Source: Nitrospirota bacterium (GTDB lineage Bacteria > Nitrospirota > Thermodesulfovibrionia > Thermodesulfovibrionales > Dissulfurispiraceae). Taken from it: 64,000 nucleotides of DNA. Position 1 is the stretch's first letter, and each line of letters starts with the position of its first letter. The notes under the pieces were generated by a model. That model made no database searches and was not told the origin of the DNA. It saw only the letters and a program-made list of their open reading frames with translations. Positions 1-64,000 of this stretch are shown here, one piece after another. The stretch is from NCBI GenBank assembly GCA_040754455.1, contig JBFMCP010000011.1, positions 1 through 64,000 of the forward strand, in the 5' to 3' direction. The translations under genes and the position numbers were made by a program.

Positions 1-126
1 CTAAGGATCATCCTTGGCGGAAGTTCAACATCAACCGCGACAAGCGAAAAGCCCCGCAGACGGCGGCGGCATAAACCGGACATTTCTATTTTGGTAAAAA
101 CAGGACATTTCTAAATTGGCTTGACA
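1..126 (+). mobile_element. Right end of an insertion sequence (ISNCY-like), truncated by the window edge
   Basis: Frame 3 reads KDHPWRKFNINRDKRKAPQTAAA* (stop at 72-74); HPWR is a typical C-terminal motif of ISNCY-type transposases. Two GGACATTTCTA sub-repeats follow (78-88, 103-113), then a terminal TTGACA (121-126). Confidence 0.7.
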
Positions 127-287
127 CTTCGACCGCCGATTATTGACTTTTATGTACGTTTATGGCATCCTTTGTACCGAAGTTTCAGAAGTCTTCTTGA
201 AGCATAAGGCCGCAAAGACGTAGAGCTTTGGACCTGCGAACACCGGTTGTTCTGAAATTTTAGTTCACTGAGTAAGGAGGAGAGGAA

Positions 288-488
288 GTGGCTGAAGGTA
301 CCGTAAAGTGGTTTAATGAGGCTAAGGGTTTCGGCTTTATTACCCGCGACGATGGCAGCGATGTTTTTGTCCATTATTCTTCAATACAGAGCAATGGATT
401 CAAGACCCTTGCCGAAGGCGACAAAGTCAGCTTTGATGTCGAACAGGGCCCCAAGGGCCTCAAGGCAGTCAACGTCTCAAAGCTGTAA
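288..488 (+). CDS. csp: Cold-shock protein (CspA family)
   Basis: [15 protein letters not shown] (RNP1) and DVFVHYS (RNP2); GTG start after AGGAGG/GAGGA. Confidence 0.97.
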
Positions 489-510
489 TCACTGCGCTGC
501 AACGAAATAC

Positions 511-540
511 TCCCCCTGCATTACAGCAGGGGGATTTTTG
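511..540 (+). terminator. Rho-independent terminator after csp
   Basis: TCCCCCTGC-N6-GCAGGGGGA followed by TTTTT. Confidence 0.85.
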
Positions 541-573
541 TTCCCGCGGAATGTCACGCTCCCTCTGGATAAT

Positions 574-1899
574 CTATCTGGTTATCTGCTCTGCGTAGGA
601 GGTCACAGGCTCCGAGTGCAGAATCCGGACAAGGAGCTCGTCATCAAGGGAGACCCATTCTCCCCCCGTCGTACTGAAATAGGCCTGCTTGAAGTATTCA
701 TCATCGCCGACAATCCTCACTCCGGTAAGGAGCCTGCTGTCAGGCGGCGGGAGCTGGCGCATGCGGTTGTTGTCAAACAGCGGCTTGAGCTGGCGCTTTA
801 CGAACAGGACGATATGCTTTCCCATCTGGCCATTGACCCCGCGACTGTAGGAGGCGATATTTTTGACCACCTCGGTAAGGGGCACATTGAAGACCTCCAT
901 GAACGAAAGCTCGGGATAGGCCTTGAGCGAGGCCTCATGGATCGTAATCATCCCCGAGCCCCCTTTAAAGGTATGGAGGACCGTAAGCCCACCGAAGAAC
1001 GAGGTGACCTCATAGCGGTCTCCCTTCTGCTCAACAATAATGCGATCCTCTGCTATACTGCTGACCATTTCCCTGATACGGCTATCTGCGGAAAGGGGTG
1101 AGGAGAGGGGAGCCCGCTGAGTCGCTGCACTCTGAGCAGGTGCCGGCTTCTCTTCCACAGCCTGAACAGTGTTAGCCCCAAGGACCTTTACTTCATCCCT
1201 CATGCCGGTGTTCTCCCTGGCATCGGGAGACGAGGACGGCATCTTGACCGCCCTGCCCGGTGCATGAGATTGCTCCTCTTTCCAGGCCTGAACAGGGTTC
1301 AGCTCAGGTCTTTTTTTCTCCGGATCAAAAGACTCCTTCCGGCCATCTAGTGCCTGCTCAATGAAGGAATCCGCAATAAAAACATCACCCTCGACCGCGA
1401 TGCCGTTAAGAGCGACAATGTTACGCATGGTCCATTCTTTACCGTTTTTCCACAAGGTGTAAGCTCTTGTCCCCAATACCACATCTGCCCCCTTCGGAGC
1501 AGACCTTCCCAATCCGCAGAGGAGGCGCTCTCCCCTGGCATCCCTGAAGAGCAATCCCGTCGTTCCGACCTTCCCCACTGCAGTTCCTGAAAGGTGGTGC
1601 ACTGTTCCTACCTTCGTCACCCCGGAGCCGCGAGAACCCGTGGTGAAAAATTTCAGTTTTCTCGGTTCTGCTGCAAGGCTCGCCTTTCGAATACCTTTTT
1701 TCAACGCTGCACCCTCTTTGGAAACCGGCTTCTTCAACGCGCTCTCGGGCCGGGGTACAGAGCTTTTCTGAGGTGTTTGATGGCAGGGCTCACAGCCCAT
1801 GGCAATAGGCCGCATCCCGCTTTGTGCAAAAGAGGCGGCCGGAGCAGCGATAGAGAGGGCGAGCGTCGCTGCGGCAATCGCTCTTTCAAAGACCCTCAT
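574..1899 (-). CDS. Hypothetical exported protein with one CxxCH motif
   Basis: Signal-like MRVFERAIAAATLALSIAAPAASFA followed by CEPCH. The frame is also open further upstream (ATG at 2094), so the start is uncertain. Confidence 0.6.
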   Translation of the reverse strand: MRVFERAIAAATLALSIAAPAASFAQSGMRPIAMGCEPCHQTPQKSSVPRPESALKKPVSKEGAALKKGIRKASLAAEPRKLKFFTTGSRGSGVTKVGTVHHLSGTAVGKVGTTGLLFRDARGERLLCGLGRSAPKGADVVLGTRAYTLWKNGKEWTMRNIVALNGIAVEGDVFIADSFIEQALDGRKESFDPEKKRPELNPVQAWKEEQSHAPGRAVKMPSSSPDARENTGMRDEVKVLGANTVQAVEEKPAPAQSAATQRAPLSSPLSADSRIREMVSSIAEDRIIVEQKGDRYEVTSFFGGLTVLHTFKGGSGMITIHEASLKAYPELSFMEVFNVPLTEVVKNIASYSRGVNGQMGKHIVLFVKRQLKPLFDNNRMRQLPPPDSRLLTGVRIVGDDEYFKQAYFSTTGGEWVSLDDELLVRILHSEPVTSYAEQITR

Positions 1900-2241
1900 G
1901 TTTTTTTGGCAGAACGACGAAAAGTGATCATTGACGACCGCATAGATCGGATGGTCTTTATTGGCGTCAAGCCATCGGGCAAGGGCCCGCCGCCCCTTAC
2001 GGAATCCTAGGAGATGCGCTCTCGAGTCCTGCAGCACGAGATTGAAACACTTGCCGTCGACCCAGATATGGGTACCGGGGATATTTGCTCCCATAGGCTC
2101 CTTTGCCGGAAAGGTACTTTCCTGATGTATATCATAAAGCACGGAAAAGGATATGTCAAAATATTTAATAAAAAGCTTTCTCAACGGCATCAGGTACACG
2201 GCCAGACATCGGAGGAAAGGATAGAGGAGCAGCATAAGGAG

Positions 2242-4974
2242 TTACATCAGCCCCCGTGTCACTCTGTACACCGTTTCGCTCAGCTCCTGTATTCGGTACG
2301 GCTTGATCACCATACCGGCGAAGCCGTACTCTTTATAGTGCGCCATGACAGGGTCGTTCGAGTAGCCGCTCGACACGATCGCTTTGACCGCAGGATCAAT
2401 CTCGCGCAACCGCGCCATCGCCTCTTTTCCGCCCATTCCTCCGGGGATGGTCAGATCCATGACCACTACATCAAAAGGATCTCCTGAAGCCCGTGCCCTT
2501 TTATACAGATCGATTGCCTCCTCGCCGTCGCGTGCGTACTCGACACTGTAGCCCATGCTCCTCAGCATTGCGCCGCTGACATCACGTATGATCTCCTCAT
2601 CATCCATCACCAGCACCCTTCCCTTACCGGTAAAAGCCCCCCGTTCCTTACCGTCCGGAGCAGCGGCCGCTTCCGTTGCCGCAGGAAGGTAAAGATAAAA
2701 CGTAGCGCCTTTGCCTGGTTCGGATTCCACCGCAATAGAGCCGCCGTGCTTTCTGATAATGGAATAGACCGTGGCAAGGCCGAGGCCGCTTCCTCCCTGT
2801 TTGGTCGTGAAGTAGGGGTCAAAGATGTTCTGGAGATGTTCTTTTGGAATGCCGATCCCCTGGTCTCTGACGGTGATCTTTACATAGTTGCCTGCCGCAA
2901 GCGGGAACTTATCATCATCCTTTATGATGGTATTCTTGCCTTCTATTTTTATTGTTCCTCCCATCGGCATCGCCTGCTGCGCATTGAGCACCAGATTATG
3001 GATCACCTGACTTATCTGTCCCTCATCGGCGCTCACTGTCCAGAGCCCCTCGGGGATCGAAAAGGCGCACCTCACATTCGCTCCCCTCAGCGCAAAGCCG
3101 GCCGACTCTCTGATGAGGGTTCCAAGGGAAATTATTTTCTTAATGGGGACACCGCCTTTCGAGAAGGTGAGCAACTGCTGGGTCAGATCCTTTGCCCTGA
3201 GCGAGGCCCGCTCCGCCTCCTTGAGCCGTTCATGTGCCTTGTCATCGCTCATCACATAGAGGGCTGCGAGGGATAGATTACCCAGGATCGACGTCAGCAG
3301 GTTGTTGAAGTCATGGGCGATGCCGCCAGCAAGGATGCTCAGGGACTCGAGCTTCTCCGTTTTGAGATGCTCCTCCTCCAGCCGCTTCCGCTCGGTAATA
3401 TCCCTCATGATAGATGCATAGCCGGTGATAGCTCCTTCCTTGTCCCGCAGGACCACCGCCGTCATCTCGACGGGAACCGGTCTTCCCTGTTTCGATATCC
3501 TTATTGTTTCATACCCGGTGAGGAATCCCCTTGCGTTGAGGGTGTTGAGACAATGGTCCATCTCGCTTTGCACCATATCCTCCGGAATGATGAGGGCAAT
3601 CGGCTTACCCAGCACTTCATCGGCGCTGTACCCCAGCATCCGCTCCGCCCCTTCGTTCCATGAGCGGATGGTTCCCTCCAGGTCGATAGAACAGACCGCT
3701 TCGGGGATGGTCTGTATAATCGATGCAAGAAAGGTTATCTTCTCCTCGGTTCTCTTTCGCTCGGTGATGTCTCTGACCACCTCGATCCCGGCGATGATGC
3801 TTCCCTTTGCATCTCTCAAGGGGGTTGCCGTTACTTCCAGGTAGATGGTCCCTTTATCAGTAACCGCGCTCGTTTCGCGCCGGTGGAGCCGCCCATCCTC
3901 AAAAACCCTCACCAGAAGGCATCCCTCACAGATACTGTCTCTGTGCTGGTAGGCCCGATAACAATATTCACCAGCGTGGTCTCCCTGCTTTGCTTTATGG
4001 ATATCGTTCTGATAGAGAATTCTGAAGCTGGTGTCCTGGACCGTGATACCGTCTCCGATCGCGGTGAGTACGGCCTCCAGCTTGTTCTTTTCCTCCCTGA
4101 GCGACTCGTCGGCCTTTCTGCGCTCGGTAATATCCCTGCCGGTTCCGGCAATCCCCATGATCGTACCGTTGTGGTCGACGAGCAGCGAGCCTTTCAGCTC
4201 GTAGGGTATCCTCTTACCGCTTTTGGTCATCACATCGACCTCCGCTGTTGCTTCACCATGGTTCATGACGCGCTCCGTAGCAGCAGCAATACGCGGGGCA
4301 TCTTCTGCAGAGACAAAATGGGCGGGGCGCATCACGGCAATTTCCTCATCGCTGTAGCCGGTGACCTCGTTCACTCTCTTATTCCAGAGGAGGAATCGCC
4401 CTTTCTGATCAACAACATAAAAGAGGTCCTGCAGGATACTGAGGGCGCTCTCGGTGAACTTCTTCTCCCTCTTCAGATCCTCTTCCAGACGCTTCCGTTC
4501 GGTGATATCCTTAACGATTTCGATAACAGCAACAATGTTCCCACCGGCATCCCTCAACGGTGATGCGGTAACCTCGTTATAACGGATTTCATTGCCGGCC
4601 CTATACTGTTTTACTACCGTGCGTACGTTTCCGTCGGCGAACGTCTTGACGGCCTGGCAATCTTCGCAGATATTGTCACGCTGCTGATAGGCCTTATAGC
4701 AGTGTTCGCCGACATGACTGCCCATCAGATCTTTATGAAACTGATTTTGGGAGAGAATTTTAAAATGAGCATCGATGATGGTAATCCCCGTTCCGATGCT
4801 GCCGAGCACCGTCTCGAGCCTGGCGCGCTCCTCCTCTGCAACAGCGAGTGCCGTTCTGAGCCGCTCGCTGTTGTGCTGCTGCTCAGCGGCTGCCGCTTCG
4901 CGCTCGGCGATAGCCCGCCGCAGCACCTTGAGCTCGGCGATGAGTTGCTCTTTGCTTTTTTCTTCGTCGTTCAT
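2242..4974 (-). CDS. Multi-PAS hybrid sensor histidine kinase with C-terminal receiver
   Basis: Four PAS/PAC repeats (xDITERK), H-box GGIAHDFNNLL, HATPase (NLVLNA, DQGIG, FTTK, GSGLGL), receiver VLVMDDE...DLTIPG...K. Confidence 0.95.
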   Translation of the reverse strand: MNDEEKSKEQLIAELKVLRRAIAEREAAAAEQQHNSERLRTALAVAEEERARLETVLGSIGTGITIIDAHFKILSQNQFHKDLMGSHVGEHCYKAYQQRDNICEDCQAVKTFADGNVRTVVKQYRAGNEIRYNEVTASPLRDAGGNIVAVIEIVKDITERKRLEEDLKREKKFTESALSILQDLFYVVDQKGRFLLWNKRVNEVTGYSDEEIAVMRPAHFVSAEDAPRIAAATERVMNHGEATAEVDVMTKSGKRIPYELKGSLLVDHNGTIMGIAGTGRDITERRKADESLREEKNKLEAVLTAIGDGITVQDTSFRILYQNDIHKAKQGDHAGEYCYRAYQHRDSICEGCLLVRVFEDGRLHRRETSAVTDKGTIYLEVTATPLRDAKGSIIAGIEVVRDITERKRTEEKITFLASIIQTIPEAVCSIDLEGTIRSWNEGAERMLGYSADEVLGKPIALIIPEDMVQSEMDHCLNTLNARGFLTGYETIRISKQGRPVPVEMTAVVLRDKEGAITGYASIMRDITERKRLEEEHLKTEKLESLSILAGGIAHDFNNLLTSILGNLSLAALYVMSDDKAHERLKEAERASLRAKDLTQQLLTFSKGGVPIKKIISLGTLIRESAGFALRGANVRCAFSIPEGLWTVSADEGQISQVIHNLVLNAQQAMPMGGTIKIEGKNTIIKDDDKFPLAAGNYVKITVRDQGIGIPKEHLQNIFDPYFTTKQGGSGLGLATVYSIIRKHGGSIAVESEPGKGATFYLYLPAATEAAAAPDGKERGAFTGKGRVLVMDDEEIIRDVSGAMLRSMGYSVEYARDGEEAIDLYKRARASGDPFDVVVMDLTIPGGMGGKEAMARLREIDPAVKAIVSSGYSNDPVMAHYKEYGFAGMVIKPYRIQELSETVYRVTRGLM

Positions 4975-5340
4975 GCGCGCTTCCACCCATAGACAGCATA
5001 CCGTGTTCCGCCCGGCAGCGAATGTACTCTACCTATTTGGAGAGGCGCCTGTCAACGAGCGGCAACCGGTCTTGAGCGGCACGTATTTGAATGGACGATT
5101 ATAATTTCCCCCCCTTGCAACAGCGCTCTTCTTTGTACTATCATGTGTGCGCAGTCTTCACTGAAGTAAGGATGTAAGGAGTACCGCGCAGTTAAAGAAA
5201 CACAACCGTTCACAGAGAGCACGATGCAAGGCCGTTCCTTCCGCGGTAAAGATTCCCCTGCACTCTCCGATAAAAAGGTAAGCCTTGAAGACGGTTAAAC
5301 AACAATTCAACCGCATCACCTAATATATGGAGCACTGTCC

Positions 5341-6147
5341 ATGAAGAGAAGAGTCGTCACATTCGTAGTACTGTTGGCAACCATTATACTCCTTGGAGGG
5401 CTCTTGCCTGCCAGGGGAGCAGTACCGGGCACCAAAGAACCGCAGCAGGCAGTACGGGTTCCCATCCTTCTGTATCACCGCTTCGGTCCCGCCGTCACGG
5501 ACGGCATGACCGTCACCACTGAAGTCTTTGCATCCCACCTAAAATATCTCAAAGAGAACGGATATACGGTAATACCGCTCAAGCAGCTGGTCGATTATCT
5601 CCAGGGCAAAGGGCCTGCGCCAAAGCCGAAATCAGTGGTTATCGCCGTCGATGACGGGCACAAAACAGTCTATTCCGATATGCTGCCGCTGGTAAAACAA
5701 TACCGGATCCCGGTAACGCTCTTTTTATATCCATCGGCCATATCGAATGCCTCATATATTATGACCTGGGAGCAGATCAGGGAGCTTAAAAAGACGGGCT
5801 TGTTCGACCTGCAGGGCCACACCTACTGGCACCCTAACTTCAAGCGGGATAAAAAGAAAATGTCTCCGACTGAATATGAGAAATCCGTAGATATGCAGCT
5901 TGTGAAATCAAAAGCAAAGCTCGAGAAGGAACTTGACATCAAAGTGGACATGCTTGCGTGGCCCTTCGGCATTTACGATGAGTATCTGACCGCCAAAGCG
6001 GCACAGGCTGGCTACCGGGCCGCCTTCTCCATTGAGCGGCGGCATGTCACCAAATCCGATCATATGATGGCGCTCCCGCGCTATCTTTTAATCAATTCCG
6101 AAAGGGGGAAGGCATTCGAAAGACTCCTTGCAGGGGAAGCCTTTTGA
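5341..6147 (+). CDS. Exported polysaccharide deacetylase (CE4/NodB)
   Basis: Signal peptide; PILLYHR, AVDDG, GHTYWHP, LAWPFG and LPR motifs. Confidence 0.92.
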   Translation: MKRRVVTFVVLLATIILLGGLLPARGAVPGTKEPQQAVRVPILLYHRFGPAVTDGMTVTTEVFASHLKYLKENGYTVIPLKQLVDYLQGKGPAPKPKSVVIAVDDGHKTVYSDMLPLVKQYRIPVTLFLYPSAISNASYIMTWEQIRELKKTGLFDLQGHTYWHPNFKRDKKKMSPTEYEKSVDMQLVKSKAKLEKELDIKVDMLAWPFGIYDEYLTAKAAQAGYRAAFSIERRHVTKSDHMMALPRYLLINSERGKAFERLLAGEAF

Positions 6148-6163
6148 GTGCATCACGACGACA

Positions 6164-7483
6164 ATGAAAGGGAAGTTGACACACCTCATCGCACTGCTGG
6201 CAGCACTCTTCTTAACGGCATCCGGGTACGCTCTGGGAGGGACAACAGGCAAGGTCACCGGAAAGGTCATCGATGCGTATACGAAGAAACCCATAACCGG
6301 GGCATTCGTCGCGCTGAACGGTGTCATGACGCAGACCGATGCAAACGGTATGTTCGCCTATAGAGGCACGGGAGAGAAACTCACTGTAAGGGCCTATGGC
6401 TATACAAGGGCAGAGCAAACGCTGAACCCTACGGCTGCCAACTCCACGCTCGAGATCAAATTGACCCCCTTTACCCCGAAAGCGCTCTATCTCACCTTCT
6501 ACGGAATCGGCGATCGGGGGATCAGAGAAAATGCGCTCAGGCTTATTAACGATACCGAGCTCAATGCACTGGTCATTGATGTAAAAGGCGATAGAGGTGC
6601 GGTCACGTATAAAACATCGGTACCCCTTGCCAGTCAGATCGGCGCACAGAAACTCATCATTATTAAAGACATAAAAGGTCTCATTCAATCTATGAAAGAG
6701 CGTGGCATCTATACGATTGCCCGCATCGTCGTGTTCAAGGACAACATGCTCGGCGAGGCGCGGCCGGACCTTACGATACGGAGACAGCAGGACGGTAGCA
6801 TCTGGCGCGACCGCGAGAATCTCGTGTGGGTTGATCCTTCCAAAAAAGAGGTATGGGAATACAACATAAATCTCGCTATCGAGGCTGCCCAGAACGGGTT
6901 TGACGAAATTCAGTTCGATTATGTCCGTTTCCCGGACAGGAAGGGTCTCAAGTTCGCCATCGAAAACACCGAGGAGAACAGGGTCAATGCCATCTCAGGG
7001 TTCCTTGCTGAAGCAAAGCGGAGGCTTATGCCGTACAATGTTTTCCTGGCAGCGGACATCTTCGGGTATGTCCCCTGGAACCCCGATGATACACAGATCG
7101 GGCAGCGGCTCGATAAAGTGGTACCTTACGTAGACTATATCTCGCTCATGCTCTATCCTTCGGGCTTCCAGTTCGGCATACCGGGATACCGGAATCCTGT
7201 GGCGAACTCCTATGAAATTGTCCTCAGGACACTCAAGAAGTCGCAGGAGCGCACCAATATCTCATCGGTCCGCTTCAGGCCCTGGCTGCAGGCATTCAAG
7301 GATTACGCGTTTGACAAGAGGCATTTCAACGGCCCCGAAATCAGGAGCCAGATAAAGGCTGCCGAAGAGTTCGGCTCGAACGGCTGGATGCTCTGGAACC
7401 CCCGCAACGTGTATACTTCAGAAGGACTGAAGAGGGAGGCAGCCGCCAATGACAAGGCGAAAAAACCCTATAGCGCAGGTTAA
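6164..7483 (+). CDS. Putative glycoside hydrolase (DUF4015-like) with N-terminal carboxypeptidase-regulatory-like domain
   Basis: Signal peptide; GKVID...PITGA beta-domain; LNALVIDVK, IARIVVFKD, GFDEIQFDYVRFP, RPWLQAF, WMLWNP. Confidence 0.85.
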   Translation: MKGKLTHLIALLAALFLTASGYALGGTTGKVTGKVIDAYTKKPITGAFVALNGVMTQTDANGMFAYRGTGEKLTVRAYGYTRAEQTLNPTAANSTLEIKLTPFTPKALYLTFYGIGDRGIRENALRLINDTELNALVIDVKGDRGAVTYKTSVPLASQIGAQKLIIIKDIKGLIQSMKERGIYTIARIVVFKDNMLGEARPDLTIRRQQDGSIWRDRENLVWVDPSKKEVWEYNINLAIEAAQNGFDEIQFDYVRFPDRKGLKFAIENTEENRVNAISGFLAEAKRRLMPYNVFLAADIFGYVPWNPDDTQIGQRLDKVVPYVDYISLMLYPSGFQFGIPGYRNPVANSYEIVLRTLKKSQERTNISSVRFRPWLQAFKDYAFDKRHFNGPEIRSQIKAAEEFGSNGWMLWNPRNVYTSEGLKREAAANDKAKKPYSAG

Positions 7484-7496
7484 GACGAATTCATTC

Positions 7497-9887
7497 ATGT
7501 CGTATATACAGAAGAGCACCGCAGTCCTGGTGCTCTTCTGTATTTTTACGATTTTTATAACAGAGGCCCGGGCATCAGTCCGTGCTGCTGATCCTGTGCC
7601 GCGTCTGCGCGCCGAGCAGTTGGCCTCACTGCAAGTCATTATCGAGAAGGAGATCCGCAACGGCAATATCCCCGGCGCAGTCGTTATTGTAGGGACGCCT
7701 GAAGGAGTCGTCTACCGCCGGGCCTTCGGCAACCGCTCCCTCGAGCCGCAACGTCTGCCGATGACTGAAGATACGATCTTCGATATCGCTTCCCTCACCA
7801 AGGCAGTCGCCACCACCACTGCTATCATGCAGTTGGTCGAAAAGGGAAAGATACGGATCGACGCCCCTGTTGCGCGGTACTGGCCCGCGTTCAAGGCGAA
7901 CGGAAAGAAAGAGATCACCATCCGGCATCTCCTCACACACCATTCTGGCCTCAAGCCTGACCTGAAGCTGAAGCCGAAATGGTCGGGCTACAAGACCGCC
8001 ATAAAGATGATCATTCGAGAAAAGCCGATCGTAAAGCCCGGCTCGTGCTTTATTTACGGCGACACCAACTTCGCCGTGCTGGGAGAAATCGTGCGCAGGG
8101 TTTCTGGACAATCTCTCGAGGCATACTGCACAAAAAATATTTTCAAGCCGCTGGGCATGAAGGAGACCTTCTTCAAACCATCAAAGAAATGGCGCGACCG
8201 CATCGCTCCCACGTCGTATCACGCGCGAAAGATGCTCCAGGGCGACGTCCATGATCCCGTCTGCTATCGGATGGGCGGGGTCGCCGGACATGCAGGGCTC
8301 TTCTCTACCGCCGATGATCTCGCACTCTTTGCGCGGATGCTCCTGAACGGCGGCTCTCTCAATAATGTACGGATACTCAAGCCTGAAACCGTGGAGGCGA
8401 TGACCATCCCCCAGGCCCCGCCCGAGCCGAAAGCCGTTCGCGGCTTCGGTTGGGACCTCGAGCCGCCCTTTGCCGCAAACCGTGACTCTTTACCTTCCGC
8501 AGGCTCTTATGCCCACCTCGGGTATACCGGGACCGCACTCTGGATTGATCCGGTGACCAGGACATATATCATTTTATTAACGAACCGCGTCCATCCCGAC
8601 GGCAAAGGCGACATAAAAATACTCCGGGCACAGGTGCGGCAGGCAGTCGGCGATGCACTCGGACCACTCACCATTGAACAGATTCTCGCCCGCCGCCCTT
8701 CACTTGCAGCATTCTACGCGAAGGTAAAGCAGCCGCCGGTGCAGGTCGGCATGCGGGGCAGTACGGTCATGACCGGTATTGATGTGCTGGATGAAGCGAA
8801 TTTTTCGATCCTCTCCGGCCTGCGTGTGGGGCTCATCACGAACCACACCGGTCTCGATGCAACAGGTCGCCGCACCCTGGATCTGCTCTACCGGGCGCCG
8901 GGAGTAAAACTGAAGGCCCTCTTCAGCCCCGAACACGGGCTTGGGGGGGACGTTGATGAGAAGGTCGCCTCGACGAGGGAGTCGAGGACCGGGCTCCCTG
9001 TCTACAGTCTGTACGGAGCATCGCTCCGTCCTGATGATAAGATGCTCAAGGATCTGGACGCGCTGGTTTTCGATATCCAGGACGCAGGGGTTCGCTTTTA
9101 TACCTACATTTCCACCATGGGGTACGCCATGGAGGCTGCGGCAAAGAAGGGCATAAAATTTTTTGTCCTTGACCGGCCCAATCCCATCAATGCCGCTTTG
9201 GTCCAGGGGCCGGTCATGGACAGGGACTTGAAGTCATTTACCGGCTATTTTCCTTTGCCGATACGCCATGGCATGACCGTCGGAGAGCTTGCGGAGATGT
9301 TCAACAGCGAATACAATATCGGAGCGCAATTGCAGGTGATAAAAATGCGCGGCTATCAGCGCACCGCATGGTTCGATGAGACCGGCCTCGCGTGGGTAAA
9401 CCCCTCACCCAATCTGCGAAGCCTCACGCAGGCCATCCTCTATCCCGGCGTCGCCCTGGTTGAAGGTTCGAATGTAAGCGTAGGGAGAGGCACCGATGCC
9501 CCCTTCGAGCTGCTCGGCGCCCCGTGGATCGACGGTGAGCAACTCGCTGCTTATCTGAACAGCCGCGCTATTCAGGGAGTACGGTTTACCCCTGCGGAAT
9601 TTACTCCGGTCAGCCATATTTATAAGCAGAAGAAATGCCGCGGTGTCCGCATCGCCCTTGATAACCGGCAGTTCCTCGATACGGCAGCATTGGGCATCGA
9701 AATCGTCAGTGCGCTCTACCACCTTTACCCACGTGACTTCCAGGTCGACAAAACGCTCGGCCTCATCGGATCGCGCAGCATTGTTCAGGCAATAAAAGAC
9801 GGTCTGGACCCGCAATCAATCGTTCTGATGTGGCAGAACCCGCTCGCAGAGTTCCTCACCGTTCGTTCGAAATACCTGCTGTATTAG
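7497..9887 (+). CDS. Fusion of beta-lactamase-family serine hydrolase and exo-beta-N-acetylmuramidase NamZ (DUF1343)
   Basis: N-half FDIASLTK (SxxK), LLTHHSGL, GHAGLFST, HLGYTG; C-half GLITNHTG, FSPEHG, FDIQDAGVRFYTY, LDRPNP, PSPNL, SVGRGT. Confidence 0.9.
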   Translation: MSYIQKSTAVLVLFCIFTIFITEARASVRAADPVPRLRAEQLASLQVIIEKEIRNGNIPGAVVIVGTPEGVVYRRAFGNRSLEPQRLPMTEDTIFDIASLTKAVATTTAIMQLVEKGKIRIDAPVARYWPAFKANGKKEITIRHLLTHHSGLKPDLKLKPKWSGYKTAIKMIIREKPIVKPGSCFIYGDTNFAVLGEIVRRVSGQSLEAYCTKNIFKPLGMKETFFKPSKKWRDRIAPTSYHARKMLQGDVHDPVCYRMGGVAGHAGLFSTADDLALFARMLLNGGSLNNVRILKPETVEAMTIPQAPPEPKAVRGFGWDLEPPFAANRDSLPSAGSYAHLGYTGTALWIDPVTRTYIILLTNRVHPDGKGDIKILRAQVRQAVGDALGPLTIEQILARRPSLAAFYAKVKQPPVQVGMRGSTVMTGIDVLDEANFSILSGLRVGLITNHTGLDATGRRTLDLLYRAPGVKLKALFSPEHGLGGDVDEKVASTRESRTGLPVYSLYGASLRPDDKMLKDLDALVFDIQDAGVRFYTYISTMGYAMEAAAKKGIKFFVLDRPNPINAALVQGPVMDRDLKSFTGYFPLPIRHGMTVGELAEMFNSEYNIGAQLQVIKMRGYQRTAWFDETGLAWVNPSPNLRSLTQAILYPGVALVEGSNVSVGRGTDAPFELLGAPWIDGEQLAAYLNSRAIQGVRFTPAEFTPVSHIYKQKKCRGVRIALDNRQFLDTAALGIEIVSALYHLYPRDFQVDKTLGLIGSRSIVQAIKDGLDPQSIVLMWQNPLAEFLTVRSKYLLY

Positions 9888-9899
9888 GGCATTCCTGAG

Positions 9900-9938
9900 T
9901 TGACAAGAGCACAGTCACTGTATATATTAGATATATAC
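9900..9938 (+). promoter_or_regulatory. Sigma70 promoter with overlapping palindromic operator for the TA operon
   Basis: TTGACA (9900-9905), 17 nt, TATATT (9923-9928); palindrome GTATATAT-tag-ATATATAC (9920-9938) covers the -10. Confidence 0.75.
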
Positions 9939-9943
9939 TAAAT

Positions 9944-10267
9944 ATGGAAGAGTGGACCAGAATAGTGTCCCTTGTTGACGGATTTGATTGGGTCGAGGGT
10001 AACATTAATAAAAATTGGGAAAAGCACGGGGTTGCTCATATTGAGTGCGAGGAGATTTTTTTTAATAAGCCGGTCATGGTCAAGAAAGACGAATCCCGTT
10101 CAATGAGAGAGCATCGATATTTTGCATTAGGCAAAACGGATACCGAGAGATTGCTGTTCATTGTTTTTACCGTGAGAGGCAGAAAAATCAGAGTCATCTC
10201 GGCGCGAAATATGAGCCGGAAAGAAAGGAAAGCATATGAGCAAGTTGAAAAAGATTCCAAAATTTAA
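9944..10267 (+). CDS. brnT: BrnT family toxin
   Basis: FDWxxGNxxKNxEKHGV, ECEEIF, RYFALG, IRVISAR, RKERKAYE. Confidence 0.92.
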   Translation: MEEWTRIVSLVDGFDWVEGNINKNWEKHGVAHIECEEIFFNKPVMVKKDESRSMREHRYFALGKTDTERLLFIVFTVRGRKIRVISARNMSRKERKAYEQVEKDSKI

Positions 10268-10517
10268 GAGCGAAGAGGAGGAAATCGAGTTCTGGTCGAC
10301 TCATGATTCAACAGAGTATGTTGACTACTCAACGTCAAGATCCGTCGTCTTCCCGAACTTAAAACCCTCGACCAAAACGATCTCGATCCGCCTGCCTGAG
10401 TCCCTTATCGAACATCTCAAACTGCTCGCTAACAAAAGGGACATCCCTTATCAATCGCTTTTGAAAATGTTTTTAGCCGAACGGGTGGAAGAGGAACTCC
10501 ACGGAGCGGTCAAATAA
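10236..10517 (+). CDS. brnA: BrnA/CopG-type antitoxin
   Basis: IPKFKSEEEEIEFW..HDS, TISIRLP, IPYQSLLK ribbon-helix-helix; overlaps the toxin 3' end. Confidence 0.9.
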   Translation: MSKLKKIPKFKSEEEEIEFWSTHDSTEYVDYSTSRSVVFPNLKPSTKTISIRLPESLIEHLKLLANKRDIPYQSLLKMFLAERVEEELHGAVK

Positions 10518-10725
10518 ATTCTGTACTTTTAAGCACTATGCATTTAGCGAAAATACTCAATATCGCCTAACTACAACTATAGTATGAAATATTTAACAAT
10601 ATTTACCATCCCTTTGTCACATCCCCCGTTTAAAATGAACCGCGTCGATTCAAAATGAATAGTCCAGGATAAATAGACTCCTGTTTTTAAAATTATAAGC
10701 CGTTGAAATATATAATTTTGAAGCC

Positions 10726-10741
10726 TGGCACTCCTTTTGCT
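10726..10741 (+). promoter_or_regulatory. Sigma54 (-24/-12) promoter
   Basis: TGGCAC-TCCTT-TTGCT with exact GG-N10-GC spacing; upstream repeated AAAATGAA (about 10632-10660) may be an enhancer site. Confidence 0.8.
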
Positions 10742-10782
10742 AAACCATTATCGTCCTATAACAACGCTATCAAGGAGGAGTA

Positions 10783-11241
10783 ATGGAACGACCAATAGAG
10801 AATTCCAAAGAATTTCTGGACTTTCTGACACGGTGGCAGATTCTTGAAGACAGGTCTATTGCCAGCAGCCAGGAAATTATAGAAAAGACGACCAACCCCA
10901 TTGTCAGGATGACCATGGAGCTGATCAAACACGATTCGGAGAAGCACAAGATCGTCCTGGAGTTGATACGGGATACCGTTGCCAGAGAAGCGCTGCATCT
11001 CAGCCCTGATGAGCTTTCATCGCTTTCTGACCTGCTGAACCGGCATATGGATGCGGAAGCACAGACGCTTGCCATTGCCGATGAAATGTACCGAAAAAGC
11101 GAGCTTTTTGTTACCCGGTTCCTCCTCTCCTATCTGATCGCGGATGAGGCGAAACACCACGGGATGATAAGCAAACTCAACGAACTGAAGCGGGCCTCGA
11201 TTTCCACCTCAACCGGCGCACGAATCTACGATTACGACTGA
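10783..11241 (+). CDS. Ferritin-like/rubrerythrin-like four-helix protein
   Basis: AAGGAGG RBS; two-fold pattern E...DSEKH and E...DEAKH typical of ferritin-like di-metal folds. Confidence 0.7.
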   Translation: MERPIENSKEFLDFLTRWQILEDRSIASSQEIIEKTTNPIVRMTMELIKHDSEKHKIVLELIRDTVAREALHLSPDELSSLSDLLNRHMDAEAQTLAIADEMYRKSELFVTRFLLSYLIADEAKHHGMISKLNELKRASISTSTGARIYDYD

Positions 11242-11243
11242 AA

Positions 11244-11630
11244 ATGATCGGGAACGAAATTGGCATACTCGCGCAGGTGGCGGCCTCATCGTCGTGCAGG
11301 AACAGCAGGGAGCAGAGACGGCTCCATTCCAACTTCAATACGCTGCACGATTTCGGTATCCTGACGTTCAGCGGTGAGCTGGTTGCTCAGCATGCACACG
11401 AGCTCAAGACCGTGCTGATGAAAGCACTGGCAAGTTCGGACCGGCTGCTCATCCGTCTTGAGAATATAGCGAGGCATGATGATCACTGTGTGCAGGTGCT
11501 GTGCAATGCCCTGAGGATTTCGAGAGCGCTTAGGAAGCGGATATTCTTCAGCGGCAACTACGTAAAAAACCTTGGCACTGTTTTGGACGGTACACACTAT
11601 TACGGCGCTATTGAATTTTTAGAACGATAG
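11244..11630 (+). CDS. STAS-like domain protein (anti-anti-sigma-like)
   Basis: LTFSGEL...AHELKTVLMKAL...LLIRLENI..D...VQVL resembles STAS_2; start uncertain. Confidence 0.55.
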   Translation: MIGNEIGILAQVAASSSCRNSREQRRLHSNFNTLHDFGILTFSGELVAQHAHELKTVLMKALASSDRLLIRLENIARHDDHCVQVLCNALRISRALRKRIFFSGNYVKNLGTVLDGTHYYGAIEFLER

Positions 11631-11736
11631 ATTGCGGCAGGCGGGGTAACAACAACCTAAGCTTCATGGTGAAGCAACAAAGATAGAGGCTTCGGAGATC
11701 GCCCCCACAGATCTTCGGAGGAGAAAGGAGCCGACC

Positions 11737-13167
11737 TTGAGAACATCATTCGATCTCTACGAAGAAGATTTCGACGAACAGGACACCGTAGCCAATGACG
11801 CATCATTTGAACAGGAGCATAATTATCTGAGGATGTACCTGAGGGAAATAAGCATGATCCCCCTGCTCACCAAGGAGAAGGAGGTAAAGCTCGCACAGCA
11901 GATAGAGGAGTGCACGGCAAAGATATCCGAAATGCTCTTTACCGTCCCTTTTGTGCTTGATAAGGTGATAGAGCTCGGGGAGAAGGTGGAAAGGGGAGAG
12001 GTTCCTTTGGCCGATGTGGTGCAGGACGGCGACGACCTGTCCGATAACGATCTGCGTATTCGTATAAAAAAGTTTATCGAGACCGTCAGAGCGCTCCGTA
12101 TTCTCGCACGAAAGAGAAAGGATTTCCTAAAGAGAGTTGCCGGCGACCAGAGGAGAGCGGCATCCTCCAGCATGACGACGGTAATGAAAGCGCTGCAGAC
12201 CAATAAGATCCAGATTGTGCAGAAAGTCAAGGCGTTGCAGTTAAGGGACAGTGTCATCACTACCCTTTTGCGTGAGCTCAAAGCAATAAACGGTCATCTG
12301 AAAGTGCTGGGCGGCAGCGGAGCTGCGACAGGCGTCTGCACCGCGTCCCCTTCGAGCAAAGCACTAAAGAAAGAGATAAGGGACCTAGAATGCCGCATCG
12401 GCATCGACACCGAGAGGTTCGCGGCACTCGTTGAGGAACTGGAGCAGATTGAGAGGGAGATCAGCACGGCAAAGGAGCAGATGATCGAAGCGAACCTGAG
12501 GCTGGTGGTGAGCGTCGCCAAGCGCTACATCGGTAAGGGATTGAGCATGGAGGACCTTATCCAGGAAGGAAACATCGGGCTTATGAATGCCGTCGAGCGC
12601 TTCGAGTACCGGAGGGGATATAAATTCAGCACCTATGCAACCTGGTGGATACGCCAGGCGATCAGCAGGGCACTCTATAATCATGCGAGAATTATACGGA
12701 TTCCTGTGCATATGATCGATTACATGGGCAAGGTCACCAGGGCCACCGGCGAGCTCATCCGCGAAAACGGTTATGAGCCCACCGCTGAAGAGATTGCCGA
12801 ACGTGCCCGTCTCTCTGTCGAAAAGGTGAGGAACGTACAGCAGATCGCGAAAGACCCGGTGTCGATTGAGAGCGCCGTCGGTGAAGATCATGACTCGATG
12901 CTGAAAGATTTCATTGAGGACCATTATACTCCCTCACCGCTCGATGCGGCGATCACGGAGGATCTGAAAAAGCATATCGACAAGGTTCTCTCGCACCTCT
13001 CCCCGAAGGAGGAGATGGTTATCAGGGAACGCTTCGGCATCGGCAAAGACACCCATGCAACCCTGGAAGAGATCGGCGGCGAAATCGATGTCACCCGCGA
13101 GCGCGTCAGGCAGCTACAGGTACGGGCGATGCGGAAGTTGAGAGGACCACTCATGGCGGTACTGTAG
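11737..13167 (+). CDS. Alternative RpoD/RpoS-like sigma70 factor lacking region 1.1
   Basis: Region 1.2 [13 protein letters not shown]; region 2 [37 protein letters not shown]; region 4 [17 protein letters not shown] start after AAAGGAG. Confidence 0.93.
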
Positions 13168-13175
13168 AAGCGCCG

Positions 13176-13265
13176 AGTTTCGGCTTTCAAGTTTCGAGTT
13201 AAGGGCAAAAGAATATGTGCGGAACATTGTATTCTTGACCCCGAGACTCGAAACTTGAAACTCGC
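13176..13265. repeat. Heptamer-repeat inverted element
   Basis: TTTCAAGTTTCGAGT ... ACTCGAAACTTGAAA arms around a spacer. Confidence 0.75.
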
Positions 13266-13594
13266 TCTTCTCATCTACATGCCTGTTCTACATACCTATT
13301 TTCTTGACCCACCCTTCGAGATGCGGTAGCATTTAAGTAGAGGTACTCCTGAGATGATGCTCCCGTATGAGCAGTGTTCCATCTCCTTGTAGGGAATGGT
13401 TGTCCGGACAGCCCGATCGAACACAAGACGGTAACCCTTACATACGGCTCGTCAGGTCAGAGAGAGGGCAAGACCATTATCAGCATTCCACCTGCATGCA
13501 GAACTGCATCTCCTTCCGACTCTCATTATCACTGTTGTCGCAGTCCTGGACATTCCCAGTAACAACGCCAGCCGCTCGCAAAGGAGGAATATAC

Positions 13595-14431
13595 ATGGCA
13601 GACCTCAGGACACCATGGGACGCGGGTCCCTATCGTGAGGAGGAAGCACTGAAACTGAGGAACATCGGTTCGCTTGGTGACTACGAAGTCGGCTCCGTCG
13701 ATGGCCCGACCGGTACGATCCGTGAATGCCTCTTTGATGACGAGATATGGGCAGTCAGGTTCATTGTCCTTGATGCCGGCGATTGGCTGCCGGGACGAAA
13801 GATTCTTATATCCCCGCTCAGCATCGACGAGCCGGAATGGGATGGCCAGCGGCTCCCTGTTCCGCTCACCAGGGCGCAGCTCATGAGAGGTCCTACGCTA
13901 GGGGTGGATGATCCCGTTTCCCGTCTGCACCAGATCGACCTCTATGCCTATTACGGGTGGCCGCCCTACTGGATTGAGGAGGAGTATTACGAGATTCCGC
14001 CGCACCCCTCGAACATCATGTCAGGGTTGAGCCAGGAGCAGGAGAAGGCAAGGGACCCTCACCTCTTCAGCACCCATGATACGATCGAGTATCGCATCGA
14101 GGCGCTTGATGGTGATATAGGGTATGTTACCGATTTCATTTTCGATGAAGACGATTGGGTGATCTACTATTTCGTCGTCGATATCACCGAGAACGAGCAC
14201 AGCAGGAGTGTGCTCATCTCCACCGAATGGATTCAGAGGATTGTCCTTGATGAGGAGCGGGTGTATGTCGAGCTCGACAGGGAAACGGTGAGAAGCAGCC
14301 CCGAGTATGATCCCGCTGTTCCCATTACCCGTGAATACGAACTCGAGCTTTACGATCACTACGGACGTCCGCGCTACTGGGAGCAGGGAGGAGATACCGA
14401 GGATGAGGAAGATACGCGTTTCTCAAGCTGA
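13595..14431 (+). CDS. Tandem PRC-barrel domain protein
   Basis: AAGGAGG RBS; two repeats (DG.IG...FDDE.W.VR/VIY..VD; LIS...I; LY.YYG.P.YW). Confidence 0.85.
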   Translation: MADLRTPWDAGPYREEEALKLRNIGSLGDYEVGSVDGPTGTIRECLFDDEIWAVRFIVLDAGDWLPGRKILISPLSIDEPEWDGQRLPVPLTRAQLMRGPTLGVDDPVSRLHQIDLYAYYGWPPYWIEEEYYEIPPHPSNIMSGLSQEQEKARDPHLFSTHDTIEYRIEALDGDIGYVTDFIFDEDDWVIYYFVVDITENEHSRSVLISTEWIQRIVLDEERVYVELDRETVRSSPEYDPAVPITREYELELYDHYGRPRYWEQGGDTEDEEDTRFSS

Positions 14432-14464
14432 GCGTATTCGCAATGAGTATGATCCTCTGATCCC

Positions 14465-14695
14465 TCATGTGTCCCGGCGGTCATCCGCTCCTTGTATAAC
14501 GCTCTCGGCGAGTGCCTTGTCAGATGCTCTGACGAGGATTTTGATTTCTCCCATTTTACCGATGGTGACCGGGTAGGGGCTTACCTTCGAGGAGCGCAGC
14601 ACCACCGGGACATCGCCGCTCTCGAGGAGGTCCTTTATCATTTCCGCCTCGAGAGGATCAGAGGTGACAAAAACTTCAACCCACTTTTCGCTCAC
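14465..14695 (-). CDS. DUF2007-like small protein
   Basis: [15 protein letters not shown]...IKILV...A; GTG start overlaps the fsa stop (GTGA). Confidence 0.8.
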
Positions 14696-15339
14696 TTCGC
14701 CTTCACTTTTTCCCAATCCTTGAGAAATTTCTCGATGCCGATATCAGTGAGCGGATGCTTGATGAGCTGGGTAATGACGCTGTAGGGTATCGTGGCGATA
14801 TGGGCGCCGATCTTCGCCGCATCAACCACATGCAGGGGATTCCTGATACTAGCGACAATGATCTCGGTGTTGAACATATAGTTCTCGAAAATAATCTGGA
14901 TATCCTCGATGATGTCCATACCGATATGGCTTATATCATCAAGCCTGCCGACAAAGGGGCTGACATAGGTTGCGCCTGCCTTGGCGGCAAGCAATGCCTG
15001 GCTGGATGAAAAAATGAGCGTCACATTCGTCTTGATGCCCGCCGAGGAGAGCCGCTTCACCGCTCTGAGCCCGTCCTCGGTCATGGGGATCTTGATCACG
15101 ATATTCTTGTGGATCTTCGCCAGCTCTTCGGCCTCCCTGACCATCTCCTCGGTCCTCAGCCCGATCACCTCTGCGCTGATGGGGCCGTCGACAATACCGC
15201 AGATCTCTTTCAGCAGACTCGTCGGGTCCTTTTTTTCCTTCGAAATGAGCGAGGGGTTCGTCGTGACGCCGTCGATGACGCCGACCTCCCAGGCCTTTTT
15301 GATCTCTTCCACATTGGCGGTGTCGATAAAAAACTTCAT
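14692..15339 (-). CDS. fsa: Transaldolase/fructose-6-phosphate aldolase
   Basis: [40 protein letters not shown]. Confidence 0.96.
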
Positions 15340-16091
15340 TGCTGCTCCTTATCCTCCTCTATCGCTGATAAAATGTAGTCATCTCCTTCTTTGACGACCT
15401 TGAAGCCGAAGGCGTTTATGGTCTCTAACAGCGGCTTCCCGAGCACCAGGCTCATGGCCGGGGCAGGGACATTGAACTTCTCCTCGAGAAAAGGTCGCAA
15501 GTAGGTATCGAACTGGAGGGCATCCATGATCTCTTCGACAGCGGCCTCATCGCCCCCGGCAAGCCGCTCAAAAGCCCCGGAGAGCCTTTTATATGAGCAC
15601 TTTTCCTCATGCCGCCTGATCGCATCGATCAGCACGTCAACAGACCTGAAGAGGTCTGCTCTCTTCAGCGATCCCTCTTCGAGCCCATCATAGAGATTTT
15701 TCTTGGTCCAGCACTCATATGTCCTGCATTGTGCAGGCCGGTGCTCATAGATGCTGCACCCTTCCTCGCCCTTATAGAAAAGACATCCGGCTTTCTCTCC
15801 CTCTTTCAACTTTATAAGTTCAGTAAAGGATTCATAGATCTGACCGTCCTCGCGGGAAGGCACCAGCTCACCGTCCCGTATGGTAGAGACGGCATCATAC
15901 GACAGTATGCCCGATGTAAAGAGGGCCATATCCTCCTTCATTAATGAAGGAGAGCTTCCCATGCAGCATTTGCCACAGCGTATGCAGTGGGTCCTCTTCT
16001 GGAGCTGCATTTTCTGGGGCGTATCGCCCTGCTCCAGTCCCTGGGGGGTAAGTATGTTCAATCGTTGATCCACAGCTTTTTTCTTTTTCAT
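15336..16091 (-). CDS. YkgJ-family cysteine cluster protein
   Basis: CIRCGKCC and CLFY...[16 protein letters not shown]. Confidence 0.85.
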
Positions 16092-17314
16092 GGCCTCTCT
16101 CCCGTAACCGCCTCGTCGATAACCTCGACGAGGTGTCGTATCTTTCTGTCGTTTATTCTGCTCTTCAGTTGGAGTATGCAGTTGGGGCAGGAGGTGACGA
16201 TCATGTCCGCCTCCCTGTAAACGTCAGCCCGCTTCTCGAGCATGCTCTCGGAAAGGTTCTGATATAATACCCGAAACGTGCCGCCAAATCCACAGCAGCC
16301 CTGTTCCGTATCGAGGAGATCGAACCCCAGAGCAGTGAGCATCTGCCGCGGCTCGTGTTTTACCTTGAGGTGGTACGAGGAGTGGCAGGGATCATGATAG
16401 GCGACACGGAGCGCCTTCTGCACTCGCACTCTGCCGTTCATCAGTTCCGGCAGACGGCTGCCGAGGAACTGAGAGACATCCATGGCATTCTCCATACCGG
16501 CCCCCGCAAGCTTCTTATATTCAAGCTTTATATAATGAACGCAGGTCGGACAGAGCCCGACAATCGCCTCGACATTCATCCTTTGGAATATAGTAAGATT
16601 CCGCTCCGCCAGTTGAGCGGCATCTTCTTCAAGACCCAGCCCTCTCAGCGGCGCACCGCAGCAGACTTCGCCTTTCGGCAGAACCACATCATAGCTCATC
16701 GCATTGAGCGTGCCGATCAATGACCTCCCTATGTGGGGATAGAGGAAATTCGCCGTACAGCCACCGAACACCGCTACTCTCCCCCGCGGTTTAGCTACCC
16801 TGAAGAGTGCCCCCTCTTCCCGCAAAGAGGTATCAGGAATATTAATATTGAAATCGTTCAACAGGCGGAAGGGCCGGAGCTTCCGGACCGGCAGGATCTC
16901 CCCGGTTACTTCAAGCAGTTTCAGCAGCTTAAAGCCGAATGATGCCTTCTTGAAGAGTACCTGTGCGCCATGACTCAGCAGCCTTCTCCTTCTGTCAAAC
17001 GTTCTCAGCACTCTTCTTCCCTCATAGATCGCATCGGTTACCGAAATGCCGAGCGGACAGTGACTGTTGCAGGCACCGCAGAGGATGCAGCTGAAAACCC
17101 TTTCGTCGAGGAGTTCCGAAGGTTCCAGCGTACCTTCCATGAACTGTTTGAGCAGCATCATCCGCCCCCGGGCGCTCATGCCTTCAGAGGCCTCTTCGCC
17201 ATAGGTCGGACAAAACGCCTTGCAGCTTCCGCAGCGCACACACGTTTCCGCCATTTCAGCAATGCGTTTCCTCGCGGAAACGTTCCGGATGTCTTCCATG
17301 TTACTCTTCATCAA
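16088..17314 (-). CDS. GlcF-like (Fe-S)-binding protein with two CCG domains
   Basis: CVRCGSCKAFCPT, CILCGACNSHCP, CCGAP, YHDPCH, CCGFGG, TSCPNC. Confidence 0.9.
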   Translation of the reverse strand: MMKSNMEDIRNVSARKRIAEMAETCVRCGSCKAFCPTYGEEASEGMSARGRMMLLKQFMEGTLEPSELLDERVFSCILCGACNSHCPLGISVTDAIYEGRRVLRTFDRRRRLLSHGAQVLFKKASFGFKLLKLLEVTGEILPVRKLRPFRLLNDFNINIPDTSLREEGALFRVAKPRGRVAVFGGCTANFLYPHIGRSLIGTLNAMSYDVVLPKGEVCCGAPLRGLGLEEDAAQLAERNLTIFQRMNVEAIVGLCPTCVHYIKLEYKKLAGAGMENAMDVSQFLGSRLPELMNGRVRVQKALRVAYHDPCHSSYHLKVKHEPRQMLTALGFDLLDTEQGCCGFGGTFRVLYQNLSESMLEKRADVYREADMIVTSCPNCILQLKSRINDRKIRHLVEVIDEAVTGERP

Positions 17315-17683
17315 TGGTTTTATACGCCTTTCGGAAGGTGTCCGACAGGGAAGGCATGAAAAGCCTTGCTTCGCTGTTTGTTGGCGCTATCATTGTTACT
17401 ATTCAAGAACACACGTTATTCAGACAGGAATGGGTGCGGAAAAAAGCTTTATAGCGCCTCCTTAGATTCCACCAAGGCCTCACATCCTTAATAACAATTT
17501 TTCTAAACGATGAGTAATGCATATCTAGTCATAATAAATTGCGCATAAGAAAGCTTCTTGGAGTACCCGTTCCTGCCTGCTCCGCGTATGTCCTGTATTC
17601 ATTACAAAAATACAATCTGCACACAACGTAATTGTTTATTTTAGCATTTTAGCAGTTACCCGGTATAGGGCGGGACAGACTAC

Positions 17684-18472
17684 TTACCTGTTGAGTTTGC
17701 CGCTTGAAAATCCTTCGAGATCAAGGCTGACATACTTGAAGCCGAACTCCCTGAACGCTTTCACTACCCCCTCTCTCAAGTCTCTATCAACAAAGCGCTC
17801 AATTTCTTCGGCCGGGACTTCGATCCTCGCTGTATCATGGGAGCATCTGACCCTGAGCTCGCTGAACCCGAGCTCCTTAAGGAATGCTTCGGCCCGCGCG
17901 ACGCGTCTGAGAGCGTCTCTGGTAATTTCCACGCCGTAGGGAAACCGGGAAGAGAGGCAAGGAGAGGCGGGTTTGGACCATGTCGGCAGTCCCGCGGCCT
18001 TTGACAATGCCCTTATTTCCTCTTTTGAGAGCTCCGCCTCGATGAGAGGACTCCTCACCCTATGCTTCTGTGCCGCCTTTCTGCCGGGACGCCAATCAGC
18101 GCAATCGTCGGCATTGCTGCCGTCGACCACGTGCCGATACCCCTCGGTAGCCGCAATTTGCCCGAGCTTGGCGAAAAGCTCGTCCTTGCAGTAGAAGCAC
18201 CGTTCTTTAGGATTGCGGACAAAATCGGGATTCTCAAGCTCATCCGTCATAATGATCCGGTGAGGAGCAGCAAGGGTTGCCGCCATTGCTGCCGCTGACT
18301 TCAGGTCCTCTTGAGGCATCGTCTCGGAAACGGCGGTAACGGCAATAAAGCGGATTCCCGATTCCTTGAGCGCCTTCAATAAGAAAGTGCTGTCCACGCC
18401 TCCCGAAAAGGCAAGAACAGCGGATTGCATATCGTTAAGGATAGAGAGGAGCTTTTGATACTTATCGGTCAT
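17684..18472 (-). CDS. larE: ATP-dependent sulfur transferase LarE family
   Basis: PP-loop AFSGGVDS, RCFYCK, DGSNADD, RPG, PCLSSRFPYG. Confidence 0.93.
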   Translation of the reverse strand: MTDKYQKLLSILNDMQSAVLAFSGGVDSTFLLKALKESGIRFIAVTAVSETMPQEDLKSAAAMAATLAAPHRIIMTDELENPDFVRNPKERCFYCKDELFAKLGQIAATEGYRHVVDGSNADDCADWRPGRKAAQKHRVRSPLIEAELSKEEIRALSKAAGLPTWSKPASPCLSSRFPYGVEITRDALRRVARAEAFLKELGFSELRVRCSHDTARIEVPAEEIERFVDRDLREGVVKAFREFGFKYVSLDLEGFSSGKLNR

Positions 18473-18475
18473 GAT

Positions 18476-18540
18476 CAGAGAACAGATTAGAATGAATTTT
18501 ATCTGTCTTCTGTATTCTGTCTTCTGACTTCTGGCTTCTA
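18476..18540. repeat. Degenerate heptamer tandem repeat
   Basis: TCTGTCT TCTGTAT TCTGTCT TCTGACT TCTGGCT, with a short opposite arm CAGAGAA CAGATTA. Confidence 0.75.
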
Positions 18541-20052
18541 AAGTACCGTGATCTCATAATTTTCCTGGTGGAAACGCATGTCCTCTTTTATGATGAGCTG
18601 GATGCCGTAGGTATGCTCAATCTCCTCGATGCCCTGCCGCTCCTCATAGGAGAGGAGCTCGGCAACAGAGGGGTGTGCCTTGATCATCGCCATCGAGCCA
18701 CTGATGAGGTTCATCTTTTTGAGCTTCCTGAATATCTCATAGGCCACCGTCCTCGTTGATTTAATGAACCCTTTCCCCTCGCAATAAGGGCACTGTTCGC
18801 ACAGGACCCGGCCGAGGCTCTCGCGCACGCGCTTCCTTGTCATTTGTATGATGCCCAGCTCGGAGATATTGTAGATCGTATTCTTGGCCCGGTCTTTCTT
18901 CATCGCATCGACAAAGGCCTTGAAGACCTTTTCACGGTTTTCGATCTTTTCCATGTCGATGAAGTCGATCACAATGATGCCCCCCAGATTGCGCAGACGT
19001 ATCTGGTAGGCTATCTCCTTCACCGCCTCGAGGTTGGTCTTCAGGATGGTATCTTCGAGGTTCTCTTTGCCGACAAACTTTCCTGTGTTCACATCAATGA
19101 CGGTCATGGCCTCGGTCTGGTCGATGACAATATACCCGCCGGATTTGAGCCATACCTTTCTTCCCAGCGCCCGCGAGATGTCGAGCTCGATGCCAAAGGC
19201 ATCGAAGAGCGGCTCTCTCCCCTCGTAGAGCTCGATCCGCTCGATAAGTTTGGGGAAATAGCTCTTTGCGAACTCCTTCAATCGCTCGTACTCTTCGGGA
19301 GAGTCGATCACCAGCCGCTCCACCTCCTGGCTCATGAAATCCCTTACGCTCCTGGATACCAGATCGAGGTCGCTGTAGAGCAACGCAGGGGCAGAGACCC
19401 TGTCCTTTTTCTGCTGGATGTTCTCCCAGAGAAGCAGGAGGAATTCGAGGTCCCGCTCCACCTCCTCGCGGGTAGCATCCTCACAGGCGGTACGCATAAT
19501 CAGTCCGAATCCCTTCGGCCTGACTTCTGATGCGATCGTCTTCAGACGGGTACGGGTCTCTTCATCCTCGATCCTGCGCGAGATGCCGACGTGTTCGACA
19601 TTGGGCATGAGTACGACATACCTGCCGGGCAGCGTAATATACGAGGTGACCCGCGCTCCCTTTGTGCCGATAGAATCCTTCGATACCTGCACAATAATAT
19701 CCTGGCCCTCCTGGATCAGCTCCTCGATAGGAACCGACTCCTCCACATGATCGCCCCTCGTATAGGACTCGGGCATCTCTATCTCTGCATCGAGGAAAGC
19801 GGCATAGTAATCGTCGATCTCCCGCATGATATCGGCAACATAGAGGAACGCGGCCTTCTCAAGTCCGATGTCGAGAAAAGAGGACTGCATGCCCGGCAAT
19901 ATCTTCAGCACCTTCCCTTTATAGATGTTGCCGACGAGGCTGGTGTCCCGTTTCCGTTCAATGTATAACTCGACAACCTGTCCGCCCTCCAGCAGCGCAA
20001 CCCTGCTCTCTTCACGTGTGACATTAATGACCAGTTCGCTCGTCATGACCAT
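18538..20052 (-). CDS. rng: Ribonuclease G/E family
   Basis: GNIYKGKV S1 domain, TKGARVT, TEAMTVIDVNTG, RLRNLGGIIVIDFIDM, CPYCEG. Confidence 0.95.
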   Translation of the reverse strand: MVMTSELVINVTREESRVALLEGGQVVELYIERKRDTSLVGNIYKGKVLKILPGMQSSFLDIGLEKAAFLYVADIMREIDDYYAAFLDAEIEMPESYTRGDHVEESVPIEELIQEGQDIIVQVSKDSIGTKGARVTSYITLPGRYVVLMPNVEHVGISRRIEDEETRTRLKTIASEVRPKGFGLIMRTACEDATREEVERDLEFLLLLWENIQQKKDRVSAPALLYSDLDLVSRSVRDFMSQEVERLVIDSPEEYERLKEFAKSYFPKLIERIELYEGREPLFDAFGIELDISRALGRKVWLKSGGYIVIDQTEAMTVIDVNTGKFVGKENLEDTILKTNLEAVKEIAYQIRLRNLGGIIVIDFIDMEKIENREKVFKAFVDAMKKDRAKNTIYNISELGIIQMTRKRVRESLGRVLCEQCPYCEGKGFIKSTRTVAYEIFRKLKKMNLISGSMAMIKAHPSVAELLSYEERQGIEEIEHTYGIQLIIKEDMRFHQENYEITVL

Positions 20053-20105
20053 CTCTCCGAAAAAATCTTTATTTTAATTCTGAATTTCCGATTTTTAATT
20101 TGCAA

Positions 20106-22634
20106 TCACAGCGGTTCGACCCAGCCGTTGTTCCAGCCGTAGACAGCGGTTCTCGTGACCTCAAGCTCTTTCATGCTGATGCCGGTCAAGGCCTCAATGG
20201 TTTCGGCGATGCGCACGTTCATCGTATCACGGTCCCGGACAACCAGCTCGAGAGAGAACTCCGCGCCTCCTCCAGCCGGTGCTTCCCGTATGTCGACCTG
20301 CTCGATGCAGGGTGCTATGTCAATCTCGTTGCCGTCACGCAGCACCGGCAGCGTCCGTTCGGACGAGCACATGAACCGATGCAGCTTTGTATCCGCTGCG
20401 CGCACCAGCCTGTTCAACGGCTCGCCTTTTACCCGATAAGCATACCTGCATATGAAACTGCTTAACGAAGGTGCATTCACCGGGATTACGGACATCTTAT
20501 GAATAGCGATGTCAGGGGGCAAGGTGCCGGCAAGCTCCCTGTTATAAAATTCTATATCAAAGGGCGTGAAAACCTCCATATCAAACCACTCCCGTTCTCC
20601 TGAAATGCCGACGCTCAGGGGAGGACCGAAAGAGACCTTTGGCGCCGGATGAAACCCCTTCGAGAAATCGAAGGGGACCCCTGCCCGGCGCAACCCCCTG
20701 ACCATGGCAGTCACCACTTCGAGATGCGAGAGATACCGCAAAGCGCCGGTCTTTGAGAACCGGACCCTGACCCTTACTTTTGGAGCCGGAGAATCGGGGG
20801 TTCGGTGAATGGGTGAATGGGTGAATCGGTGAATAGGCGAGACTGGATTTGTTTCCTTGCACTTTAATCCGCAGGCAGTACAGGTGTTCAGACAGCTAGG
20901 AGTCATCTCTTCCGAAAGCGCCCGCTCATACTCTTTCTGCAGGAACGCCTTTTTCACCCCGATATTGATATTTTCCCAGGGTAACGGTTCATTGATGTCG
21001 AAACGCCGCTCTGCATACGCAGCTCCATCGATGCCTGTGGCGTCCATTGCCCGCAGCCATTTGTCGAAATCGAACACCTCTGACCACCCGTCCAGCCTGC
21101 AGCCTGCCTCCCATGCTTTTTCGATGAGCACGGACAGACGCCCGTCCCCCCGCGCAAACACCGCCTCGAGAAAGCTCGTCCGTTCATCATGCCCCTTGTA
21201 CTTGAACTTCTTGCCGCTGAGCGTCTCCTTCAGATACTTCGACTTTCGCCGTATCTCGTCCAGGCTGATCTGTCCGCACCACTGAAACGGCGTGTGAGGC
21301 TTGGGTACAAAGGGAGAGATGGTCGTGCTGATATTGACGAACTTATTGGTATGCCGCTTCGCAATTTTCAATGCACGGGTTATCATCTCGCTGATGGCAT
21401 CAATGTCCTCATCGCGCTCGGTCGGGAGGCCGATCATGAAGTAGAGCTTGAGCGTAAGCCATCCCTCCTCGAAGAGCGACCTCAACGCCCGTTCGTAATC
21501 CTCATCGCTGAAATCTTTGTTGATGACCTTTCTCAGCCGCTCGGTGGCAGCCTCGGGAGCCATGGTGAACCCCGTCTTCCGCACCAACCGTATTTCCCTC
21601 AGCACCTCCTGGTTGATGGCGCCGACTCTCAAGGAAGGCAGGGAGAGCGCTATTTTCGAATCATGGTAGCGCTTATTAAATGTACGGACGACCGGGAGAA
21701 GGCAGGAGTAGTCTCCGGCGCTGAGCGAGGTGAGCGACACCTCGTCATAGCCGGTATTCCTGAGCGATGCTTCGGCGATCTCGAGCACCCGCTCGGCAGA
21801 GCGCTCCCTGAGCGGCCGGTAGATCATGCCTGCCTGGCAGAACCTGCACCCCATCGTGCATCCCCGCGAGACCTCGATAGTGACCCGGTCGTGCACGATG
21901 GAAGTATACGGCACCACCGGCGCTACCGGATACGGCGCCTGGTCGAGATCGGTGATGAACTGCCTCCTTATCGTTTCCTCAGAGGTATGGACGGAAGGAA
22001 CATAGAATCCCTCAACTTTTGCAATCTCCCGCAAGATCGTTTCACGCTTGTTATCTCCGGACAACTTCCATTGCCGCACCACATCGATCAGCTGCAGTAC
22101 TGCCTGCTCACCATCCCCTATGAGCAGGGCATCGAAAAAGGGAGCCATCGGCGCAGGATTGACCGTGCAGGGCCCGCCTGCTATAACCAGCGGATGGCGT
22201 TTGCCGGAATGAAGCCGCTCCTCTGCGCGCAGGGGAATCCCCCCGAGATGGAGCATGTTTAATACGGTGGTAAAGGAAAGTTCATACTGCAGGCTGAAGC
22301 CGACGAGATCGAACTCCCTGAGCGGCGTTCGGGTCTCGAGCGACGAAAGCAGGATGCCTTTCTCTTTCATGTATGCTTCAAGATCAATCCATGGTGAAAA
22401 CACCCGTTCGGCAGCGGCATAGGGGACCGCGTTGATGATGTCGTACAGCACCCTGAGCCCCAGGTGGGACATGCCCACATCGTAAATATCAGGAAACGAG
22501 AGCGCACACCGCACCGTCCCGGGTCCGGCAGCAGATCCTTTCGGGAAAACACCTGGAGACCGGTGCCGGGAGGAAAGGGAGTTGTACTCGTTGTCTATGT
22601 AGCGACTCGGTTTTTGGAAAAAAGAAAGGTTCAC
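20106..22634 (-). CDS. B12-binding radical SAM protein (TIGR03960-like) fused to a TIGR03936/DUF2344-like domain
   Basis: KPSRY, FPDIYDVGMSHLG, RGCTMGCRFCQAG; C-terminal RYLSHLE...FSKGFHP.PK.SFGPPL.VG; adjacent to rng. Confidence 0.92.
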   Translation of the reverse strand: MNLSFFQKPSRYIDNEYNSLSSRHRSPGVFPKGSAAGPGTVRCALSFPDIYDVGMSHLGLRVLYDIINAVPYAAAERVFSPWIDLEAYMKEKGILLSSLETRTPLREFDLVGFSLQYELSFTTVLNMLHLGGIPLRAEERLHSGKRHPLVIAGGPCTVNPAPMAPFFDALLIGDGEQAVLQLIDVVRQWKLSGDNKRETILREIAKVEGFYVPSVHTSEETIRRQFITDLDQAPYPVAPVVPYTSIVHDRVTIEVSRGCTMGCRFCQAGMIYRPLRERSAERVLEIAEASLRNTGYDEVSLTSLSAGDYSCLLPVVRTFNKRYHDSKIALSLPSLRVGAINQEVLREIRLVRKTGFTMAPEAATERLRKVINKDFSDEDYERALRSLFEEGWLTLKLYFMIGLPTERDEDIDAISEMITRALKIAKRHTNKFVNISTTISPFVPKPHTPFQWCGQISLDEIRRKSKYLKETLSGKKFKYKGHDERTSFLEAVFARGDGRLSVLIEKAWEAGCRLDGWSEVFDFDKWLRAMDATGIDGAAYAERRFDINEPLPWENINIGVKKAFLQKEYERALSEEMTPSCLNTCTACGLKCKETNPVSPIHRFTHSPIHRTPDSPAPKVRVRVRFSKTGALRYLSHLEVVTAMVRGLRRAGVPFDFSKGFHPAPKVSFGPPLSVGISGEREWFDMEVFTPFDIEFYNRELAGTLPPDIAIHKMSVIPVNAPSLSSFICRYAYRVKGEPLNRLVRAADTKLHRFMCSSERTLPVLRDGNEIDIAPCIEQVDIREAPAGGGAEFSLELVVRDRDTMNVRIAETIEALTGISMKELEVTRTAVYGWNNGWVEPL

Positions 22635-22745
22635 TTTTTAGGATAACATCCGGTCAGGGTATTAGGCAAGGAATGAGTCCTCCTGCACACTGAGCTGCAT
22701 GCATTGTCTCATGCAACTCAATGTGCAGGAGCAGCGGATGGTTGC

Positions 22746-22925
22746 TTATTTTTTTGAGGCAGACTTCTTTGCAGCTTTCTTTGCAGCAGGCTTCTTTGCT
22801 GCTTTCTTCTTCGCGGCCGGTTTCTTTGCTGCTTTCTTCTTTGCAGCCGGTTTCTTTGCTGCGGTTTTCTTCTTCGCTGCAGTCTTCTTTTTTGCGGCCG
22901 GTTTCTTTGCTGCTTTTGTTGCCAT
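22746..22925 (-). CDS. Histone H1-like Lys/Ala-rich protein (59 aa)
   Basis: AAGGAGGT RBS; MATKAAKKPAAKKK... built from AAKK/PAAKK repeats. Confidence 0.85.
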   Translation of the reverse strand: MATKAAKKPAAKKKTAAKKKTAAKKPAAKKKAAKKPAAKKKAAKKPAAKKAAKKSASKK

Positions 22926-23181
22926 ACACAACCTCCTTATTTTTAATTTGCTATAAATATACCTATCCATTTCAAAAAGTTCAAGAAAAAAACGCATAAA
23001 TTTATTTTTTTCATCAGCATGCATCATTACACCCATCCGTTGATGATGGTCCACCTTCACTCTGAAATGACGTTGTCTTTTCTTTTTGATGAGCAGAAAT
23101 AGGCGATCGATATTTCCGCCGAAGAATAAAAAGCCCTATACAATTTCCTCAATAAACCTGCTGTGCTAAAATACTGTCATC

Positions 23182-24060
23182 GTGAAGAGATACTTTATTT
23201 ATTCGATCATTCTTCATATGCTTATCATTGCGCTGGCCCTTGTTATCTCCAGAGAGCAGAAGGAAAAGGCCCCTCAGCCCTTTTATGCGAAGATAATCAC
23301 GCCGGAGGAACTGGATGGTAAAAAGACGATGCAGAGGCCGTCCGTTGCACCACGGAGAGAGAGACCTCCAGTGTTTCCACAGCTGCCTAAGAATCTGCCC
23401 CTGCCGAGGGACCTCTCGTCAGTTCCCACACGCCGCGCACCTGCGGCATCATCACCAAAGAATGCTCCCGAAGGTTACGAGTCAAAGCGCTCTCAACAAG
23501 GAGGTGCTCCTGATGTGCCCTCCAAAGATACCGCAAGTGCGGAGCGGGAGCGAGCTCCGCAAGAAGCGCACTTGGGCACACAAAAAGCACCTGAAGCAAA
23601 GAACGGCATTCCATCAGGAAAGCCGGGAACATCACAGGGTCCCTCCAGAACCGCGAGGGAGAAGCTCTTCGACAGAGAGGTAATCGGGAAGCTGGCCCAG
23701 GCAGACAAAGGGGAAGCACAACACGGCAGCAGCATCACTTTCGACACAAAAGAATACCGCTATTACGGCTACATGCAGCGGCTTAAAGACAAGATCGAAG
23801 GGATATGGATCTACCCTTCCGCAGCGGCAGCGCGGGGCATCTACGGTGATCTCTATATCAGATTCACCATCAAGAAGAACGGAAAGCTCGGCGCAGTAGA
23901 GGTCATCCGCACCTCGGGACATAAAGAGCTTGATGACGCGGCGCTCAAGGCGCTCAGGGATGCCGAGCCCTACTGGCCGCTCCCCGAAAGCTGGGAAGAG
24001 GAAGGACTCACCATAACCGGACACTTCGTCTATACCATCTATGGCACCTACATCAGATAA
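23182..24060 (+). CDS. TonB-family energy transducer
   Basis: N-terminal TM with SxxxH (YSIILHM), Pro-rich linker, TonB_C (IYPSAA..G..G...F.I...G...SG...LD.AAL). Confidence 0.88.
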   Translation: MKRYFIYSIILHMLIIALALVISREQKEKAPQPFYAKIITPEELDGKKTMQRPSVAPRRERPPVFPQLPKNLPLPRDLSSVPTRRAPAASSPKNAPEGYESKRSQQGGAPDVPSKDTASAERERAPQEAHLGTQKAPEAKNGIPSGKPGTSQGPSRTAREKLFDREVIGKLAQADKGEAQHGSSITFDTKEYRYYGYMQRLKDKIEGIWIYPSAAAARGIYGDLYIRFTIKKNGKLGAVEVIRTSGHKELDDAALKALRDAEPYWPLPESWEEEGLTITGHFVYTIYGTYIR

Positions 24061-24146
24061 GAGCCGCTCTCGATGCACTTTTTTTTCTCGTAACCCCGTC
24101 TCCCTATACCGTTACAAAACAACAAAGCTCCGCGTATAATAGAGAC

Positions 24147-24389
24147 ATGAAGTACAGATTGTATTTGCAAGTAGGCGACAAGGTGAGGCACCTGAAGTAC
24201 TTTGCGTGGGGAATCGGCGAGGTGATCGAGGAAAAGCATTCCGACCTGCCAGGAGGATTTTGCCTTGTGAGAATTCTCTTTCAGGACGGCAAAGAGCGCT
24301 CGTTCATCAACGACATCAACAACGAGCTCTGCTGCTACTTCACCGGCATACGGCTGATCGACGACCCGCGGTCGATTTGGGAAACCTGA
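24147..24389 (+). CDS. DUF3553-like small SH3-fold protein
   Basis: GDKVRH...WGIGEV...VRILF.DG..RSF. Confidence 0.7.
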   Translation: MKYRLYLQVGDKVRHLKYFAWGIGEVIEEKHSDLPGGFCLVRILFQDGKERSFINDINNELCCYFTGIRLIDDPRSIWET

Positions 24390-24418
24390 GTTGCTCTTTC
24401 TTGCCCTCTTATAACCCT

Positions 24419-26587
24419 TTATTGCTGTACTATCGATGGCGTTATAAAGATGAGCAATTCCTCAGCTGTTGAACCTTTTGTGTCCCGCTTGAACAATCTC
24501 CCCAGGATCGGAATTTTCGAAACGCCAGGAACCGCTGATTCACTCTCAGTCTCATTACTTTTCAGTATGCCGCCGATCGCAATCGTCTCACCGCTTCTCA
24601 GAAGCACCTGGGTCGTTGCCGATCGTGAATTGATGGTAGGGTTGCCAAGGCTGTCGGTCCTTGAAAAGTCAGGCTCATCCTTATTCACATCGACCTTCAG
24701 GAAGACCGTGCCGTCAGGCGTTACCTGGGGAGTGACCGTTAATTTGATGTTGGCATCCTTATAGGTTGTCGAGAACGTGCCGTCAGGCAGTCTGGTTGTC
24801 ACCGGGATCTGGGCGCCATGCCGTATGATCGCCTGTTCATTTTCAACCGTCATGATTTTCGGATTCGAAATAATCTTTCCTCTCCCGCTTGACTCAAGGG
24901 CGGAGAGTCTGAAATCGAGAAGCAAAGAGCCATCCCTATTGATATAGCCGAAACCAAACGCTGCACCTGCGCCCGATCCGACAGCTGCGGGCAAATTAAC
25001 GACAAGCGGCAGGAGACTCTGTGAGGTTGTTGATCCGGCAGGAACTTGACCCGTGCCCACTTGCGTCTCAGGCGAGCCTGTATAGTCGCTCACATCGGTC
25101 ACCGGATTTCTTGTACCGCCGAAAGAATACCGCCCCTGCTTTGAAAAGCCCCATTGTATCCCCAGATCCTTTGTAAGGTTCTTATTGATCTCTACCATTC
25201 TCGCTTCGATGAGCACCTGTGGGGTCGGCTTGTCGAGCGATTCAATGAGCTTTTGGAGCTCAACCTGTACGGAGGGAATATCCTTGACAATAAGGGACCG
25301 CGTCCTGGTATCGGTGCCGATACTCCCCCTCGGGGAAAGTGCCTTTGCCTTGTCGATCGACTCTTTCACCTTTTCAACATTGGCATAATTCACTGTAAAA
25401 ACGCGCGTCTCGATATCCTCGGCCTTGCCAAAGACCTCTTTGGTATCGGCAATCGCCTTCTTTTCATCCTGGAACGCTTTCAAAGTGGCTACTCTTATAA
25501 CATTGCCTTCGATCACTTTTTCCAGATTGAACGTTTTTAATACAATATCCAGCGCCTGTTCCCAGGGCACATTCATGAGCTTCATGGTGATCCTTCCCTT
25601 TACCTCAGGGTGCACCACGATGTTATAGCCGCTCACATCGCCCAAAAGCCTCAGGATCGGGACGATGTCGGCATCTTGAAAATCAAGAGAGATCAACCGG
25701 GCCGTCTCTTTTACCTCTTTCTGGTCCCCCGCCTGCATGACCGATGCAGCACCTGCCTTCGCCTTTCCCTGCACCACGTCTTTGCGGCGGATACTCACCA
25801 TCAGCTCGTCATCCAGCACAGCGACCTCTGCTGTGGCATCACGCTCCAGCTCAAGGATGAATCTGACCTTGCCCTGATCGGCTTTATAGGAGACCTTCTT
25901 GAGCGGTGCCGTTATATCAGAGGGCAGCGGGGCGCTCATAAGAACGCCGGGAATTTCGATGGTCACCTTGTTACTCAATTCAAAAACAATCGGATCAGGC
26001 ATCATGCCGTCTCCCTCGATAACAAGCTCGGCAACCTCACCTGCTTTGGTAAAGAGCACATTGACAATCGACCGGGCGGGACCCTCCCCACTCCCCGCAG
26101 GGTCGGGGCTCGCCGCTGTCGTTACTATTTCTGCAGCATCCTGTGCGACTGCTACTGTTTTTGCATCCTCTTTTATATAAAGCATGAGTGCATCATCTTT
26201 GATTGCAGCATCGATCGACGAGGGTGCCGGGAGGAGAATATTCAGATGCGCTGCCATTACAGGGGCGTGGGTCTGGAGGGGAGCAATTTCAGTAATGCCG
26301 GGCTTTGCAGAATAGATCTTATTCCTGAATGTTCCGATGCTCGCACCCTCTATCTCCACTATTGCCCTGAAGGGGTCGTCGGGTTTGTTGATCTTGTACC
26401 GGATCGGACCATTCAAAGTGATTTTGACGGCGTGATCCAATATCTCGATTCCGGTAACCTCGGATACCGGCTTCGTCCCGTTGCTGTCATCGGCAAAAGC
26501 AGGCATGCACAACCCCAGCAGTGCTACTCCAAAAGCAATGACAGTTATCACTATCCGTATATTGCTCATATTCAATTGCTCTCTCAT
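24419..26587 (-). CDS. pilQ: Type IV pilus secretin
   Basis: AMIN-like N-terminus, ISLDFQDADI, VPWEQALD, QVLIEARMVE, GVSKIPILGRLFK, ELLIFITP; true start may be the second Met. Confidence 0.95.
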   Translation of the reverse strand: MREQLNMSNIRIVITVIAFGVALLGLCMPAFADDSNGTKPVSEVTGIEILDHAVKITLNGPIRYKINKPDDPFRAIVEIEGASIGTFRNKIYSAKPGITEIAPLQTHAPVMAAHLNILLPAPSSIDAAIKDDALMLYIKEDAKTVAVAQDAAEIVTTAASPDPAGSGEGPARSIVNVLFTKAGEVAELVIEGDGMMPDPIVFELSNKVTIEIPGVLMSAPLPSDITAPLKKVSYKADQGKVRFILELERDATAEVAVLDDELMVSIRRKDVVQGKAKAGAASVMQAGDQKEVKETARLISLDFQDADIVPILRLLGDVSGYNIVVHPEVKGRITMKLMNVPWEQALDIVLKTFNLEKVIEGNVIRVATLKAFQDEKKAIADTKEVFGKAEDIETRVFTVNYANVEKVKESIDKAKALSPRGSIGTDTRTRSLIVKDIPSVQVELQKLIESLDKPTPQVLIEARMVEINKNLTKDLGIQWGFSKQGRYSFGGTRNPVTDVSDYTGSPETQVGTGQVPAGSTTSQSLLPLVVNLPAAVGSGAGAAFGFGYINRDGSLLLDFRLSALESSGRGKIISNPKIMTVENEQAIIRHGAQIPVTTRLPDGTFSTTYKDANIKLTVTPQVTPDGTVFLKVDVNKDEPDFSRTDSLGNPTINSRSATTQVLLRSGETIAIGGILKSNETESESAVPGVSKIPILGRLFKRDTKGSTAEELLIFITPSIVQQ

Positions 26588-27153
26588 CCCTCTTCCTCCC
26601 TGCGGAGCTTTAAAATAGTATCCCTCGGATTGACAACACCGCTATAATCTCGCACGTGCTCTCTGATGATCACGGCATCTCTCGTAATTCTTTGCACTTT
26701 CCCTCGATGCAAGCCCAGCTTCATCCCCTCTCTTATGGTGTAGGATTTGCCGTCGGGCAGCGTAATCACTGCATAATAGCCGGACCTGTTCCACAGGACG
26801 GCGATGAGCTTGAATTCCACTACTTCGTAACTCTCTATGGGGGTCAGCCCCTTTTTATCGATATCCGCCTTTACCACGAGCGGCATAAAGGGATCTCTTC
26901 TGCCCTGAGAAGTGTATTCATAGACAGGCACCGTCTTTTTCTCTGCGTCCTGTGCGTTTGCTTCCGCCGGTGCAGGGCTTTTTACCGGAAGATTCGCCTG
27001 AGCGGGAGATGGTGTTTTTGCCGGTGCAGGTGCTGCTTTGGCGGGAGCCGCAGGTTTCTGCGCACTGCCCCCTTTGCCGGTGAAATAGACGGCTGCTGCC
27101 GCACCGATAATGATGCCGAGGAGCGAGACCAATATGATGAGCCACTTTTTCAT
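26584..27153 (-). CDS. pilP: Type IV pilus assembly protein PilP
   Basis: RRDPF.PL, TPIESY, LIAVLW, DGKSY..REG.KLG; operon position. Confidence 0.9.
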   Translation of the reverse strand: MKKWLIILVSLLGIIIGAAAAVYFTGKGGSAQKPAAPAKAAPAPAKTPSPAQANLPVKSPAPAEANAQDAEKKTVPVYEYTSQGRRDPFMPLVVKADIDKKGLTPIESYEVVEFKLIAVLWNRSGYYAVITLPDGKSYTIREGMKLGLHRGKVQRITRDAVIIREHVRDYSGVVNPRDTILKLRREEEG

Positions 27154-27785
27154 TTCTTGTCCTTTGCTGCCTTTTCCAGCTCTTTTTTCTCGCTCTCGGA
27201 TAAAAGGGAATAGGTCATCGCGGTAAAACTCACATTGAGGCTTATCATCCCCTTCTGTTGCCGCTGGTCGCCCGTCTTCGCCTGTATATTGCCGATATTG
27301 ACGATCCTGTTCAACCCGGTGACATTGCTGAAGAACTGTCCGAACCTATGATAGGTGCCGCGCATCGCTACCTCAACCGGTATCTCATAGACCTCTTTGC
27401 TGGGATGTACACTTCTTTCCCGAGGCCGCCAGGAAATGATCTGAAGGCCCGATTTGATTCCCAAATCCGAGACCTGCTTCAACAGCCCGGAGACCTCTTT
27501 CTCCATAGGCAATTGCAGCTGCAGTTCGGCAAGCTTCTCGGTGAGCCTCTTGTTCTCTGCCATCAGGAGCGGAAGTTTTGCCGAGGTCTTCCGGAGCGTT
27601 GCGATCTCGTTATCCTGCCTCTCTAGCTCCTCGTTCAATTGGCGCATCTCTTCCAGCGCAGGTTTGATGAAGAGCATGACAAAGATCACTATGATCACGA
27701 GGGAAGGCAGCGCAAGAAGCAGGTTCTTCTTCAGAGGAGGAAGGCTCTCTATAGTGTTCATATCGACACCTAACTTAAATTCCAT
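27150..27785 (-). CDS. pilO: Type IV pilus assembly protein PilO
   Basis: TM, coiled coil, LP.EKEV.GLL, YEIPV...GTYH.FG.FF..V..L.RIV. Confidence 0.93.
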   Translation of the reverse strand: MEFKLGVDMNTIESLPPLKKNLLLALPSLVIIVIFVMLFIKPALEEMRQLNEELERQDNEIATLRKTSAKLPLLMAENKRLTEKLAELQLQLPMEKEVSGLLKQVSDLGIKSGLQIISWRPRERSVHPSKEVYEIPVEVAMRGTYHRFGQFFSNVTGLNRIVNIGNIQAKTGDQRQQKGMISLNVSFTAMTYSLLSESEKKELEKAAKDKK

Positions 27786-27792
27786 CTGTCAC

Positions 27793-28335
27793 TCACACCT
27801 TTATCTTGAAATTCAGTTTGAACCGGTAGACCTTTACCTTTTCTACTTCCGTTTCGCTCGATTCCTCCAGATAGACATCGGCGAAGCTCGGCGATTTCTT
27901 CAGGTTGTCCACATAGGCAACAATATCGTTATTGGTAAACGCGATGCCTTCGAGAGAAACGCCGTTATCCCTATAGAGAAACGAACTCAGCCAAACCCCT
28001 TCCGGTATCAGACTGCTCACCTCATCGAGGAGCTTTACCGGGACCGATTGATTCTTTCTTAATGTTTCGATGAGATTGCTCTTCTGCTCAAGCTCCTTAT
28101 TGAGCCGCTCGTATTTCTTTATTTCATTGATCCTCTTCGAGAGATCATTGATCGTTACTCTGTTTGTCTCCCGCTGCTCCTTCATGTGGGACACTTTGCT
28201 TTTAAGGAAAATGGTAGTGCCGCCTACAACAATGAGAGTTACGAGGGTGATGCCGGAGACGAGGACGAGAAAACCCGCCGGCCCCGCTGCCTTCTTCTTT
28301 TTCCTCTTCTCCGTGAGCAGGTTGACTCGTATCAT
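27793..28335 (-). CDS. pilN: Type IV pilus assembly protein PilN
   Basis: MIRVNLL, TM, coiled coil, IPEGVWL. Confidence 0.93.
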   Translation of the reverse strand: MIRVNLLTEKRKKKKAAGPAGFLVLVSGITLVTLIVVGGTTIFLKSKVSHMKEQRETNRVTINDLSKRINEIKKYERLNKELEQKSNLIETLRKNQSVPVKLLDEVSSLIPEGVWLSSFLYRDNGVSLEGIAFTNNDIVAYVDNLKKSPSFADVYLEESSETEVEKVKVYRFKLNFKIKV

Positions 28336-29399
28336 TACCGGTCACCGCTGCGCCGCAAAGCCAAACCCACCGCCACTGCGGTAATCGGCGCAATCTCCTT
28401 TATATAGGCGACGTCAAGTTTATCGGAGATCCTTATATTTTTGAAAGGGTCCGCGACTTCCACAGACATTCCGAGCCTCTCGGCCATCATTTCAGGAAAC
28501 CCCTTTATCAGTGCGGCACCGCCGCTCAGGATGATGCCGTGGATGTCCTCATCGCTTACGCTGCTCCTGAAGTATTCAAACGAGCGGTAGATTTCGGTAT
28601 AGATTTCATCTGAGGCGGTCGTAATGACGAGCTGGGCGTTTTCAGGAGCGGCTCCCTCTATAGACTGTCCCCTCTTGAGCCGCTCTGCGTCCTCACGTGA
28701 AACGGAAAGTTCTCTCATAAGGGCGTCCGTATGATTATTGCTGCCGATCGAGCTGTCCCTGGTGAAGACCGGAATTCCCGTCTGAAAGATATTGATGTTC
28801 GTTTTGCTCGCTCCTACGTTGACGAGGGCGATATTTTTTCCATTGGCGCTCTCGTAGTTGACCTCGTACATATTGCCGAGGGCAAAGGAGTCGATATCGA
28901 GCACAATAGGATCGAACCCGGCCTTTTCGACCGTTTCGACATACTCGGCAATAATGTTCTTCTTCACCGCAACGAGGACAACGTCCATCTGGCTCTCCTC
29001 ATCGGGCCGGGGGCCGAGGATCTGGAAGTCTATATTTACGTCGTTGATATCAAAAGGGATATACTGTTCCGCCTCGTATTTGATTGATGTGGCGAGCTCT
29101 TCCTCAGCCATCAGCGGTAACGTAATTTTTTTTATAATGACGGAGGAATGTCCTGATACACCGATGACCGCTTCCTTTGCCTTTATTCCCGCTTTGCCGA
29201 AGAGCTCCTTGATGGTACCGGCGACCATTCCCCTATCGGCGATGGACCCGTCGACAATACTTTCAGGCGGGAGCGGCAACATACCGGCAAAGGTAAGTTC
29301 ATAGCCCGAAGCGGTTTCATTGACCTGTGCGGCCTTTATATAACTCGAACCGATATCGAGACCTACAGGAATGCTCTTTCGTTTGAAGTTAAACGGCAT
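28335..29399 (-). CDS. pilM: Type IV pilus assembly protein PilM
   Basis: VGLDIGSS.IK, EAEQYIPF, LVNVGAS, ILSGGAA, AVGLALR. Confidence 0.96.
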   Translation of the reverse strand: MPFNFKRKSIPVGLDIGSSYIKAAQVNETASGYELTFAGMLPLPPESIVDGSIADRGMVAGTIKELFGKAGIKAKEAVIGVSGHSSVIIKKITLPLMAEEELATSIKYEAEQYIPFDINDVNIDFQILGPRPDEESQMDVVLVAVKKNIIAEYVETVEKAGFDPIVLDIDSFALGNMYEVNYESANGKNIALVNVGASKTNINIFQTGIPVFTRDSSIGSNNHTDALMRELSVSREDAERLKRGQSIEGAAPENAQLVITTASDEIYTEIYRSFEYFRSSVSDEDIHGIILSGGAALIKGFPEMMAERLGMSVEVADPFKNIRISDKLDVAYIKEIAPITAVAVGLALRRSGDR

Positions 29400-29477
29400 T
29401 GTCCCCCCATCTGTTGGCGCTGCGCGCTCTCTTATGCATAATTCCTCTCAACAGCAGATTTGTGCTCTATTGATAAA

Positions 29478-29592
29478 AGCAATTGCTGTGCCTGCTCTAA
29501 AAGCAGCGATACGACCTGCTCTGCTCTCTTGTCATCCCTATTTTGTCCATCAGGATGACGGTTAGCGAGTGATCTTTGTCACAAAATTGACA
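29478..29592 (-). promoter_or_regulatory. Sigma54 promoter and palindromic upstream activator site for pilMNOPQ
   Basis: Minus strand AGGCAC-AGCAA-TTGCT (29493-29478) with GG-N10-GC spacing; TGTCA-N6-TGACA palindrome at 29577-29592. Confidence 0.7.
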
Positions 29593-29687
29593 CTTTTTTT
29601 ATCGGGGGAGATAACAAAAACTTTAGGTAACTTTCACATATACAGGAATTACGCGTTTGGACCGAAGCCAGGGACGGAAAAAAAACG

Positions 29688-29756
29688 GAGTAGTGGAGTG
29701 CTAGTGGAGTGCTGGAGTGATGGATATTTCTGTTTCAGAATACTCCAGCGCTCCGC
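29688..29756. repeat. Octamer-repeat inverted element
   Basis: GGAGTAGT GGAGTGCT ... GGAGTGAT GGA against TACTCCAGCGCTCC. Confidence 0.65.
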
Positions 29757-29772
29757 TATCCCGTCTTCTTTT

Positions 29773-31572
29773 CTATAAGGGTACATCGATTTTTATATGC
29801 AGCTCTTTTAATTGCTTCGGTTCGACCGGTGAAGGTGCACCGGACATCATGCAGACCGCCTTCTGCGTCTTGGGGAACGCGATCACATCCCTGATGGATG
29901 ACACCCCCGCCATGAGCATTACAAGCCGATCAAGTCCGAGCGCCAGTCCTCCATGGGGAGGAGCTCCGAACTGCAGCGCATCGAGGAGAAAGCCGAATTT
30001 CTGCTTTGCCTCTTCCTCGGAGATGTTCAGGACATCAAACATCTTCCGCTGTACCGAAGTGTTATGGATACGGATACTGCCACCGCCGATCTCGTAGCCG
30101 TTCAGTACGATATCGTACGCCTTAGCCCTGAGCGAGGCCAGCAGTTTGAATGAGGCATTGTTGAACTTAACATCCTCCAGGTCAACGGAAAACAGCTTTT
30201 CGATATCTTCATCCAGCGTTGCAGTGAATGGATGATGCATTGCCTGAAAGCGTCCCTCTTCCTCATCCCACTCGAGGAGCGGGAAGTCGGTGATCCATGC
30301 AAACTTATATCCGGGCTGAATGAGATTGAGTCTCTTGCCGAGCTCAAGCCGCATACGGCTCAGCACATCATAGACGATCTTCGGCTTATCGGCAACGAAG
30401 AGCATCAAGTCTCCCTCTTCAGCCTCAAGCCGCCCCGCCATGTTCCTGAGGACCTCTTCAGGGAAGAACTTTGCGATAGGAGACTCGAATCCGCCTTTCA
30501 CCTTGATCCACGCAAGGCCCTTTGCTCCGAAAGACTGCGCCTCGGCAGTGAGCATGTCGAGATCCTTCCTCGAGATTCCGGCCATGCCTTTACCGTTGAG
30601 GGCTTTCACCATCCCGCCAGCCCGGAGCGCATCGAGGAAGACCTTGAAGGTGCCCTGTCCTGCGAGATCAGCCATATCTTTGAGCTCGAGGCCGAACCGC
30701 AGGTCGGGCTTGTCGTTGCCGAACCGCTCCATCGATTCATGAAAAGTCAGACGCGGAAAGGGCGTTTCAACGGGGATATCCAGCACTTCCTTGAAGAGCC
30801 GCTGCATCAGTCCCTCGATAAGATCGATGATGTGTTCCCGATCGACAAACGACATCTCGAGATCCACCTGAGTGAATTCAGGCTGACGGTCTGCTCTCAG
30901 ATCCTCATCACGGAAGCATTTCACGATCTGGAAATACCGCTCCATTCCCGCGACCATGAGTATCTGCTTGAAGAGCTGGGGGGACTGGGGAAGGGCGTAG
31001 AATTGTCCCGCATTCAAGCGGCTCGGTACGAGATAGTCCCGTGCACCTTCAGGCGTCGACTTGGTAAGCATCGGCGTTTCGATTTCGAGGAAGCCCCGCT
31101 CATCGAGATAGTCCCTGGTGACCTTGGAGATGCGATGACGCATGATGAGATTCCTCTGCATTTCCGGCCTTCTCAGGTCGAGATAGCGGTACCTGAGCCT
31201 GAGGGCTTCGCCCGCATCAGTATCCTCTTCCATAGCGAAGGGAAGAGGAGCGGCCTCATTGAGCACCTCAAGAGTGCGGATATAGATTTCGATCATGCCG
31301 GTAGAGAGAGCAGGGTTCACGGTACCTTCCGGTCTCTTTCGCACCTCGCCGGAAACGGCAATCACATACTCAGCCCTCAGGTCATGTGCCTTTTCGTGGG
31401 CCTCACCCGAGACATCGGGGCTGAAGACAATCTGGCAGATGCCGCTCCGGTCCCTGAGATCGATGAATATCAGACCTCCGTGGTCCCTCCTTCTGAATAC
31501 CCAGCCGGCAAGACGCACCGAAGCGCCGATATCCGATTCTCTCAGCTCACCACACCCTTTGTCCCGAACCAT
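29773..31572 (-). CDS. aspS: Aspartate--tRNA ligase (probably non-discriminating)
   Basis: RRRDHGGLIFIDLRD, STPEGARDY, FRDEDLRADRQPEFTQ, GAPPHGG. Confidence 0.98.
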   Translation of the reverse strand: MVRDKGCGELRESDIGASVRLAGWVFRRRDHGGLIFIDLRDRSGICQIVFSPDVSGEAHEKAHDLRAEYVIAVSGEVRKRPEGTVNPALSTGMIEIYIRTLEVLNEAAPLPFAMEEDTDAGEALRLRYRYLDLRRPEMQRNLIMRHRISKVTRDYLDERGFLEIETPMLTKSTPEGARDYLVPSRLNAGQFYALPQSPQLFKQILMVAGMERYFQIVKCFRDEDLRADRQPEFTQVDLEMSFVDREHIIDLIEGLMQRLFKEVLDIPVETPFPRLTFHESMERFGNDKPDLRFGLELKDMADLAGQGTFKVFLDALRAGGMVKALNGKGMAGISRKDLDMLTAEAQSFGAKGLAWIKVKGGFESPIAKFFPEEVLRNMAGRLEAEEGDLMLFVADKPKIVYDVLSRMRLELGKRLNLIQPGYKFAWITDFPLLEWDEEEGRFQAMHHPFTATLDEDIEKLFSVDLEDVKFNNASFKLLASLRAKAYDIVLNGYEIGGGSIRIHNTSVQRKMFDVLNISEEEAKQKFGFLLDALQFGAPPHGGLALGLDRLVMLMAGVSSIRDVIAFPKTQKAVCMMSGAPSPVEPKQLKELHIKIDVPL

Positions 31573-31608
31573 AAAACCTCCGCCTTTATAATTTAAAAAC
31601 TGATCTTC

Positions 31609-32331
31609 TTAGTGCGCGCTTATCTCTTGCCTGATACGTTCCAGCTCTTCATCGTAAAGGGGGCGGTACTTTCCCTCTTCCACTCCCCTGAGCACCAACC
31701 CGTTGATGGCGATACGTTTGAGGCGCATTACCGGATGCCCGACGCTCTCGAGCATTCTCCGTACCTGCCGCTTCTTTCCCTCATGGATGGTTATCTCTAT
31801 CCAGGAATTATGCTCCAGCTGCTTCAGTTTTTTCACTTTGGCGGGAGCGGTCATGCCGTCCTCAAGCCGTACGCCGCGCCGGAGCTTCACAAGTGCGCTG
31901 TCTTCAATGTCGCCCTTCACCTTGACCACGTAGGTCTTCGGTATCTTTTTGGACGGATGCAAGATCGAATGGGCAAAATCGCCGTCATTCGTAATCAGGA
32001 GCAATCCCTCGGAGTCGTAATCAAGCCTGCCGATGGGAAATACCCGGTATTTGATACCACGCAGATAATCCTTTATCGTCGGTCTGCCCTCCGGATCATA
32101 GAGCGAGGTGACGACCCCCCGCGGCTTATTGAACATAAGATAGACCTTCGGCTCAGGCCTGGTGAGAAGCTTTCCATCGACTTTTATATGATCCCGTGCA
32201 GGGTCGGCCTTCATCCCGAGTTCTGCGGGCTTGCCGTTGACCGTCACCCTTCCCTCGATGATGAGTTCCTCGGCCTTTCGCCGCGAGACGACCCCCATCT
32301 GGGCAAGTATTTTCTGGATTCGCTGTTCCAT
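31609..32331 (-). CDS. rluB: S4-domain rRNA pseudouridine synthase (RluB-like)
   Basis: RIQKILA..G..SRR, NKPRGV, GRLDYDSEGLL, EGKKRQVRRM. Confidence 0.9.
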   Translation of the reverse strand: MEQRIQKILAQMGVVSRRKAEELIIEGRVTVNGKPAELGMKADPARDHIKVDGKLLTRPEPKVYLMFNKPRGVVTSLYDPEGRPTIKDYLRGIKYRVFPIGRLDYDSEGLLLITNDGDFAHSILHPSKKIPKTYVVKVKGDIEDSALVKLRRGVRLEDGMTAPAKVKKLKQLEHNSWIEITIHEGKKRQVRRMLESVGHPVMRLKRIAINGLVLRGVEEGKYRPLYDEELERIRQEISAH

Positions 32332-32340
32332 ACTACTTCG

Positions 32341-32420
32341 TGAAGTCAGGAGTCAGAATCCAGGATTCAGAATAAAAACTCCCTATTGCTTCTGATTACT
32401 GGCTCCTGGGTTCCGAATTT
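32341..32420. repeat. Heptamer-repeat inverted element
   Basis: AGTCAGG AGTCAGA ATCCAGG ATTCAGA against TCTGATT ACTGGCT CCTGGGT TCCGAAT. Confidence 0.75.
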
Positions 32421-32424
32421 TCGT

Positions 32425-33372
32425 TTATATCTTTACTTCCACGTATGCCTTTTCGCGCAGGCCCTTTACCCAGTTCCGGTATTCCCTGGTGAATTTCTCA
32501 TTGAGCAGCTTCTGGCGTATCGCCTCACGTAATTCCTGAGGAGTCTTGTACAGCACTACATCATTTACTTTGAGAATGTGCATTCCGCTTTCACTCCAGA
32601 ACGGCTCGCTCACCTCACCGGCCTTCATGGTACTCAGCACATTGAGGAAGTCTCCGGACATCTCCGATTTCCGTATAAATCCCAGGTCGCCGCCGGCCCG
32701 TGCACTGCGGTCTTCCGAATAGGTACGGGCGAGATCGGAAAAGCTCTCCCCGGCCTTGATCTTTCTATAGATATCCTGCGCCTTCTCTTCAACCGCTTTC
32801 TTGTCGTCTGTTTTGCGCAGAAAGATATGGCTGATGGCAAAGCCCTCACTGTTTGCCGATGCCTCCCTATGCTCTGCAAGGTAGGCATCGATCTCTTTCT
32901 CCGTCACTAATACTTTGCTCCGCACCTCCTGATCTATAATGCGGCCAATCGTTATCTGCTCGGCGAGCTTCTTCCGGTATTCGGCAAGGGAGAACCCCTC
33001 CTTCTTGATCATCTCTTCGAACATCGCATCAGTCATGGCGTACTTATCCCTGATGCTCCTGATCGCCGTGTCGACATCGCTCTTGCCTGCGCCGATCCCG
33101 GCCCTGGCCGCTTCCTGGAGCTGCAGTTTCATTTCGATGAGCGTATCGAGATACGCCATTTCATTCTCTTTGAAGACCCTTCGCTTGTCTTCGGCTTTCA
33201 GGGCCTTTATTTCTTCAGCAGCATCAAATTCCATGCCCTTGTAGAGGTCGCTCCAGGTGATTACCTCTTTATTGACGATGGCCATGATTCTATCGAGGAC
33301 GATGGCACCCTGCACCGCCGGTGCGAGCCCAAGCATCATAATACATATACCCACGATCAACTTTTTACTCAT
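32425..33372 (-). CDS. surA: SurA-like peptidyl-prolyl isomerase
   Basis: Signal peptide, DRIMAIVN.EVIT, parvulin SHIF...GESFSDLA..YSED...GGDLGF...G.HI, LREKAYVE. Confidence 0.88.
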   Translation of the reverse strand: MSKKLIVGICIMMLGLAPAVQGAIVLDRIMAIVNKEVITWSDLYKGMEFDAAEEIKALKAEDKRRVFKENEMAYLDTLIEMKLQLQEAARAGIGAGKSDVDTAIRSIRDKYAMTDAMFEEMIKKEGFSLAEYRKKLAEQITIGRIIDQEVRSKVLVTEKEIDAYLAEHREASANSEGFAISHIFLRKTDDKKAVEEKAQDIYRKIKAGESFSDLARTYSEDRSARAGGDLGFIRKSEMSGDFLNVLSTMKAGEVSEPFWSESGMHILKVNDVVLYKTPQELREAIRQKLLNEKFTREYRNWVKGLREKAYVEVKI

Positions 33373-33562
33373 AATCGAACCTCCCCTGCTGCTCACTGCT
33401 GTGTGTTGATTGCTGCTCCATTGCCGTAGAGAGCCGTCAAACCGTTATAAGACAACGGATATTGTAGCATATTTGAAGCCATTATTCTCCGGGAAGCTCC
33501 GGGTGCGTCCTTTTGTTGCAGTATATAAGCAACATCAAAGAGAAAGGAATGCAGGTGACCGA

Positions 33563-34531
33563 TTATCGCTCAATGAGAGGAAGGACGGTTACAGGGTCTG
33601 AAGGGATGCTCTCGCTCTTCGGGCCCAGGGCGGTAATGTAATACGTGGTTTTTATACGCAGCGGGTCACGGTCGGTAAAGGCAGGGGTCACAGTCTCCCC
33701 GATAACGCTGAAGCCCTCCTCGTTGTCCCTCTTTCTATAAATGCGATACCCCCCGATCCATGTCTCGGAGTTCTCATTCCACAGTAGGTGGACCCTGTGC
33801 GGCGAGAGGGCATAATTAAGTCCCGAGGGTTTTGAGGGAACAAATGCATCAGGGTTGATCTCCAGTTGCCGGGAGGGAGCCCCCTCTTCGATCATGCCGG
33901 CGGTGAGCACGGATGTCACCACATAGTACACCGGCCTTTCCGTCGTGATAGCATCACGAAATACCGGCTCTTTTAAGGGAGCGCTGTTCAGGGGCGCCGG
34001 CGCGTAAACGCCCCTTTCAGCACTTTTATAGATATTATATGAAATCCCCTCGCCGACGCTTTTCCACCTGATTTCGACAATGTTATCGACAATCCGGTAT
34101 GACAGCTCTGCGGGAGGGGGAGGCAACTTCGATGGTCGTACCGTAATCACCGGCGAAGGATCGCTGATCACGTCTCTAAGGCTATAGACCCGTATCCGGT
34201 AGAAGTAACTGCCGCCTGTACTGAATTCCTTGTCAGCAAACTGTGAAGCATCATTCTTCAAAAAGGCGATATTTCTGAACCCTTCTCTCGGGTCTCCCTC
34301 TGCTTTCTCGATATAAAACCCTTTAATCGTCGCCCTGCTTGCAGAAGGATATGACCATGAGATGGTCAGTTCATCTTTGCGGTGTACCGCGTTGAGCGCG
34401 GTCACTGCCGGTGGCTTCTCAAAGGTCTTAAGAGTAGGCGCACCCTTTTTGCCGCAGCCGGTGATGAGCGCAACCTGTGCAAGGGCGACGGCGATATACA
34501 TGATCATCCGCAGGAGGTAACGGCAATTCAT
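33563..34531 (-). CDS. Fibronectin type III repeat lipoprotein
   Basis: Lipobox ITGCGKKG.P; three FN3-like repeats (W...Y.IY/F...D...Y.Y.V). Confidence 0.82.
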   Translation of the reverse strand: MNCRYLLRMIMYIAVALAQVALITGCGKKGAPTLKTFEKPPAVTALNAVHRKDELTISWSYPSASRATIKGFYIEKAEGDPREGFRNIAFLKNDASQFADKEFSTGGSYFYRIRVYSLRDVISDPSPVITVRPSKLPPPPAELSYRIVDNIVEIRWKSVGEGISYNIYKSAERGVYAPAPLNSAPLKEPVFRDAITTERPVYYVVTSVLTAGMIEEGAPSRQLEINPDAFVPSKPSGLNYALSPHRVHLLWNENSETWIGGYRIYRKRDNEEGFSVIGETVTPAFTDRDPLRIKTTYYITALGPKSESIPSDPVTVLPLIER

Positions 34532-34660
34532 TAGTTTCACCCTCTGAACCATTAATGCAGCTATTATACCATTGAATAAAAGAAAAGAGAGGCATGCAGC
34601 GGTCCTTTCTTGCGTGAGCATGCACATACCGCAGGCAGCCCCAACACATAAGTCCTGCTG

Positions 34661-36037
34661 TTATTTTCTGAGATCTCTTTTGAACCTTTTAATCTGTGCT
34701 CTGACAGACTGAGATGATGTGCCGCCAAAGGACTTCCTGGCGCTCACTGATGCGTGTGTACTGATAAAGCGGTAGAGGTCTTCATCAATAGCGGACGAAA
34801 AAGACTTGTACTCGTCGATGCGCACATCGGATAATGTTTTCTTCTTTTCAATGCAGTAGCGGACAATCTTTCCGGTAATCTCATGGGCGGTTCTGAAAGG
34901 GATTCCCTTCCGTACAAGATATTCGGCTATATCCGTCGCTGTAGAGAACGCAGCATCGCCGCTCGCTTCCAGCTTTCGTTTATTGTAGGTCACTTTCGGC
35001 AGCATTTCGGCAAGCAACGCGAGTGTGGCCTTGACCGTATCCACTGAGTCAAAAACAGGCTCCTTGTCCTCCTGCATATCTCTGTTATAGGTAAGGGGCA
35101 GTCCCTTCATAATTGTTAAGAGGTTAACGAGATTGCCGTATACCCTGCCGGTCTTGCCGCGCATCAGCTCGGATACGTCGGGGTTCTTTTTCTGCGGCAT
35201 GATGCTCGACCCTGTGGTGAACGCATCAGGCAATGTTATAAACGAGAACTCTTCTGATGACCAGAGGATCAATTCCTCGGACATACGTGAAACGTGCATC
35301 ATTATTATTGCCGCACAGGAAAGGAATTCGATCGCAAAGTCCCGGTCGGCAACAGAGTCCATGCTGTTCTCGGAGACCGCATCAAAGCCCAGAAGCTCCG
35401 CAACATAGTGCCGGTCGATCGGCAGCGTTGTCCCGGCCAGCGCGCCTGATCCCAAGGGCAGGATATTGATTCTCTTCAATGCATCTTCACAACGATTCCG
35501 GTCCCTGCGGAACATCTGCGCATAAGCCATGAGATGGTGCGAGAGGAGCACCGGCTGTGCCCGCTGAGTATGGGTGTAGCCGGGCATGACGATGCCGAGA
35601 TACTTTTCCGCGCTGTCGGCAAGCACGGTCTCGAGCTCTTTCAGCAGCGAGATAATGGTACGCACTTCCGCTCTCAGGTAGAGCCTGATATCGAGCGCCA
35701 CCTGGTCGTTTCTCGAACGCGCCGTGTGGAGCCTGCCGCCCACATCCCCGATCTTTGCAATGAGCGCCGATTCGATATTCATGTGGATATCCTCAAGCTC
35801 CTCTTTGAATCTGAATCTGCCCTCTTCGATCTCTTTGCTAATCTCCTTGATCCCCTTTACAATCTTGTCCGCATCTTTTTTGGGGATAATGCCCTGCTTC
35901 CCCAGCATCTTCGCATGGGCAATACTTCCCTCGATATCGTATCTCCAGAGGCGTTTATCAAAGGAGATCGACTCGGTGTATTGCTCGACGCTCTTCGAGG
36001 TCTTCTCGGTAAATCTTCCCGACCACAGTTTTTTCAT
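34661..36037 (-). CDS. argH: Argininosuccinate lyase
   Basis: [41 protein letters not shown]. Confidence 0.98.
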
Positions 36038-36141
36038 GTATTCACCAATCGCATTGAGATTACTTATGAATAGCATGCATATTATCGTGTACTGAGAAAA
36101 AAATGCAAGGGGACACGCATGACAACAGATGAGGATAAGCA

Positions 36142-36180
36142 AAAACGGAGGCAGTGAGATGATCTCTCCTGCCTCCGTTC
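36142..36180 (-). terminator. Probable terminator after the EF-G paralogue
   Basis: AACGGAGGCAG...CTGCCTCCGTT stem; U-tract on the minus strand. Confidence 0.65.
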
Positions 36181-36196
36181 TCATTTCAGAATAATT

Positions 36197-38290
36197 TTAG
36201 TGTTCTTCTTCCTTCTGCTTCTGGCGCTCTGCAATGATCTTCTGCGCAATATGCGCCGGCACTTCCTCATAGTGGGAGAATTCCATCGAATAGAGGCCCC
36301 GCGCCGATGTCATACTCTGGAGTTGGTTGGCATACGTCAGCATCTCCGACATAGGGACCGTAGCAAGGATCTTCTGGTTGCCGCCTGCCTGGGGCTCCAC
36401 ACCCTGCACCTTGCCGCGCCGGGTGTTCAGATCGCCGATGACCGTGCCGAGCGTATCATCGGGGGCAATGACCTCAACCTTCATGACCGGCTCGAGCAGC
36501 ACAGGCTTCGCATCCATAAAGGCCTTCTTCAGTGCCATTGAGCCGGCGATCTTGAAGGCCATTTCCGAGGAGTCCACCGAATGGTAGGAGCCGTCATAGA
36601 GTGTCGCTTTCATGTCGATAATCGGATATCCCGCAAGGATACCCTCCTTCATGGTCTCCACAATTCCCTTTTCAACAGCCGGACGGTATTGTTGCGGGAT
36701 GACACCGCCGACGATTTTGTCGACGAACTGAAACCCGCTGCCTCTCGGAAGCGGCTCAATCTCGATCCAACAGTCGCCGTACTGGCCGCGGCCGCCGGAC
36801 TGCTTTTTGTATCTGCCCTGCGCCTTGACCGCCACCCTGATCGCTTCGCGGTAGGCGATCTTCGGTGTCTTCATCACCACTTCGACGCCGAACTTTCTCT
36901 TGAGCCGCTCGAGAGCGATCTCGAGGTGGACCTGTCCCATCCCGGAGAAGATCATCTCTTTTGACTCTTCATCTCTTGAGAAGCGGAGGGTAGGGTCTTC
37001 CTCCAGGATGCGGTGAAGCCCGGTGCTCACCTTTTCCTCGTCACCCTTCGTCTTCGGCGCTATCGCATAAGAAATGATAGGTTCCGCAAATTTGACCTGC
37101 TCCAGGACCAGCGGATGGTGTTCTTCGCACAGGGTATCACCGACATTGGTATCCTTGAGCTTTACCACTGCAGCGATCTCGCCGGGACCCACCGACTGAA
37201 CCTGGACATGTTTTTTCCCCTGCAGATAGAACACCTGCCCTACCCTCTCTTTTGCGTTCGCGGTTGCGTTCAACACCGTAGAGTCCGCCTTCAGCACTCC
37301 CGAATAGACCCTGAAAATGGAGAGCTTGCCTGCATAAGGATCGGCAATGGTCTTAAAGACATAGGCAGTAAGCGGGTCAGTATCGACCGGCTTTCTTTCT
37401 ATCTCTTTTCCCTCTTTGGGATTAGTTCCCCTGATCGGGGAGATCCTGCTCATGTCCACCGGTGACGGCAGGCAGAGCAGCATGGCATCCATAAGCTGAC
37501 GCACACCGATATTCAGGGTGGCGGCTCCGCAGGCGACCGGGATAAAACGCCGCGTCAGCGAGCCCTCACGTACTCCCTTTATGATTTCATCATTGGTCGG
37601 CTCTGTTCCTTCGAGATACTTTTCAAGAAGACTGTCGTCCGACTCAGCGATCTTCTCGACGAGCTTTTTCCGGTATTCTTCAGCACGGTCACGCACATCC
37701 GAAGGGATCTCGGCCTCAACCGTTTTTCCTCCTTCGGAGAGGTAGGCCCTCATGGCAATGAGATCCACCACACCTTTGAGCTGCTCGCCCTCGCCCACCG
37801 GAATAAACAGGGGGACCCCCTCTGTTTCAAAGGACTTCTCGAGCTCGCTCAGGGCATTGTAAAAGTCTGCCGATTCCTTGTCCAACTTGTTCACAAAGAC
37901 CATTCTCGGGATCTCGAACTCGCAGGCGTATTTCCATATCTTCTCTGTTTCCGCCTTGACGCCCGATATACCGCTGACAATGACGACCGCTCCGTCGGAG
38001 ACCCTGAGACTGCCCCTCGTATCCTCTATGAAATTGATAAACCCCGGCGTGTCGATGAGATTCACCCTGTTGCCCTTCCAGTCGCAATACGCAATCGCCG
38101 AGGAGACGCTTATCTTTCGCGCAATCTCTTCCGGCTCGTAATCGGTCACCGTGTTGCCGGCTTCAACGCTTCCCATTCTGTCAATAACTCCCGCATTGAA
38201 CAAAATGGCTTCGGTCAGCGACGTCTTGCCGGCGCCACTGTGGGCAATGATTGCTACATTCCTGATGTGACCCGTATCTACTTTTGACAT
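36197..38290 (-). CDS. fusA: Elongation factor G paralogue (EF-G II type)
   Basis: G1 AHSGAGKTSL, divergent switch I RKISV (canonical RGITI), DTPG, NKLD, KQSGGRGQYG, DGSYHSVDSS; not in an rpsL-rpsG-tuf context. Confidence 0.93.
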   Translation of the reverse strand: MSKVDTGHIRNVAIIAHSGAGKTSLTEAILFNAGVIDRMGSVEAGNTVTDYEPEEIARKISVSSAIAYCDWKGNRVNLIDTPGFINFIEDTRGSLRVSDGAVVIVSGISGVKAETEKIWKYACEFEIPRMVFVNKLDKESADFYNALSELEKSFETEGVPLFIPVGEGEQLKGVVDLIAMRAYLSEGGKTVEAEIPSDVRDRAEEYRKKLVEKIAESDDSLLEKYLEGTEPTNDEIIKGVREGSLTRRFIPVACGAATLNIGVRQLMDAMLLCLPSPVDMSRISPIRGTNPKEGKEIERKPVDTDPLTAYVFKTIADPYAGKLSIFRVYSGVLKADSTVLNATANAKERVGQVFYLQGKKHVQVQSVGPGEIAAVVKLKDTNVGDTLCEEHHPLVLEQVKFAEPIISYAIAPKTKGDEEKVSTGLHRILEEDPTLRFSRDEESKEMIFSGMGQVHLEIALERLKRKFGVEVVMKTPKIAYREAIRVAVKAQGRYKKQSGGRGQYGDCWIEIEPLPRGSGFQFVDKIVGGVIPQQYRPAVEKGIVETMKEGILAGYPIIDMKATLYDGSYHSVDSSEMAFKIAGSMALKKAFMDAKPVLLEPVMKVEVIAPDDTLGTVIGDLNTRRGKVQGVEPQAGGNQKILATVPMSEMLTYANQLQSMTSARGLYSMEFSHYEEVPAHIAQKIIAERQKQKEEEH

Positions 38291-38315
38291 AGGCTCTAAC
38301 CCCCTTCTGTATTTA

Positions 38316-38393
38316 AACTCCCAATCCCAAATTCTAAATTCTAAACCAATACCGGAAACAGTTTAGGATTTAGTACTTAGGATTTAGTATTTC
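38316..38393. repeat. Heptamer-repeat inverted element overlapping the rseC stop
   Basis: TCCCAAA TTCTAAA TTCTAAA against TTTAGGA TTTAGTA CTTAGGA TTTAGTA. Confidence 0.75.
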
Positions 38394-38810
38394 TTCTACT
38401 ATTGGTACATCTTCCTTTTTGCTCTCATACCCCTTTGACCATAGCTTGATGATCAGAAAGGAGATGATAAACAGTCCGAATCCACCGATGGCAGAGGCGA
38501 TATCCGGATCAAGAAAAGCAAGAATTCTGCTCAGATACTCCTTGCCGATGACCGCACCGACGATGAGCATCAAGGCAGGGACACCATAGATAAGGGCGGT
38601 TCCTTTAATATAGGTGTACGGTCTGAAAGAGACCCTGACCGTATCGCCAATGCCCGCCTTTACATCGTTTACGGCCTCGATCATCATCTCATTGGCTCCG
38701 AGCTTTTTGCAGACGGAGCCGCCGGGGCAGGATTCACAGGAGCTCTTTTTCTGCACCGCAATGAGAGCTTTCGGCCCATGTATCTCTCTGACAACGCCAA
38801 TTTCTTCCAT
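38370..38810 (-). CDS. rseC: RseC/MucC family protein
   Basis: EE.G.V, SSCESC...C, A.N...A..GD.V, YGVP, two TM helices. Confidence 0.88.
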   Translation of the reverse strand: MEEIGVVREIHGPKALIAVQKKSSCESCPGGSVCKKLGANEMMIEAVNDVKAGIGDTVRVSFRPYTYIKGTALIYGVPALMLIVGAVIGKEYLSRILAFLDPDIASAIGGFGLFIISFLIIKLWSKGYESKKEDVPIVEEILNPKY

Positions 38811-38883
38811 ACCTCTTTTTATCCTACACTAAAGTCGTCAAGGCAGTAAATAAGCAGGCAGAAAACAGGCAAAATCACTGTGC

Positions 38884-40311
38884 TTAGGGCAGATTAAGCA
38901 CCATCAACCGCAGCTCGGTCATCTCCTCAATGGCATACCTGATCCCCTCCCTGCCGAAGCCTGACCGTTTTACCCCGCCATAGGGCATATGGTCGACCCG
39001 GTAGGTAGGGATATCGTTAATGACCACACCGCCTACCTCGAGAGACTCAAATGCCTTGAAGGCACGCTTGATATCATTGGTAAATACCCCTGCCTGGAGC
39101 CCGTAGGCCGAGCTGTCCACCGCCCGGATACCTTCGTCAAAATCCTTGATCCTTGCAACCGTTACAATCGGAGCAAACACCTCCATGCAGCTTACCTTCA
39201 TCTCAAGAGTCGTATCAGCCAGCACCGTAGGGGCATAGAAACTCCCTTCCCTCTTGCCTCCGATCAACACCGTGGCTCCCTTCTCTTTAGCCTCCGCAAC
39301 CCAGGCCTCAGCCCGTTCGCTGTTGGCAACATCGATCAAGGGACCGATATCCGTCTCTTCTGAAAGGGGATCACCCTGCCTCAGCTCGGCAACCAACGCA
39401 ATAAACCTCTCCACAAAGGCGTCATATACCCGTTCATGAATATAGACACGCTGCACCGAAATGCAGACCTGCCCTACATAGGAAAACGCCCCGGTGACAC
39501 ACCGCTTCGCAGCATAGTCCAGATCAGTGTCCTCATCGATAATGACCCCTGCATTGCCGCCCAATTCGAGGATCACCCTCTTCTGCGGGGGCACCTTTGC
39601 TTTCAACGACCACCCCACTGATGCACTTCCGGTAAAGCTGAACACCTTGATCCGCTCATCCATCATGATCTTCTCTGCAATCCCGGTGTCGCTGGGGATC
39701 ACGCTGATGCCGCCCTCGGGCAGCCCTGCCTCGGTGACAATCTCCCCGAGCAGGAGCGCTGTCGTCGGTGTTGCCGATGCGGGCCTGATGATCACCGGAT
39801 TGCCTGAGGCGATTGCAGGCGCGACTTTGTGGGAAACGAGGTTCAAAGGAAAATTGAAGGGTGTAATACCGAAGACCGGGCCGGCAGGAAAGCGACGGGT
39901 GATCCCCCATCTCCCTTCGGAGAGAGGATTCCGGTCCAGCGGGATCATCTCTCCACCAATCCTGCTCGCCTCTTCAGAGGCTATTTTGAAAGTGAGAATG
40001 GACCGGTCGACCTCTCCCCTTGCATCCTTGATAGGCTTGCCGCATTCAAGCGTGATATTCCTAGCTATCTCTTCTTTTCTCTGAGCAAGAAGAGAGGAGA
40101 CATTGGAAAGTATTTCAGCCCGCTTGTAGGAAGGGAGGGTTGCAATCGTTGCTTTTGCATTATGTGCAAGCTCGATTGCTCTGCCCGCCTCTTCATTACC
40201 TGCGCGGCACACTTCAGCAACGACTTCATTATTGAAAGGATTGACTACATTAATTGAATCCTTTGTCTCGACCCTCCGCCCGCCGAGGAACACCGACCAC
40301 TTTTTCGCCAT
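38884..40311 (-). CDS. NAD(P)-dependent aldehyde dehydrogenase
   Basis: ITPFNFPLNL, FTGS, LELGGN, GQVCISVQR, EVFAP, MPYGGVK.SG.GREG. Confidence 0.95.
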   Translation of the reverse strand: MAKKWSVFLGGRRVETKDSINVVNPFNNEVVAEVCRAGNEEAGRAIELAHNAKATIATLPSYKRAEILSNVSSLLAQRKEEIARNITLECGKPIKDARGEVDRSILTFKIASEEASRIGGEMIPLDRNPLSEGRWGITRRFPAGPVFGITPFNFPLNLVSHKVAPAIASGNPVIIRPASATPTTALLLGEIVTEAGLPEGGISVIPSDTGIAEKIMMDERIKVFSFTGSASVGWSLKAKVPPQKRVILELGGNAGVIIDEDTDLDYAAKRCVTGAFSYVGQVCISVQRVYIHERVYDAFVERFIALVAELRQGDPLSEETDIGPLIDVANSERAEAWVAEAKEKGATVLIGGKREGSFYAPTVLADTTLEMKVSCMEVFAPIVTVARIKDFDEGIRAVDSSAYGLQAGVFTNDIKRAFKAFESLEVGGVVINDIPTYRVDHMPYGGVKRSGFGREGIRYAIEEMTELRLMVLNLP

Positions 40312-40485
40312 ACGCCGCCTCCCTAAGGATTGAACATACTTTGTATATCTTATCATGTATTTACCACTGAGCAAACGGTTACGTCTCTGCAAAGATGGCG
40401 AGAGACTCAGAACTGAGTTTTTTAAGGCTCCATGAGCAGCTTTTTGTTATAATTCAATATATTGCATAAGGAGGCGACGGGCACC

Positions 40486-40971
40486 ATGGAAATGCTGTCT
40501 GCAGAGCACGTGGAGAAAATATGGGGGGAGGCTGCGGGCTTCTCTCCTCAACAGGCAGAGAGAGAAATGATCAAGATGAGTAAAAGCCAGCCGGACCTTT
40601 TGGCATTTCTTATGTCTATGAGCGATGGGCTTTCCACCGATGCGCGAGAGCTTGCCATCTGCATCGGCTTCGTCGTATATAAAATGTTTGCTAACGCAAG
40701 AAGCACGATCCCGAATATCTCATCCGAAGAGATTATGGACAACTATAAAGAAAATCTGTTCCTTTTGGAAGATCTGAAAGGGTCACGCGTAAAAATTATC
40801 GATAGCATTATTAAAACCCAATCCTCTGATCAGCCGCATGTCATGAAGTATGTCATCGAGGCACTTACCGAAGACACCGAGGGAGATGATATCAAGCTCA
40901 CAGCAAAGGATACCGCCTCTCTCTTTATCCTTTTGAAAACGGTGATAGAAGTTCTTGATGAAAAGGGGTAG
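40486..40971 (+). CDS. Hypothetical helical protein
   Basis: TAAGGAGG RBS; 161-aa ORF with an internal two-fold echo (QPDLLAFL / QPHVMKYV); no family recognised. Confidence 0.75.
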   Translation: MEMLSAEHVEKIWGEAAGFSPQQAEREMIKMSKSQPDLLAFLMSMSDGLSTDARELAICIGFVVYKMFANARSTIPNISSEEIMDNYKENLFLLEDLKGSRVKIIDSIIKTQSSDQPHVMKYVIEALTEDTEGDDIKLTAKDTASLFILLKTVIEVLDEKG

Positions 40972-41025
40972 AAAGTTACAAAAAGAGCTTGAAATTAATC
41001 GTCCTGCTTCGAAACACTAATCTCG

Positions 41026-42594
41026 CTACTCTTTTTCCTTCAGCAGCTTGTAATCAATGCTGTCCACCAACGCCTGCCAGGATGCTTCGATGATGTTTTC
41101 GGAGACGCCGACGGTGCCCCATTTGTGGACTTCATCGCCTGATTCGATGAGGACGCGCACGCGGGCGGCAGTACCTTTGCCTGCGGCGAGGACGCGGACT
41201 TTATAGTCGTAGAGTTTTACTTTCTTGAGCTCGGGATAGAATTTTTCGAGCGCCTTTCTCAGCGCATGGTCGAGCGCGTTCACCGGGCCGTTGCCGGTTG
41301 CGGCGGTGTGCTCGATATGTTTACCGACTTTGACCATGATGGTCGCTTCGCTGATAGGGGGTTCGCCCTCTTTCCGCTTTTCATCGATGACCCTGAATCC
41401 GATGAGGTCAAAGAATCTTCTATGGAGTCCCAGCGCTTTCTTGATCAGAAGCTCGAATGATGCCTCTGCGCCCTCGAACTGGAAGCCCTGGTGCTCCAGC
41501 TCTTTCATACTGTCGAGGATTCCCTGGACCTCCGGTGAATCAGCTTTCAGATTGATCTTGAACTCCTGGGCTTTTCTGAGAATATTGCTCTTGCCGGCGA
41601 GATCGGATACGAGCACCCTCTGTGAGTTGCCGACGAGCTCGGGCCTGATGTGCTCATACGTCTCCGGCCTCTTCTGTATAGCGCTCACATGCATGCCGCC
41701 TTTATGGGCAAAGGCGCTGTCGCCGACAAAAGGCTGCCGCTTGAAGTGCCGCATGTTCGAAATCTCGTTCACGTACCGTGACACTTCACGTAATTTTTTC
41801 AGATCCTCGCCGCTCACGGCCTTATATCCCATCTTCAGCTGGAGATTCGGGATGATCGAGCAGAGGTTGGCATTGCCGCACCGTTCGCCGATGCCGTTGA
41901 TGGTCCCCTGCACCTGCACGGCACCGAGCTCTACGGCAATCAATGAATTTGCTACAGCACATTCGGAATCGTTGTGGGCATGGATGCCGATCGGAGCCTT
42001 CACTTTCTTGCCGACGTCCTGGACGATCTTTCTGATCTCTGGCGGGAGCGTGCCGCCGTTGGTGTCGCAGAGTACGAGGCAGTCAGCACCTGCGTCCTGC
42101 GCAGCAAGAAGACACTTCACCGCATACAAGGGATTGTCTTTATAGCCGTCGAAAAAGTGCTCTGCATCAAAAAAAACTTTCTCGGCATGCTTTTTAAGGA
42201 AGGTAATGGAATCATAGATGATATCGAGATTCTCCAGAAGGGTGGCCTTCAGCGCCTCTTTCACATGAAAGTCCCAGGTCTTGCCGAAGATGGTGATGAC
42301 CGGCGTCTTTGACTCAACAAGGGCTTTTAGATTGTGGTCATCCTTCGCCTTATGTTTGGGCCGATGCGTGCTTCCGAAAGCGACGACCTTTGCGTTCGAG
42401 AGCGAAAGTTTTCTTACTTTCTTGAAGTAGTCGATGTCCTTCGGGTTGGAACCTGGGAAGCCGCCCTCGATATAGGGGATGCCGAACTCATCGAGCTTTT
42501 CGGTGATGCGCAGCTTGTCCTCGACCGACAGGGAGATGTCCTCTGCCTGGGTGCCGTCCCTGAGGGTGGTATCGTAGAGCTCGATCTTACGCAT
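41026..42594 (-). CDS. cimA: Citramalate synthase
   Basis: [51 protein letters not shown]. Confidence 0.95.
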
Positions 42595-42602
42595 AATAAA
42601 AC

Positions 42603-43823
42603 TTATTTCACCTCTGCTAATTTAAAAGCATCATGCAATACGCGCACGGCAAGCTCGGTGTATTTCAGGTCGATGATGCAGGACACCTTGATTTCCGAGG
42701 TGCTGATCATCATGACATTGATGCCGTGCTTTGCAAGAGTCTCGAACATCTGGGCCGCCACTCCGGAATGGGTCCTCATGCCCACGCCGACGATCGATAT
42801 CTTCGCGATGTCCTCGCTGAGGTTGACGCCTTTTGCACCGAGCTCCCCGGCGATTTCTTCAGTCAGCTTTAATGCCTTCTTGCTGTCGGTCTTCGGCAGC
42901 GTAAACGATATATCGGCTTCCTTGCCGTCGCTGCTCACATTCTGGACGATCATGTCTACGATGATGTTCGCATCCGCAATCGTCTTGAACAGCTTCGCGG
43001 CAACACCCGGCTTATCAGGCACCCCCCTCACCGTGATCTTCGCCTGGTTCTTGTCGTATGCAACGCCTGAAACAACAACCTTCTCCATATCCTTATCCTC
43101 CTTGGTCACCAGTGTTCCGGGATTGTCGTTGAAGCTCGAGCGGACCACCACCGGCACCTCGTATTTCATGGCAAATTCGACCGACCTCGTCTGGAGCACT
43201 TTTGCGCCGAGGCTCGCGAGTTCGAGCATCTCTTCGAACGAGATCTTCTCGAGTTTCCGCGCCTCGGAAACGATGTTCGGGTCCGTAGTATAGACGCCGT
43301 CGACGTCGGTATAGATTTCGCAGAGATCGGCATCCAGCGCCGAAGCGATCGCAACAGCGGAGAGGTCAGAACCTCCCCTGCCGAGTGTCGTTACATCCTC
43401 GCCTTCGGTGATACCCTGGAAGCCGGCGACGATAACGACATAGCCGTCATTCAGCGCCTTCTTCGCCCGTTCGGCGGTAATCTTCTCTATCTTCGCTTTT
43501 GTGTGGACGCCGTCGGTAATGATGCCCATCTGGCGTCCGGTGAGCGCCATTGCTTTGTACCCGAGGGCCTCGACCGCCATAGCGGTAAGGGCGCTGGTGA
43601 CGCGCTCTCCCGAAGAGAGGAGCAGGTCCATCTCCCGTTCGTTCGGATTCGGCGATACCTGGTGCGCCAGGCCGATGAGTTTGTCCGTCTCTCCCGACAT
43701 AGCGGAGACGACCACGGCTACTTTATTGCCCTGTTGCGCAGTTCTCACAATGCGCTCCGCAACTGCCTTGATTCTCTCGGTATTGGCGACGGATGTGCCG
43801 CCATATTTCTGTACGATAAGCAT
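42603..43823 (-). CDS. lysC: Aspartate kinase
   Basis: [17 protein letters not shown], two ACT domains, STSEIKVS. Confidence 0.97.
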
Positions 43824-45037
43824 TACTGCCTGCCCTCCCTGATAAAGTAGTCCATCAATCTATATCCTTCCTCAACGACCATGATATCCTTTCTGGTCGT
43901 GATGGTTTCATCATAGGTAACACCTTCGTTGTTCTTTCCGGCGCGGCTGTCGTAGATGACGAACGGCACCGGCTCATCCGTATGTGTTCTGATCGCGATG
44001 GGCGTCGGATGGTCGGGCATGAGCAGCACGCGAAACTCCTTGAACCGCATATGCAGCCCTTTCATCAACGGCCCGACAACACGGGCATCGAAATCCTCTA
44101 TAGCCTTCAATTTGTTTTTGTAATCACCCGAGTGGCCTGCCTCGTCGGGGGCCTCGATATGCACATAGACGAAATCGACCTCGTCCAGCGCCTTGAGTGC
44201 GTAGTCCACTTTTCCATCATAGTTCGTATCGAGCCAGCCCGTTGCACCGGGCACATTGAGCACCTTGAATCCGGCATAGGTGCCGAGCCCTTTAGTGAGA
44301 TCAACGGCGGAGATGAGCGCTCCCGTTATATTGTACTTCTCTCTATATGTGGGCAGCTGCGGCCGCTTTCCCTGGCCCCAAAGCCAGATGCTGGTTGCCG
44401 GTTTCTTGCCGTTTCTTACCCGCTCTTTATTTACCGGATGGTCTTTGAGAACGCCGACCGAACGGTGCATCAGTTCGCGCAGCACCGCTTCACCCTCCCC
44501 TCTGGGCAGGTACGCCTCGATCTCTCTCTCAAGGATATCGTGGGGCGGCGTGCATTCCACATCATCCGTTCCACCTTTCCACACCATCAAATGACGGTAG
44601 CTGACCCCCGGATAGAACCGTATCTTCTCATTTCCCAATTCGGCCTTGACCGTCTCGATCAGCGCCCGCGCCTCACCAGTCGTAATGTGGCCGCTGCTGT
44701 AATCATCCATAACCGTTTTACCCTCATCATCTCTGAGCGTCACGAAATTGCAGCGGTATGCCACATCGTCGGCATCAAGCGTAACGCCGATGCTCGCCGC
44801 TTCGAGGGGAGCCCTCCCTGTATAGTAGAGGCCCGGATCATAGCCGAGAATGCTCAGGTTCGCCACGTCGGAGCCGGGATGAAAGCCTTTAGGCACTGTG
44901 CGCACGCTGCCGATCGTGCCCTCACGTGCAAGCCTGTCCATAAACGGCGTCGATGCCTTCTGGAGCAGCGTCAGCCCCCCGAGCTCCGCAAGGGGCCTGT
45001 CCGCCATACCGTCTCCGATGATGACGACATATTTCAT
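43823..45037 (-). CDS. apgM: Cofactor-independent phosphoglycerate mutase-like protein (ApgM; family proposed as an alternative homoserine kinase)
   Basis: [52 protein letters not shown]. Confidence 0.9.
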
Positions 45038-45115
45038 AGGATACTTTCCCTTATCTTCCCGGCCTCATTGAATTCCGGTTTAATCTTTCGCAATGCTGAA
45101 CAGTGCTACAAGACC

Positions 45116-45352
45116 TCACTCGATCACATCTCCCTCGACCAACTCTACCTCGATGCCCTGCTCTCTGAGCGACTGGATTCCTTTTTCAAGGTTTTCAGCG
45201 GTACCTTCGAGCTCCAGCACCATCTCTCCGACGGTATCGGTAACTCTCGCCCTGCGTATATTGGGCAGAACATCATACTTCTTGGCCATGGTGAAGATAA
45301 CCGGCTCTCTGATAAGCTGCTGAGGAAATGTCAGTTTCACTCGCCTCTTCAT
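45116..45352 (-). CDS. Stand-alone NIL domain protein
   Basis: VKLTFP..LI.EPVI...NIRRA.V...G.MVLELEG. Confidence 0.88.
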   Translation of the reverse strand: MKRRVKLTFPQQLIREPVIFTMAKKYDVLPNIRRARVTDTVGEMVLELEGTAENLEKGIQSLREQGIEVELVEGDVIE

Positions 45353-45370
45353 AAAACCCCCTCTTTTAGA

Positions 45371-45500
45371 GTTATAGCGTTGTGCGTTATTGCGTTTATC
45401 GCATGATAAAACAATCGAATACTATACAGTACGCGTAAAGCTTTACGCTATAACAAGGTTTTTCGCGCTATAACGCTGCACGCTCAACGCTCGGCGCGTT
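45371..45500. repeat. Octamer-like inverted repeat element overlapping the moaD 3' end
   Basis: GTTATAGCG TTGTGCG TTATTGCG against CGCTATAAC ... CGCTATAACGCTGCACGCTCAACGC. Confidence 0.65.
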
Positions 45501-45773
45501 GCTGCCTCCCGCAATGGCCGGGACAATCGAGACCTCGTCACCGTCCTTCACCTTCGTCTGCTCCGCCTGCAGAAAGCGTATATCTTCCTCGTTCACATAA
45601 ATATTGACAAACCTTCTGACCTTGCCACCCTCGGAAATCCTCTCGGCAATGCCGGGATACTTTGTCTCAAGGTCATTGATGAGTTCCAGTATCGTGCCCG
45701 CCTTCCCCTCAACCTCTTCCTTTCCCTGCGTCAGTCTCTGAAGGGGTGTCGGAATCCTTACTTTTACTGCCAT
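45468..45773 (-). CDS. MoaD/ThiS/CysO-type ubiquitin-like sulfur carrier with a C-terminal extension
   Basis: VRIPTPL, RRFVNIYVNEEDIRFL, SIVPAIAGG followed by SNAPSVERAAL. Confidence 0.93.
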   Translation of the reverse strand: MAVKVRIPTPLQRLTQGKEEVEGKAGTILELINDLETKYPGIAERISEGGKVRRFVNIYVNEEDIRFLQAEQTKVKDGDEVSIVPAIAGGSNAPSVERAAL

Positions 45774-45785
45774 GTGACCACCTCC

Positions 45786-45872
45786 CAATTACAAAATTTA
45801 AAAATCAAAATGAAAAATGCAAAATTATGGAGTTCCGCATCTTTACTTTTTTCATTTTGCACTTTGAATTTT
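45786..45872. repeat. AT-rich heptamer inverted element
   Basis: TCAAAAT GAAAAAT GCAAAAT against TTTTTC ATTTTGC ACTTTGA ATTTT. Confidence 0.7.
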
Positions 45873-47093
45873 ATTGAGCACCGCTTCAAAGGCGCCGAGG
45901 TTCGGCTTTATGTGATGCACTGCCGTAGTATGTCCGGTGAGGGCTTCCTGTGTTTTTAGCCCGTTTCCGGTAATACAAATGACCGTTGTTTCATGCTTTC
46001 CGATCCTGCCCTGCTCGATCAGCTTCTTTGTCGTGGCGACGGTGACGCCGCCCGCAGTCTCTGCGAAGATGCCTTCCGTCCGCGCAAGCAGTTTCATTCC
46101 TTCGATGATCTCTTCATCGGAGACATCCTCGCCGTATCCGCCGGTCTCCTTGACGATACGGCTTGCGTAAAAGCCGTCTGCGGGATTGCCGATGGCAAGC
46201 GATTTCGCGACCGTCTGGGGTCTGACCGGCCGAATAATATCAGTGCCCTGCTTTATGGCAGCCGTAATCGGAGAACAGCCGGTCGCCTGGGCGGCAAACA
46301 CCTTCGTATCGAGTCCTTTGATGATGCCGATCTCCTTGAACTCCTTGAAGGCTTTCCATACCTTGGTGAGCAGCGACCCGCTTGCGCAGGGAACGACGAC
46401 ATTATCCGGCGCCTTCCATCCCAGCTGCTCGATGATCTCGAAGCCCTGGCTCTTCGATCCTTCGGCATAAAAGGGCCGTATATTGATGTTGACAAAGGCC
46501 CAGCGGTACTTGTTCGCTATTTCGCTGCAGAGCCTGTTCACCTCGTCGTAGTTGCCGTCGACGGCAACTACATTCGGCTCATAGACGAGTGAGGCGATGA
46601 TTTTAGTCGGCTCCAGTGTTGCGGGAATAAAGACAAAACGCTTGAACCCCGCCGTCGCCCCATGGGCGGAAACGGAATGCGCAAGGTTGCCGGTAGAAGC
46701 GCAGGCGACTGTGTCGAAGCCGAATTCCTTCGCTTTGGTAAGGGCGACGGCAACCACCCTGTCTTTAAATGATAAGGTAGGATGGACCACAGTGTCATCT
46801 TTGACGTACAGTTCTTTGACGCCGAGCTCCTTTGCAAGGTTATCGGCCTTTACCAGAGGAGTGAATCCTGAGTTCAGACCGACCCGGGGCTCGCCATCAA
46901 TGGGTAGCAGTTCTTTATAGCGCCAGAGATTTTTCCCTCTCTTTTCGATCGCTTTTCGGTTAAGCACTTGCTGAATCCCTTTGTAGTCATAACTGACTTC
47001 GAGAGGGCCAAAACAGAATTCGCAGACATATATAGGTTCAACAGGATACTCCCTGCCGCATTCTCTGCACTTAAGACCTTTCACATATCCCAT
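45852..47093 (-). CDS. thrC: Threonine synthase-like PLP enzyme
   Basis: N-terminal CRECG...CEFC, PTLSFKDR (PLP Lys), ASTGNLA, EGSK, P.ASGSL, ITGNGLK. Confidence 0.9.
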   Translation of the reverse strand: MGYVKGLKCRECGREYPVEPIYVCEFCFGPLEVSYDYKGIQQVLNRKAIEKRGKNLWRYKELLPIDGEPRVGLNSGFTPLVKADNLAKELGVKELYVKDDTVVHPTLSFKDRVVAVALTKAKEFGFDTVACASTGNLAHSVSAHGATAGFKRFVFIPATLEPTKIIASLVYEPNVVAVDGNYDEVNRLCSEIANKYRWAFVNINIRPFYAEGSKSQGFEIIEQLGWKAPDNVVVPCASGSLLTKVWKAFKEFKEIGIIKGLDTKVFAAQATGCSPITAAIKQGTDIIRPVRPQTVAKSLAIGNPADGFYASRIVKETGGYGEDVSDEEIIEGMKLLARTEGIFAETAGGVTVATTKKLIEQGRIGKHETTVICITGNGLKTQEALTGHTTAVHHIKPNLGAFEAVLNKIQSAK

Positions 47094-47165
47094 CGAGAAC
47101 CTCCTGTTATTCCAGCGAAACGTTCAGGGGCAACCCTCCGCGGGAAGGCTTGAAAATAAAAGTAT

Positions 47166-47194
47166 ATTTTACTCCAAAAGTGAAAGAAAATCAA
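47166..47194 (-). promoter_or_regulatory. Internal sigma70 promoter upstream of thrC
   Basis: TTGATT (47194-47189), 17 nt, TAAAAT (47171-47166). Confidence 0.6.
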
Positions 47195-47253
47195 AGCAGT
47201 TCGGACCCATTCGGCGGGGAGCCTGCATGATATTCCGAGGCCCGGTCAATCGC

Positions 47254-47655
47254 CTAACGCAGCACAAGGCCGATCTCTTTTACCTTTCCCTCTTTAATCG
47301 AAAATCCTTTCGCTACCGGCTCTCTTTCCGCCAGGCTCACAATAAGATAGGCACATTCATCATAAAAGGCGAGGCTTACGTCCTTTGCGGAAGGATACGC
47401 TGCAGAGGCGGGATGGGAATGGAAGATGGCGACCATCGAGAGGCCTTTCTCCCTCATGTCCTTCATCGCAAGAAACTGCTCCTTCGGGTCCATCAGATAG
47501 CTCACCGGCGATGATTCACTATTGGTCATTTTATAAAGCGCCGAAACCTCGCTGCCATGTCCTGCAAGGATACCGCACACCTCGTTCGGACGGCCCTCCT
47601 TGCAATAAGCAATCATCTCGTCAAAAATGTGATAGGGAACTATCAATTGATCCAT
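47254..47655 (-). CDS. JAMM/M67 metalloprotease (Mec-like)
   Basis: PNEVCGIL and HSHP...YPS..D JAMM motif. Confidence 0.93.
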   Translation of the reverse strand: MDQLIVPYHIFDEMIAYCKEGRPNEVCGILAGHGSEVSALYKMTNSESSPVSYLMDPKEQFLAMKDMREKGLSMVAIFHSHPASAAYPSAKDVSLAFYDECAYLIVSLAEREPVAKGFSIKEGKVKEIGLVLR

Positions 47656-47742
47656 GAAGAAAAAACAAAATGTAAAAAGCGACGTGAAAAATAAGGAATC
47701 ATCAATGTTTATTTTTGCTCTTTGATCGTTGCATTCTTGATC

Positions 47743-48543
47743 TTACAATCTGCAATACCCTCCCTCGTAATCCTGCAGCGCAGTGATGGTCGGGTGCTCT
47801 CCGCAGACCGGGCATTCGGGATTCTTCGGTACCCTGACCCTTCTGAACGTTACCCTCAGCGCATCATAAATCAGGAGCGCATTTTTGAGCAGTTCGCCTT
47901 TTCCGAGAAGAATCTTGATCACCTCGATCGCCTGCAACGAGCCGACGACGCCCGTAATCGCGCCGATAACGCCCGCCTCCTGGCATGAGGGGACAAGCCC
48001 CGCAGGGGGCATATCTTCAAAGAGGCAGCGGTAGCAGTGGCCCTCGCCAGGCATAATGGTCGTCACCTGGCCCTCGAACCTGAGGATCGCACCGCTCACC
48101 AGGGGCTTTTTCGCCAGCACACAGGCATCGTTCACCAGGTACCGCGTCGGGAAGTTATCACTGCCGTCGACGACAACATCATACTCCCCTATCAGATCCA
48201 TGATATTGTCCTTCGAGATCCTCTCCTTCATGCCTATGATCCTCACATCGGGATTAAGCGCTTCGAACGTCGCCTTTGCAGAGTCGACCTTATGGAGGCC
48301 CAGCGTCTTGGTGCTGTGGGCGATCTGACGCTGCAGGTTGCTCAGCTCGACCGTGTCATTATCGATCATTCCGATCGTGCCTACCCCCGCAGCAGCAAGG
48401 TAGTAGCCGACAGGACACCCGAGTCCCCCCGCGCCGACAATGAACACCTTTGCATTGAGCAGCTTCTTCTGGCCCTTTCCACCGACTTCGGGAAGAATAA
48501 TGTGGCGGCTGTACCGCTGCAATTGATCCTCGTTGAACTCCAT
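47743..48543 (-). CDS. moeB: MoeB/ThiF E1-like adenylyltransferase without a rhodanese domain
   Basis: RYSRHI, GAGGLG, SNLQRQ, DNFPTRY, CYRC, C.EAGV, CPVCG. Confidence 0.94.
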   Translation of the reverse strand: MEFNEDQLQRYSRHIILPEVGGKGQKKLLNAKVFIVGAGGLGCPVGYYLAAAGVGTIGMIDNDTVELSNLQRQIAHSTKTLGLHKVDSAKATFEALNPDVRIIGMKERISKDNIMDLIGEYDVVVDGSDNFPTRYLVNDACVLAKKPLVSGAILRFEGQVTTIMPGEGHCYRCLFEDMPPAGLVPSCQEAGVIGAITGVVGSLQAIEVIKILLGKGELLKNALLIYDALRVTFRRVRVPKNPECPVCGEHPTITALQDYEGGYCRL

Positions 48544-48556
48544 CCTGTTACCCCCG

Positions 48557-48802
48557 CTACTCTTTTTCTTTTTTTATGACGATACGCCAATCGGAACTAT
48601 TGACCTTTTCCACAGCCAGCACCTTTTGGCCGTGGTCCTCCATGGATTTGGGAATACTCCTCGATGCCTCCTCATAATCGAGGACTATTTCGAGCACTTC
48701 GCCTACTTCCATGTCCTCGATGGCGAGCTTTGCTTTCACGAAGGTATAAGGGCATACCAGTCCTTTAATGTTGATGCTCTTATCGATCTTTGTTTCCCCC
48801 AT
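48557..48802 (-). CDS. tusA: TusA/SirA sulfurtransferase
   Basis: GLVCPY..VKAK...G..LE...D. Confidence 0.9.
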   Translation of the reverse strand: MGETKIDKSINIKGLVCPYTFVKAKLAIEDMEVGEVLEIVLDYEEASRSIPKSMEDHGQKVLAVEKVNSSDWRIVIKKEKE

Positions 48803-48819
48803 CTGGCACGTCCCCTATC

Positions 48820-48886
48820 AGTTCACCGTTCACGGTTCACTGTCCATAGTAAAAACAACACCAATGAGCAATGAACTATGAGCAAA
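48820..48886. repeat. Heptamer-repeat inverted element
   Basis: GTTCACC GTTCACG GTTCACT GTCCATA against ATGAGCA ATGAACT ATGAGCA. Confidence 0.75.
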
Positions 48887-48888
48887 GG

Positions 48889-50208
48889 TTACTCTTCGCT
48901 TCCCTCAACCCTGATAACAAGCGTTTTATCGGAAACTATGGGGAGGCCGTCGATTTCCCGTATTGCGCTCAGTACATCCCGCTCTTTGGCCCTGTGGGTG
49001 AGCACAACAAGGGGAACAGACCCGCCGATCCTTCTGCCCTTCTGGATAACCGATGCGATGCTTATATTGTTTTTGCCGAGGACACCCGATATCTTCGAAA
49101 GCACTCCCGGCTCATCCATCGCGGCAAACCTGAAGTAGTACATACTCTCGATGTCCTCCATCTTCCTGATCCGCTTTTGCCCGCTGCGCGACGCCTCTTT
49201 TGTAACGATACCGGAGCCGCTCATAACACCGCCGCTCACCATGGATTTTCCAATCTCAACAATGTCGGCAACCACAGCGCTCCCGGTAGGCATATCACCG
49301 GCCCCCCTGCCGTAGTAGAGCGTTGAGCCCACGGCATCGCCTTCGACATAAACGGCATTGAAGACGCCATCCACTTTCGAGATGAGATACTCATTCGGGA
49401 CCATAGTGGGATGGACTCTCATTTCAACCTCTCCGTCGGAGGCCTTGGTGATGGCCAGGAGCTTCACCTTATAGCCGAGCTCCGAGGCGAATTCGATATC
49501 CTGCGCCGTTACCTTCGTGATACCCTCTCTGTATACCTCGCCGTATGAGAGCGGGATCCCGTAGGCGAGCGATGACAGTATGGTCAGCTTGTGTGCCGTA
49601 TCAATGCCTTCGATATCAAACGTGGGGTCTGCCTCGGCATAGCCGAGCCGCTGCGCCTCTTGCAGCGCAGATGAAAACTCCACCTTCTCGTTCGTCATCT
49701 TCGTAAGGATATAATTAGAGGTCCCGTTGATGATGCCGTAGACAGCGATGATGTTATTGGCAACAAGCCCCTCCCTCAGAACCTTTATGATCGGAATGCC
49801 ACCCGCAACCGCTGCCTCAAACCCGACAGCGACTCCCGCCTTTGCGGCCTCGGCGAATATTTCATTCCCCTCGGTCGCCAGCAGTGCCTTGTTCGCGGTA
49901 ACCACATGCTTTTTATTGCTGATCGCCTGGAGCATGAACTCCTTCGCGGGATGGATACCGCCCATCAGTTCCACGACAATATCTATTTCGGGATCGTTGA
50001 TAAGCTCCCTGGCATCGGTAGTGAGCACGCCGGCGGGGACCTTAATGCCCCTATCCCTTGTTATATCGAGGTCGGCAATTCTCTTGAGTACAATGTCGAT
50101 GCCCGCCCGCTCTTTGATAATGCCGCTGTTCTCAAGGAGAATCCTCGCCGCGCCGGTGCCGACTGTTCCGAAACCGATAATGCCAACGGTGATCTTATCT
50201 TTTCTCAT
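48889..50208 (-). CDS. hom: Homoserine dehydrogenase with ACT domain
   Basis: GFGTVG, VVTANK, EAAVAGGIP, NGTSNYIL, EADPTFD, GRGAG..PT.SAV, C-terminal ACT. Confidence 0.97.
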   Translation of the reverse strand: MRKDKITVGIIGFGTVGTGAARILLENSGIIKERAGIDIVLKRIADLDITRDRGIKVPAGVLTTDARELINDPEIDIVVELMGGIHPAKEFMLQAISNKKHVVTANKALLATEGNEIFAEAAKAGVAVGFEAAVAGGIPIIKVLREGLVANNIIAVYGIINGTSNYILTKMTNEKVEFSSALQEAQRLGYAEADPTFDIEGIDTAHKLTILSSLAYGIPLSYGEVYREGITKVTAQDIEFASELGYKVKLLAITKASDGEVEMRVHPTMVPNEYLISKVDGVFNAVYVEGDAVGSTLYYGRGAGDMPTGSAVVADIVEIGKSMVSGGVMSGSGIVTKEASRSGQKRIRKMEDIESMYYFRFAAMDEPGVLSKISGVLGKNNISIASVIQKGRRIGGSVPLVVLTHRAKERDVLSAIREIDGLPIVSDKTLVIRVEGSEE

Positions 50209-50218
50209 AGTATCTTCC

Positions 50219-51397
50219 TCACCCTTTATTCAGTACTTTCTTTATGCCTGCCGTTGCCTGGCGTATCCTGTGCTCATTTTCGACAAGGGCAAACCTGACG
50301 TAATGATCGCCGCCCTCGCCGAAGCCGATGCCGGGAGATACCGCCACCTTTGCTTCGGTGATCAGAAATTTGCAGAATTCGAGCGACCCCATCTTTTTGA
50401 ACTGCTCCGGGATTTCCGCCCAGACGAACATGGTCGCCTTTGGTGCAGGCACATTCCATCCCGCACTCTTCAATCCCTTGATGAGTGCATTCCGGCGGGA
50501 CTGATAAATCTTTCGGATATCTTCAACACACTCCTGGGGCCCCCGCAGCGCGACGATGCTCGCGATCTGTATAGGCTGGAACATGCCGTAATCGAGATAG
50601 CTCTTTATCTTGATCAGCGCGCCCACCACCTCTTTGTTGCCGCAGCAGAAGCCGACCCTCCAGCCTGCCATGGAATAGCTCTTGGTGAGCGAATAGAATT
50701 CGACCGCTACATCTTTTGCCCCCGGGACCTGAAGGATGCTCGGCGCCGCGTAATCATCGAACGTGAGGTCTGCATAGGCAAAATCCTGCAGCACGATAAT
50801 GTTGTTCTCCCGGGCAAAATCCACGACCTTCCGAAAGAAGTCCAGCCCCTCGACCACCGTGGTTGTCGGGTTATGGGGGAAATTCAGGATAAGCATCTTC
50901 GGCCGCGGCCAGGTGTTCCTGAGCGACCTCTCAAGCTCCTCAAAGAAATCGTATCCCGGACCGATCGGGACACTGATCACCTCGCCGCCCGCGATGATCG
51001 CGCTGTAGGGATGAATGGGATAGGCGGGCGTCGGTGTCATCACCACATCACCGGGCTGGATCGTGGCTAGAGCCAGATGCGAAAGCCCCTCCTTGGAGCC
51101 GATGGTGACCACCGCTTCGGATTCAGGATCGATGTCGACATCGAACCGTCTCTTGTACCATTCGGAGATGGCGCACCGCAGCTGGGTTATTCCTTTCGAT
51201 GCGGAATAGCGGTGGTTCTTCGGATTATGGGATGCCTCGCAGAGCTTTTCGACAATATGCTTCGGCGTCGGCATATCGGGGTTCCCCATGCCGAGGTCGA
51301 TGATGTCCTCACCTTTTCTCCTATAATCCATCTTCAGGGTATTGACGATGGCAAATACATACGGCGGCAGCCGTTTTACCCTGTTAAACTCGAACAT
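50219..51397 (-). CDS. alaC: Class I/II aminotransferase (AlaC-like)
   Basis: [55 protein letters not shown]. Confidence 0.88.
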
Positions 51398-51414
51398 CTA
51401 CGCACTCCTCCTCA

Positions 51415-51518
51415 AAGACAGAATTCAGGAGCCAGGAACCAGAATAAGAATACTTTTACTCTCTTAAAGATATTCTTACACCTTACCCCTGGATTCTGAC
51501 TTCTGTCTCCTGAGTTCT
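51415..51518. repeat. Heptamer-repeat inverted element
   Basis: GACAGAA TTCAGGA GCCAGGA ACCAGAA against CTGGATT CTGACTT CTGTCTC CTGAGTT. Confidence 0.75.
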
Positions 51519-52402
51519 CATTCTTCTTTATTGTACATTTCTTCTGCATTCATTGAGCTCCTCACCAGCGGCCCAGAAGCGACAAAGGCAAATCCCAGAG
51601 CAAGAGCTCTCTCTTTTAGGTCGTTAAAGATTTCTGGTTTTATGTATTCTACAACAGGAAGGTTCTTTTTTGTAGGTCGCAGATACTGGCCTATGGTCAG
51701 AACACTGCAGCCTGTCTGCCTCAGATCGCCGAAAAGTTCGAGGAGTTCGCTTTCTGTTTCGCCGAGCCCTACCATGAGCCCTGACTTTGTCGCTATATCA
51801 GGGGCGATCTCTTTTGCTCGCTGCAGCACCTGCAGCGAACGCTCGTAGTCAGCCTGCGGCCGCACCCGGGCATAGAGCCTCTTGACGGTCTCGATATTGT
51901 GATTGAAGACATCGGGACGGGCTTCAAGAACTGTCTGCAACGCGTGCTCGTCGCCCTTGAAATCAGGGGTAAGCACTTCAATTTTAGTATCGGGCAACGT
52001 ACTCCTCACCGCCGTAATGGTAGCGGCAAAATGAGCGGCGCCGCCGTCGGGCAGATCATCCCTCGTCACCGAGGTGATCACCACATACTTCAGGCCCAAG
52101 GCGTGTGCAGCTTCCGCCACCCTTTCCGGCTCGGCAGCATCGACGGCGGAGGGAGCGCCTGTTGCAACGGCACAGAAAGCGCAATCTCGCGTACAGCAAT
52201 CCCCGAGGATCATGAAGGTCGCCGTCGGCTTTGAAAAACAGTACCCCCTGTTGGGACAGCGCGCCTCTTCACACACGGTCGAGAGCCGATGACCTCTCAA
52301 AAGGCTCTTTGTCGCATGCAGCCCTGCGTGTCGTTCGGCGAGAGCCCCTGAAGACTCAGGAGCCCCTGCTGCTTTGACTCTTATCCATTCAGGCAAGCGC
52401 AT
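51518..52402 (-). CDS. lipA: Lipoyl synthase
   Basis: VCEEARCPNRGYC, CTRDCAFC, NHNIETV, GQYLRP, PLVRSS. Confidence 0.96.
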   Translation of the reverse strand: MRLPEWIRVKAAGAPESSGALAERHAGLHATKSLLRGHRLSTVCEEARCPNRGYCFSKPTATFMILGDCCTRDCAFCAVATGAPSAVDAAEPERVAEAAHALGLKYVVITSVTRDDLPDGGAAHFAATITAVRSTLPDTKIEVLTPDFKGDEHALQTVLEARPDVFNHNIETVKRLYARVRPQADYERSLQVLQRAKEIAPDIATKSGLMVGLGETESELLELFGDLRQTGCSVLTIGQYLRPTKKNLPVVEYIKPEIFNDLKERALALGFAFVASGPLVRSSMNAEEMYNKEE

Positions 52403-52476
52403 ATCGGATAAAAAATTTAATATATAAGTGTACCACGTTTTTTGTCATAAGGTCTGCCTTGATTGTTGGGGGGCGC

Positions 52477-52505
52477 AAAAAAGAGGGCCTTGAACAGGCC
52501 CTCTT
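52477..52505 (-). terminator. Rho-independent terminator after the second csp
   Basis: AAGAGGGCCT-N5-AGGCCCTCTT with U-tract on the minus strand. Confidence 0.85.
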
Positions 52506-52532
52506 GATGTAATTTTAAATTATAATTGCGTG

Positions 52533-52739
52533 TTAGCTCAGTTTTTCTACATTAATTGCCTTTGGTCCGCGGTCACCTTCGACGATGTCAAACTGGACCT
52601 TCTGGCCTTCGGCCAGTGTTTTAAATCCCTCGGACTTGATTGCTGAGTAGTGAACAAAGACATCTGCTCCATTCTCCTGCTGGATGAATCCAAACCCCTT
52701 CGCTTCATTAAACCACTTCACCTTTCCTTCGAACGCCAT
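52533..52739 (-). CDS. csp: Cold-shock protein (CspA family)
   Basis: [32 protein letters not shown]. Confidence 0.97.
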
Positions 52740-52847
52740 AACAACCACGCCTCCTTGTTTTCCCTGTCTCCAGGGTTGCTAAATAACGAAACAAAGTATC
52801 GCATACTCATTTATACCATGTACTTACCTCAAATGTCAAAGGGAAAA

Positions 52848-53624
52848 TTATTGATTTTGTTGGGGGTATTTGGCTTCTTCCCAGAGCGCGTCCATCTCCT
52901 CCAGGGTCATGTCCGAGAGATTTCTCCCGGATTCGGCAGCTTTTATCTCGATATATCGGAAACGGGAAATGAATTTACTGATCGTTTTCCTGAGTGCGTC
53001 TTCCGGATTGACGCCTACGAAGCGGGCGATATTGACGAGAGAGAAAAAGACGTCACCGAGTTCATCCTCGATCCGGGCCTGATCTTTGCTTTCAAGGGCT
53101 TTCCTGAACTCTGCGAGTTCCTCGTCAAGCTTTCCGAGTACATCCTCAACCCGTTTCCAGTCGAACCCTACACGTGCCGCCCTCGATTGGATCCGGTGCG
53201 CCTTGAGGAGTGAGGGAAGCTCCTTTGGAACACCCTCAAGGATGGACTCCCTGCCCTTCCCCTCTTCCCGCTTGCGTTCCTCCCATTGCTTCAGCACCTG
53301 TTCAGGGGTCTCGAATTTCGCGGTGCCGAAGACATGCGGATGCCGCCCGATCATTTTCGTGCTGATAGTGTTGATGACATCATCCATATCGAACTCCCCC
53401 TGCTCCTTGGCAAGCTGGGCATGGAAGATGATTTGAAAGAGCAGGTCGCCGAGCTCCTCTTTTATCTTTGAAGGGGCCTTTTCATCGATCGCCTCGATCA
53501 CCTCATAGGTCTCCTCGACGAGAAAGGGCTTCAGCGACTCCCGCGTCTGCTCCTTGTCCCAGGGGCAGCCGTTCTCGGCGCGCAGGGCAGCCATAATGTC
53601 GAGCAATTTTTGAAAATTATCCAT
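52848..53624 (-). CDS. mazG: Nucleoside triphosphate pyrophosphohydrolase
   Basis: GCPWDKEQT, EE.YEV, EELGDLL, RHPHVF, GFDW, ELGD. Confidence 0.96.
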   Translation of the reverse strand: MDNFQKLLDIMAALRAENGCPWDKEQTRESLKPFLVEETYEVIEAIDEKAPSKIKEELGDLLFQIIFHAQLAKEQGEFDMDDVINTISTKMIGRHPHVFGTAKFETPEQVLKQWEERKREEGKGRESILEGVPKELPSLLKAHRIQSRAARVGFDWKRVEDVLGKLDEELAEFRKALESKDQARIEDELGDVFFSLVNIARFVGVNPEDALRKTISKFISRFRYIEIKAAESGRNLSDMTLEEMDALWEEAKYPQQNQ

Positions 53625-53630
53625 AAAAAT

Positions 53631-53742
53631 AAATTCTAAATTCTAAGCACGAAGTCCTAAGCAAACCTTTACATTCAAATAACCCGAACAGTTTCGAATT
53701 TTGAGCATTCGAATTTGTTTCGAATTTAGGATTGAGGATTTT
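53631..53742. repeat. Heptamer-repeat inverted element
   Basis: TTCTAAA TTCTAAG CACGAAG TCCTAAG against TTTCGAA TTTAGGA TTGAGGA. Confidence 0.7.
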
Positions 53743-53771
53743 TCAGCTTTGTGTCCTTTGTGGTTCAGAAG

Positions 53772-54650
53772 TTATTTCGTTAAAATATCCACGATCTTCC
53801 GGTATCTGGCCACGGTCTTCTGCACGATCTCATCGGGGAGCACCGGACCCGGATAGGTTTTGTCCCAGTCAAGGGTAAGAAGGTAGTCCCTTACGAGTTG
53901 CTTGTCAAAGCTGTCCTGTCCCTTGCCGGGCTGGTAGTCCTTTATCGACCAGAACCGCGATGAATCGGGGGTGAGGAGCTCATCGATCAGGATCAACCTG
54001 TTTTCATACAATCCGAATTCCATCTTCGTATCGGCGATGATGATGCCTTTCTTCTCCGCAATCTCTCTGCCCCTTTTGTACACTTTGAGACTCACCTCTT
54101 TGAGTTGTTCCGCAAGGGCAGGATCAACGAGCTTTTTCATCTCATCGAAACTGATATTGACGTCGTGTCCCTCTTCCGCTTTCGTGCTCGGCGTAAAGAT
54201 AGGCTCATCGAGCCGGGAAGATTCCACGAGACCTCCGGGAAGCTTGATCCCGCCGACAGTCCCTCTTTCTTTGTACTCCTTCCATCCGGAGCCCGAGAGA
54301 TATCCGCGCACAATGCACTCGACAGGCATCGGCGTTGCCTTTTTCACCAGCATGCTCCTGCCTTCGAGCACACTCTTATGTTTCTGGAGCACGGAGGGAT
54401 AATCTTTCACCTCAGTCGCTACAATATGGTTTTCGATAATATCCTTCATCTGGTCGAACCAATAGAGGGATATGCGGGTCAGCATCGTTCCTTTATCGGG
54501 AATGCCGTTGGGCAGCACTACATCAAAGGCCGAAACCCTGTCGGTAGCGACAATGAGGAGATAGTTGTCCACTTCATAGACGTCCCTCACCTTGCCGCGC
54601 CTGACCAGCTTCACCTCATCGAAATCCGTTTTCATGACTACGTCAGCCAT
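53772..54650 (-). CDS. purC: SAICAR synthetase
   Basis: [50 protein letters not shown]. Confidence 0.97.
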
Positions 54651-54712
54651 GGTTACCTCCTCAGAGCGATTTCCGAAACTCACATGACGCTAGAAAACAA
54701 GTTATTATTTTA

Positions 54713-57382
54713 TCATAAACGGGCGGGAGCAGCACTACGCCGCCGTATCCACTTCTCGATCTCAACCGCAAAAAATACCACCGTGGAAAGCGCGAGGATC
54801 GACAGCAGCTCGTGCGCCGTAAGCGGTACCGTCTTGAATATAGAATTAAAGAACGGCACATAGATGACCGCCATCTGGAGAAGAAAGGTAACGAGCACCG
54901 CCCCCAGCATTGCCTTGATTTTTTCTGGAGGCATTCTGAAGAACGATTGCTGCTCAGAGGTAAGGGCCAGTGCAGTGCCGAGTTCAGCTACACAGATGAA
55001 GGTGAAGACCATGGTCTGCCACTTTGCATGCAAGCCGCCGTTCATCGTGCCCGCCTGGAGCATGATGCCGATGCCTGCCAGGAGGAGACCCGTCCAGAGG
55101 ACGCTCACCATCATCCGAGCACCAATGATCCCGGCCTTGGGATCACGGGGCGGTCTGCTCATCACATTCGGCTCCGCAGGCCCCGCAGCAAAGGCGAGGC
55201 TCGGCAGGCCGTCGGTAACGAGATTGAGCCAGAGCATATGAATCGGCAGGAGGGGGAGGGGCAGTCCGAAGAACGGGGCAAAGAAGATCAGCATGATCTC
55301 ACCAGAATTGGTTGAAAGTATATAGCGGATCATCTTCTCGATTCCGTCGAATATCCTTCTCCCCTCCTTAACCGCCTTGACGATGGTGGCGAAATTATCG
55401 TCCAGGAGAACCATGTGGGCCGCCTGCTTCGCCACATCGGTGCCGGTGATGCCCATCGCAATACCGATATCTGCGCGTTTCAGGGCAGGGGTGTCGTTGA
55501 CACCATCCCCCGTCATTGCGACAAATTGTCCTTTGTCCTGGAGCGCTTTGACGATCTTCAGCTTCTGTTCGGGGGCAACCCGGGCATACGCCCTGATATG
55601 TTCAACCCGTTCTTCAAACTCCTCGAGAGGCAACTTTTCAAGCTCCCTTCCTGTCATCACTCCCCGCTCACCCTCAAGTATCCCGAGCCTTTTAGCGATA
55701 GCCCGTGCGGTAAGGGGATGGTCGCCCGTAATCATGACCGGCTTGATTCCCGCACTCTTGCACAGGGCAACCGCCTCCTTTGCTTCCTCCCGGGGCGGAT
55801 CCATCATGCCGACAAGTCCGAGCATCGTGAGGCCTGTCTCGACCTGCTCGGGCGACAGGTTTTCAGGAATCCTGTCCCATGTCCTCATGGTGATACATAA
55901 AATTCTCAGCCCATCCGCAGCCATTCGCTCATTGATTTTAAAAACAGCTTGTTCATTGACTGCTTTTGTTCCCTGCACGGTAAGCACATCCTCCGATTTT
56001 TCGGCAAGCGACTCGACCGCACCTTTGGTGAACGATACAAAACCGCCACCCCATTTATGAAAGGTGGTCATTGCCTTTCGTTCAGAATCAAAGGGAACCT
56101 CAGCCATCCTCGGAAAGTCATTCTCGAGGGCTTTCTTATCAAAGCCAAGCTCTTTGGCAATATTATAGAGTGCGATTTCGGTCGGATCGCCGATCATCGT
56201 TCCATCGGCGCCCATCTGCGCGTCATTGCTCAACGCAAGGGCAATCATCATCAGCTCGGAAGCGCGGAGGTCCGGAAGCGCAGAAGGGACGGGCTTCCTT
56301 AATGTGACCTCCGCACTTCCACGCTTCAGATCCTCCGCTCTCGCTACTTTCTCATCAACATAGACCTCTTCAACGGTCATTTTATTCAGGGTAAGCGTCC
56401 CTGTCTTATCGGAGCAGATGTAGGTGACCGAGCCGAGCGTCTCTACTGCCGGGAGCTTTCTCACCAATACATTCTGCCTGACCATTTTCCTTGCCCCGAG
56501 AGCAAGCGATATGGTCACCACCGCTGGCAGTGCCTCCGGAATCGCTGCAACAACAAGGGTGAGGGCGGTCATGAACATTCCCAGAACCGGCTCCCCCCTC
56601 AGTATGCCGAAACCAAAGACAATGGCGCAGATGGCGATCACCGACAGCGCAAGTTTTCTCCCGAATGCGGCCAGTCTCTTTTGAAGCGGTGTTTTGACCT
56701 CCTCCTCTTCCTGGAGCATGGTGGCGATCTTACCGAGCTCCGTGTCCATTCCGGTGGCGACCACAATGCCACTCCCTCTCCCATACGATACCGTCGTGCC
56801 CTTGTATGCCATATTTTTTCTATCACCGAGGGAAAGCGCTGCGTCCTCCAATGCTTCCGTGTGCTTTTCTACAGGAACCGACTCCCCCGTAAGCGCTGCC
56901 TCTTCAACTTTCAACTGTGCCGCTTCCGCAAGCCGCATGTCAGCAGGCACGATTTTCCCGGCCTCGAGCAGCACCATATCACCGGGCACAATCTCCGAGG
57001 CCTGAATATCCGCAGGCACTCCGCTCCTGATGACCGTCGCCGTCGGCGCCGCCATCTTCTCAAGAGCTGCCATCGCCTTTTCTGCCCTGTACTCCTGGAT
57101 AAATCCTATAATCGCGTTGAGAACAATGATCACGATGATGGCAATAGTATCCGAGAGCTCGCCGATAAAGCCCGATATTCCCGCGGCAGCGACGAGCACG
57201 AGGATCATGAGATCCTTGAATTGATCGAGAAACATCATGAAGGGGGTCTTTTTCTTCTTCTCTTTCAGCTTATTGGGGCCGTAATCAGCCAGGCGCTTCC
57301 GCGCCTCTTCAGGGGAAATCCCCTGAAGGGATGTATTCAGTTCGGCGACAACTGCATCGATTCTCTTCTGGTGCCAGCGCAT
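54713..57382 (-). CDS. P2A-type cation-transporting P-type ATPase (Ca2+/Mn2+ class)
   Basis: [51 protein letters not shown]. Confidence 0.95.
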
Positions 57383-57418
57383 GAATGCTCCTTCTAAAGC
57401 CAAGATTAAAGGCTCAGG

Positions 57419-57688
57419 TCAGTCGAACAATTCTTCGAAGAACGATTTCATTTTGTGTTTCTTATGTCCGTAGTGTTTATCTTTGTATTCGTAATGTTTA
57501 TGCTTATTCCTGGACTCCTCATGGGGTACATGTCGATGTCCCTCATCATACACTGAAGCGGATCTTTCTATAATTTTATCAAGCTCGCCGCGATCTAACC
57601 ACACCCCGCGGCACTGCGGGCAATAATCGATCTCGATTCCCTGCCGCTCGGATATCGCCAGGGCGATAGTACATGCCGGACATTTCAT
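57419..57688 (-). CDS. zf-TFIIB zinc-ribbon protein with His/Lys-rich tail
   Basis: CPAC...IEIDYCPQCRGVWLDRGELDKI; His-rich segment and terminal SFFEELFD. Confidence 0.9.
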   Translation of the reverse strand: MKCPACTIALAISERQGIEIDYCPQCRGVWLDRGELDKIIERSASVYDEGHRHVPHEESRNKHKHYEYKDKHYGHKKHKMKSFFEELFD

Positions 57689-57716
57689 ACCGGATACCTC
57701 CCTTCCAATGGCCTGG

Positions 57717-58016
57717 CTACTTCTTGAATACGCTGAAAAGCTTATCGAGCCCCGTCTTTTCGAGCCGGGCTACTGCCTCGAGCTCTCCAGCATCGAGCCA
57801 GATCCCCTCGCACTCCGAGCATTTATCGACCTTTATGTCTTTATAGTCAATCTCTATCAGCTCCATCCCGCACTTGGGGCAGCGCATAAAATGGAGCTCT
57901 CTGAGCCGCTTCTTCTCCTCATCGGCGAGCCTCCTATGCTTCTCCTCCTCGATCTTCTTTAATCTCTCATACTCCTTCCTTGCTACATACTCCTCTTCTC
58001 TTTCGCTTGGTCTCAT
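57717..58016 (-). CDS. zf-TFIIB zinc-ribbon protein
   Basis: EEEY.AR coiled coil, CPKCG...DKCSECEGIWLDAGELE; AAGGAGG RBS and ATGA coupling to the upstream gene. Confidence 0.88.
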   Translation of the reverse strand: MRPSEREEEYVARKEYERLKKIEEEKHRRLADEEKKRLRELHFMRCPKCGMELIEIDYKDIKVDKCSECEGIWLDAGELEAVARLEKTGLDKLFSVFKK

Positions 58017-58225
58017 TGCATATACCTCCTTTTTCCGTTCTGCAGCTTGGTTTTCACTGCCCTTAATAAACCTCTCGCCCAACTGAACTCGGTGGAGAGG
58101 ATCCCCAGGCCGAGCGGTATCACGACAACGGCAGGGCCGGGCAGAATAATCATTGCAATGCCTCCCGCCAGCACGGCAAACCCGACGACGGCCACCAGCA
58201 CCCTCTTCATCGATCGCACAACCAT
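58013..58225 (-). CDS. PGPGW-family small membrane protein
   Basis: G..VL..GIAMIILPGPA.VVIPLGL.ILSTEF.WA. Confidence 0.85.
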   Translation of the reverse strand: MVVRSMKRVLVAVVGFAVLAGGIAMIILPGPAVVVIPLGLGILSTEFSWARGLLRAVKTKLQNGKRRYMQ

Positions 58226-58232
58226 GATGCGA

Positions 58233-59696
58233 TTATCCCAGGAACTTTCTTATATGCGCTGCCTCAATGAGCATCCGCTGCATATTCGAATGGTCATTCT
58301 CCCTGAGGGCCTTTATGATCCGTGAAGTGATCTTCTTGTACTCAGGGAGTATGCTGTATTCACCCCAGTCGAGCCGGAGCGATTTCCTCACCTCATCCGG
58401 AAGAAGTGCAAGCACCTCCTCGTTAAAAAAGGACATTGCCGTCTTCATATCGAACATGAAGTTCACATGCATATCCTTCATGCATGCTCTATCCTCAGGG
58501 GTAAGAACATTAAGCCCGATGATCTCCGGCGGCAGGCCGATGGAATAGCAGGCGGCACAGAAGCTTATAACTCTCGGGAGCGAGGTGGTGCCGATGCTGC
58601 GGGCGTATCCGAAAAGACCGACATGGAGCTTTCGCATCCTTCGCCTCGGAACAAAACCTGCCATATGGTTGATAACGGGAGCAAGATATTCTATAAGTCT
58701 CCGGTATTCCACCGACACCTTTTCTATGATTTCGATGCACTTCCCCTCGTCCAGGTCATATCCCCTCATCATCCGGGTTCCTCTCAGCCTCTCTATGGCG
58801 GAGGTGACCGACAAAACGGAGTAGTCGTACTTGAAAGCAGACTGGATGGTAAATGTCTGGACATCGGGATACTCTTCCAGCATCATGTCGACGGTGTCGG
58901 GGGTAAGATGTCCTCTGAACGGCGCAGAACCGGCGCCGAGTATGGGGTATATTGCAACGCCGGTCTCTTCGGAGAGCTTCCTCAGGCGTTGAAGGGCGAT
59001 TTTATTGCAGAGGATTGCGCTTACCATGCCGTAGTTCATAGCGGGATCGGACCTGGCGATAAAAACCCGCTGGTGCTTGATATCCTTCCCCTTCAAATAT
59101 TCGCCTATAATGCGGTGGGCCTCGAGCATATGCACCTTATCCTCGAAAAGCGGGATCACATTGATGGTTCCAGGCTGGAACTCTCCGATCCACTCGGAGA
59201 TGGTGATGTCCCCCGGGTAAAAGGGCTTATGCCCCTTTCCCACCACAAAATCCTTGTAGTAATAGTAGACCCTGTTCAGACTCTCAGGGGATATCGTCAT
59301 CGGCAGAATGACTTCGAAAATGGGAGGGATGTCCTGTCCATAAAACAGCCGCGCAGCATCGCAGGACCGGGGTATGCTCTCAAGTGTCTCTATGAGGACT
59401 TTGGCTTCCTGCCGTTCCGCATCGGGGTTGGGGACCCGCAACGTGAGGAAGATATCCTCCCCCAACCTCTTCTGTTTGAAAAAGTGCTCATATTTGGTGA
59501 GGAGCTTGCGCACGACGAAATCATCGACTTCCTTGCCCTCGCAATCCCACATCTGCTCATCGATACCGAGGTGCGAATAGGCGTAATACGCTTCCTGTAT
59601 CTCGTCATCTCCCGACATGTCCTGACTCTCGGCAAAGAAGGGCAGGACGACATTGTCCGGGTGCTGTGTCGACATTACCCTCGGAATCCTCATCAT
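58233..59696 (-). CDS. ppcA: Archaeal-type phosphoenolpyruvate carboxylase
   Basis: IPRVMSTQHPDN, EQMWD.EGK, LTLRVPNP, FEVILPM, VIPLFED, ARSDPAMNYG, G.GSAPFRG, T.QSAFKYD, LPR.ISF, RKFLG; 487 aa. Confidence 0.95.
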   Translation of the reverse strand: MMRIPRVMSTQHPDNVVLPFFAESQDMSGDDEIQEAYYAYSHLGIDEQMWDCEGKEVDDFVVRKLLTKYEHFFKQKRLGEDIFLTLRVPNPDAERQEAKVLIETLESIPRSCDAARLFYGQDIPPIFEVILPMTISPESLNRVYYYYKDFVVGKGHKPFYPGDITISEWIGEFQPGTINVIPLFEDKVHMLEAHRIIGEYLKGKDIKHQRVFIARSDPAMNYGMVSAILCNKIALQRLRKLSEETGVAIYPILGAGSAPFRGHLTPDTVDMMLEEYPDVQTFTIQSAFKYDYSVLSVTSAIERLRGTRMMRGYDLDEGKCIEIIEKVSVEYRRLIEYLAPVINHMAGFVPRRRMRKLHVGLFGYARSIGTTSLPRVISFCAACYSIGLPPEIIGLNVLTPEDRACMKDMHVNFMFDMKTAMSFFNEEVLALLPDEVRKSLRLDWGEYSILPEYKKITSRIIKALRENDHSNMQRMLIEAAHIRKFLG

Positions 59697-60328
59697 TGTG
59701 CTATCCTCTCAAACCTATCGGTGGAGGGATTGTAGGAGCACATACTTCCCTCTCCTATGTCATAGTACCAGCCGTGGAGGTGCAGCGTTCCCTCATTCAA
59801 TGACTGCTCAACAAAGGGATAGGTCTGTATATTATTCAATTGCAGCAGGATATTCTCCTCCTCGGTAATCCGTTGGCGGGATTCCTCGGAAGAGATCTTA
59901 TCCGGGTAAAATTTAGTGACGATGAGCTTTACCGGGAATGCAAGTTTCAGCCACTCCTTCAGGTGCGGCATATGCTCAAAATCCCCTTCAGAATGGTAAA
60001 GCGCCTGCATGGCGCCGCAATTCGAATGTCCGCATACGATGATATCGGCCACCTTCAGGCCGAGTACGGCAAACTCAATAGCTGCGGCAACGCTGTTTTT
60101 GTCCTTTATGGCATCGTAGGGGGGAACGATATTTCCTACATTTCTCACAATGAAAAGCTCACCCGGCCTACTTTGCGTCACGAGGTTGGGGTCCACCCGC
60201 GAATCCGCACAGGTGATAAAGAGCACTTTTGGAGATTGATGCTCGGAAAGGCGCCTGAAAAGATCCCTCTCCCTCTTAAAATACGACTCCTGAAATGTGT
60301 GAATACCCCTATACAGTTTTTCGACCAT
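59693..60328 (-). CDS. Beta-class carbonic anhydrase
   Basis: Q.P..LFITCADSR, GELFIVRNVGN, GHSNCGAM, HGWYYDI; ATGA-type overlap with ppcA. Confidence 0.95.
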   Translation of the reverse strand: MVEKLYRGIHTFQESYFKRERDLFRRLSEHQSPKVLFITCADSRVDPNLVTQSRPGELFIVRNVGNIVPPYDAIKDKNSVAAAIEFAVLGLKVADIIVCGHSNCGAMQALYHSEGDFEHMPHLKEWLKLAFPVKLIVTKFYPDKISSEESRQRITEEENILLQLNNIQTYPFVEQSLNEGTLHLHGWYYDIGEGSMCSYNPSTDRFERIAQ

Positions 60329-60344
60329 ACTATCGCTCCAATAT

Positions 60345-60465
60345 AAAAAGACCTTTACCACTTTTAAAGTAAGAGCTAAGAAGTGAGAACTCAAGAAGTA
60401 AAAGATAAAGGCAAATACTATTACTTCTCACTTCCTACTTCTTACTTTTCAGGTGGTAAAGGTCT
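60345..60465 (-). terminator. Riboswitch expression-platform terminator with a repeat-filled loop
   Basis: 13-bp perfect stem, 60349-60361 with 60453-60465, followed by UUUU on the minus strand; one arm overlaps the aptamer P1 3' strand. Confidence 0.8.
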
Positions 60466-60552
60466 CGCTTGTTAGACTGTCCTAACCAGCGGTACCGGGT
60501 CAAATGTACGACCGTATTGACGATAGCCGCTGCTACAGCTACTCCCCTTTAC
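60456..60552 (-). ncRNA. yybP-ykoY (Mn2+-class) riboswitch, copy 1
   Basis: Minus strand GUAAAGGGGAGUAGC ... CGUCAAUACGG ... GUUAG..CUAAC AAGCGAGACCUUUAC; P1 GUAAAGG/CCUUUAC; upstream of an operon with a P-type ATPase, zf-TFIIB and PGPGW genes. Confidence 0.9.
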
Positions 60553-60561
60553 TATTGTTCT

Positions 60562-60590
60562 ACCTTACCCCAAATGGGAAGATATGTCAA
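60562..60590 (-). promoter_or_regulatory. Sigma70 promoter directly upstream of riboswitch copy 1
   Basis: TTGACA (60590-60585), 17 nt, TAAGGT (60567-60562); predicted +1 lies just before the aptamer. Confidence 0.7.
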
Positions 60591-60660
60591 CTATCATTTC
60601 CCGTAAGGAAGAACTCTCTTCACCTCGCCCTCTCCTCAAGCGCCACCATACGTGAATGTC

Positions 60661-63000
60661 CTACGATAAATAGGCCACCTCGGGAAGCAGATAGGAGACA
60701 ACATCCCTGTAGGATATGACTCCTACGACCTTCTCATCTTCGGTTACCGGAAGGTGCCTGATCTTTTTATCCGACATGAGCGTAACGGCAATGCCGAGAT
60801 CGGAAGAGGCATCGAGCGTTACCGGCGTAGGCGTCATGACATTCCTCATTACCTCGCTGTTCAACTGAACGCCTTTGACCAGGCAATGCATGATGTCCCG
60901 CTCGGTGAATATGCCGATTAGTTCTCCTTCCGCATCAGCGACGAGCAGCGAGCCGATATTCTTGCCGTCCATGATAGTCACGGCGTCCGCGACAATGCAG
61001 TCGGGGCTGCAGGTCTCCACGATCATCGGCTTTGACTGTACCACATCCTTCAGCGTCATTCGTGTGCTCCGCTCAAGCACCTCGATTCTCTCCGAGGGAA
61101 TCCCGAACTGCTCCTGCAGCTTCACCAGGCTCTGTTTTCTTACTTTTACCGCCTCCACCGGGCAGGCCTCGTAGCATGCCCTGCACTTGACGCAGTCGTC
61201 CCGATCGATGAAGTATTTATCTCTCGTTTCTTTTACCGCACCAAAGGCGCATGCCTCCTTGCAGAGCCCACACCGTATGCATTCCGTCTGGTTAATAATG
61301 TATACGCCCATCCCCGAGCATACCTTTGCGCGGCAGTAGTGGTCGTACACATGCTCCTCGACCTCCTCTCTGAAGTACTTGATGACCGAGAGTATGGGAT
61401 TGGGAGCGCTCTTGCCGAGGCCGCACAGGGAGCCTCTCTGTATGTTCTTACCGAGCTGTATGAGCTTCTCGATATCGCCGGGCTTTCCTTTTCCTGTAGT
61501 AATATTCTCCAGGATCTGAAGCATCTGGTACGTGCCGATCCTGCAGGTCGGGCACTTGCCGCATGACTCCGACTGGGTAAAAGAAAGGAAGTACTTTGCC
61601 ACGTCCACCATGCAGGTGTCTTCGTCCATAACGACCATTCCGCCCGAGCCCATCATTGACCCGACCTTTATAAGAGAATCGAAATCGACGGGCATGTCGA
61701 GATGGCTCGCGGGGATACATCCTCCGGAAGGGCCGCCCGTCTGAACGGCCTTGAATGCTTTGCCGCCGAGGGTCCCTCCTCCTATGTCAAAGATGATTTC
61801 TCGTAGCGTCGTCCCCATCGGGACTTCGATAAGCCCTGTGTTCTTTACCTTGCCGGTGAGTGCAAAGACCTTCGTTCCCGGAGCGCTCTCGGTACCGATG
61901 CTCCTGAACCATTCGGCGCCCTTTTCAATAATGGGGGGCACACAGGCAAAGGTCTCAATGTTATTCATATTGCTCGGATAGCCCCAGACTCCTCCTCCCA
62001 CCTCGGAAGGAAGCGGCGGCCTCGTCCTCGGAAATCCTCTTTCACCCTCAAGAGATGCCACCAGCGCGGATGCTTCACCGCAGACAAAAGCTCCGGCGCC
62101 TTCACGTATCTTGAGGAGGAAGTTGAAACCGGTCCCAAGGATATTATTTCCAAGCAGGCCGATATCTTCCGCCTGCTTTATGGCATGCCTGAGGTTCTTC
62201 ACTGCAAGAGGATACTCATGCCGCACATAGATGAAGCCGTACTGTGCTCCGATCGCATAGGCGCAGAGAAGCATGCCCTCAAAGAGACTGTGAGGATCGC
62301 CTTCCATGATCGACCGATCCATGAACGCACCGGGATCGCCCTCATCCCCGTTCGCAATAACGAATTTCACGGGACTGTTGGAGCTCCTGGTATGCCGCCA
62401 CTTCTGGCCCGCGGGAAAGCCGGCCCCGCCTCTTCCTCTGAGGTGCGCCCGATCAACCTCCTGCAGCACCTCATCCGGCGTCATTGAAGAGAGCGCCTTC
62501 TCGAGTGCGGCATATCCACCCACGGCAATATAGTGGTAGATATTTTGCGGATCGATCTTATCGTTATTTCTCAGCGCAATCCTCAGCTGTTTTTTGTAGA
62601 AGGGGATCGATTCCATTTCCGGAATAGGCTCGCTCATGATGTCCTCTCGATACAGCGCCTGCCTGAAATAGTTTCCCTTTCCGGATAAAGAGTTAATAAG
62701 GGGTTCCGCATGCTCCGGTTTTACCTTTTGATAAAACGTATTCTGTGGGTCAATCCGCATGACAGGCCCCTTTTGGCACATCCCCTGGCACCCTGTTTTT
62801 ATGATCTCCGGGGCAAGGCCTTTCTTCCGGCCCTCTTCCTTGAGGGCAGCGACGACGTTATGCGAGCCCATAGCTGCACAGGCCGTACCGCAGCAGACAT
62901 GTATTCTCTCCCGGTCTTTCTGAAAAATTTCTCCAGAAAGCCTTTCTCTAAGCTTTTTCAGATCATCAATACTCGCCAGCCTCTTCGTTAACATCTCCAT
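60661..63000 (-). CDS. NuoF/HydB-like NADH-binding FMN/Fe-S protein with C-terminal 2x[4Fe-4S] and a CBS pair
   Basis: Thioredoxin-like 2Fe-2S (CCGTAC..GCQGMC), LRGRGGAGFP, NGDEGDPGAFMDR, GAGAFVCGE, ESCGKC.TCR.G, CIRCGLC..AC, CVKCRAC..AC, then CBS (IGSLLV..GIFTERD; IRHLPV..GVIS.RD). Confidence 0.92.
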   Translation of the reverse strand: MEMLTKRLASIDDLKKLRERLSGEIFQKDRERIHVCCGTACAAMGSHNVVAALKEEGRKKGLAPEIIKTGCQGMCQKGPVMRIDPQNTFYQKVKPEHAEPLINSLSGKGNYFRQALYREDIMSEPIPEMESIPFYKKQLRIALRNNDKIDPQNIYHYIAVGGYAALEKALSSMTPDEVLQEVDRAHLRGRGGAGFPAGQKWRHTRSSNSPVKFVIANGDEGDPGAFMDRSIMEGDPHSLFEGMLLCAYAIGAQYGFIYVRHEYPLAVKNLRHAIKQAEDIGLLGNNILGTGFNFLLKIREGAGAFVCGEASALVASLEGERGFPRTRPPLPSEVGGGVWGYPSNMNNIETFACVPPIIEKGAEWFRSIGTESAPGTKVFALTGKVKNTGLIEVPMGTTLREIIFDIGGGTLGGKAFKAVQTGGPSGGCIPASHLDMPVDFDSLIKVGSMMGSGGMVVMDEDTCMVDVAKYFLSFTQSESCGKCPTCRIGTYQMLQILENITTGKGKPGDIEKLIQLGKNIQRGSLCGLGKSAPNPILSVIKYFREEVEEHVYDHYCRAKVCSGMGVYIINQTECIRCGLCKEACAFGAVKETRDKYFIDRDDCVKCRACYEACPVEAVKVRKQSLVKLQEQFGIPSERIEVLERSTRMTLKDVVQSKPMIVETCSPDCIVADAVTIMDGKNIGSLLVADAEGELIGIFTERDIMHCLVKGVQLNSEVMRNVMTPTPVTLDASSDLGIAVTLMSDKKIRHLPVTEDEKVVGVISYRDVVSYLLPEVAYLS

Positions 63001-63099
63001 AGCTACCTCCCACATAATGTATTTCGCTCGTCTTCTCATGGGATGGATGAGGTCTCTTGCCTTCCCTTTGATAAAGCCTCTCTCTCCATCTCTCTATAT

Positions 63100-63202
63100 A
63101 AAAAGACCTTTACCATTTGAAACTAAGAAGTAGGAAGTGAGAAGTTAGATTTTACGCTTACTTCCCAGTCCTTGCTTCTTACTTTTCAGGCGGTAAAGGT
63201 CT
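63100..63202 (-). terminator. Riboswitch expression-platform terminator with a repeat-filled loop
   Basis: 11-bp stem, 63104-63114 with 63192-63202, plus a U-tract; loop contains AAGAAGT/AGGAAGT/GAGAAGT heptamers and their complements. Confidence 0.78.
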
Positions 63203-63289
63203 CGCTTCTTAGATTGCCCTAACCAGCGGTACCGGGTCGAATGTACGACCGTAGTGACGATAGCCGCTGCTACAGCTACTCCCCTTTAC
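63193..63289 (-). ncRNA. yybP-ykoY (Mn2+-class) riboswitch, copy 2
   Basis: Same architecture as copy 1, with 5 substitutions in 97 nt by manual alignment (L3 GUCACUAC vs GUCAAUAC). Confidence 0.9.
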
Positions 63290-63526
63290 AAACGCACAAA
63301 CAGCAGACCAATATTCCTCTGCAGCAGTACTTTTACAAGCAACGCGATTATTGCTGGTGCATCCTGACCGGGGCCTTATGCATCGCAGGGCTTACAGCAT
63401 ATGCTGCAGAAGGTTGCTGCTTAGTTCTACAGTACACGAATTCTTAAAGCGTTTTCCCTGACCTTATCACGTCATAATAAATCCTCATAGAGATTAAAAA
63501 CGTTCTACTTATGGTATTCTAGAAAT

Positions 63527-64000
63527 GTGGATATAAAGCTGAAACTGTTTTGCACTGTTGCCGAAACGAAGAGTTTCTCAAAGGCCTCCCGGATCGTTCA
63601 TCTCACCCAGCCTGCCGTGAGCCTGCAGATCCAATCGCTTGAGGAATTTTTCGAGACGAAACTCTTCGACCGATCAGAGGGAATGGTAAGCCTTACCCCT
63701 GCGGGGAAAATACTGTATAAGCACGCAAAACACCTGCTCGAACATTATGCTGAAATCGAGAAAGAGATCGGAACGCTCACCGGCATGATAAAAGGGGGTG
63801 TCGCGGTAGGCGCGAGCACCACGCTGGGGAACCATGTACTGCCCCGCGTCATCATTGATTTCAAGAAGAAACACCCCAAGATCAAATTCAGCATGCTCGT
63901 AGGCAACACAAAGCGCATTGAGGATCTCCTAATATCAGGGCTCATTGATATCGGTCTGGTTGAGGGCGAAACATCCAGGCCCACCTTGCGTATAGAGCCG
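63527..64000 (+). CDS. LysR-family transcriptional regulator (3' truncated by the window; absent from the ORF track)
   Basis: Manual translation from GTG 63527: MDIKLKLFCTVAETKSFSKASRIVHLTQPAVSLQIQSLEEFFETKLFDR...LTPAG...GASTTLGNHVLP. Confidence 0.92.
   Translation, partial: MDIKLKLFCTVAETKSFSKASRIVHLTQPAVSLQIQSLEEFFETKLFDRSEGMVSLTPAGKILYKHAKHLLEHYAEIEKEIGTLTGMIKGGVAVGASTTLGNHVLPRVIIDFKKKHPKIKFSMLVGNTKRIEDLLISGLIDIGLVEGETSRPTLRIEP

Follow-up and report, generated by a model that had tools for sequence, protein, structure and literature searches.

The window, i.e., the whole 64,000-nt stretch of DNA analysed, carries on its minus strand two near-identical leaders, each composed of an aptamer of about 105 nt followed by a long terminator hairpin (Table 1). 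Copy B precedes a single flavoprotein gene, and copy A precedes a row of six genes encoding a carbonic anhydrase (CA), a PEP carboxylase (PEPC), a PGPGW protein, two Zn-ribbon proteins and a P-type ATPase. A first-pass annotation of this DNA had read the gene order as NuoF-like-CBS behind one leader and CA, ppcA, PGPGW, two zf-TFIIB genes and a P-type ATPase behind the other, and Pfam confirmed every one of these gene calls. The genes of operon A are tightly spaced, with junctions of -4, 7, -4, 28 and 36 nt and with SD sequences.

Table 1. Leaders, genes and neighbouring features of the two units, in order of position in the window.
Feature	Position	Strand	Evidence
purC (SAICAR synthetase)	53772..54650	-	Pfam SAICAR_synt
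Type IIA (PMR1/SERCA-like) P-type cation ATPase, 889 aa	54713..57382	-	Pfam, TIGR01494, TIGR01522
Zn-ribbon (TFIIB-type) protein 2, 89 aa	57419..57688	-	PF13453, 73.2 bits
Zn-ribbon (TFIIB-type) protein 1, 99 aa	57717..58016	-	PF13453
PGPGW small membrane protein, 70 aa	58013..58225	-	PF09656, 70.2 bits; 7 nt past PEPC stop
Archaeal-type PEP carboxylase (PpcA), 487 aa	58233..59696	-	PEPcase_2, TIGR02751, PDB 3odm_A
Beta-class carbonic anhydrase (CA), 211 aa	59693..60328	-	Pfam Pro_CA (PF00484), 169.1 bits; PDB 5swc_A
Terminator A, hairpin arms of ~41 nt + UUUUUAUAU	60341..60465	-	-54.0 kcal/mol, z -7.8, inverted repeat I1
Aptamer A, yybP-ykoY class, three-way junction without P2	60451..60555	-	R1 78.9 bits, RF00080 14.4 bits
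NuoE/HydC-like + NuoF/HydB-like fusion + 2x[4Fe-4S] + C-terminal CBS pair, 779 aa	60661..63000	-	Pfam, NCBIfam, PDB, Atlas
Terminator B, long hairpin + U-tract	63096..63202	-	-45.5 kcal/mol, z -5.6, repeats I2, I7, D9
Aptamer B, yybP-ykoY class, three-way junction without P2	63188..63292	-	R1 74.3 bits, RF00080 13.7 bits
LysR-family regulator, N-terminal 158 aa, runs off window	63527..64000	+	Pfam HTH_1, LysR_substrate

The best PDB match of the CA was 5swc_A (E 5.7e-54); the alignment brings the CxDxR and HxxC motifs (CADSRVD and GHSNCG) into register, and we take these to be the Zn-ligand Cys/His/Cys residues and the Asp-Arg dyad. Its ATG is preceded by GGAG 7 nt upstream, and the end of terminator A (60341) with its U-tract lies 12 nt upstream. 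The last 4 nt of the CA gene are shared with the start of the PpcA gene, and PpcA covers the PEPcase_2 profile from end to end (PF14010, 630.6 bits, positions 1-493 of 493) and exceeds the TIGR02751 cutoff (604.8 vs. 146.05). For the first Zn-ribbon protein, the start codon and the PGPGW stop run into each other as ATGA, with AGGAGG upstream; the second, 28 nt further on, is preceded by GGGAGG as its SD sequence and has a His/Lys-rich C-terminal tail. The purC gene begins 62 nt past the ATPase stop, the terminator scan calls none in this gap, and purC may be co-transcribed with operon A.

The ATPase gene comes sixth in operon A, and a canonical exporter stands directly after neither aptamer. 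Its start was placed at the ATG at 57382, in a frame open from the TTG at 57403. The best-scoring models were those of Ca2+-ATPases, and both Ca2+-ATPase equivalog cutoffs were missed (717.5 bits with the PMR1-type TIGR01522, cutoff 798.3); the general P-type model TIGR01494 gave 350.3 bits, above its cutoff of 62.3. The protein shares 44% and 42% identity with the ATPases of two loci elsewhere (L043 and L023, respectively), both encoded directly downstream of the same RNA. As a type IIA pump with riboswitch-associated relatives, it fits the known regulon, as had been proposed, and is likely a Mn2+/Ca2+ exporter.

The flavoprotein gene of unit B starts with the ATG at 63000, in a frame open from 63039, and its product combines Complex1_51K, NADH_4Fe-4S, 2Fe-2S_thioredx, Fer4 and CBS domains in Pfam. 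With nuoF_fam (TIGR01959) it scored 465.2 bits, below the cutoff of 558.65, and over residues 30-618 its best PDB matches were HydB/HoxF/NfnB subunits; on these two grounds the product is, by homology, a HydB-like flavoprotein, and complex I NuoF was ruled out as its identity. The nearest Atlas cluster is HydB-like and mostly from Nitrospirota, with the Atlas record starting at the same ATG. Unit B contains no transporter.

Comparison of the two leaders substantiated the earlier observation of near-identical aptamer-plus-terminator units on the minus strand. They form a direct repeat of 137 nt (60416-60552 and 63153-63289, 91% identity), and the aptamers are identical at 92/97 positions. Within the window, the pattern GGGGAGTAGC-N3-30-TCGTCA had exactly two matches (60518-60547 and 63255-63284), with 0 expected from 100 shuffles. 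The terminator 5′ base (19/20 identical) and the 3′ arm with the U-tract (20/21) are equally well preserved, vs. 48/84 in the upper hairpin, 33/112 in the upstream region and 8/56 in the post-terminator region. Because conservation between A and B is confined in this way, the copy comparison indicates that purifying selection is restricted to the aptamer and the terminator base. Of the five differences between the aptamers, three fall in loops, one turns a G.U into a G-C pair and one disrupts the outermost P4 pair of copy B. The long hairpin was ruled out as a repeated mobile element, no additional copies being present in the window, and the even GC content (0.49-0.57 across genes) ruled out a compositional island.

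The first-pass annotation had placed both leaders in the yybP-ykoY class, suggested the Rfam model of that class as a check and named the lack of a covariance-model hit as a ground for rejection. At the gathering threshold Rfam gave no match in the whole window, and with RF00080 the scores were 14.4 bits for aptamer A and 13.7 bits for aptamer B, short of the 45-bit gathering score, so that this check formally failed. As a control, RF00080 was run on 20 other pattern-matched elements, Bacillus and Paenibacillus included, and 20/20 also fell below the gathering score (best 34.9 bits; E<=1 in just 9/20), which makes the sub-threshold score uninformative. Of the low-scoring Rfam matches at the two sites, RF00080 was the sole riboswitch family; microRNA-precursor matches (MIR1888 etc., 16-30 bits, Rfam E-value mode) were dismissed as generic hits from the long hairpins. 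In this Rfam release RF00080 missed 22/22 compact P2-less elements, and pipelines relying on it may overlook a large proportion of Mn2+ riboswitches.

For an independent assessment a covariance model, R1, was derived from 118 non-redundant outside sequences, window sequences excluded; the training set was gathered by a pattern derived from the loop strings of the window itself, so that agreement in the loops is built in and the independent test lies in the helices alone. R1 gave exactly two matches on the 64-kb window, A with 78.9 bits (E 1e-17) and B with 74.3 bits (E 1.5e-16), both within the 47.6-96.9 bits spanned by the family itself. The family fold comprises 27 pairs, and 20 of these show compensatory double changes among the 118 outside sequences; Bacillus atrophaeus (L106) and Listeria (L112, L118) are represented in the family. 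The R1 matches and the control overturn the objection from RF00080, and together with the genes found downstream of the family elsewhere they bear out the class named at first pass. Since RF00080 was the only riboswitch family matched and the downstream genes are mostly TerC and other exporters, both RNAs are, judged by sequence, genuine members of the yybP-ykoY (Mn2+) class, and the RNA itself is ordinary.

In the R1 alignment every helix of aptamer A is built from standard pairs, and P1.1, P1.2, P3.1, P3.2 and P4 are in the family register in both copies, the outermost P4 pair of B being the sole non-standard one. The L1 loop, GGGGAGUAG, is unchanged in both; its adenosine is described as making a cross-helix A-minor contact in yybP-ykoY riboswitches (PMC12153347, PMC6649816). 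L3 reads UCAAUAC in A and UCACUAC in B, and both retain the C-A that Martin et al. give as the invariant metal-coordinating nucleotides (PMC6649816). The A-to-C change in L3 of copy B was also found in two TerC-linked members (L008 and L073). The spacing from GGGGAGUAGC to UCGUCA is just 14 nt, which leaves no space for a P2 hairpin, and the four-way junction of the crystallised members is absent. P2 is dispensable for class membership, as alx is described without P2 (PMC12153347) and mgtA without P4 (PMC6649816). The missing P2 was rejected as the mark of a new variant class: among the matches of the genome scan this arrangement recurs widely in Bacillales, Actinomycetota and Pseudomonadota, and it is known for alx from the account in PMC12153347.

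In both copies the expression platform competes for the P1.1 strand, as the 5′ arm of the terminator contains the P1.1 3′ strand. In copy A, the P1.1 3′ strand at 60456-60462 lies within the terminator arm 60425-60465, the overlap with the terminator 5′ base spanning 60456-60465; in copy B the 5′ base (AGACCUUUACC) reuses the P1.1 3′ strand. The full leader A folds at -85.4 kcal/mol vs. -68.1 with P1.1 enforced, and leader B at -74.9 vs. -62.0, favouring the terminator by ~17 and ~13 kcal/mol, respectively. Without metal, the 3′ arm of the long hairpin (GUGGUAAAGGUCU) would capture the P1.1 3′ strand (CCUUUAC) and so complete an intrinsic terminator just ahead of the U-tract, at which transcription would stop. 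At high Mn2+, docked L1 and L3 would keep P1.1 closed, leaving the terminator base blocked and allowing RNA polymerase to read on. The window's terminator hairpin, with arms of ~41 nt, is unusually long in comparison with P2-less TerC-linked yybP-ykoY leaders. A consensus terminator scan of the window performed at chance (10 vs. 9.1 expected) and missed the riboswitch terminators, whose loops are beyond its limit.

The survey of other loci comprised 120 matches listed from a genome scan, weighted to the genomes scanned first and with the window's own genome not among them; downstream genes were assigned by tblastn at 80 flanked loci among the matches listed. Downstream of the RNA at these 80 loci we found TerC 46 times, P-type ATPases 4 times, M48 proteases twice, and GDT1 and CNNM once each; Pfam on first genes gave TerC in 38/76, among the same matches. 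TerC, P-type ATPases and GDT1 are canonical exporter families. First genes among the matches listed are also scattered over unrelated families such as PAP2, Spo0M, DUF6376 and VTT. No homolog of CA, PEPC or the HydB-like protein occurs at any of the 120 other loci listed, and among the loci listed their linkage to the RNA is present in this window only. The literature search, with supplements and the neighbourhood tables of Dambach 2015 and Price 2015 outside its scope, gave no paper in which carbonic anhydrase, PEPC, NuoF or HtpX was linked to the class. The initial view of CA, PEPC and a NuoF/HydB-like gene as unusual cargo therefore stands; this cargo is unreported in the literature searched, and neither the RNA nor its occurrence as twin copies is new.

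The closest aptamer relatives among the matches listed come from Nitrospirota (L113) and Thermodesulfovibrionales (L006), both located before an HtpX-like M48 protease gene. They share with the window the AUCGUCA...CCGGU(A/G) core strings and an identical terminator base, GACCUUUACCA paired with UGGUAAAGGUCUUUUU, but differ in their short terminator loops and in having the protease gene and no CA, PEPC, HydB-like gene or ATPase. Twin copies were seen at 2/80 loci listed, in Oceanobacillus arenosus (L040) and Ammoniphilus sp. (L069). As in the window, both have two same-strand copies, each before its own gene; the spacing in L040 and L069 is 1.0-1.25 kb. Their cargo is TerC + TerC (L040) and PAP2 + TerC (L069), whereas the window's twins lie 2.7 kb apart and precede a flavoprotein gene and a six-gene operon.

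E. coli alx, as described in PMC12153347, and the Bacillales ykoY-type TerC leaders sampled in the survey share with the window P1.1, P1.2, P3.1, P3.2, P4, the absence of P2, L1 and the U-C-A start of L3. Both precede TerC genes, and E. coli alx has a translational platform and a pH-linked response, in contrast to the other cargo and intrinsic terminators of the window copies. In L. lactis yoaB and S. pneumoniae mgtA a Mn2+ riboswitch is reported to activate a type II P-type ATPase via a terminator (PMC6649816, PMC8632737), and the window pump is of the same broad type. The yoaB form is a four-way junction and mgtA is without P4 (PMC6649816), whereas the window form is without P2. In yoaB and mgtA the pump follows the RNA directly, as it does in 4/4 ATPase loci elsewhere (L043, L023, L032 and L055), whereas in the window five genes lie between.

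We consider it quite probable that the window holds two compact P2-less yybP-ykoY transcriptional ON switches, with Mn2+ as the presumed ligand and with read-through and co-transcription predicted from the arrangement of leaders and genes. Copy B would gate a single gene, that of the HydC/HydB-like flavoprotein with the CBS pair, and copy A the packed operon for beta-CA, PEPC, PGPGW, two Zn-ribbon proteins and the ATPase, possibly on into purC. The ATPase would be the conventional effector, a Mn2+/Ca2+ efflux pump, and the remaining genes would be co-induced with it. As CA, PEPC and HydB-like genes are absent from the 120 other loci listed, their control by the RNA is without comparative support, and we can only infer any physiological reason for the unusual cargo.

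Among the explanations for this cargo, it is conceivable, although we lean against it, that the metal response depends on the ATPase alone and that CA, PEPC, the small proteins and the flavoprotein are controlled by the switch as a legacy of how the operons arose, functionally unconnected to Mn2+. Of the cargo genes, the ATPase alone has homologs that follow the RNA elsewhere (L043, L023, L055 and L032, among the loci listed), and the regulon elsewhere consists mostly of exporters, with the scattered first genes noted above. Yet unit B, with zero transporters, has its own conserved riboswitch copy, and the five genes between switch A and the ATPase would be odd if the pump were the sole target, none being present at the four other ATPase loci listed.

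A broader proposal, along the lines of the first-pass idea, which we regard as rather unlikely, is that high Mn2+, or a Mn2+ rise driven by alkalinity as described for E. coli alx, jointly induces CA and PEPC for acid-generating bicarbonate fixation, the cation-exporting ATPase and the redox flavoprotein as a cytoplasmic pH-stat or a metal-triggered anaplerotic programme. Equally doubtful is the evolutionary claim that goes with it, namely that in this probable Nitrospirota lineage a Mn2+ riboswitch was duplicated to recruit CA/PEPC/Zn-ribbon/PGPGW/pump with one copy and the CBS-tagged HydB-like flavoprotein with the other, so that cytoplasmic Mn2+, or alkalinity sensed via Mn2+ as in alx, directly reprogrammes carbon and redox metabolism beyond opening a route for efflux. 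Such a programme would agree with the duplicated riboswitch, both copies of which appear under constraint before non-transporter genes, with CA as the first gene after switch A in a 4-nt overlap with PEPC, and with the GC content of 0.49-0.57, which bears no compositional trace of recent insertion. The lack of P2 and the U-first L3 are common to alx, whose alkaline-pH response is described as running via Mn2+ (PMC12153347, PMC8632737); however, the same features are usual in Bacillales TerC leaders and so are not a specific pH signature, and the window platform is a terminator, vs. the translational platform of alx. The cargo homologs are found at 0/120 loci listed, and in the nearest relatives listed the RNA precedes an HtpX-like protease gene. 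Should the co-regulation prove genuine and adaptive, the role of this riboswitch, the most widespread for metals, would extend from an 'export valve' to the control of anaplerotic CO2 fixation and a hydrogenase-type flavoprotein, and the two promoter-switch units would be a compact natural system for studying the input of Mn2+ or alkalinity into central metabolism.

Returning to the two proposed ON switches, a response mainly to Ca2+, or to Ca2+ and Mn2+ alike, is an improbable alternative to Mn2+ as ligand; in that case the operon would deal with calcium and carbonate through a PMR1/SERCA-type pump and bicarbonate supply. The S. pneumoniae mgtA member is reported to bind and respond to Ca2+ in vitro, and its ATPase to move Ca2+ and Mn2+ (PMC6649816, PMC11672702), and the window pump scores highest with Ca2+-ATPase models. 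Nevertheless, it stays under both Ca2+-ATPase equivalog cutoffs, the mgtA form is the one described without P4 whereas the window form is without P2 (PMC6649816), and in vivo Ca2+ is given as the weaker inducer even for mgtA (PMC11672702). That the leaders are look-alikes or decayed, non-functional as riboswitches, is disfavoured and very improbable: the RF00080 scores of 14.4/13.7 bits vs. 45 suggest it, but RF00080 also fails on 20/20 controls, R1 gives 78.9/74.3 bits, the helices are intact apart from the outermost P4 pair of copy B, and purifying selection seems confined to the aptamer and terminator base.

A promoter scan of the window was at chance (10 found vs. 7.0 +/- 2.3 expected), and the consensus scan did not call the candidates that we noted for the two leaders, TTGACA-17-TAAGGT for leader A (9/12 match) and TTGTAA-17-AATATT for leader B (8/12). 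Another promoter-like site (9/12) is located inside terminator A, at 60368-60340, and could in principle drive CA independently. Divergent from leader B, the LysR-family gene is a neighbour of the system.

A search for repeats revealed a 137-nt element present twice on the minus strand with 91% identity, before the carbonic anhydrase (CA) operon (leader A) and before the flavoprotein gene (leader B). The pattern GGGGAGTAGC-N14-TCGTCA occurs twice in the 64 kb, with 0 occurrences expected from 100 shuffles, and folding gave a hairpin with a U-tract after both leader A (-54.0 kcal/mol, z -7.8) and leader B (-45.5 kcal/mol, z -5.6). The two leaders lie where the first-pass annotation had located them, and its coordinates are accurate.

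Positions of the features in the window and in loci recovered by the genome scan (L handles)
Feature	Position or distance	Strand	Remark
Repeat, leader A	60416-60552	-	
Repeat, leader B	63153-63289	-	
R1 match, leader A	60555-60451	-	
R1 match, leader B	63292-63188	-	
P1.1 3′ strand, A	60462-60456	-	
P1.1 3′ strand, B	63199-63193	-	
Terminator 5′ arm, A	60465-60425	-	
Terminator 5′ arm, B	63202-63162	-	
Long terminator hairpins	60349-60465 and 63104-63202	-	arms ~41 nt, 5′ side purine-rich
Last terminator base, A	60341	-	
CA/PEPC junction	-4 nt		sequence read
PEPC/PGPGW junction	7 nt		sequence read
PGPGW/zf1 junction	-4 nt		sequence read
zf1/zf2 junction	28 nt		sequence read
zf2/ATPase junction	36 nt		sequence read
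ATPase/purC junction	62 nt		no terminator called in gap
zf2	57419-57688	-	
purC	53772-54650	-	
LysR-family regulator	63527-64000	+	Pfam HTH_1 + LysR_substrate; runs off window
pilM-pilN-pilO-pilP-secretin cluster	24419-29399	-	gene content
15-nt-period repeat	22734-22916		
L006 HtpX-like protease	2059-2925		
L006 purE	2925-3419		
L113 HtpX-like protease	from 459		
L037 HtpX-like protease	3419-4291		
L040 tandem units	7991-9341	-	TerC + TerC
L069 tandem units	7991-9127	-	PAP2 + TerC

Genomes were scanned with the pattern GGGGAGTAGC N6-19 TCGTCA N36-66 GAGACC, in which the loop strings are fixed and all helices are free, and at least 120 stretches from many phyla were recovered. The first gap measures 11-16 nt in 121 of the 122 matches listed (120 loci and the two window copies), which leaves no room for a P2 hairpin; the window gap of 14 nt is typical. 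After removal of 2 exact duplicates, 118 sequences were aligned, and their consensus fold contains 27 pairs, 20 of them with compensatory double changes, in the helices P1.1, P1.2, P3.1, P3.2 and P4 of a three-way junction. The covariance model built from these sequences with the window excluded (R1) gave exactly two matches in the window at E ≤ 10, scoring 78.9 bits (A) and 74.3 bits (B); the family members listed score 47.6-96.9 bits. As the loop strings match by construction, the helices are the independent part of this test. All of them form in both copies, and only copy B has a non-standard pair, the outermost one of P4.

The first-pass annotation had proposed the Rfam yybP-ykoY model (RF00080) as a check of its class assignment, and here the check failed. 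At the gathering threshold, Rfam 15 gave no match in the whole window, and with permissive filters RF00080 (177 positions, gathering score 45 bits) aligned to both sites at 14.4 bits (A) and 13.7 bits (B). These alignments retain GGGGAGUAGC and the CGUCA region and shrink stretches of 19 and 65-66 positions to 3 and 8-9 bases. As a control, RF00080 was run on 20 elements with the same loop strings (L081-L098, L113 and L120) from Bacillus, Halobacillus, Paenibacillus, Oceanobacillus, Cohnella, Burkholderiales, Actinomycetota and one Nitrospirota genome: none reached 45 bits, the best scored 34.9 bits, and E ≤ 1 was obtained for only 9 of 20. Because every control fails too, the model itself accounts for the low scores on the compact form, and they are not evidence on the window. 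The lack of a covariance-model hit, which the annotation would have counted against itself and which literally holds for RF00080 alone, is overturned by this control together with the R1 matches. Annotation relying on RF00080 would miss the compact P2-less form, a common one.

Genes behind the RNA elsewhere were recounted by tblastn, independently of ORF calls, within 1.5 kb downstream on the same strand. Among the 80 loci with 8-kb flanks listed, these were TerC (46), a type II P-type ATPase (4; L023, L032, L043 and L055), an M48 protease (2), GDT1 (1), CNNM (1) or none of these (26); the 40 short-flank loci listed gave 21 TerC starts and 1 M48 start. Pfam analysis of 76 loci listed, with 202 downstream ORFs, agrees with the recount, TerC being the first gene in 38, with PAP2, Spo0M, DUF6376, VTT and kinase-like proteins of ~205 AA scattered among the other first genes. 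TerC, P-type ATPases and GDT1 are textbook yybP-ykoY exporters according to PMC8632737. Loop L1 is unchanged in both window aptamers, and L3 reads UCAAUAC in A and UCACUAC in B, with retention in both of the C-A that PMC6649816 describes as the invariant metal-coordinating nucleotides; the A-to-C change of copy B is found also in the TerC-linked L008 and L073. Given the exporters, the intact L1 and the L3 C-A, the window RNAs are ordinary yybP-ykoY members of a known sub-architecture, and the earlier class assignment is borne out by both the R1 matches and the exporter genes.

An HtpX-like M48 membrane protease lies behind the same riboswitch in L006 and L113, both from Nitrospirota-type genomes, and is the second gene after it in the Bacillus locus L037; our literature search did not find it as a described regulon member. 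The ~205-AA first-gene protein of L003, L034, L038, L051 and L075 (Sporosarcina, Paenisporosarcina, Planococcaceae and some Bacillus loci) has a weak protein-kinase domain match; the L038 gene is split into two ORFs, and an L005 ORF is similar in size and has no Pfam match.

Between the two leaders, conservation is confined to the functional elements, namely the aptamer (92/97), the 5′ base of the terminator (19/20) and the 3′ arm with U-tract (20/21); identity is low elsewhere (upper hairpin 48/84, flanks 33/112 and 8/56). Five differences separate the aptamers: three are in loops, another turns a P3.2 G.U pair into G-C, and the last disrupts the outermost pair of P4 in copy B. This pattern argues that both copies are maintained as functional. 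In both leaders the terminator hairpin contains CCUUUAC, the P1.1 3′ strand, in its 5′ arm, and the minimum-energy fold of the whole leader is the terminator form (-85.4 kcal/mol for A, -74.9 kcal/mol for B). When P1.1 is enforced, the upper hairpin stays and the basal stem beside the U-tract is lost, at a cost of ~17 (A) and ~13 (B) kcal/mol. As the P1.1 strand is shared with the terminator and the P1.1 fold excludes the basal stem, the design is that of a standard ligand-dependent ON switch, in which ligand-held P1.1 would block the basal stem and permit read-through. We are fairly confident that leaders A and B are genuine, probably functional Mn2+ ON switches of the yybP-ykoY class, of known architecture and duplicated.

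The closest relatives among the loci listed, L113 (Nitrospirota) and L006 (Thermodesulfovibrionales), share this switch design, with a basal stem identical to that of the window leaders. Theirs closes a loop of 14-20 nt, whereas the window hairpins are far longer; the repeat search found no further copies of the long hairpin in the window. The insert of ~90 nt might delay synthesis of the competing 3′ arm and so extend the time available for metal binding.

The last terminator base is followed after 12 nt by the CA start codon, which has GGAG 7 nt upstream. In view of the tight junctions (-4 to 62 nt), genes from CA to the ATPase are likely co-transcribed, and purC may be included, no terminator having been called in the gap before it. 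The cluster is uniform in GC content. Candidate promoters precede aptamer A (TTGACA-17-TAAGGT) and aptamer B (TTGTAA-17-AATATT); a consensus promoter scan of the window, at chance level overall, called neither, and the promoters of both leaders are uncertain. Should promoter A prove weak, both switches may work in series on a single transcript. A LysR-family gene is divergent from leader B. As LysR regulators often control a divergent neighbour gene, unit B may also be under protein-level control atop the riboswitch. A purine-synthesis gene adjoins riboswitch-controlled genes both in the window, where purC follows the ATPase, and in L006, where purE follows htpX; this may be coincidence or a conserved gene order of the lineage.

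Pfam confirmed the gene identities named earlier: Pro_CA, PEPcase_2, PGPGW, two Zn_ribbon_TFIIB proteins and a P-type ATPase after leader A, and a 2Fe-2S_thioredx, Complex1_51K, SLBB, NADH_4Fe-4S, Fer4 and CBS fusion after leader B. The ATPase scores best on PMR1- and SERCA-type models, below both equivalog cutoffs, and is, judged by its sequence, a type IIA pump. It shares 44% and 42% identity with the pumps of L043 and L023, both directly behind the same RNA, which supports its proposed fit to the known riboswitch pattern. Identification of the flavoprotein as complex I NuoF was rejected, the score being below the TIGR01959 cutoff. Its residues 30-618 of 779 match HydB/HoxF/NfnB subunits of bifurcating hydrogenases, to which the protein adds a CBS pair as a further C-terminal module. 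In the Atlas, its closest cluster is HydB-like, with mostly Nitrospirota members. No hydrogenase catalytic subunit was found by Pfam among the neighbouring genes in the window. The PEP carboxylase (PEPC) is a full-length archaeal-type enzyme by profile and structure matches, and CA is of the beta class with intact CxDxR and HxxC motifs. The second Zn-ribbon protein, zf2, has no NCBIfam match, and its His/Lys-rich C-terminal tail suggests a metal binder.

Two of the flanked loci listed (80 in all), L040 (Oceanobacillus arenosus) and L069 (Ammoniphilus sp.), also carry twin same-strand copies, so the twin arrangement has precedents. When the window cargo proteins were compared by tblastn with the 120 loci listed (~1.16 Mb, rich in Bacillales and with no further genome from the lineage of the window), only ATPase homologs were detected, and none of these loci has CA, PEPC or HydB-like genes behind the RNA. 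The literature searched, outside which two primary 2015 papers fall, holds no report of them under this class, in agreement with the earlier statement that CA, PEPC and an NADH flavoprotein are not known to be reported under this riboswitch. Caution on this novelty is due, as the sample is Bacillales-rich and the closest RNA relatives among the loci listed gate the HtpX-like protease, unlike the window leaders. The six-gene operon does include the conventional target, a cation pump, but only as its last gene; CA, PEPC and HydB-like-CBS genes are unusual here, as passengers or recruits. Plain operon history, which would bring such cargo behind the switches with no adaptive link, is a possible explanation. 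An adaptive link of Mn2+ or alkalinity to bicarbonate fixation and redox metabolism is the less likely alternative. The finding makes a reasonable experimental lead and is not a new kind of system.

Elsewhere in the window, a repeat of 15-nt period (CTTCTTTGCTGCTTT-like) runs for ~9 copies in the interval that separates a radical-SAM gene from a TonB-like one; the minus strand would encode a Lys/Ala-rich repeat. The Atlas cluster closest to the flavoprotein and the nearest RNA relatives among the loci listed point to Nitrospirota as the host's group, and the type IV pilus genes, taken with the TonB-like one, indicate that the host is a diderm bacterium.
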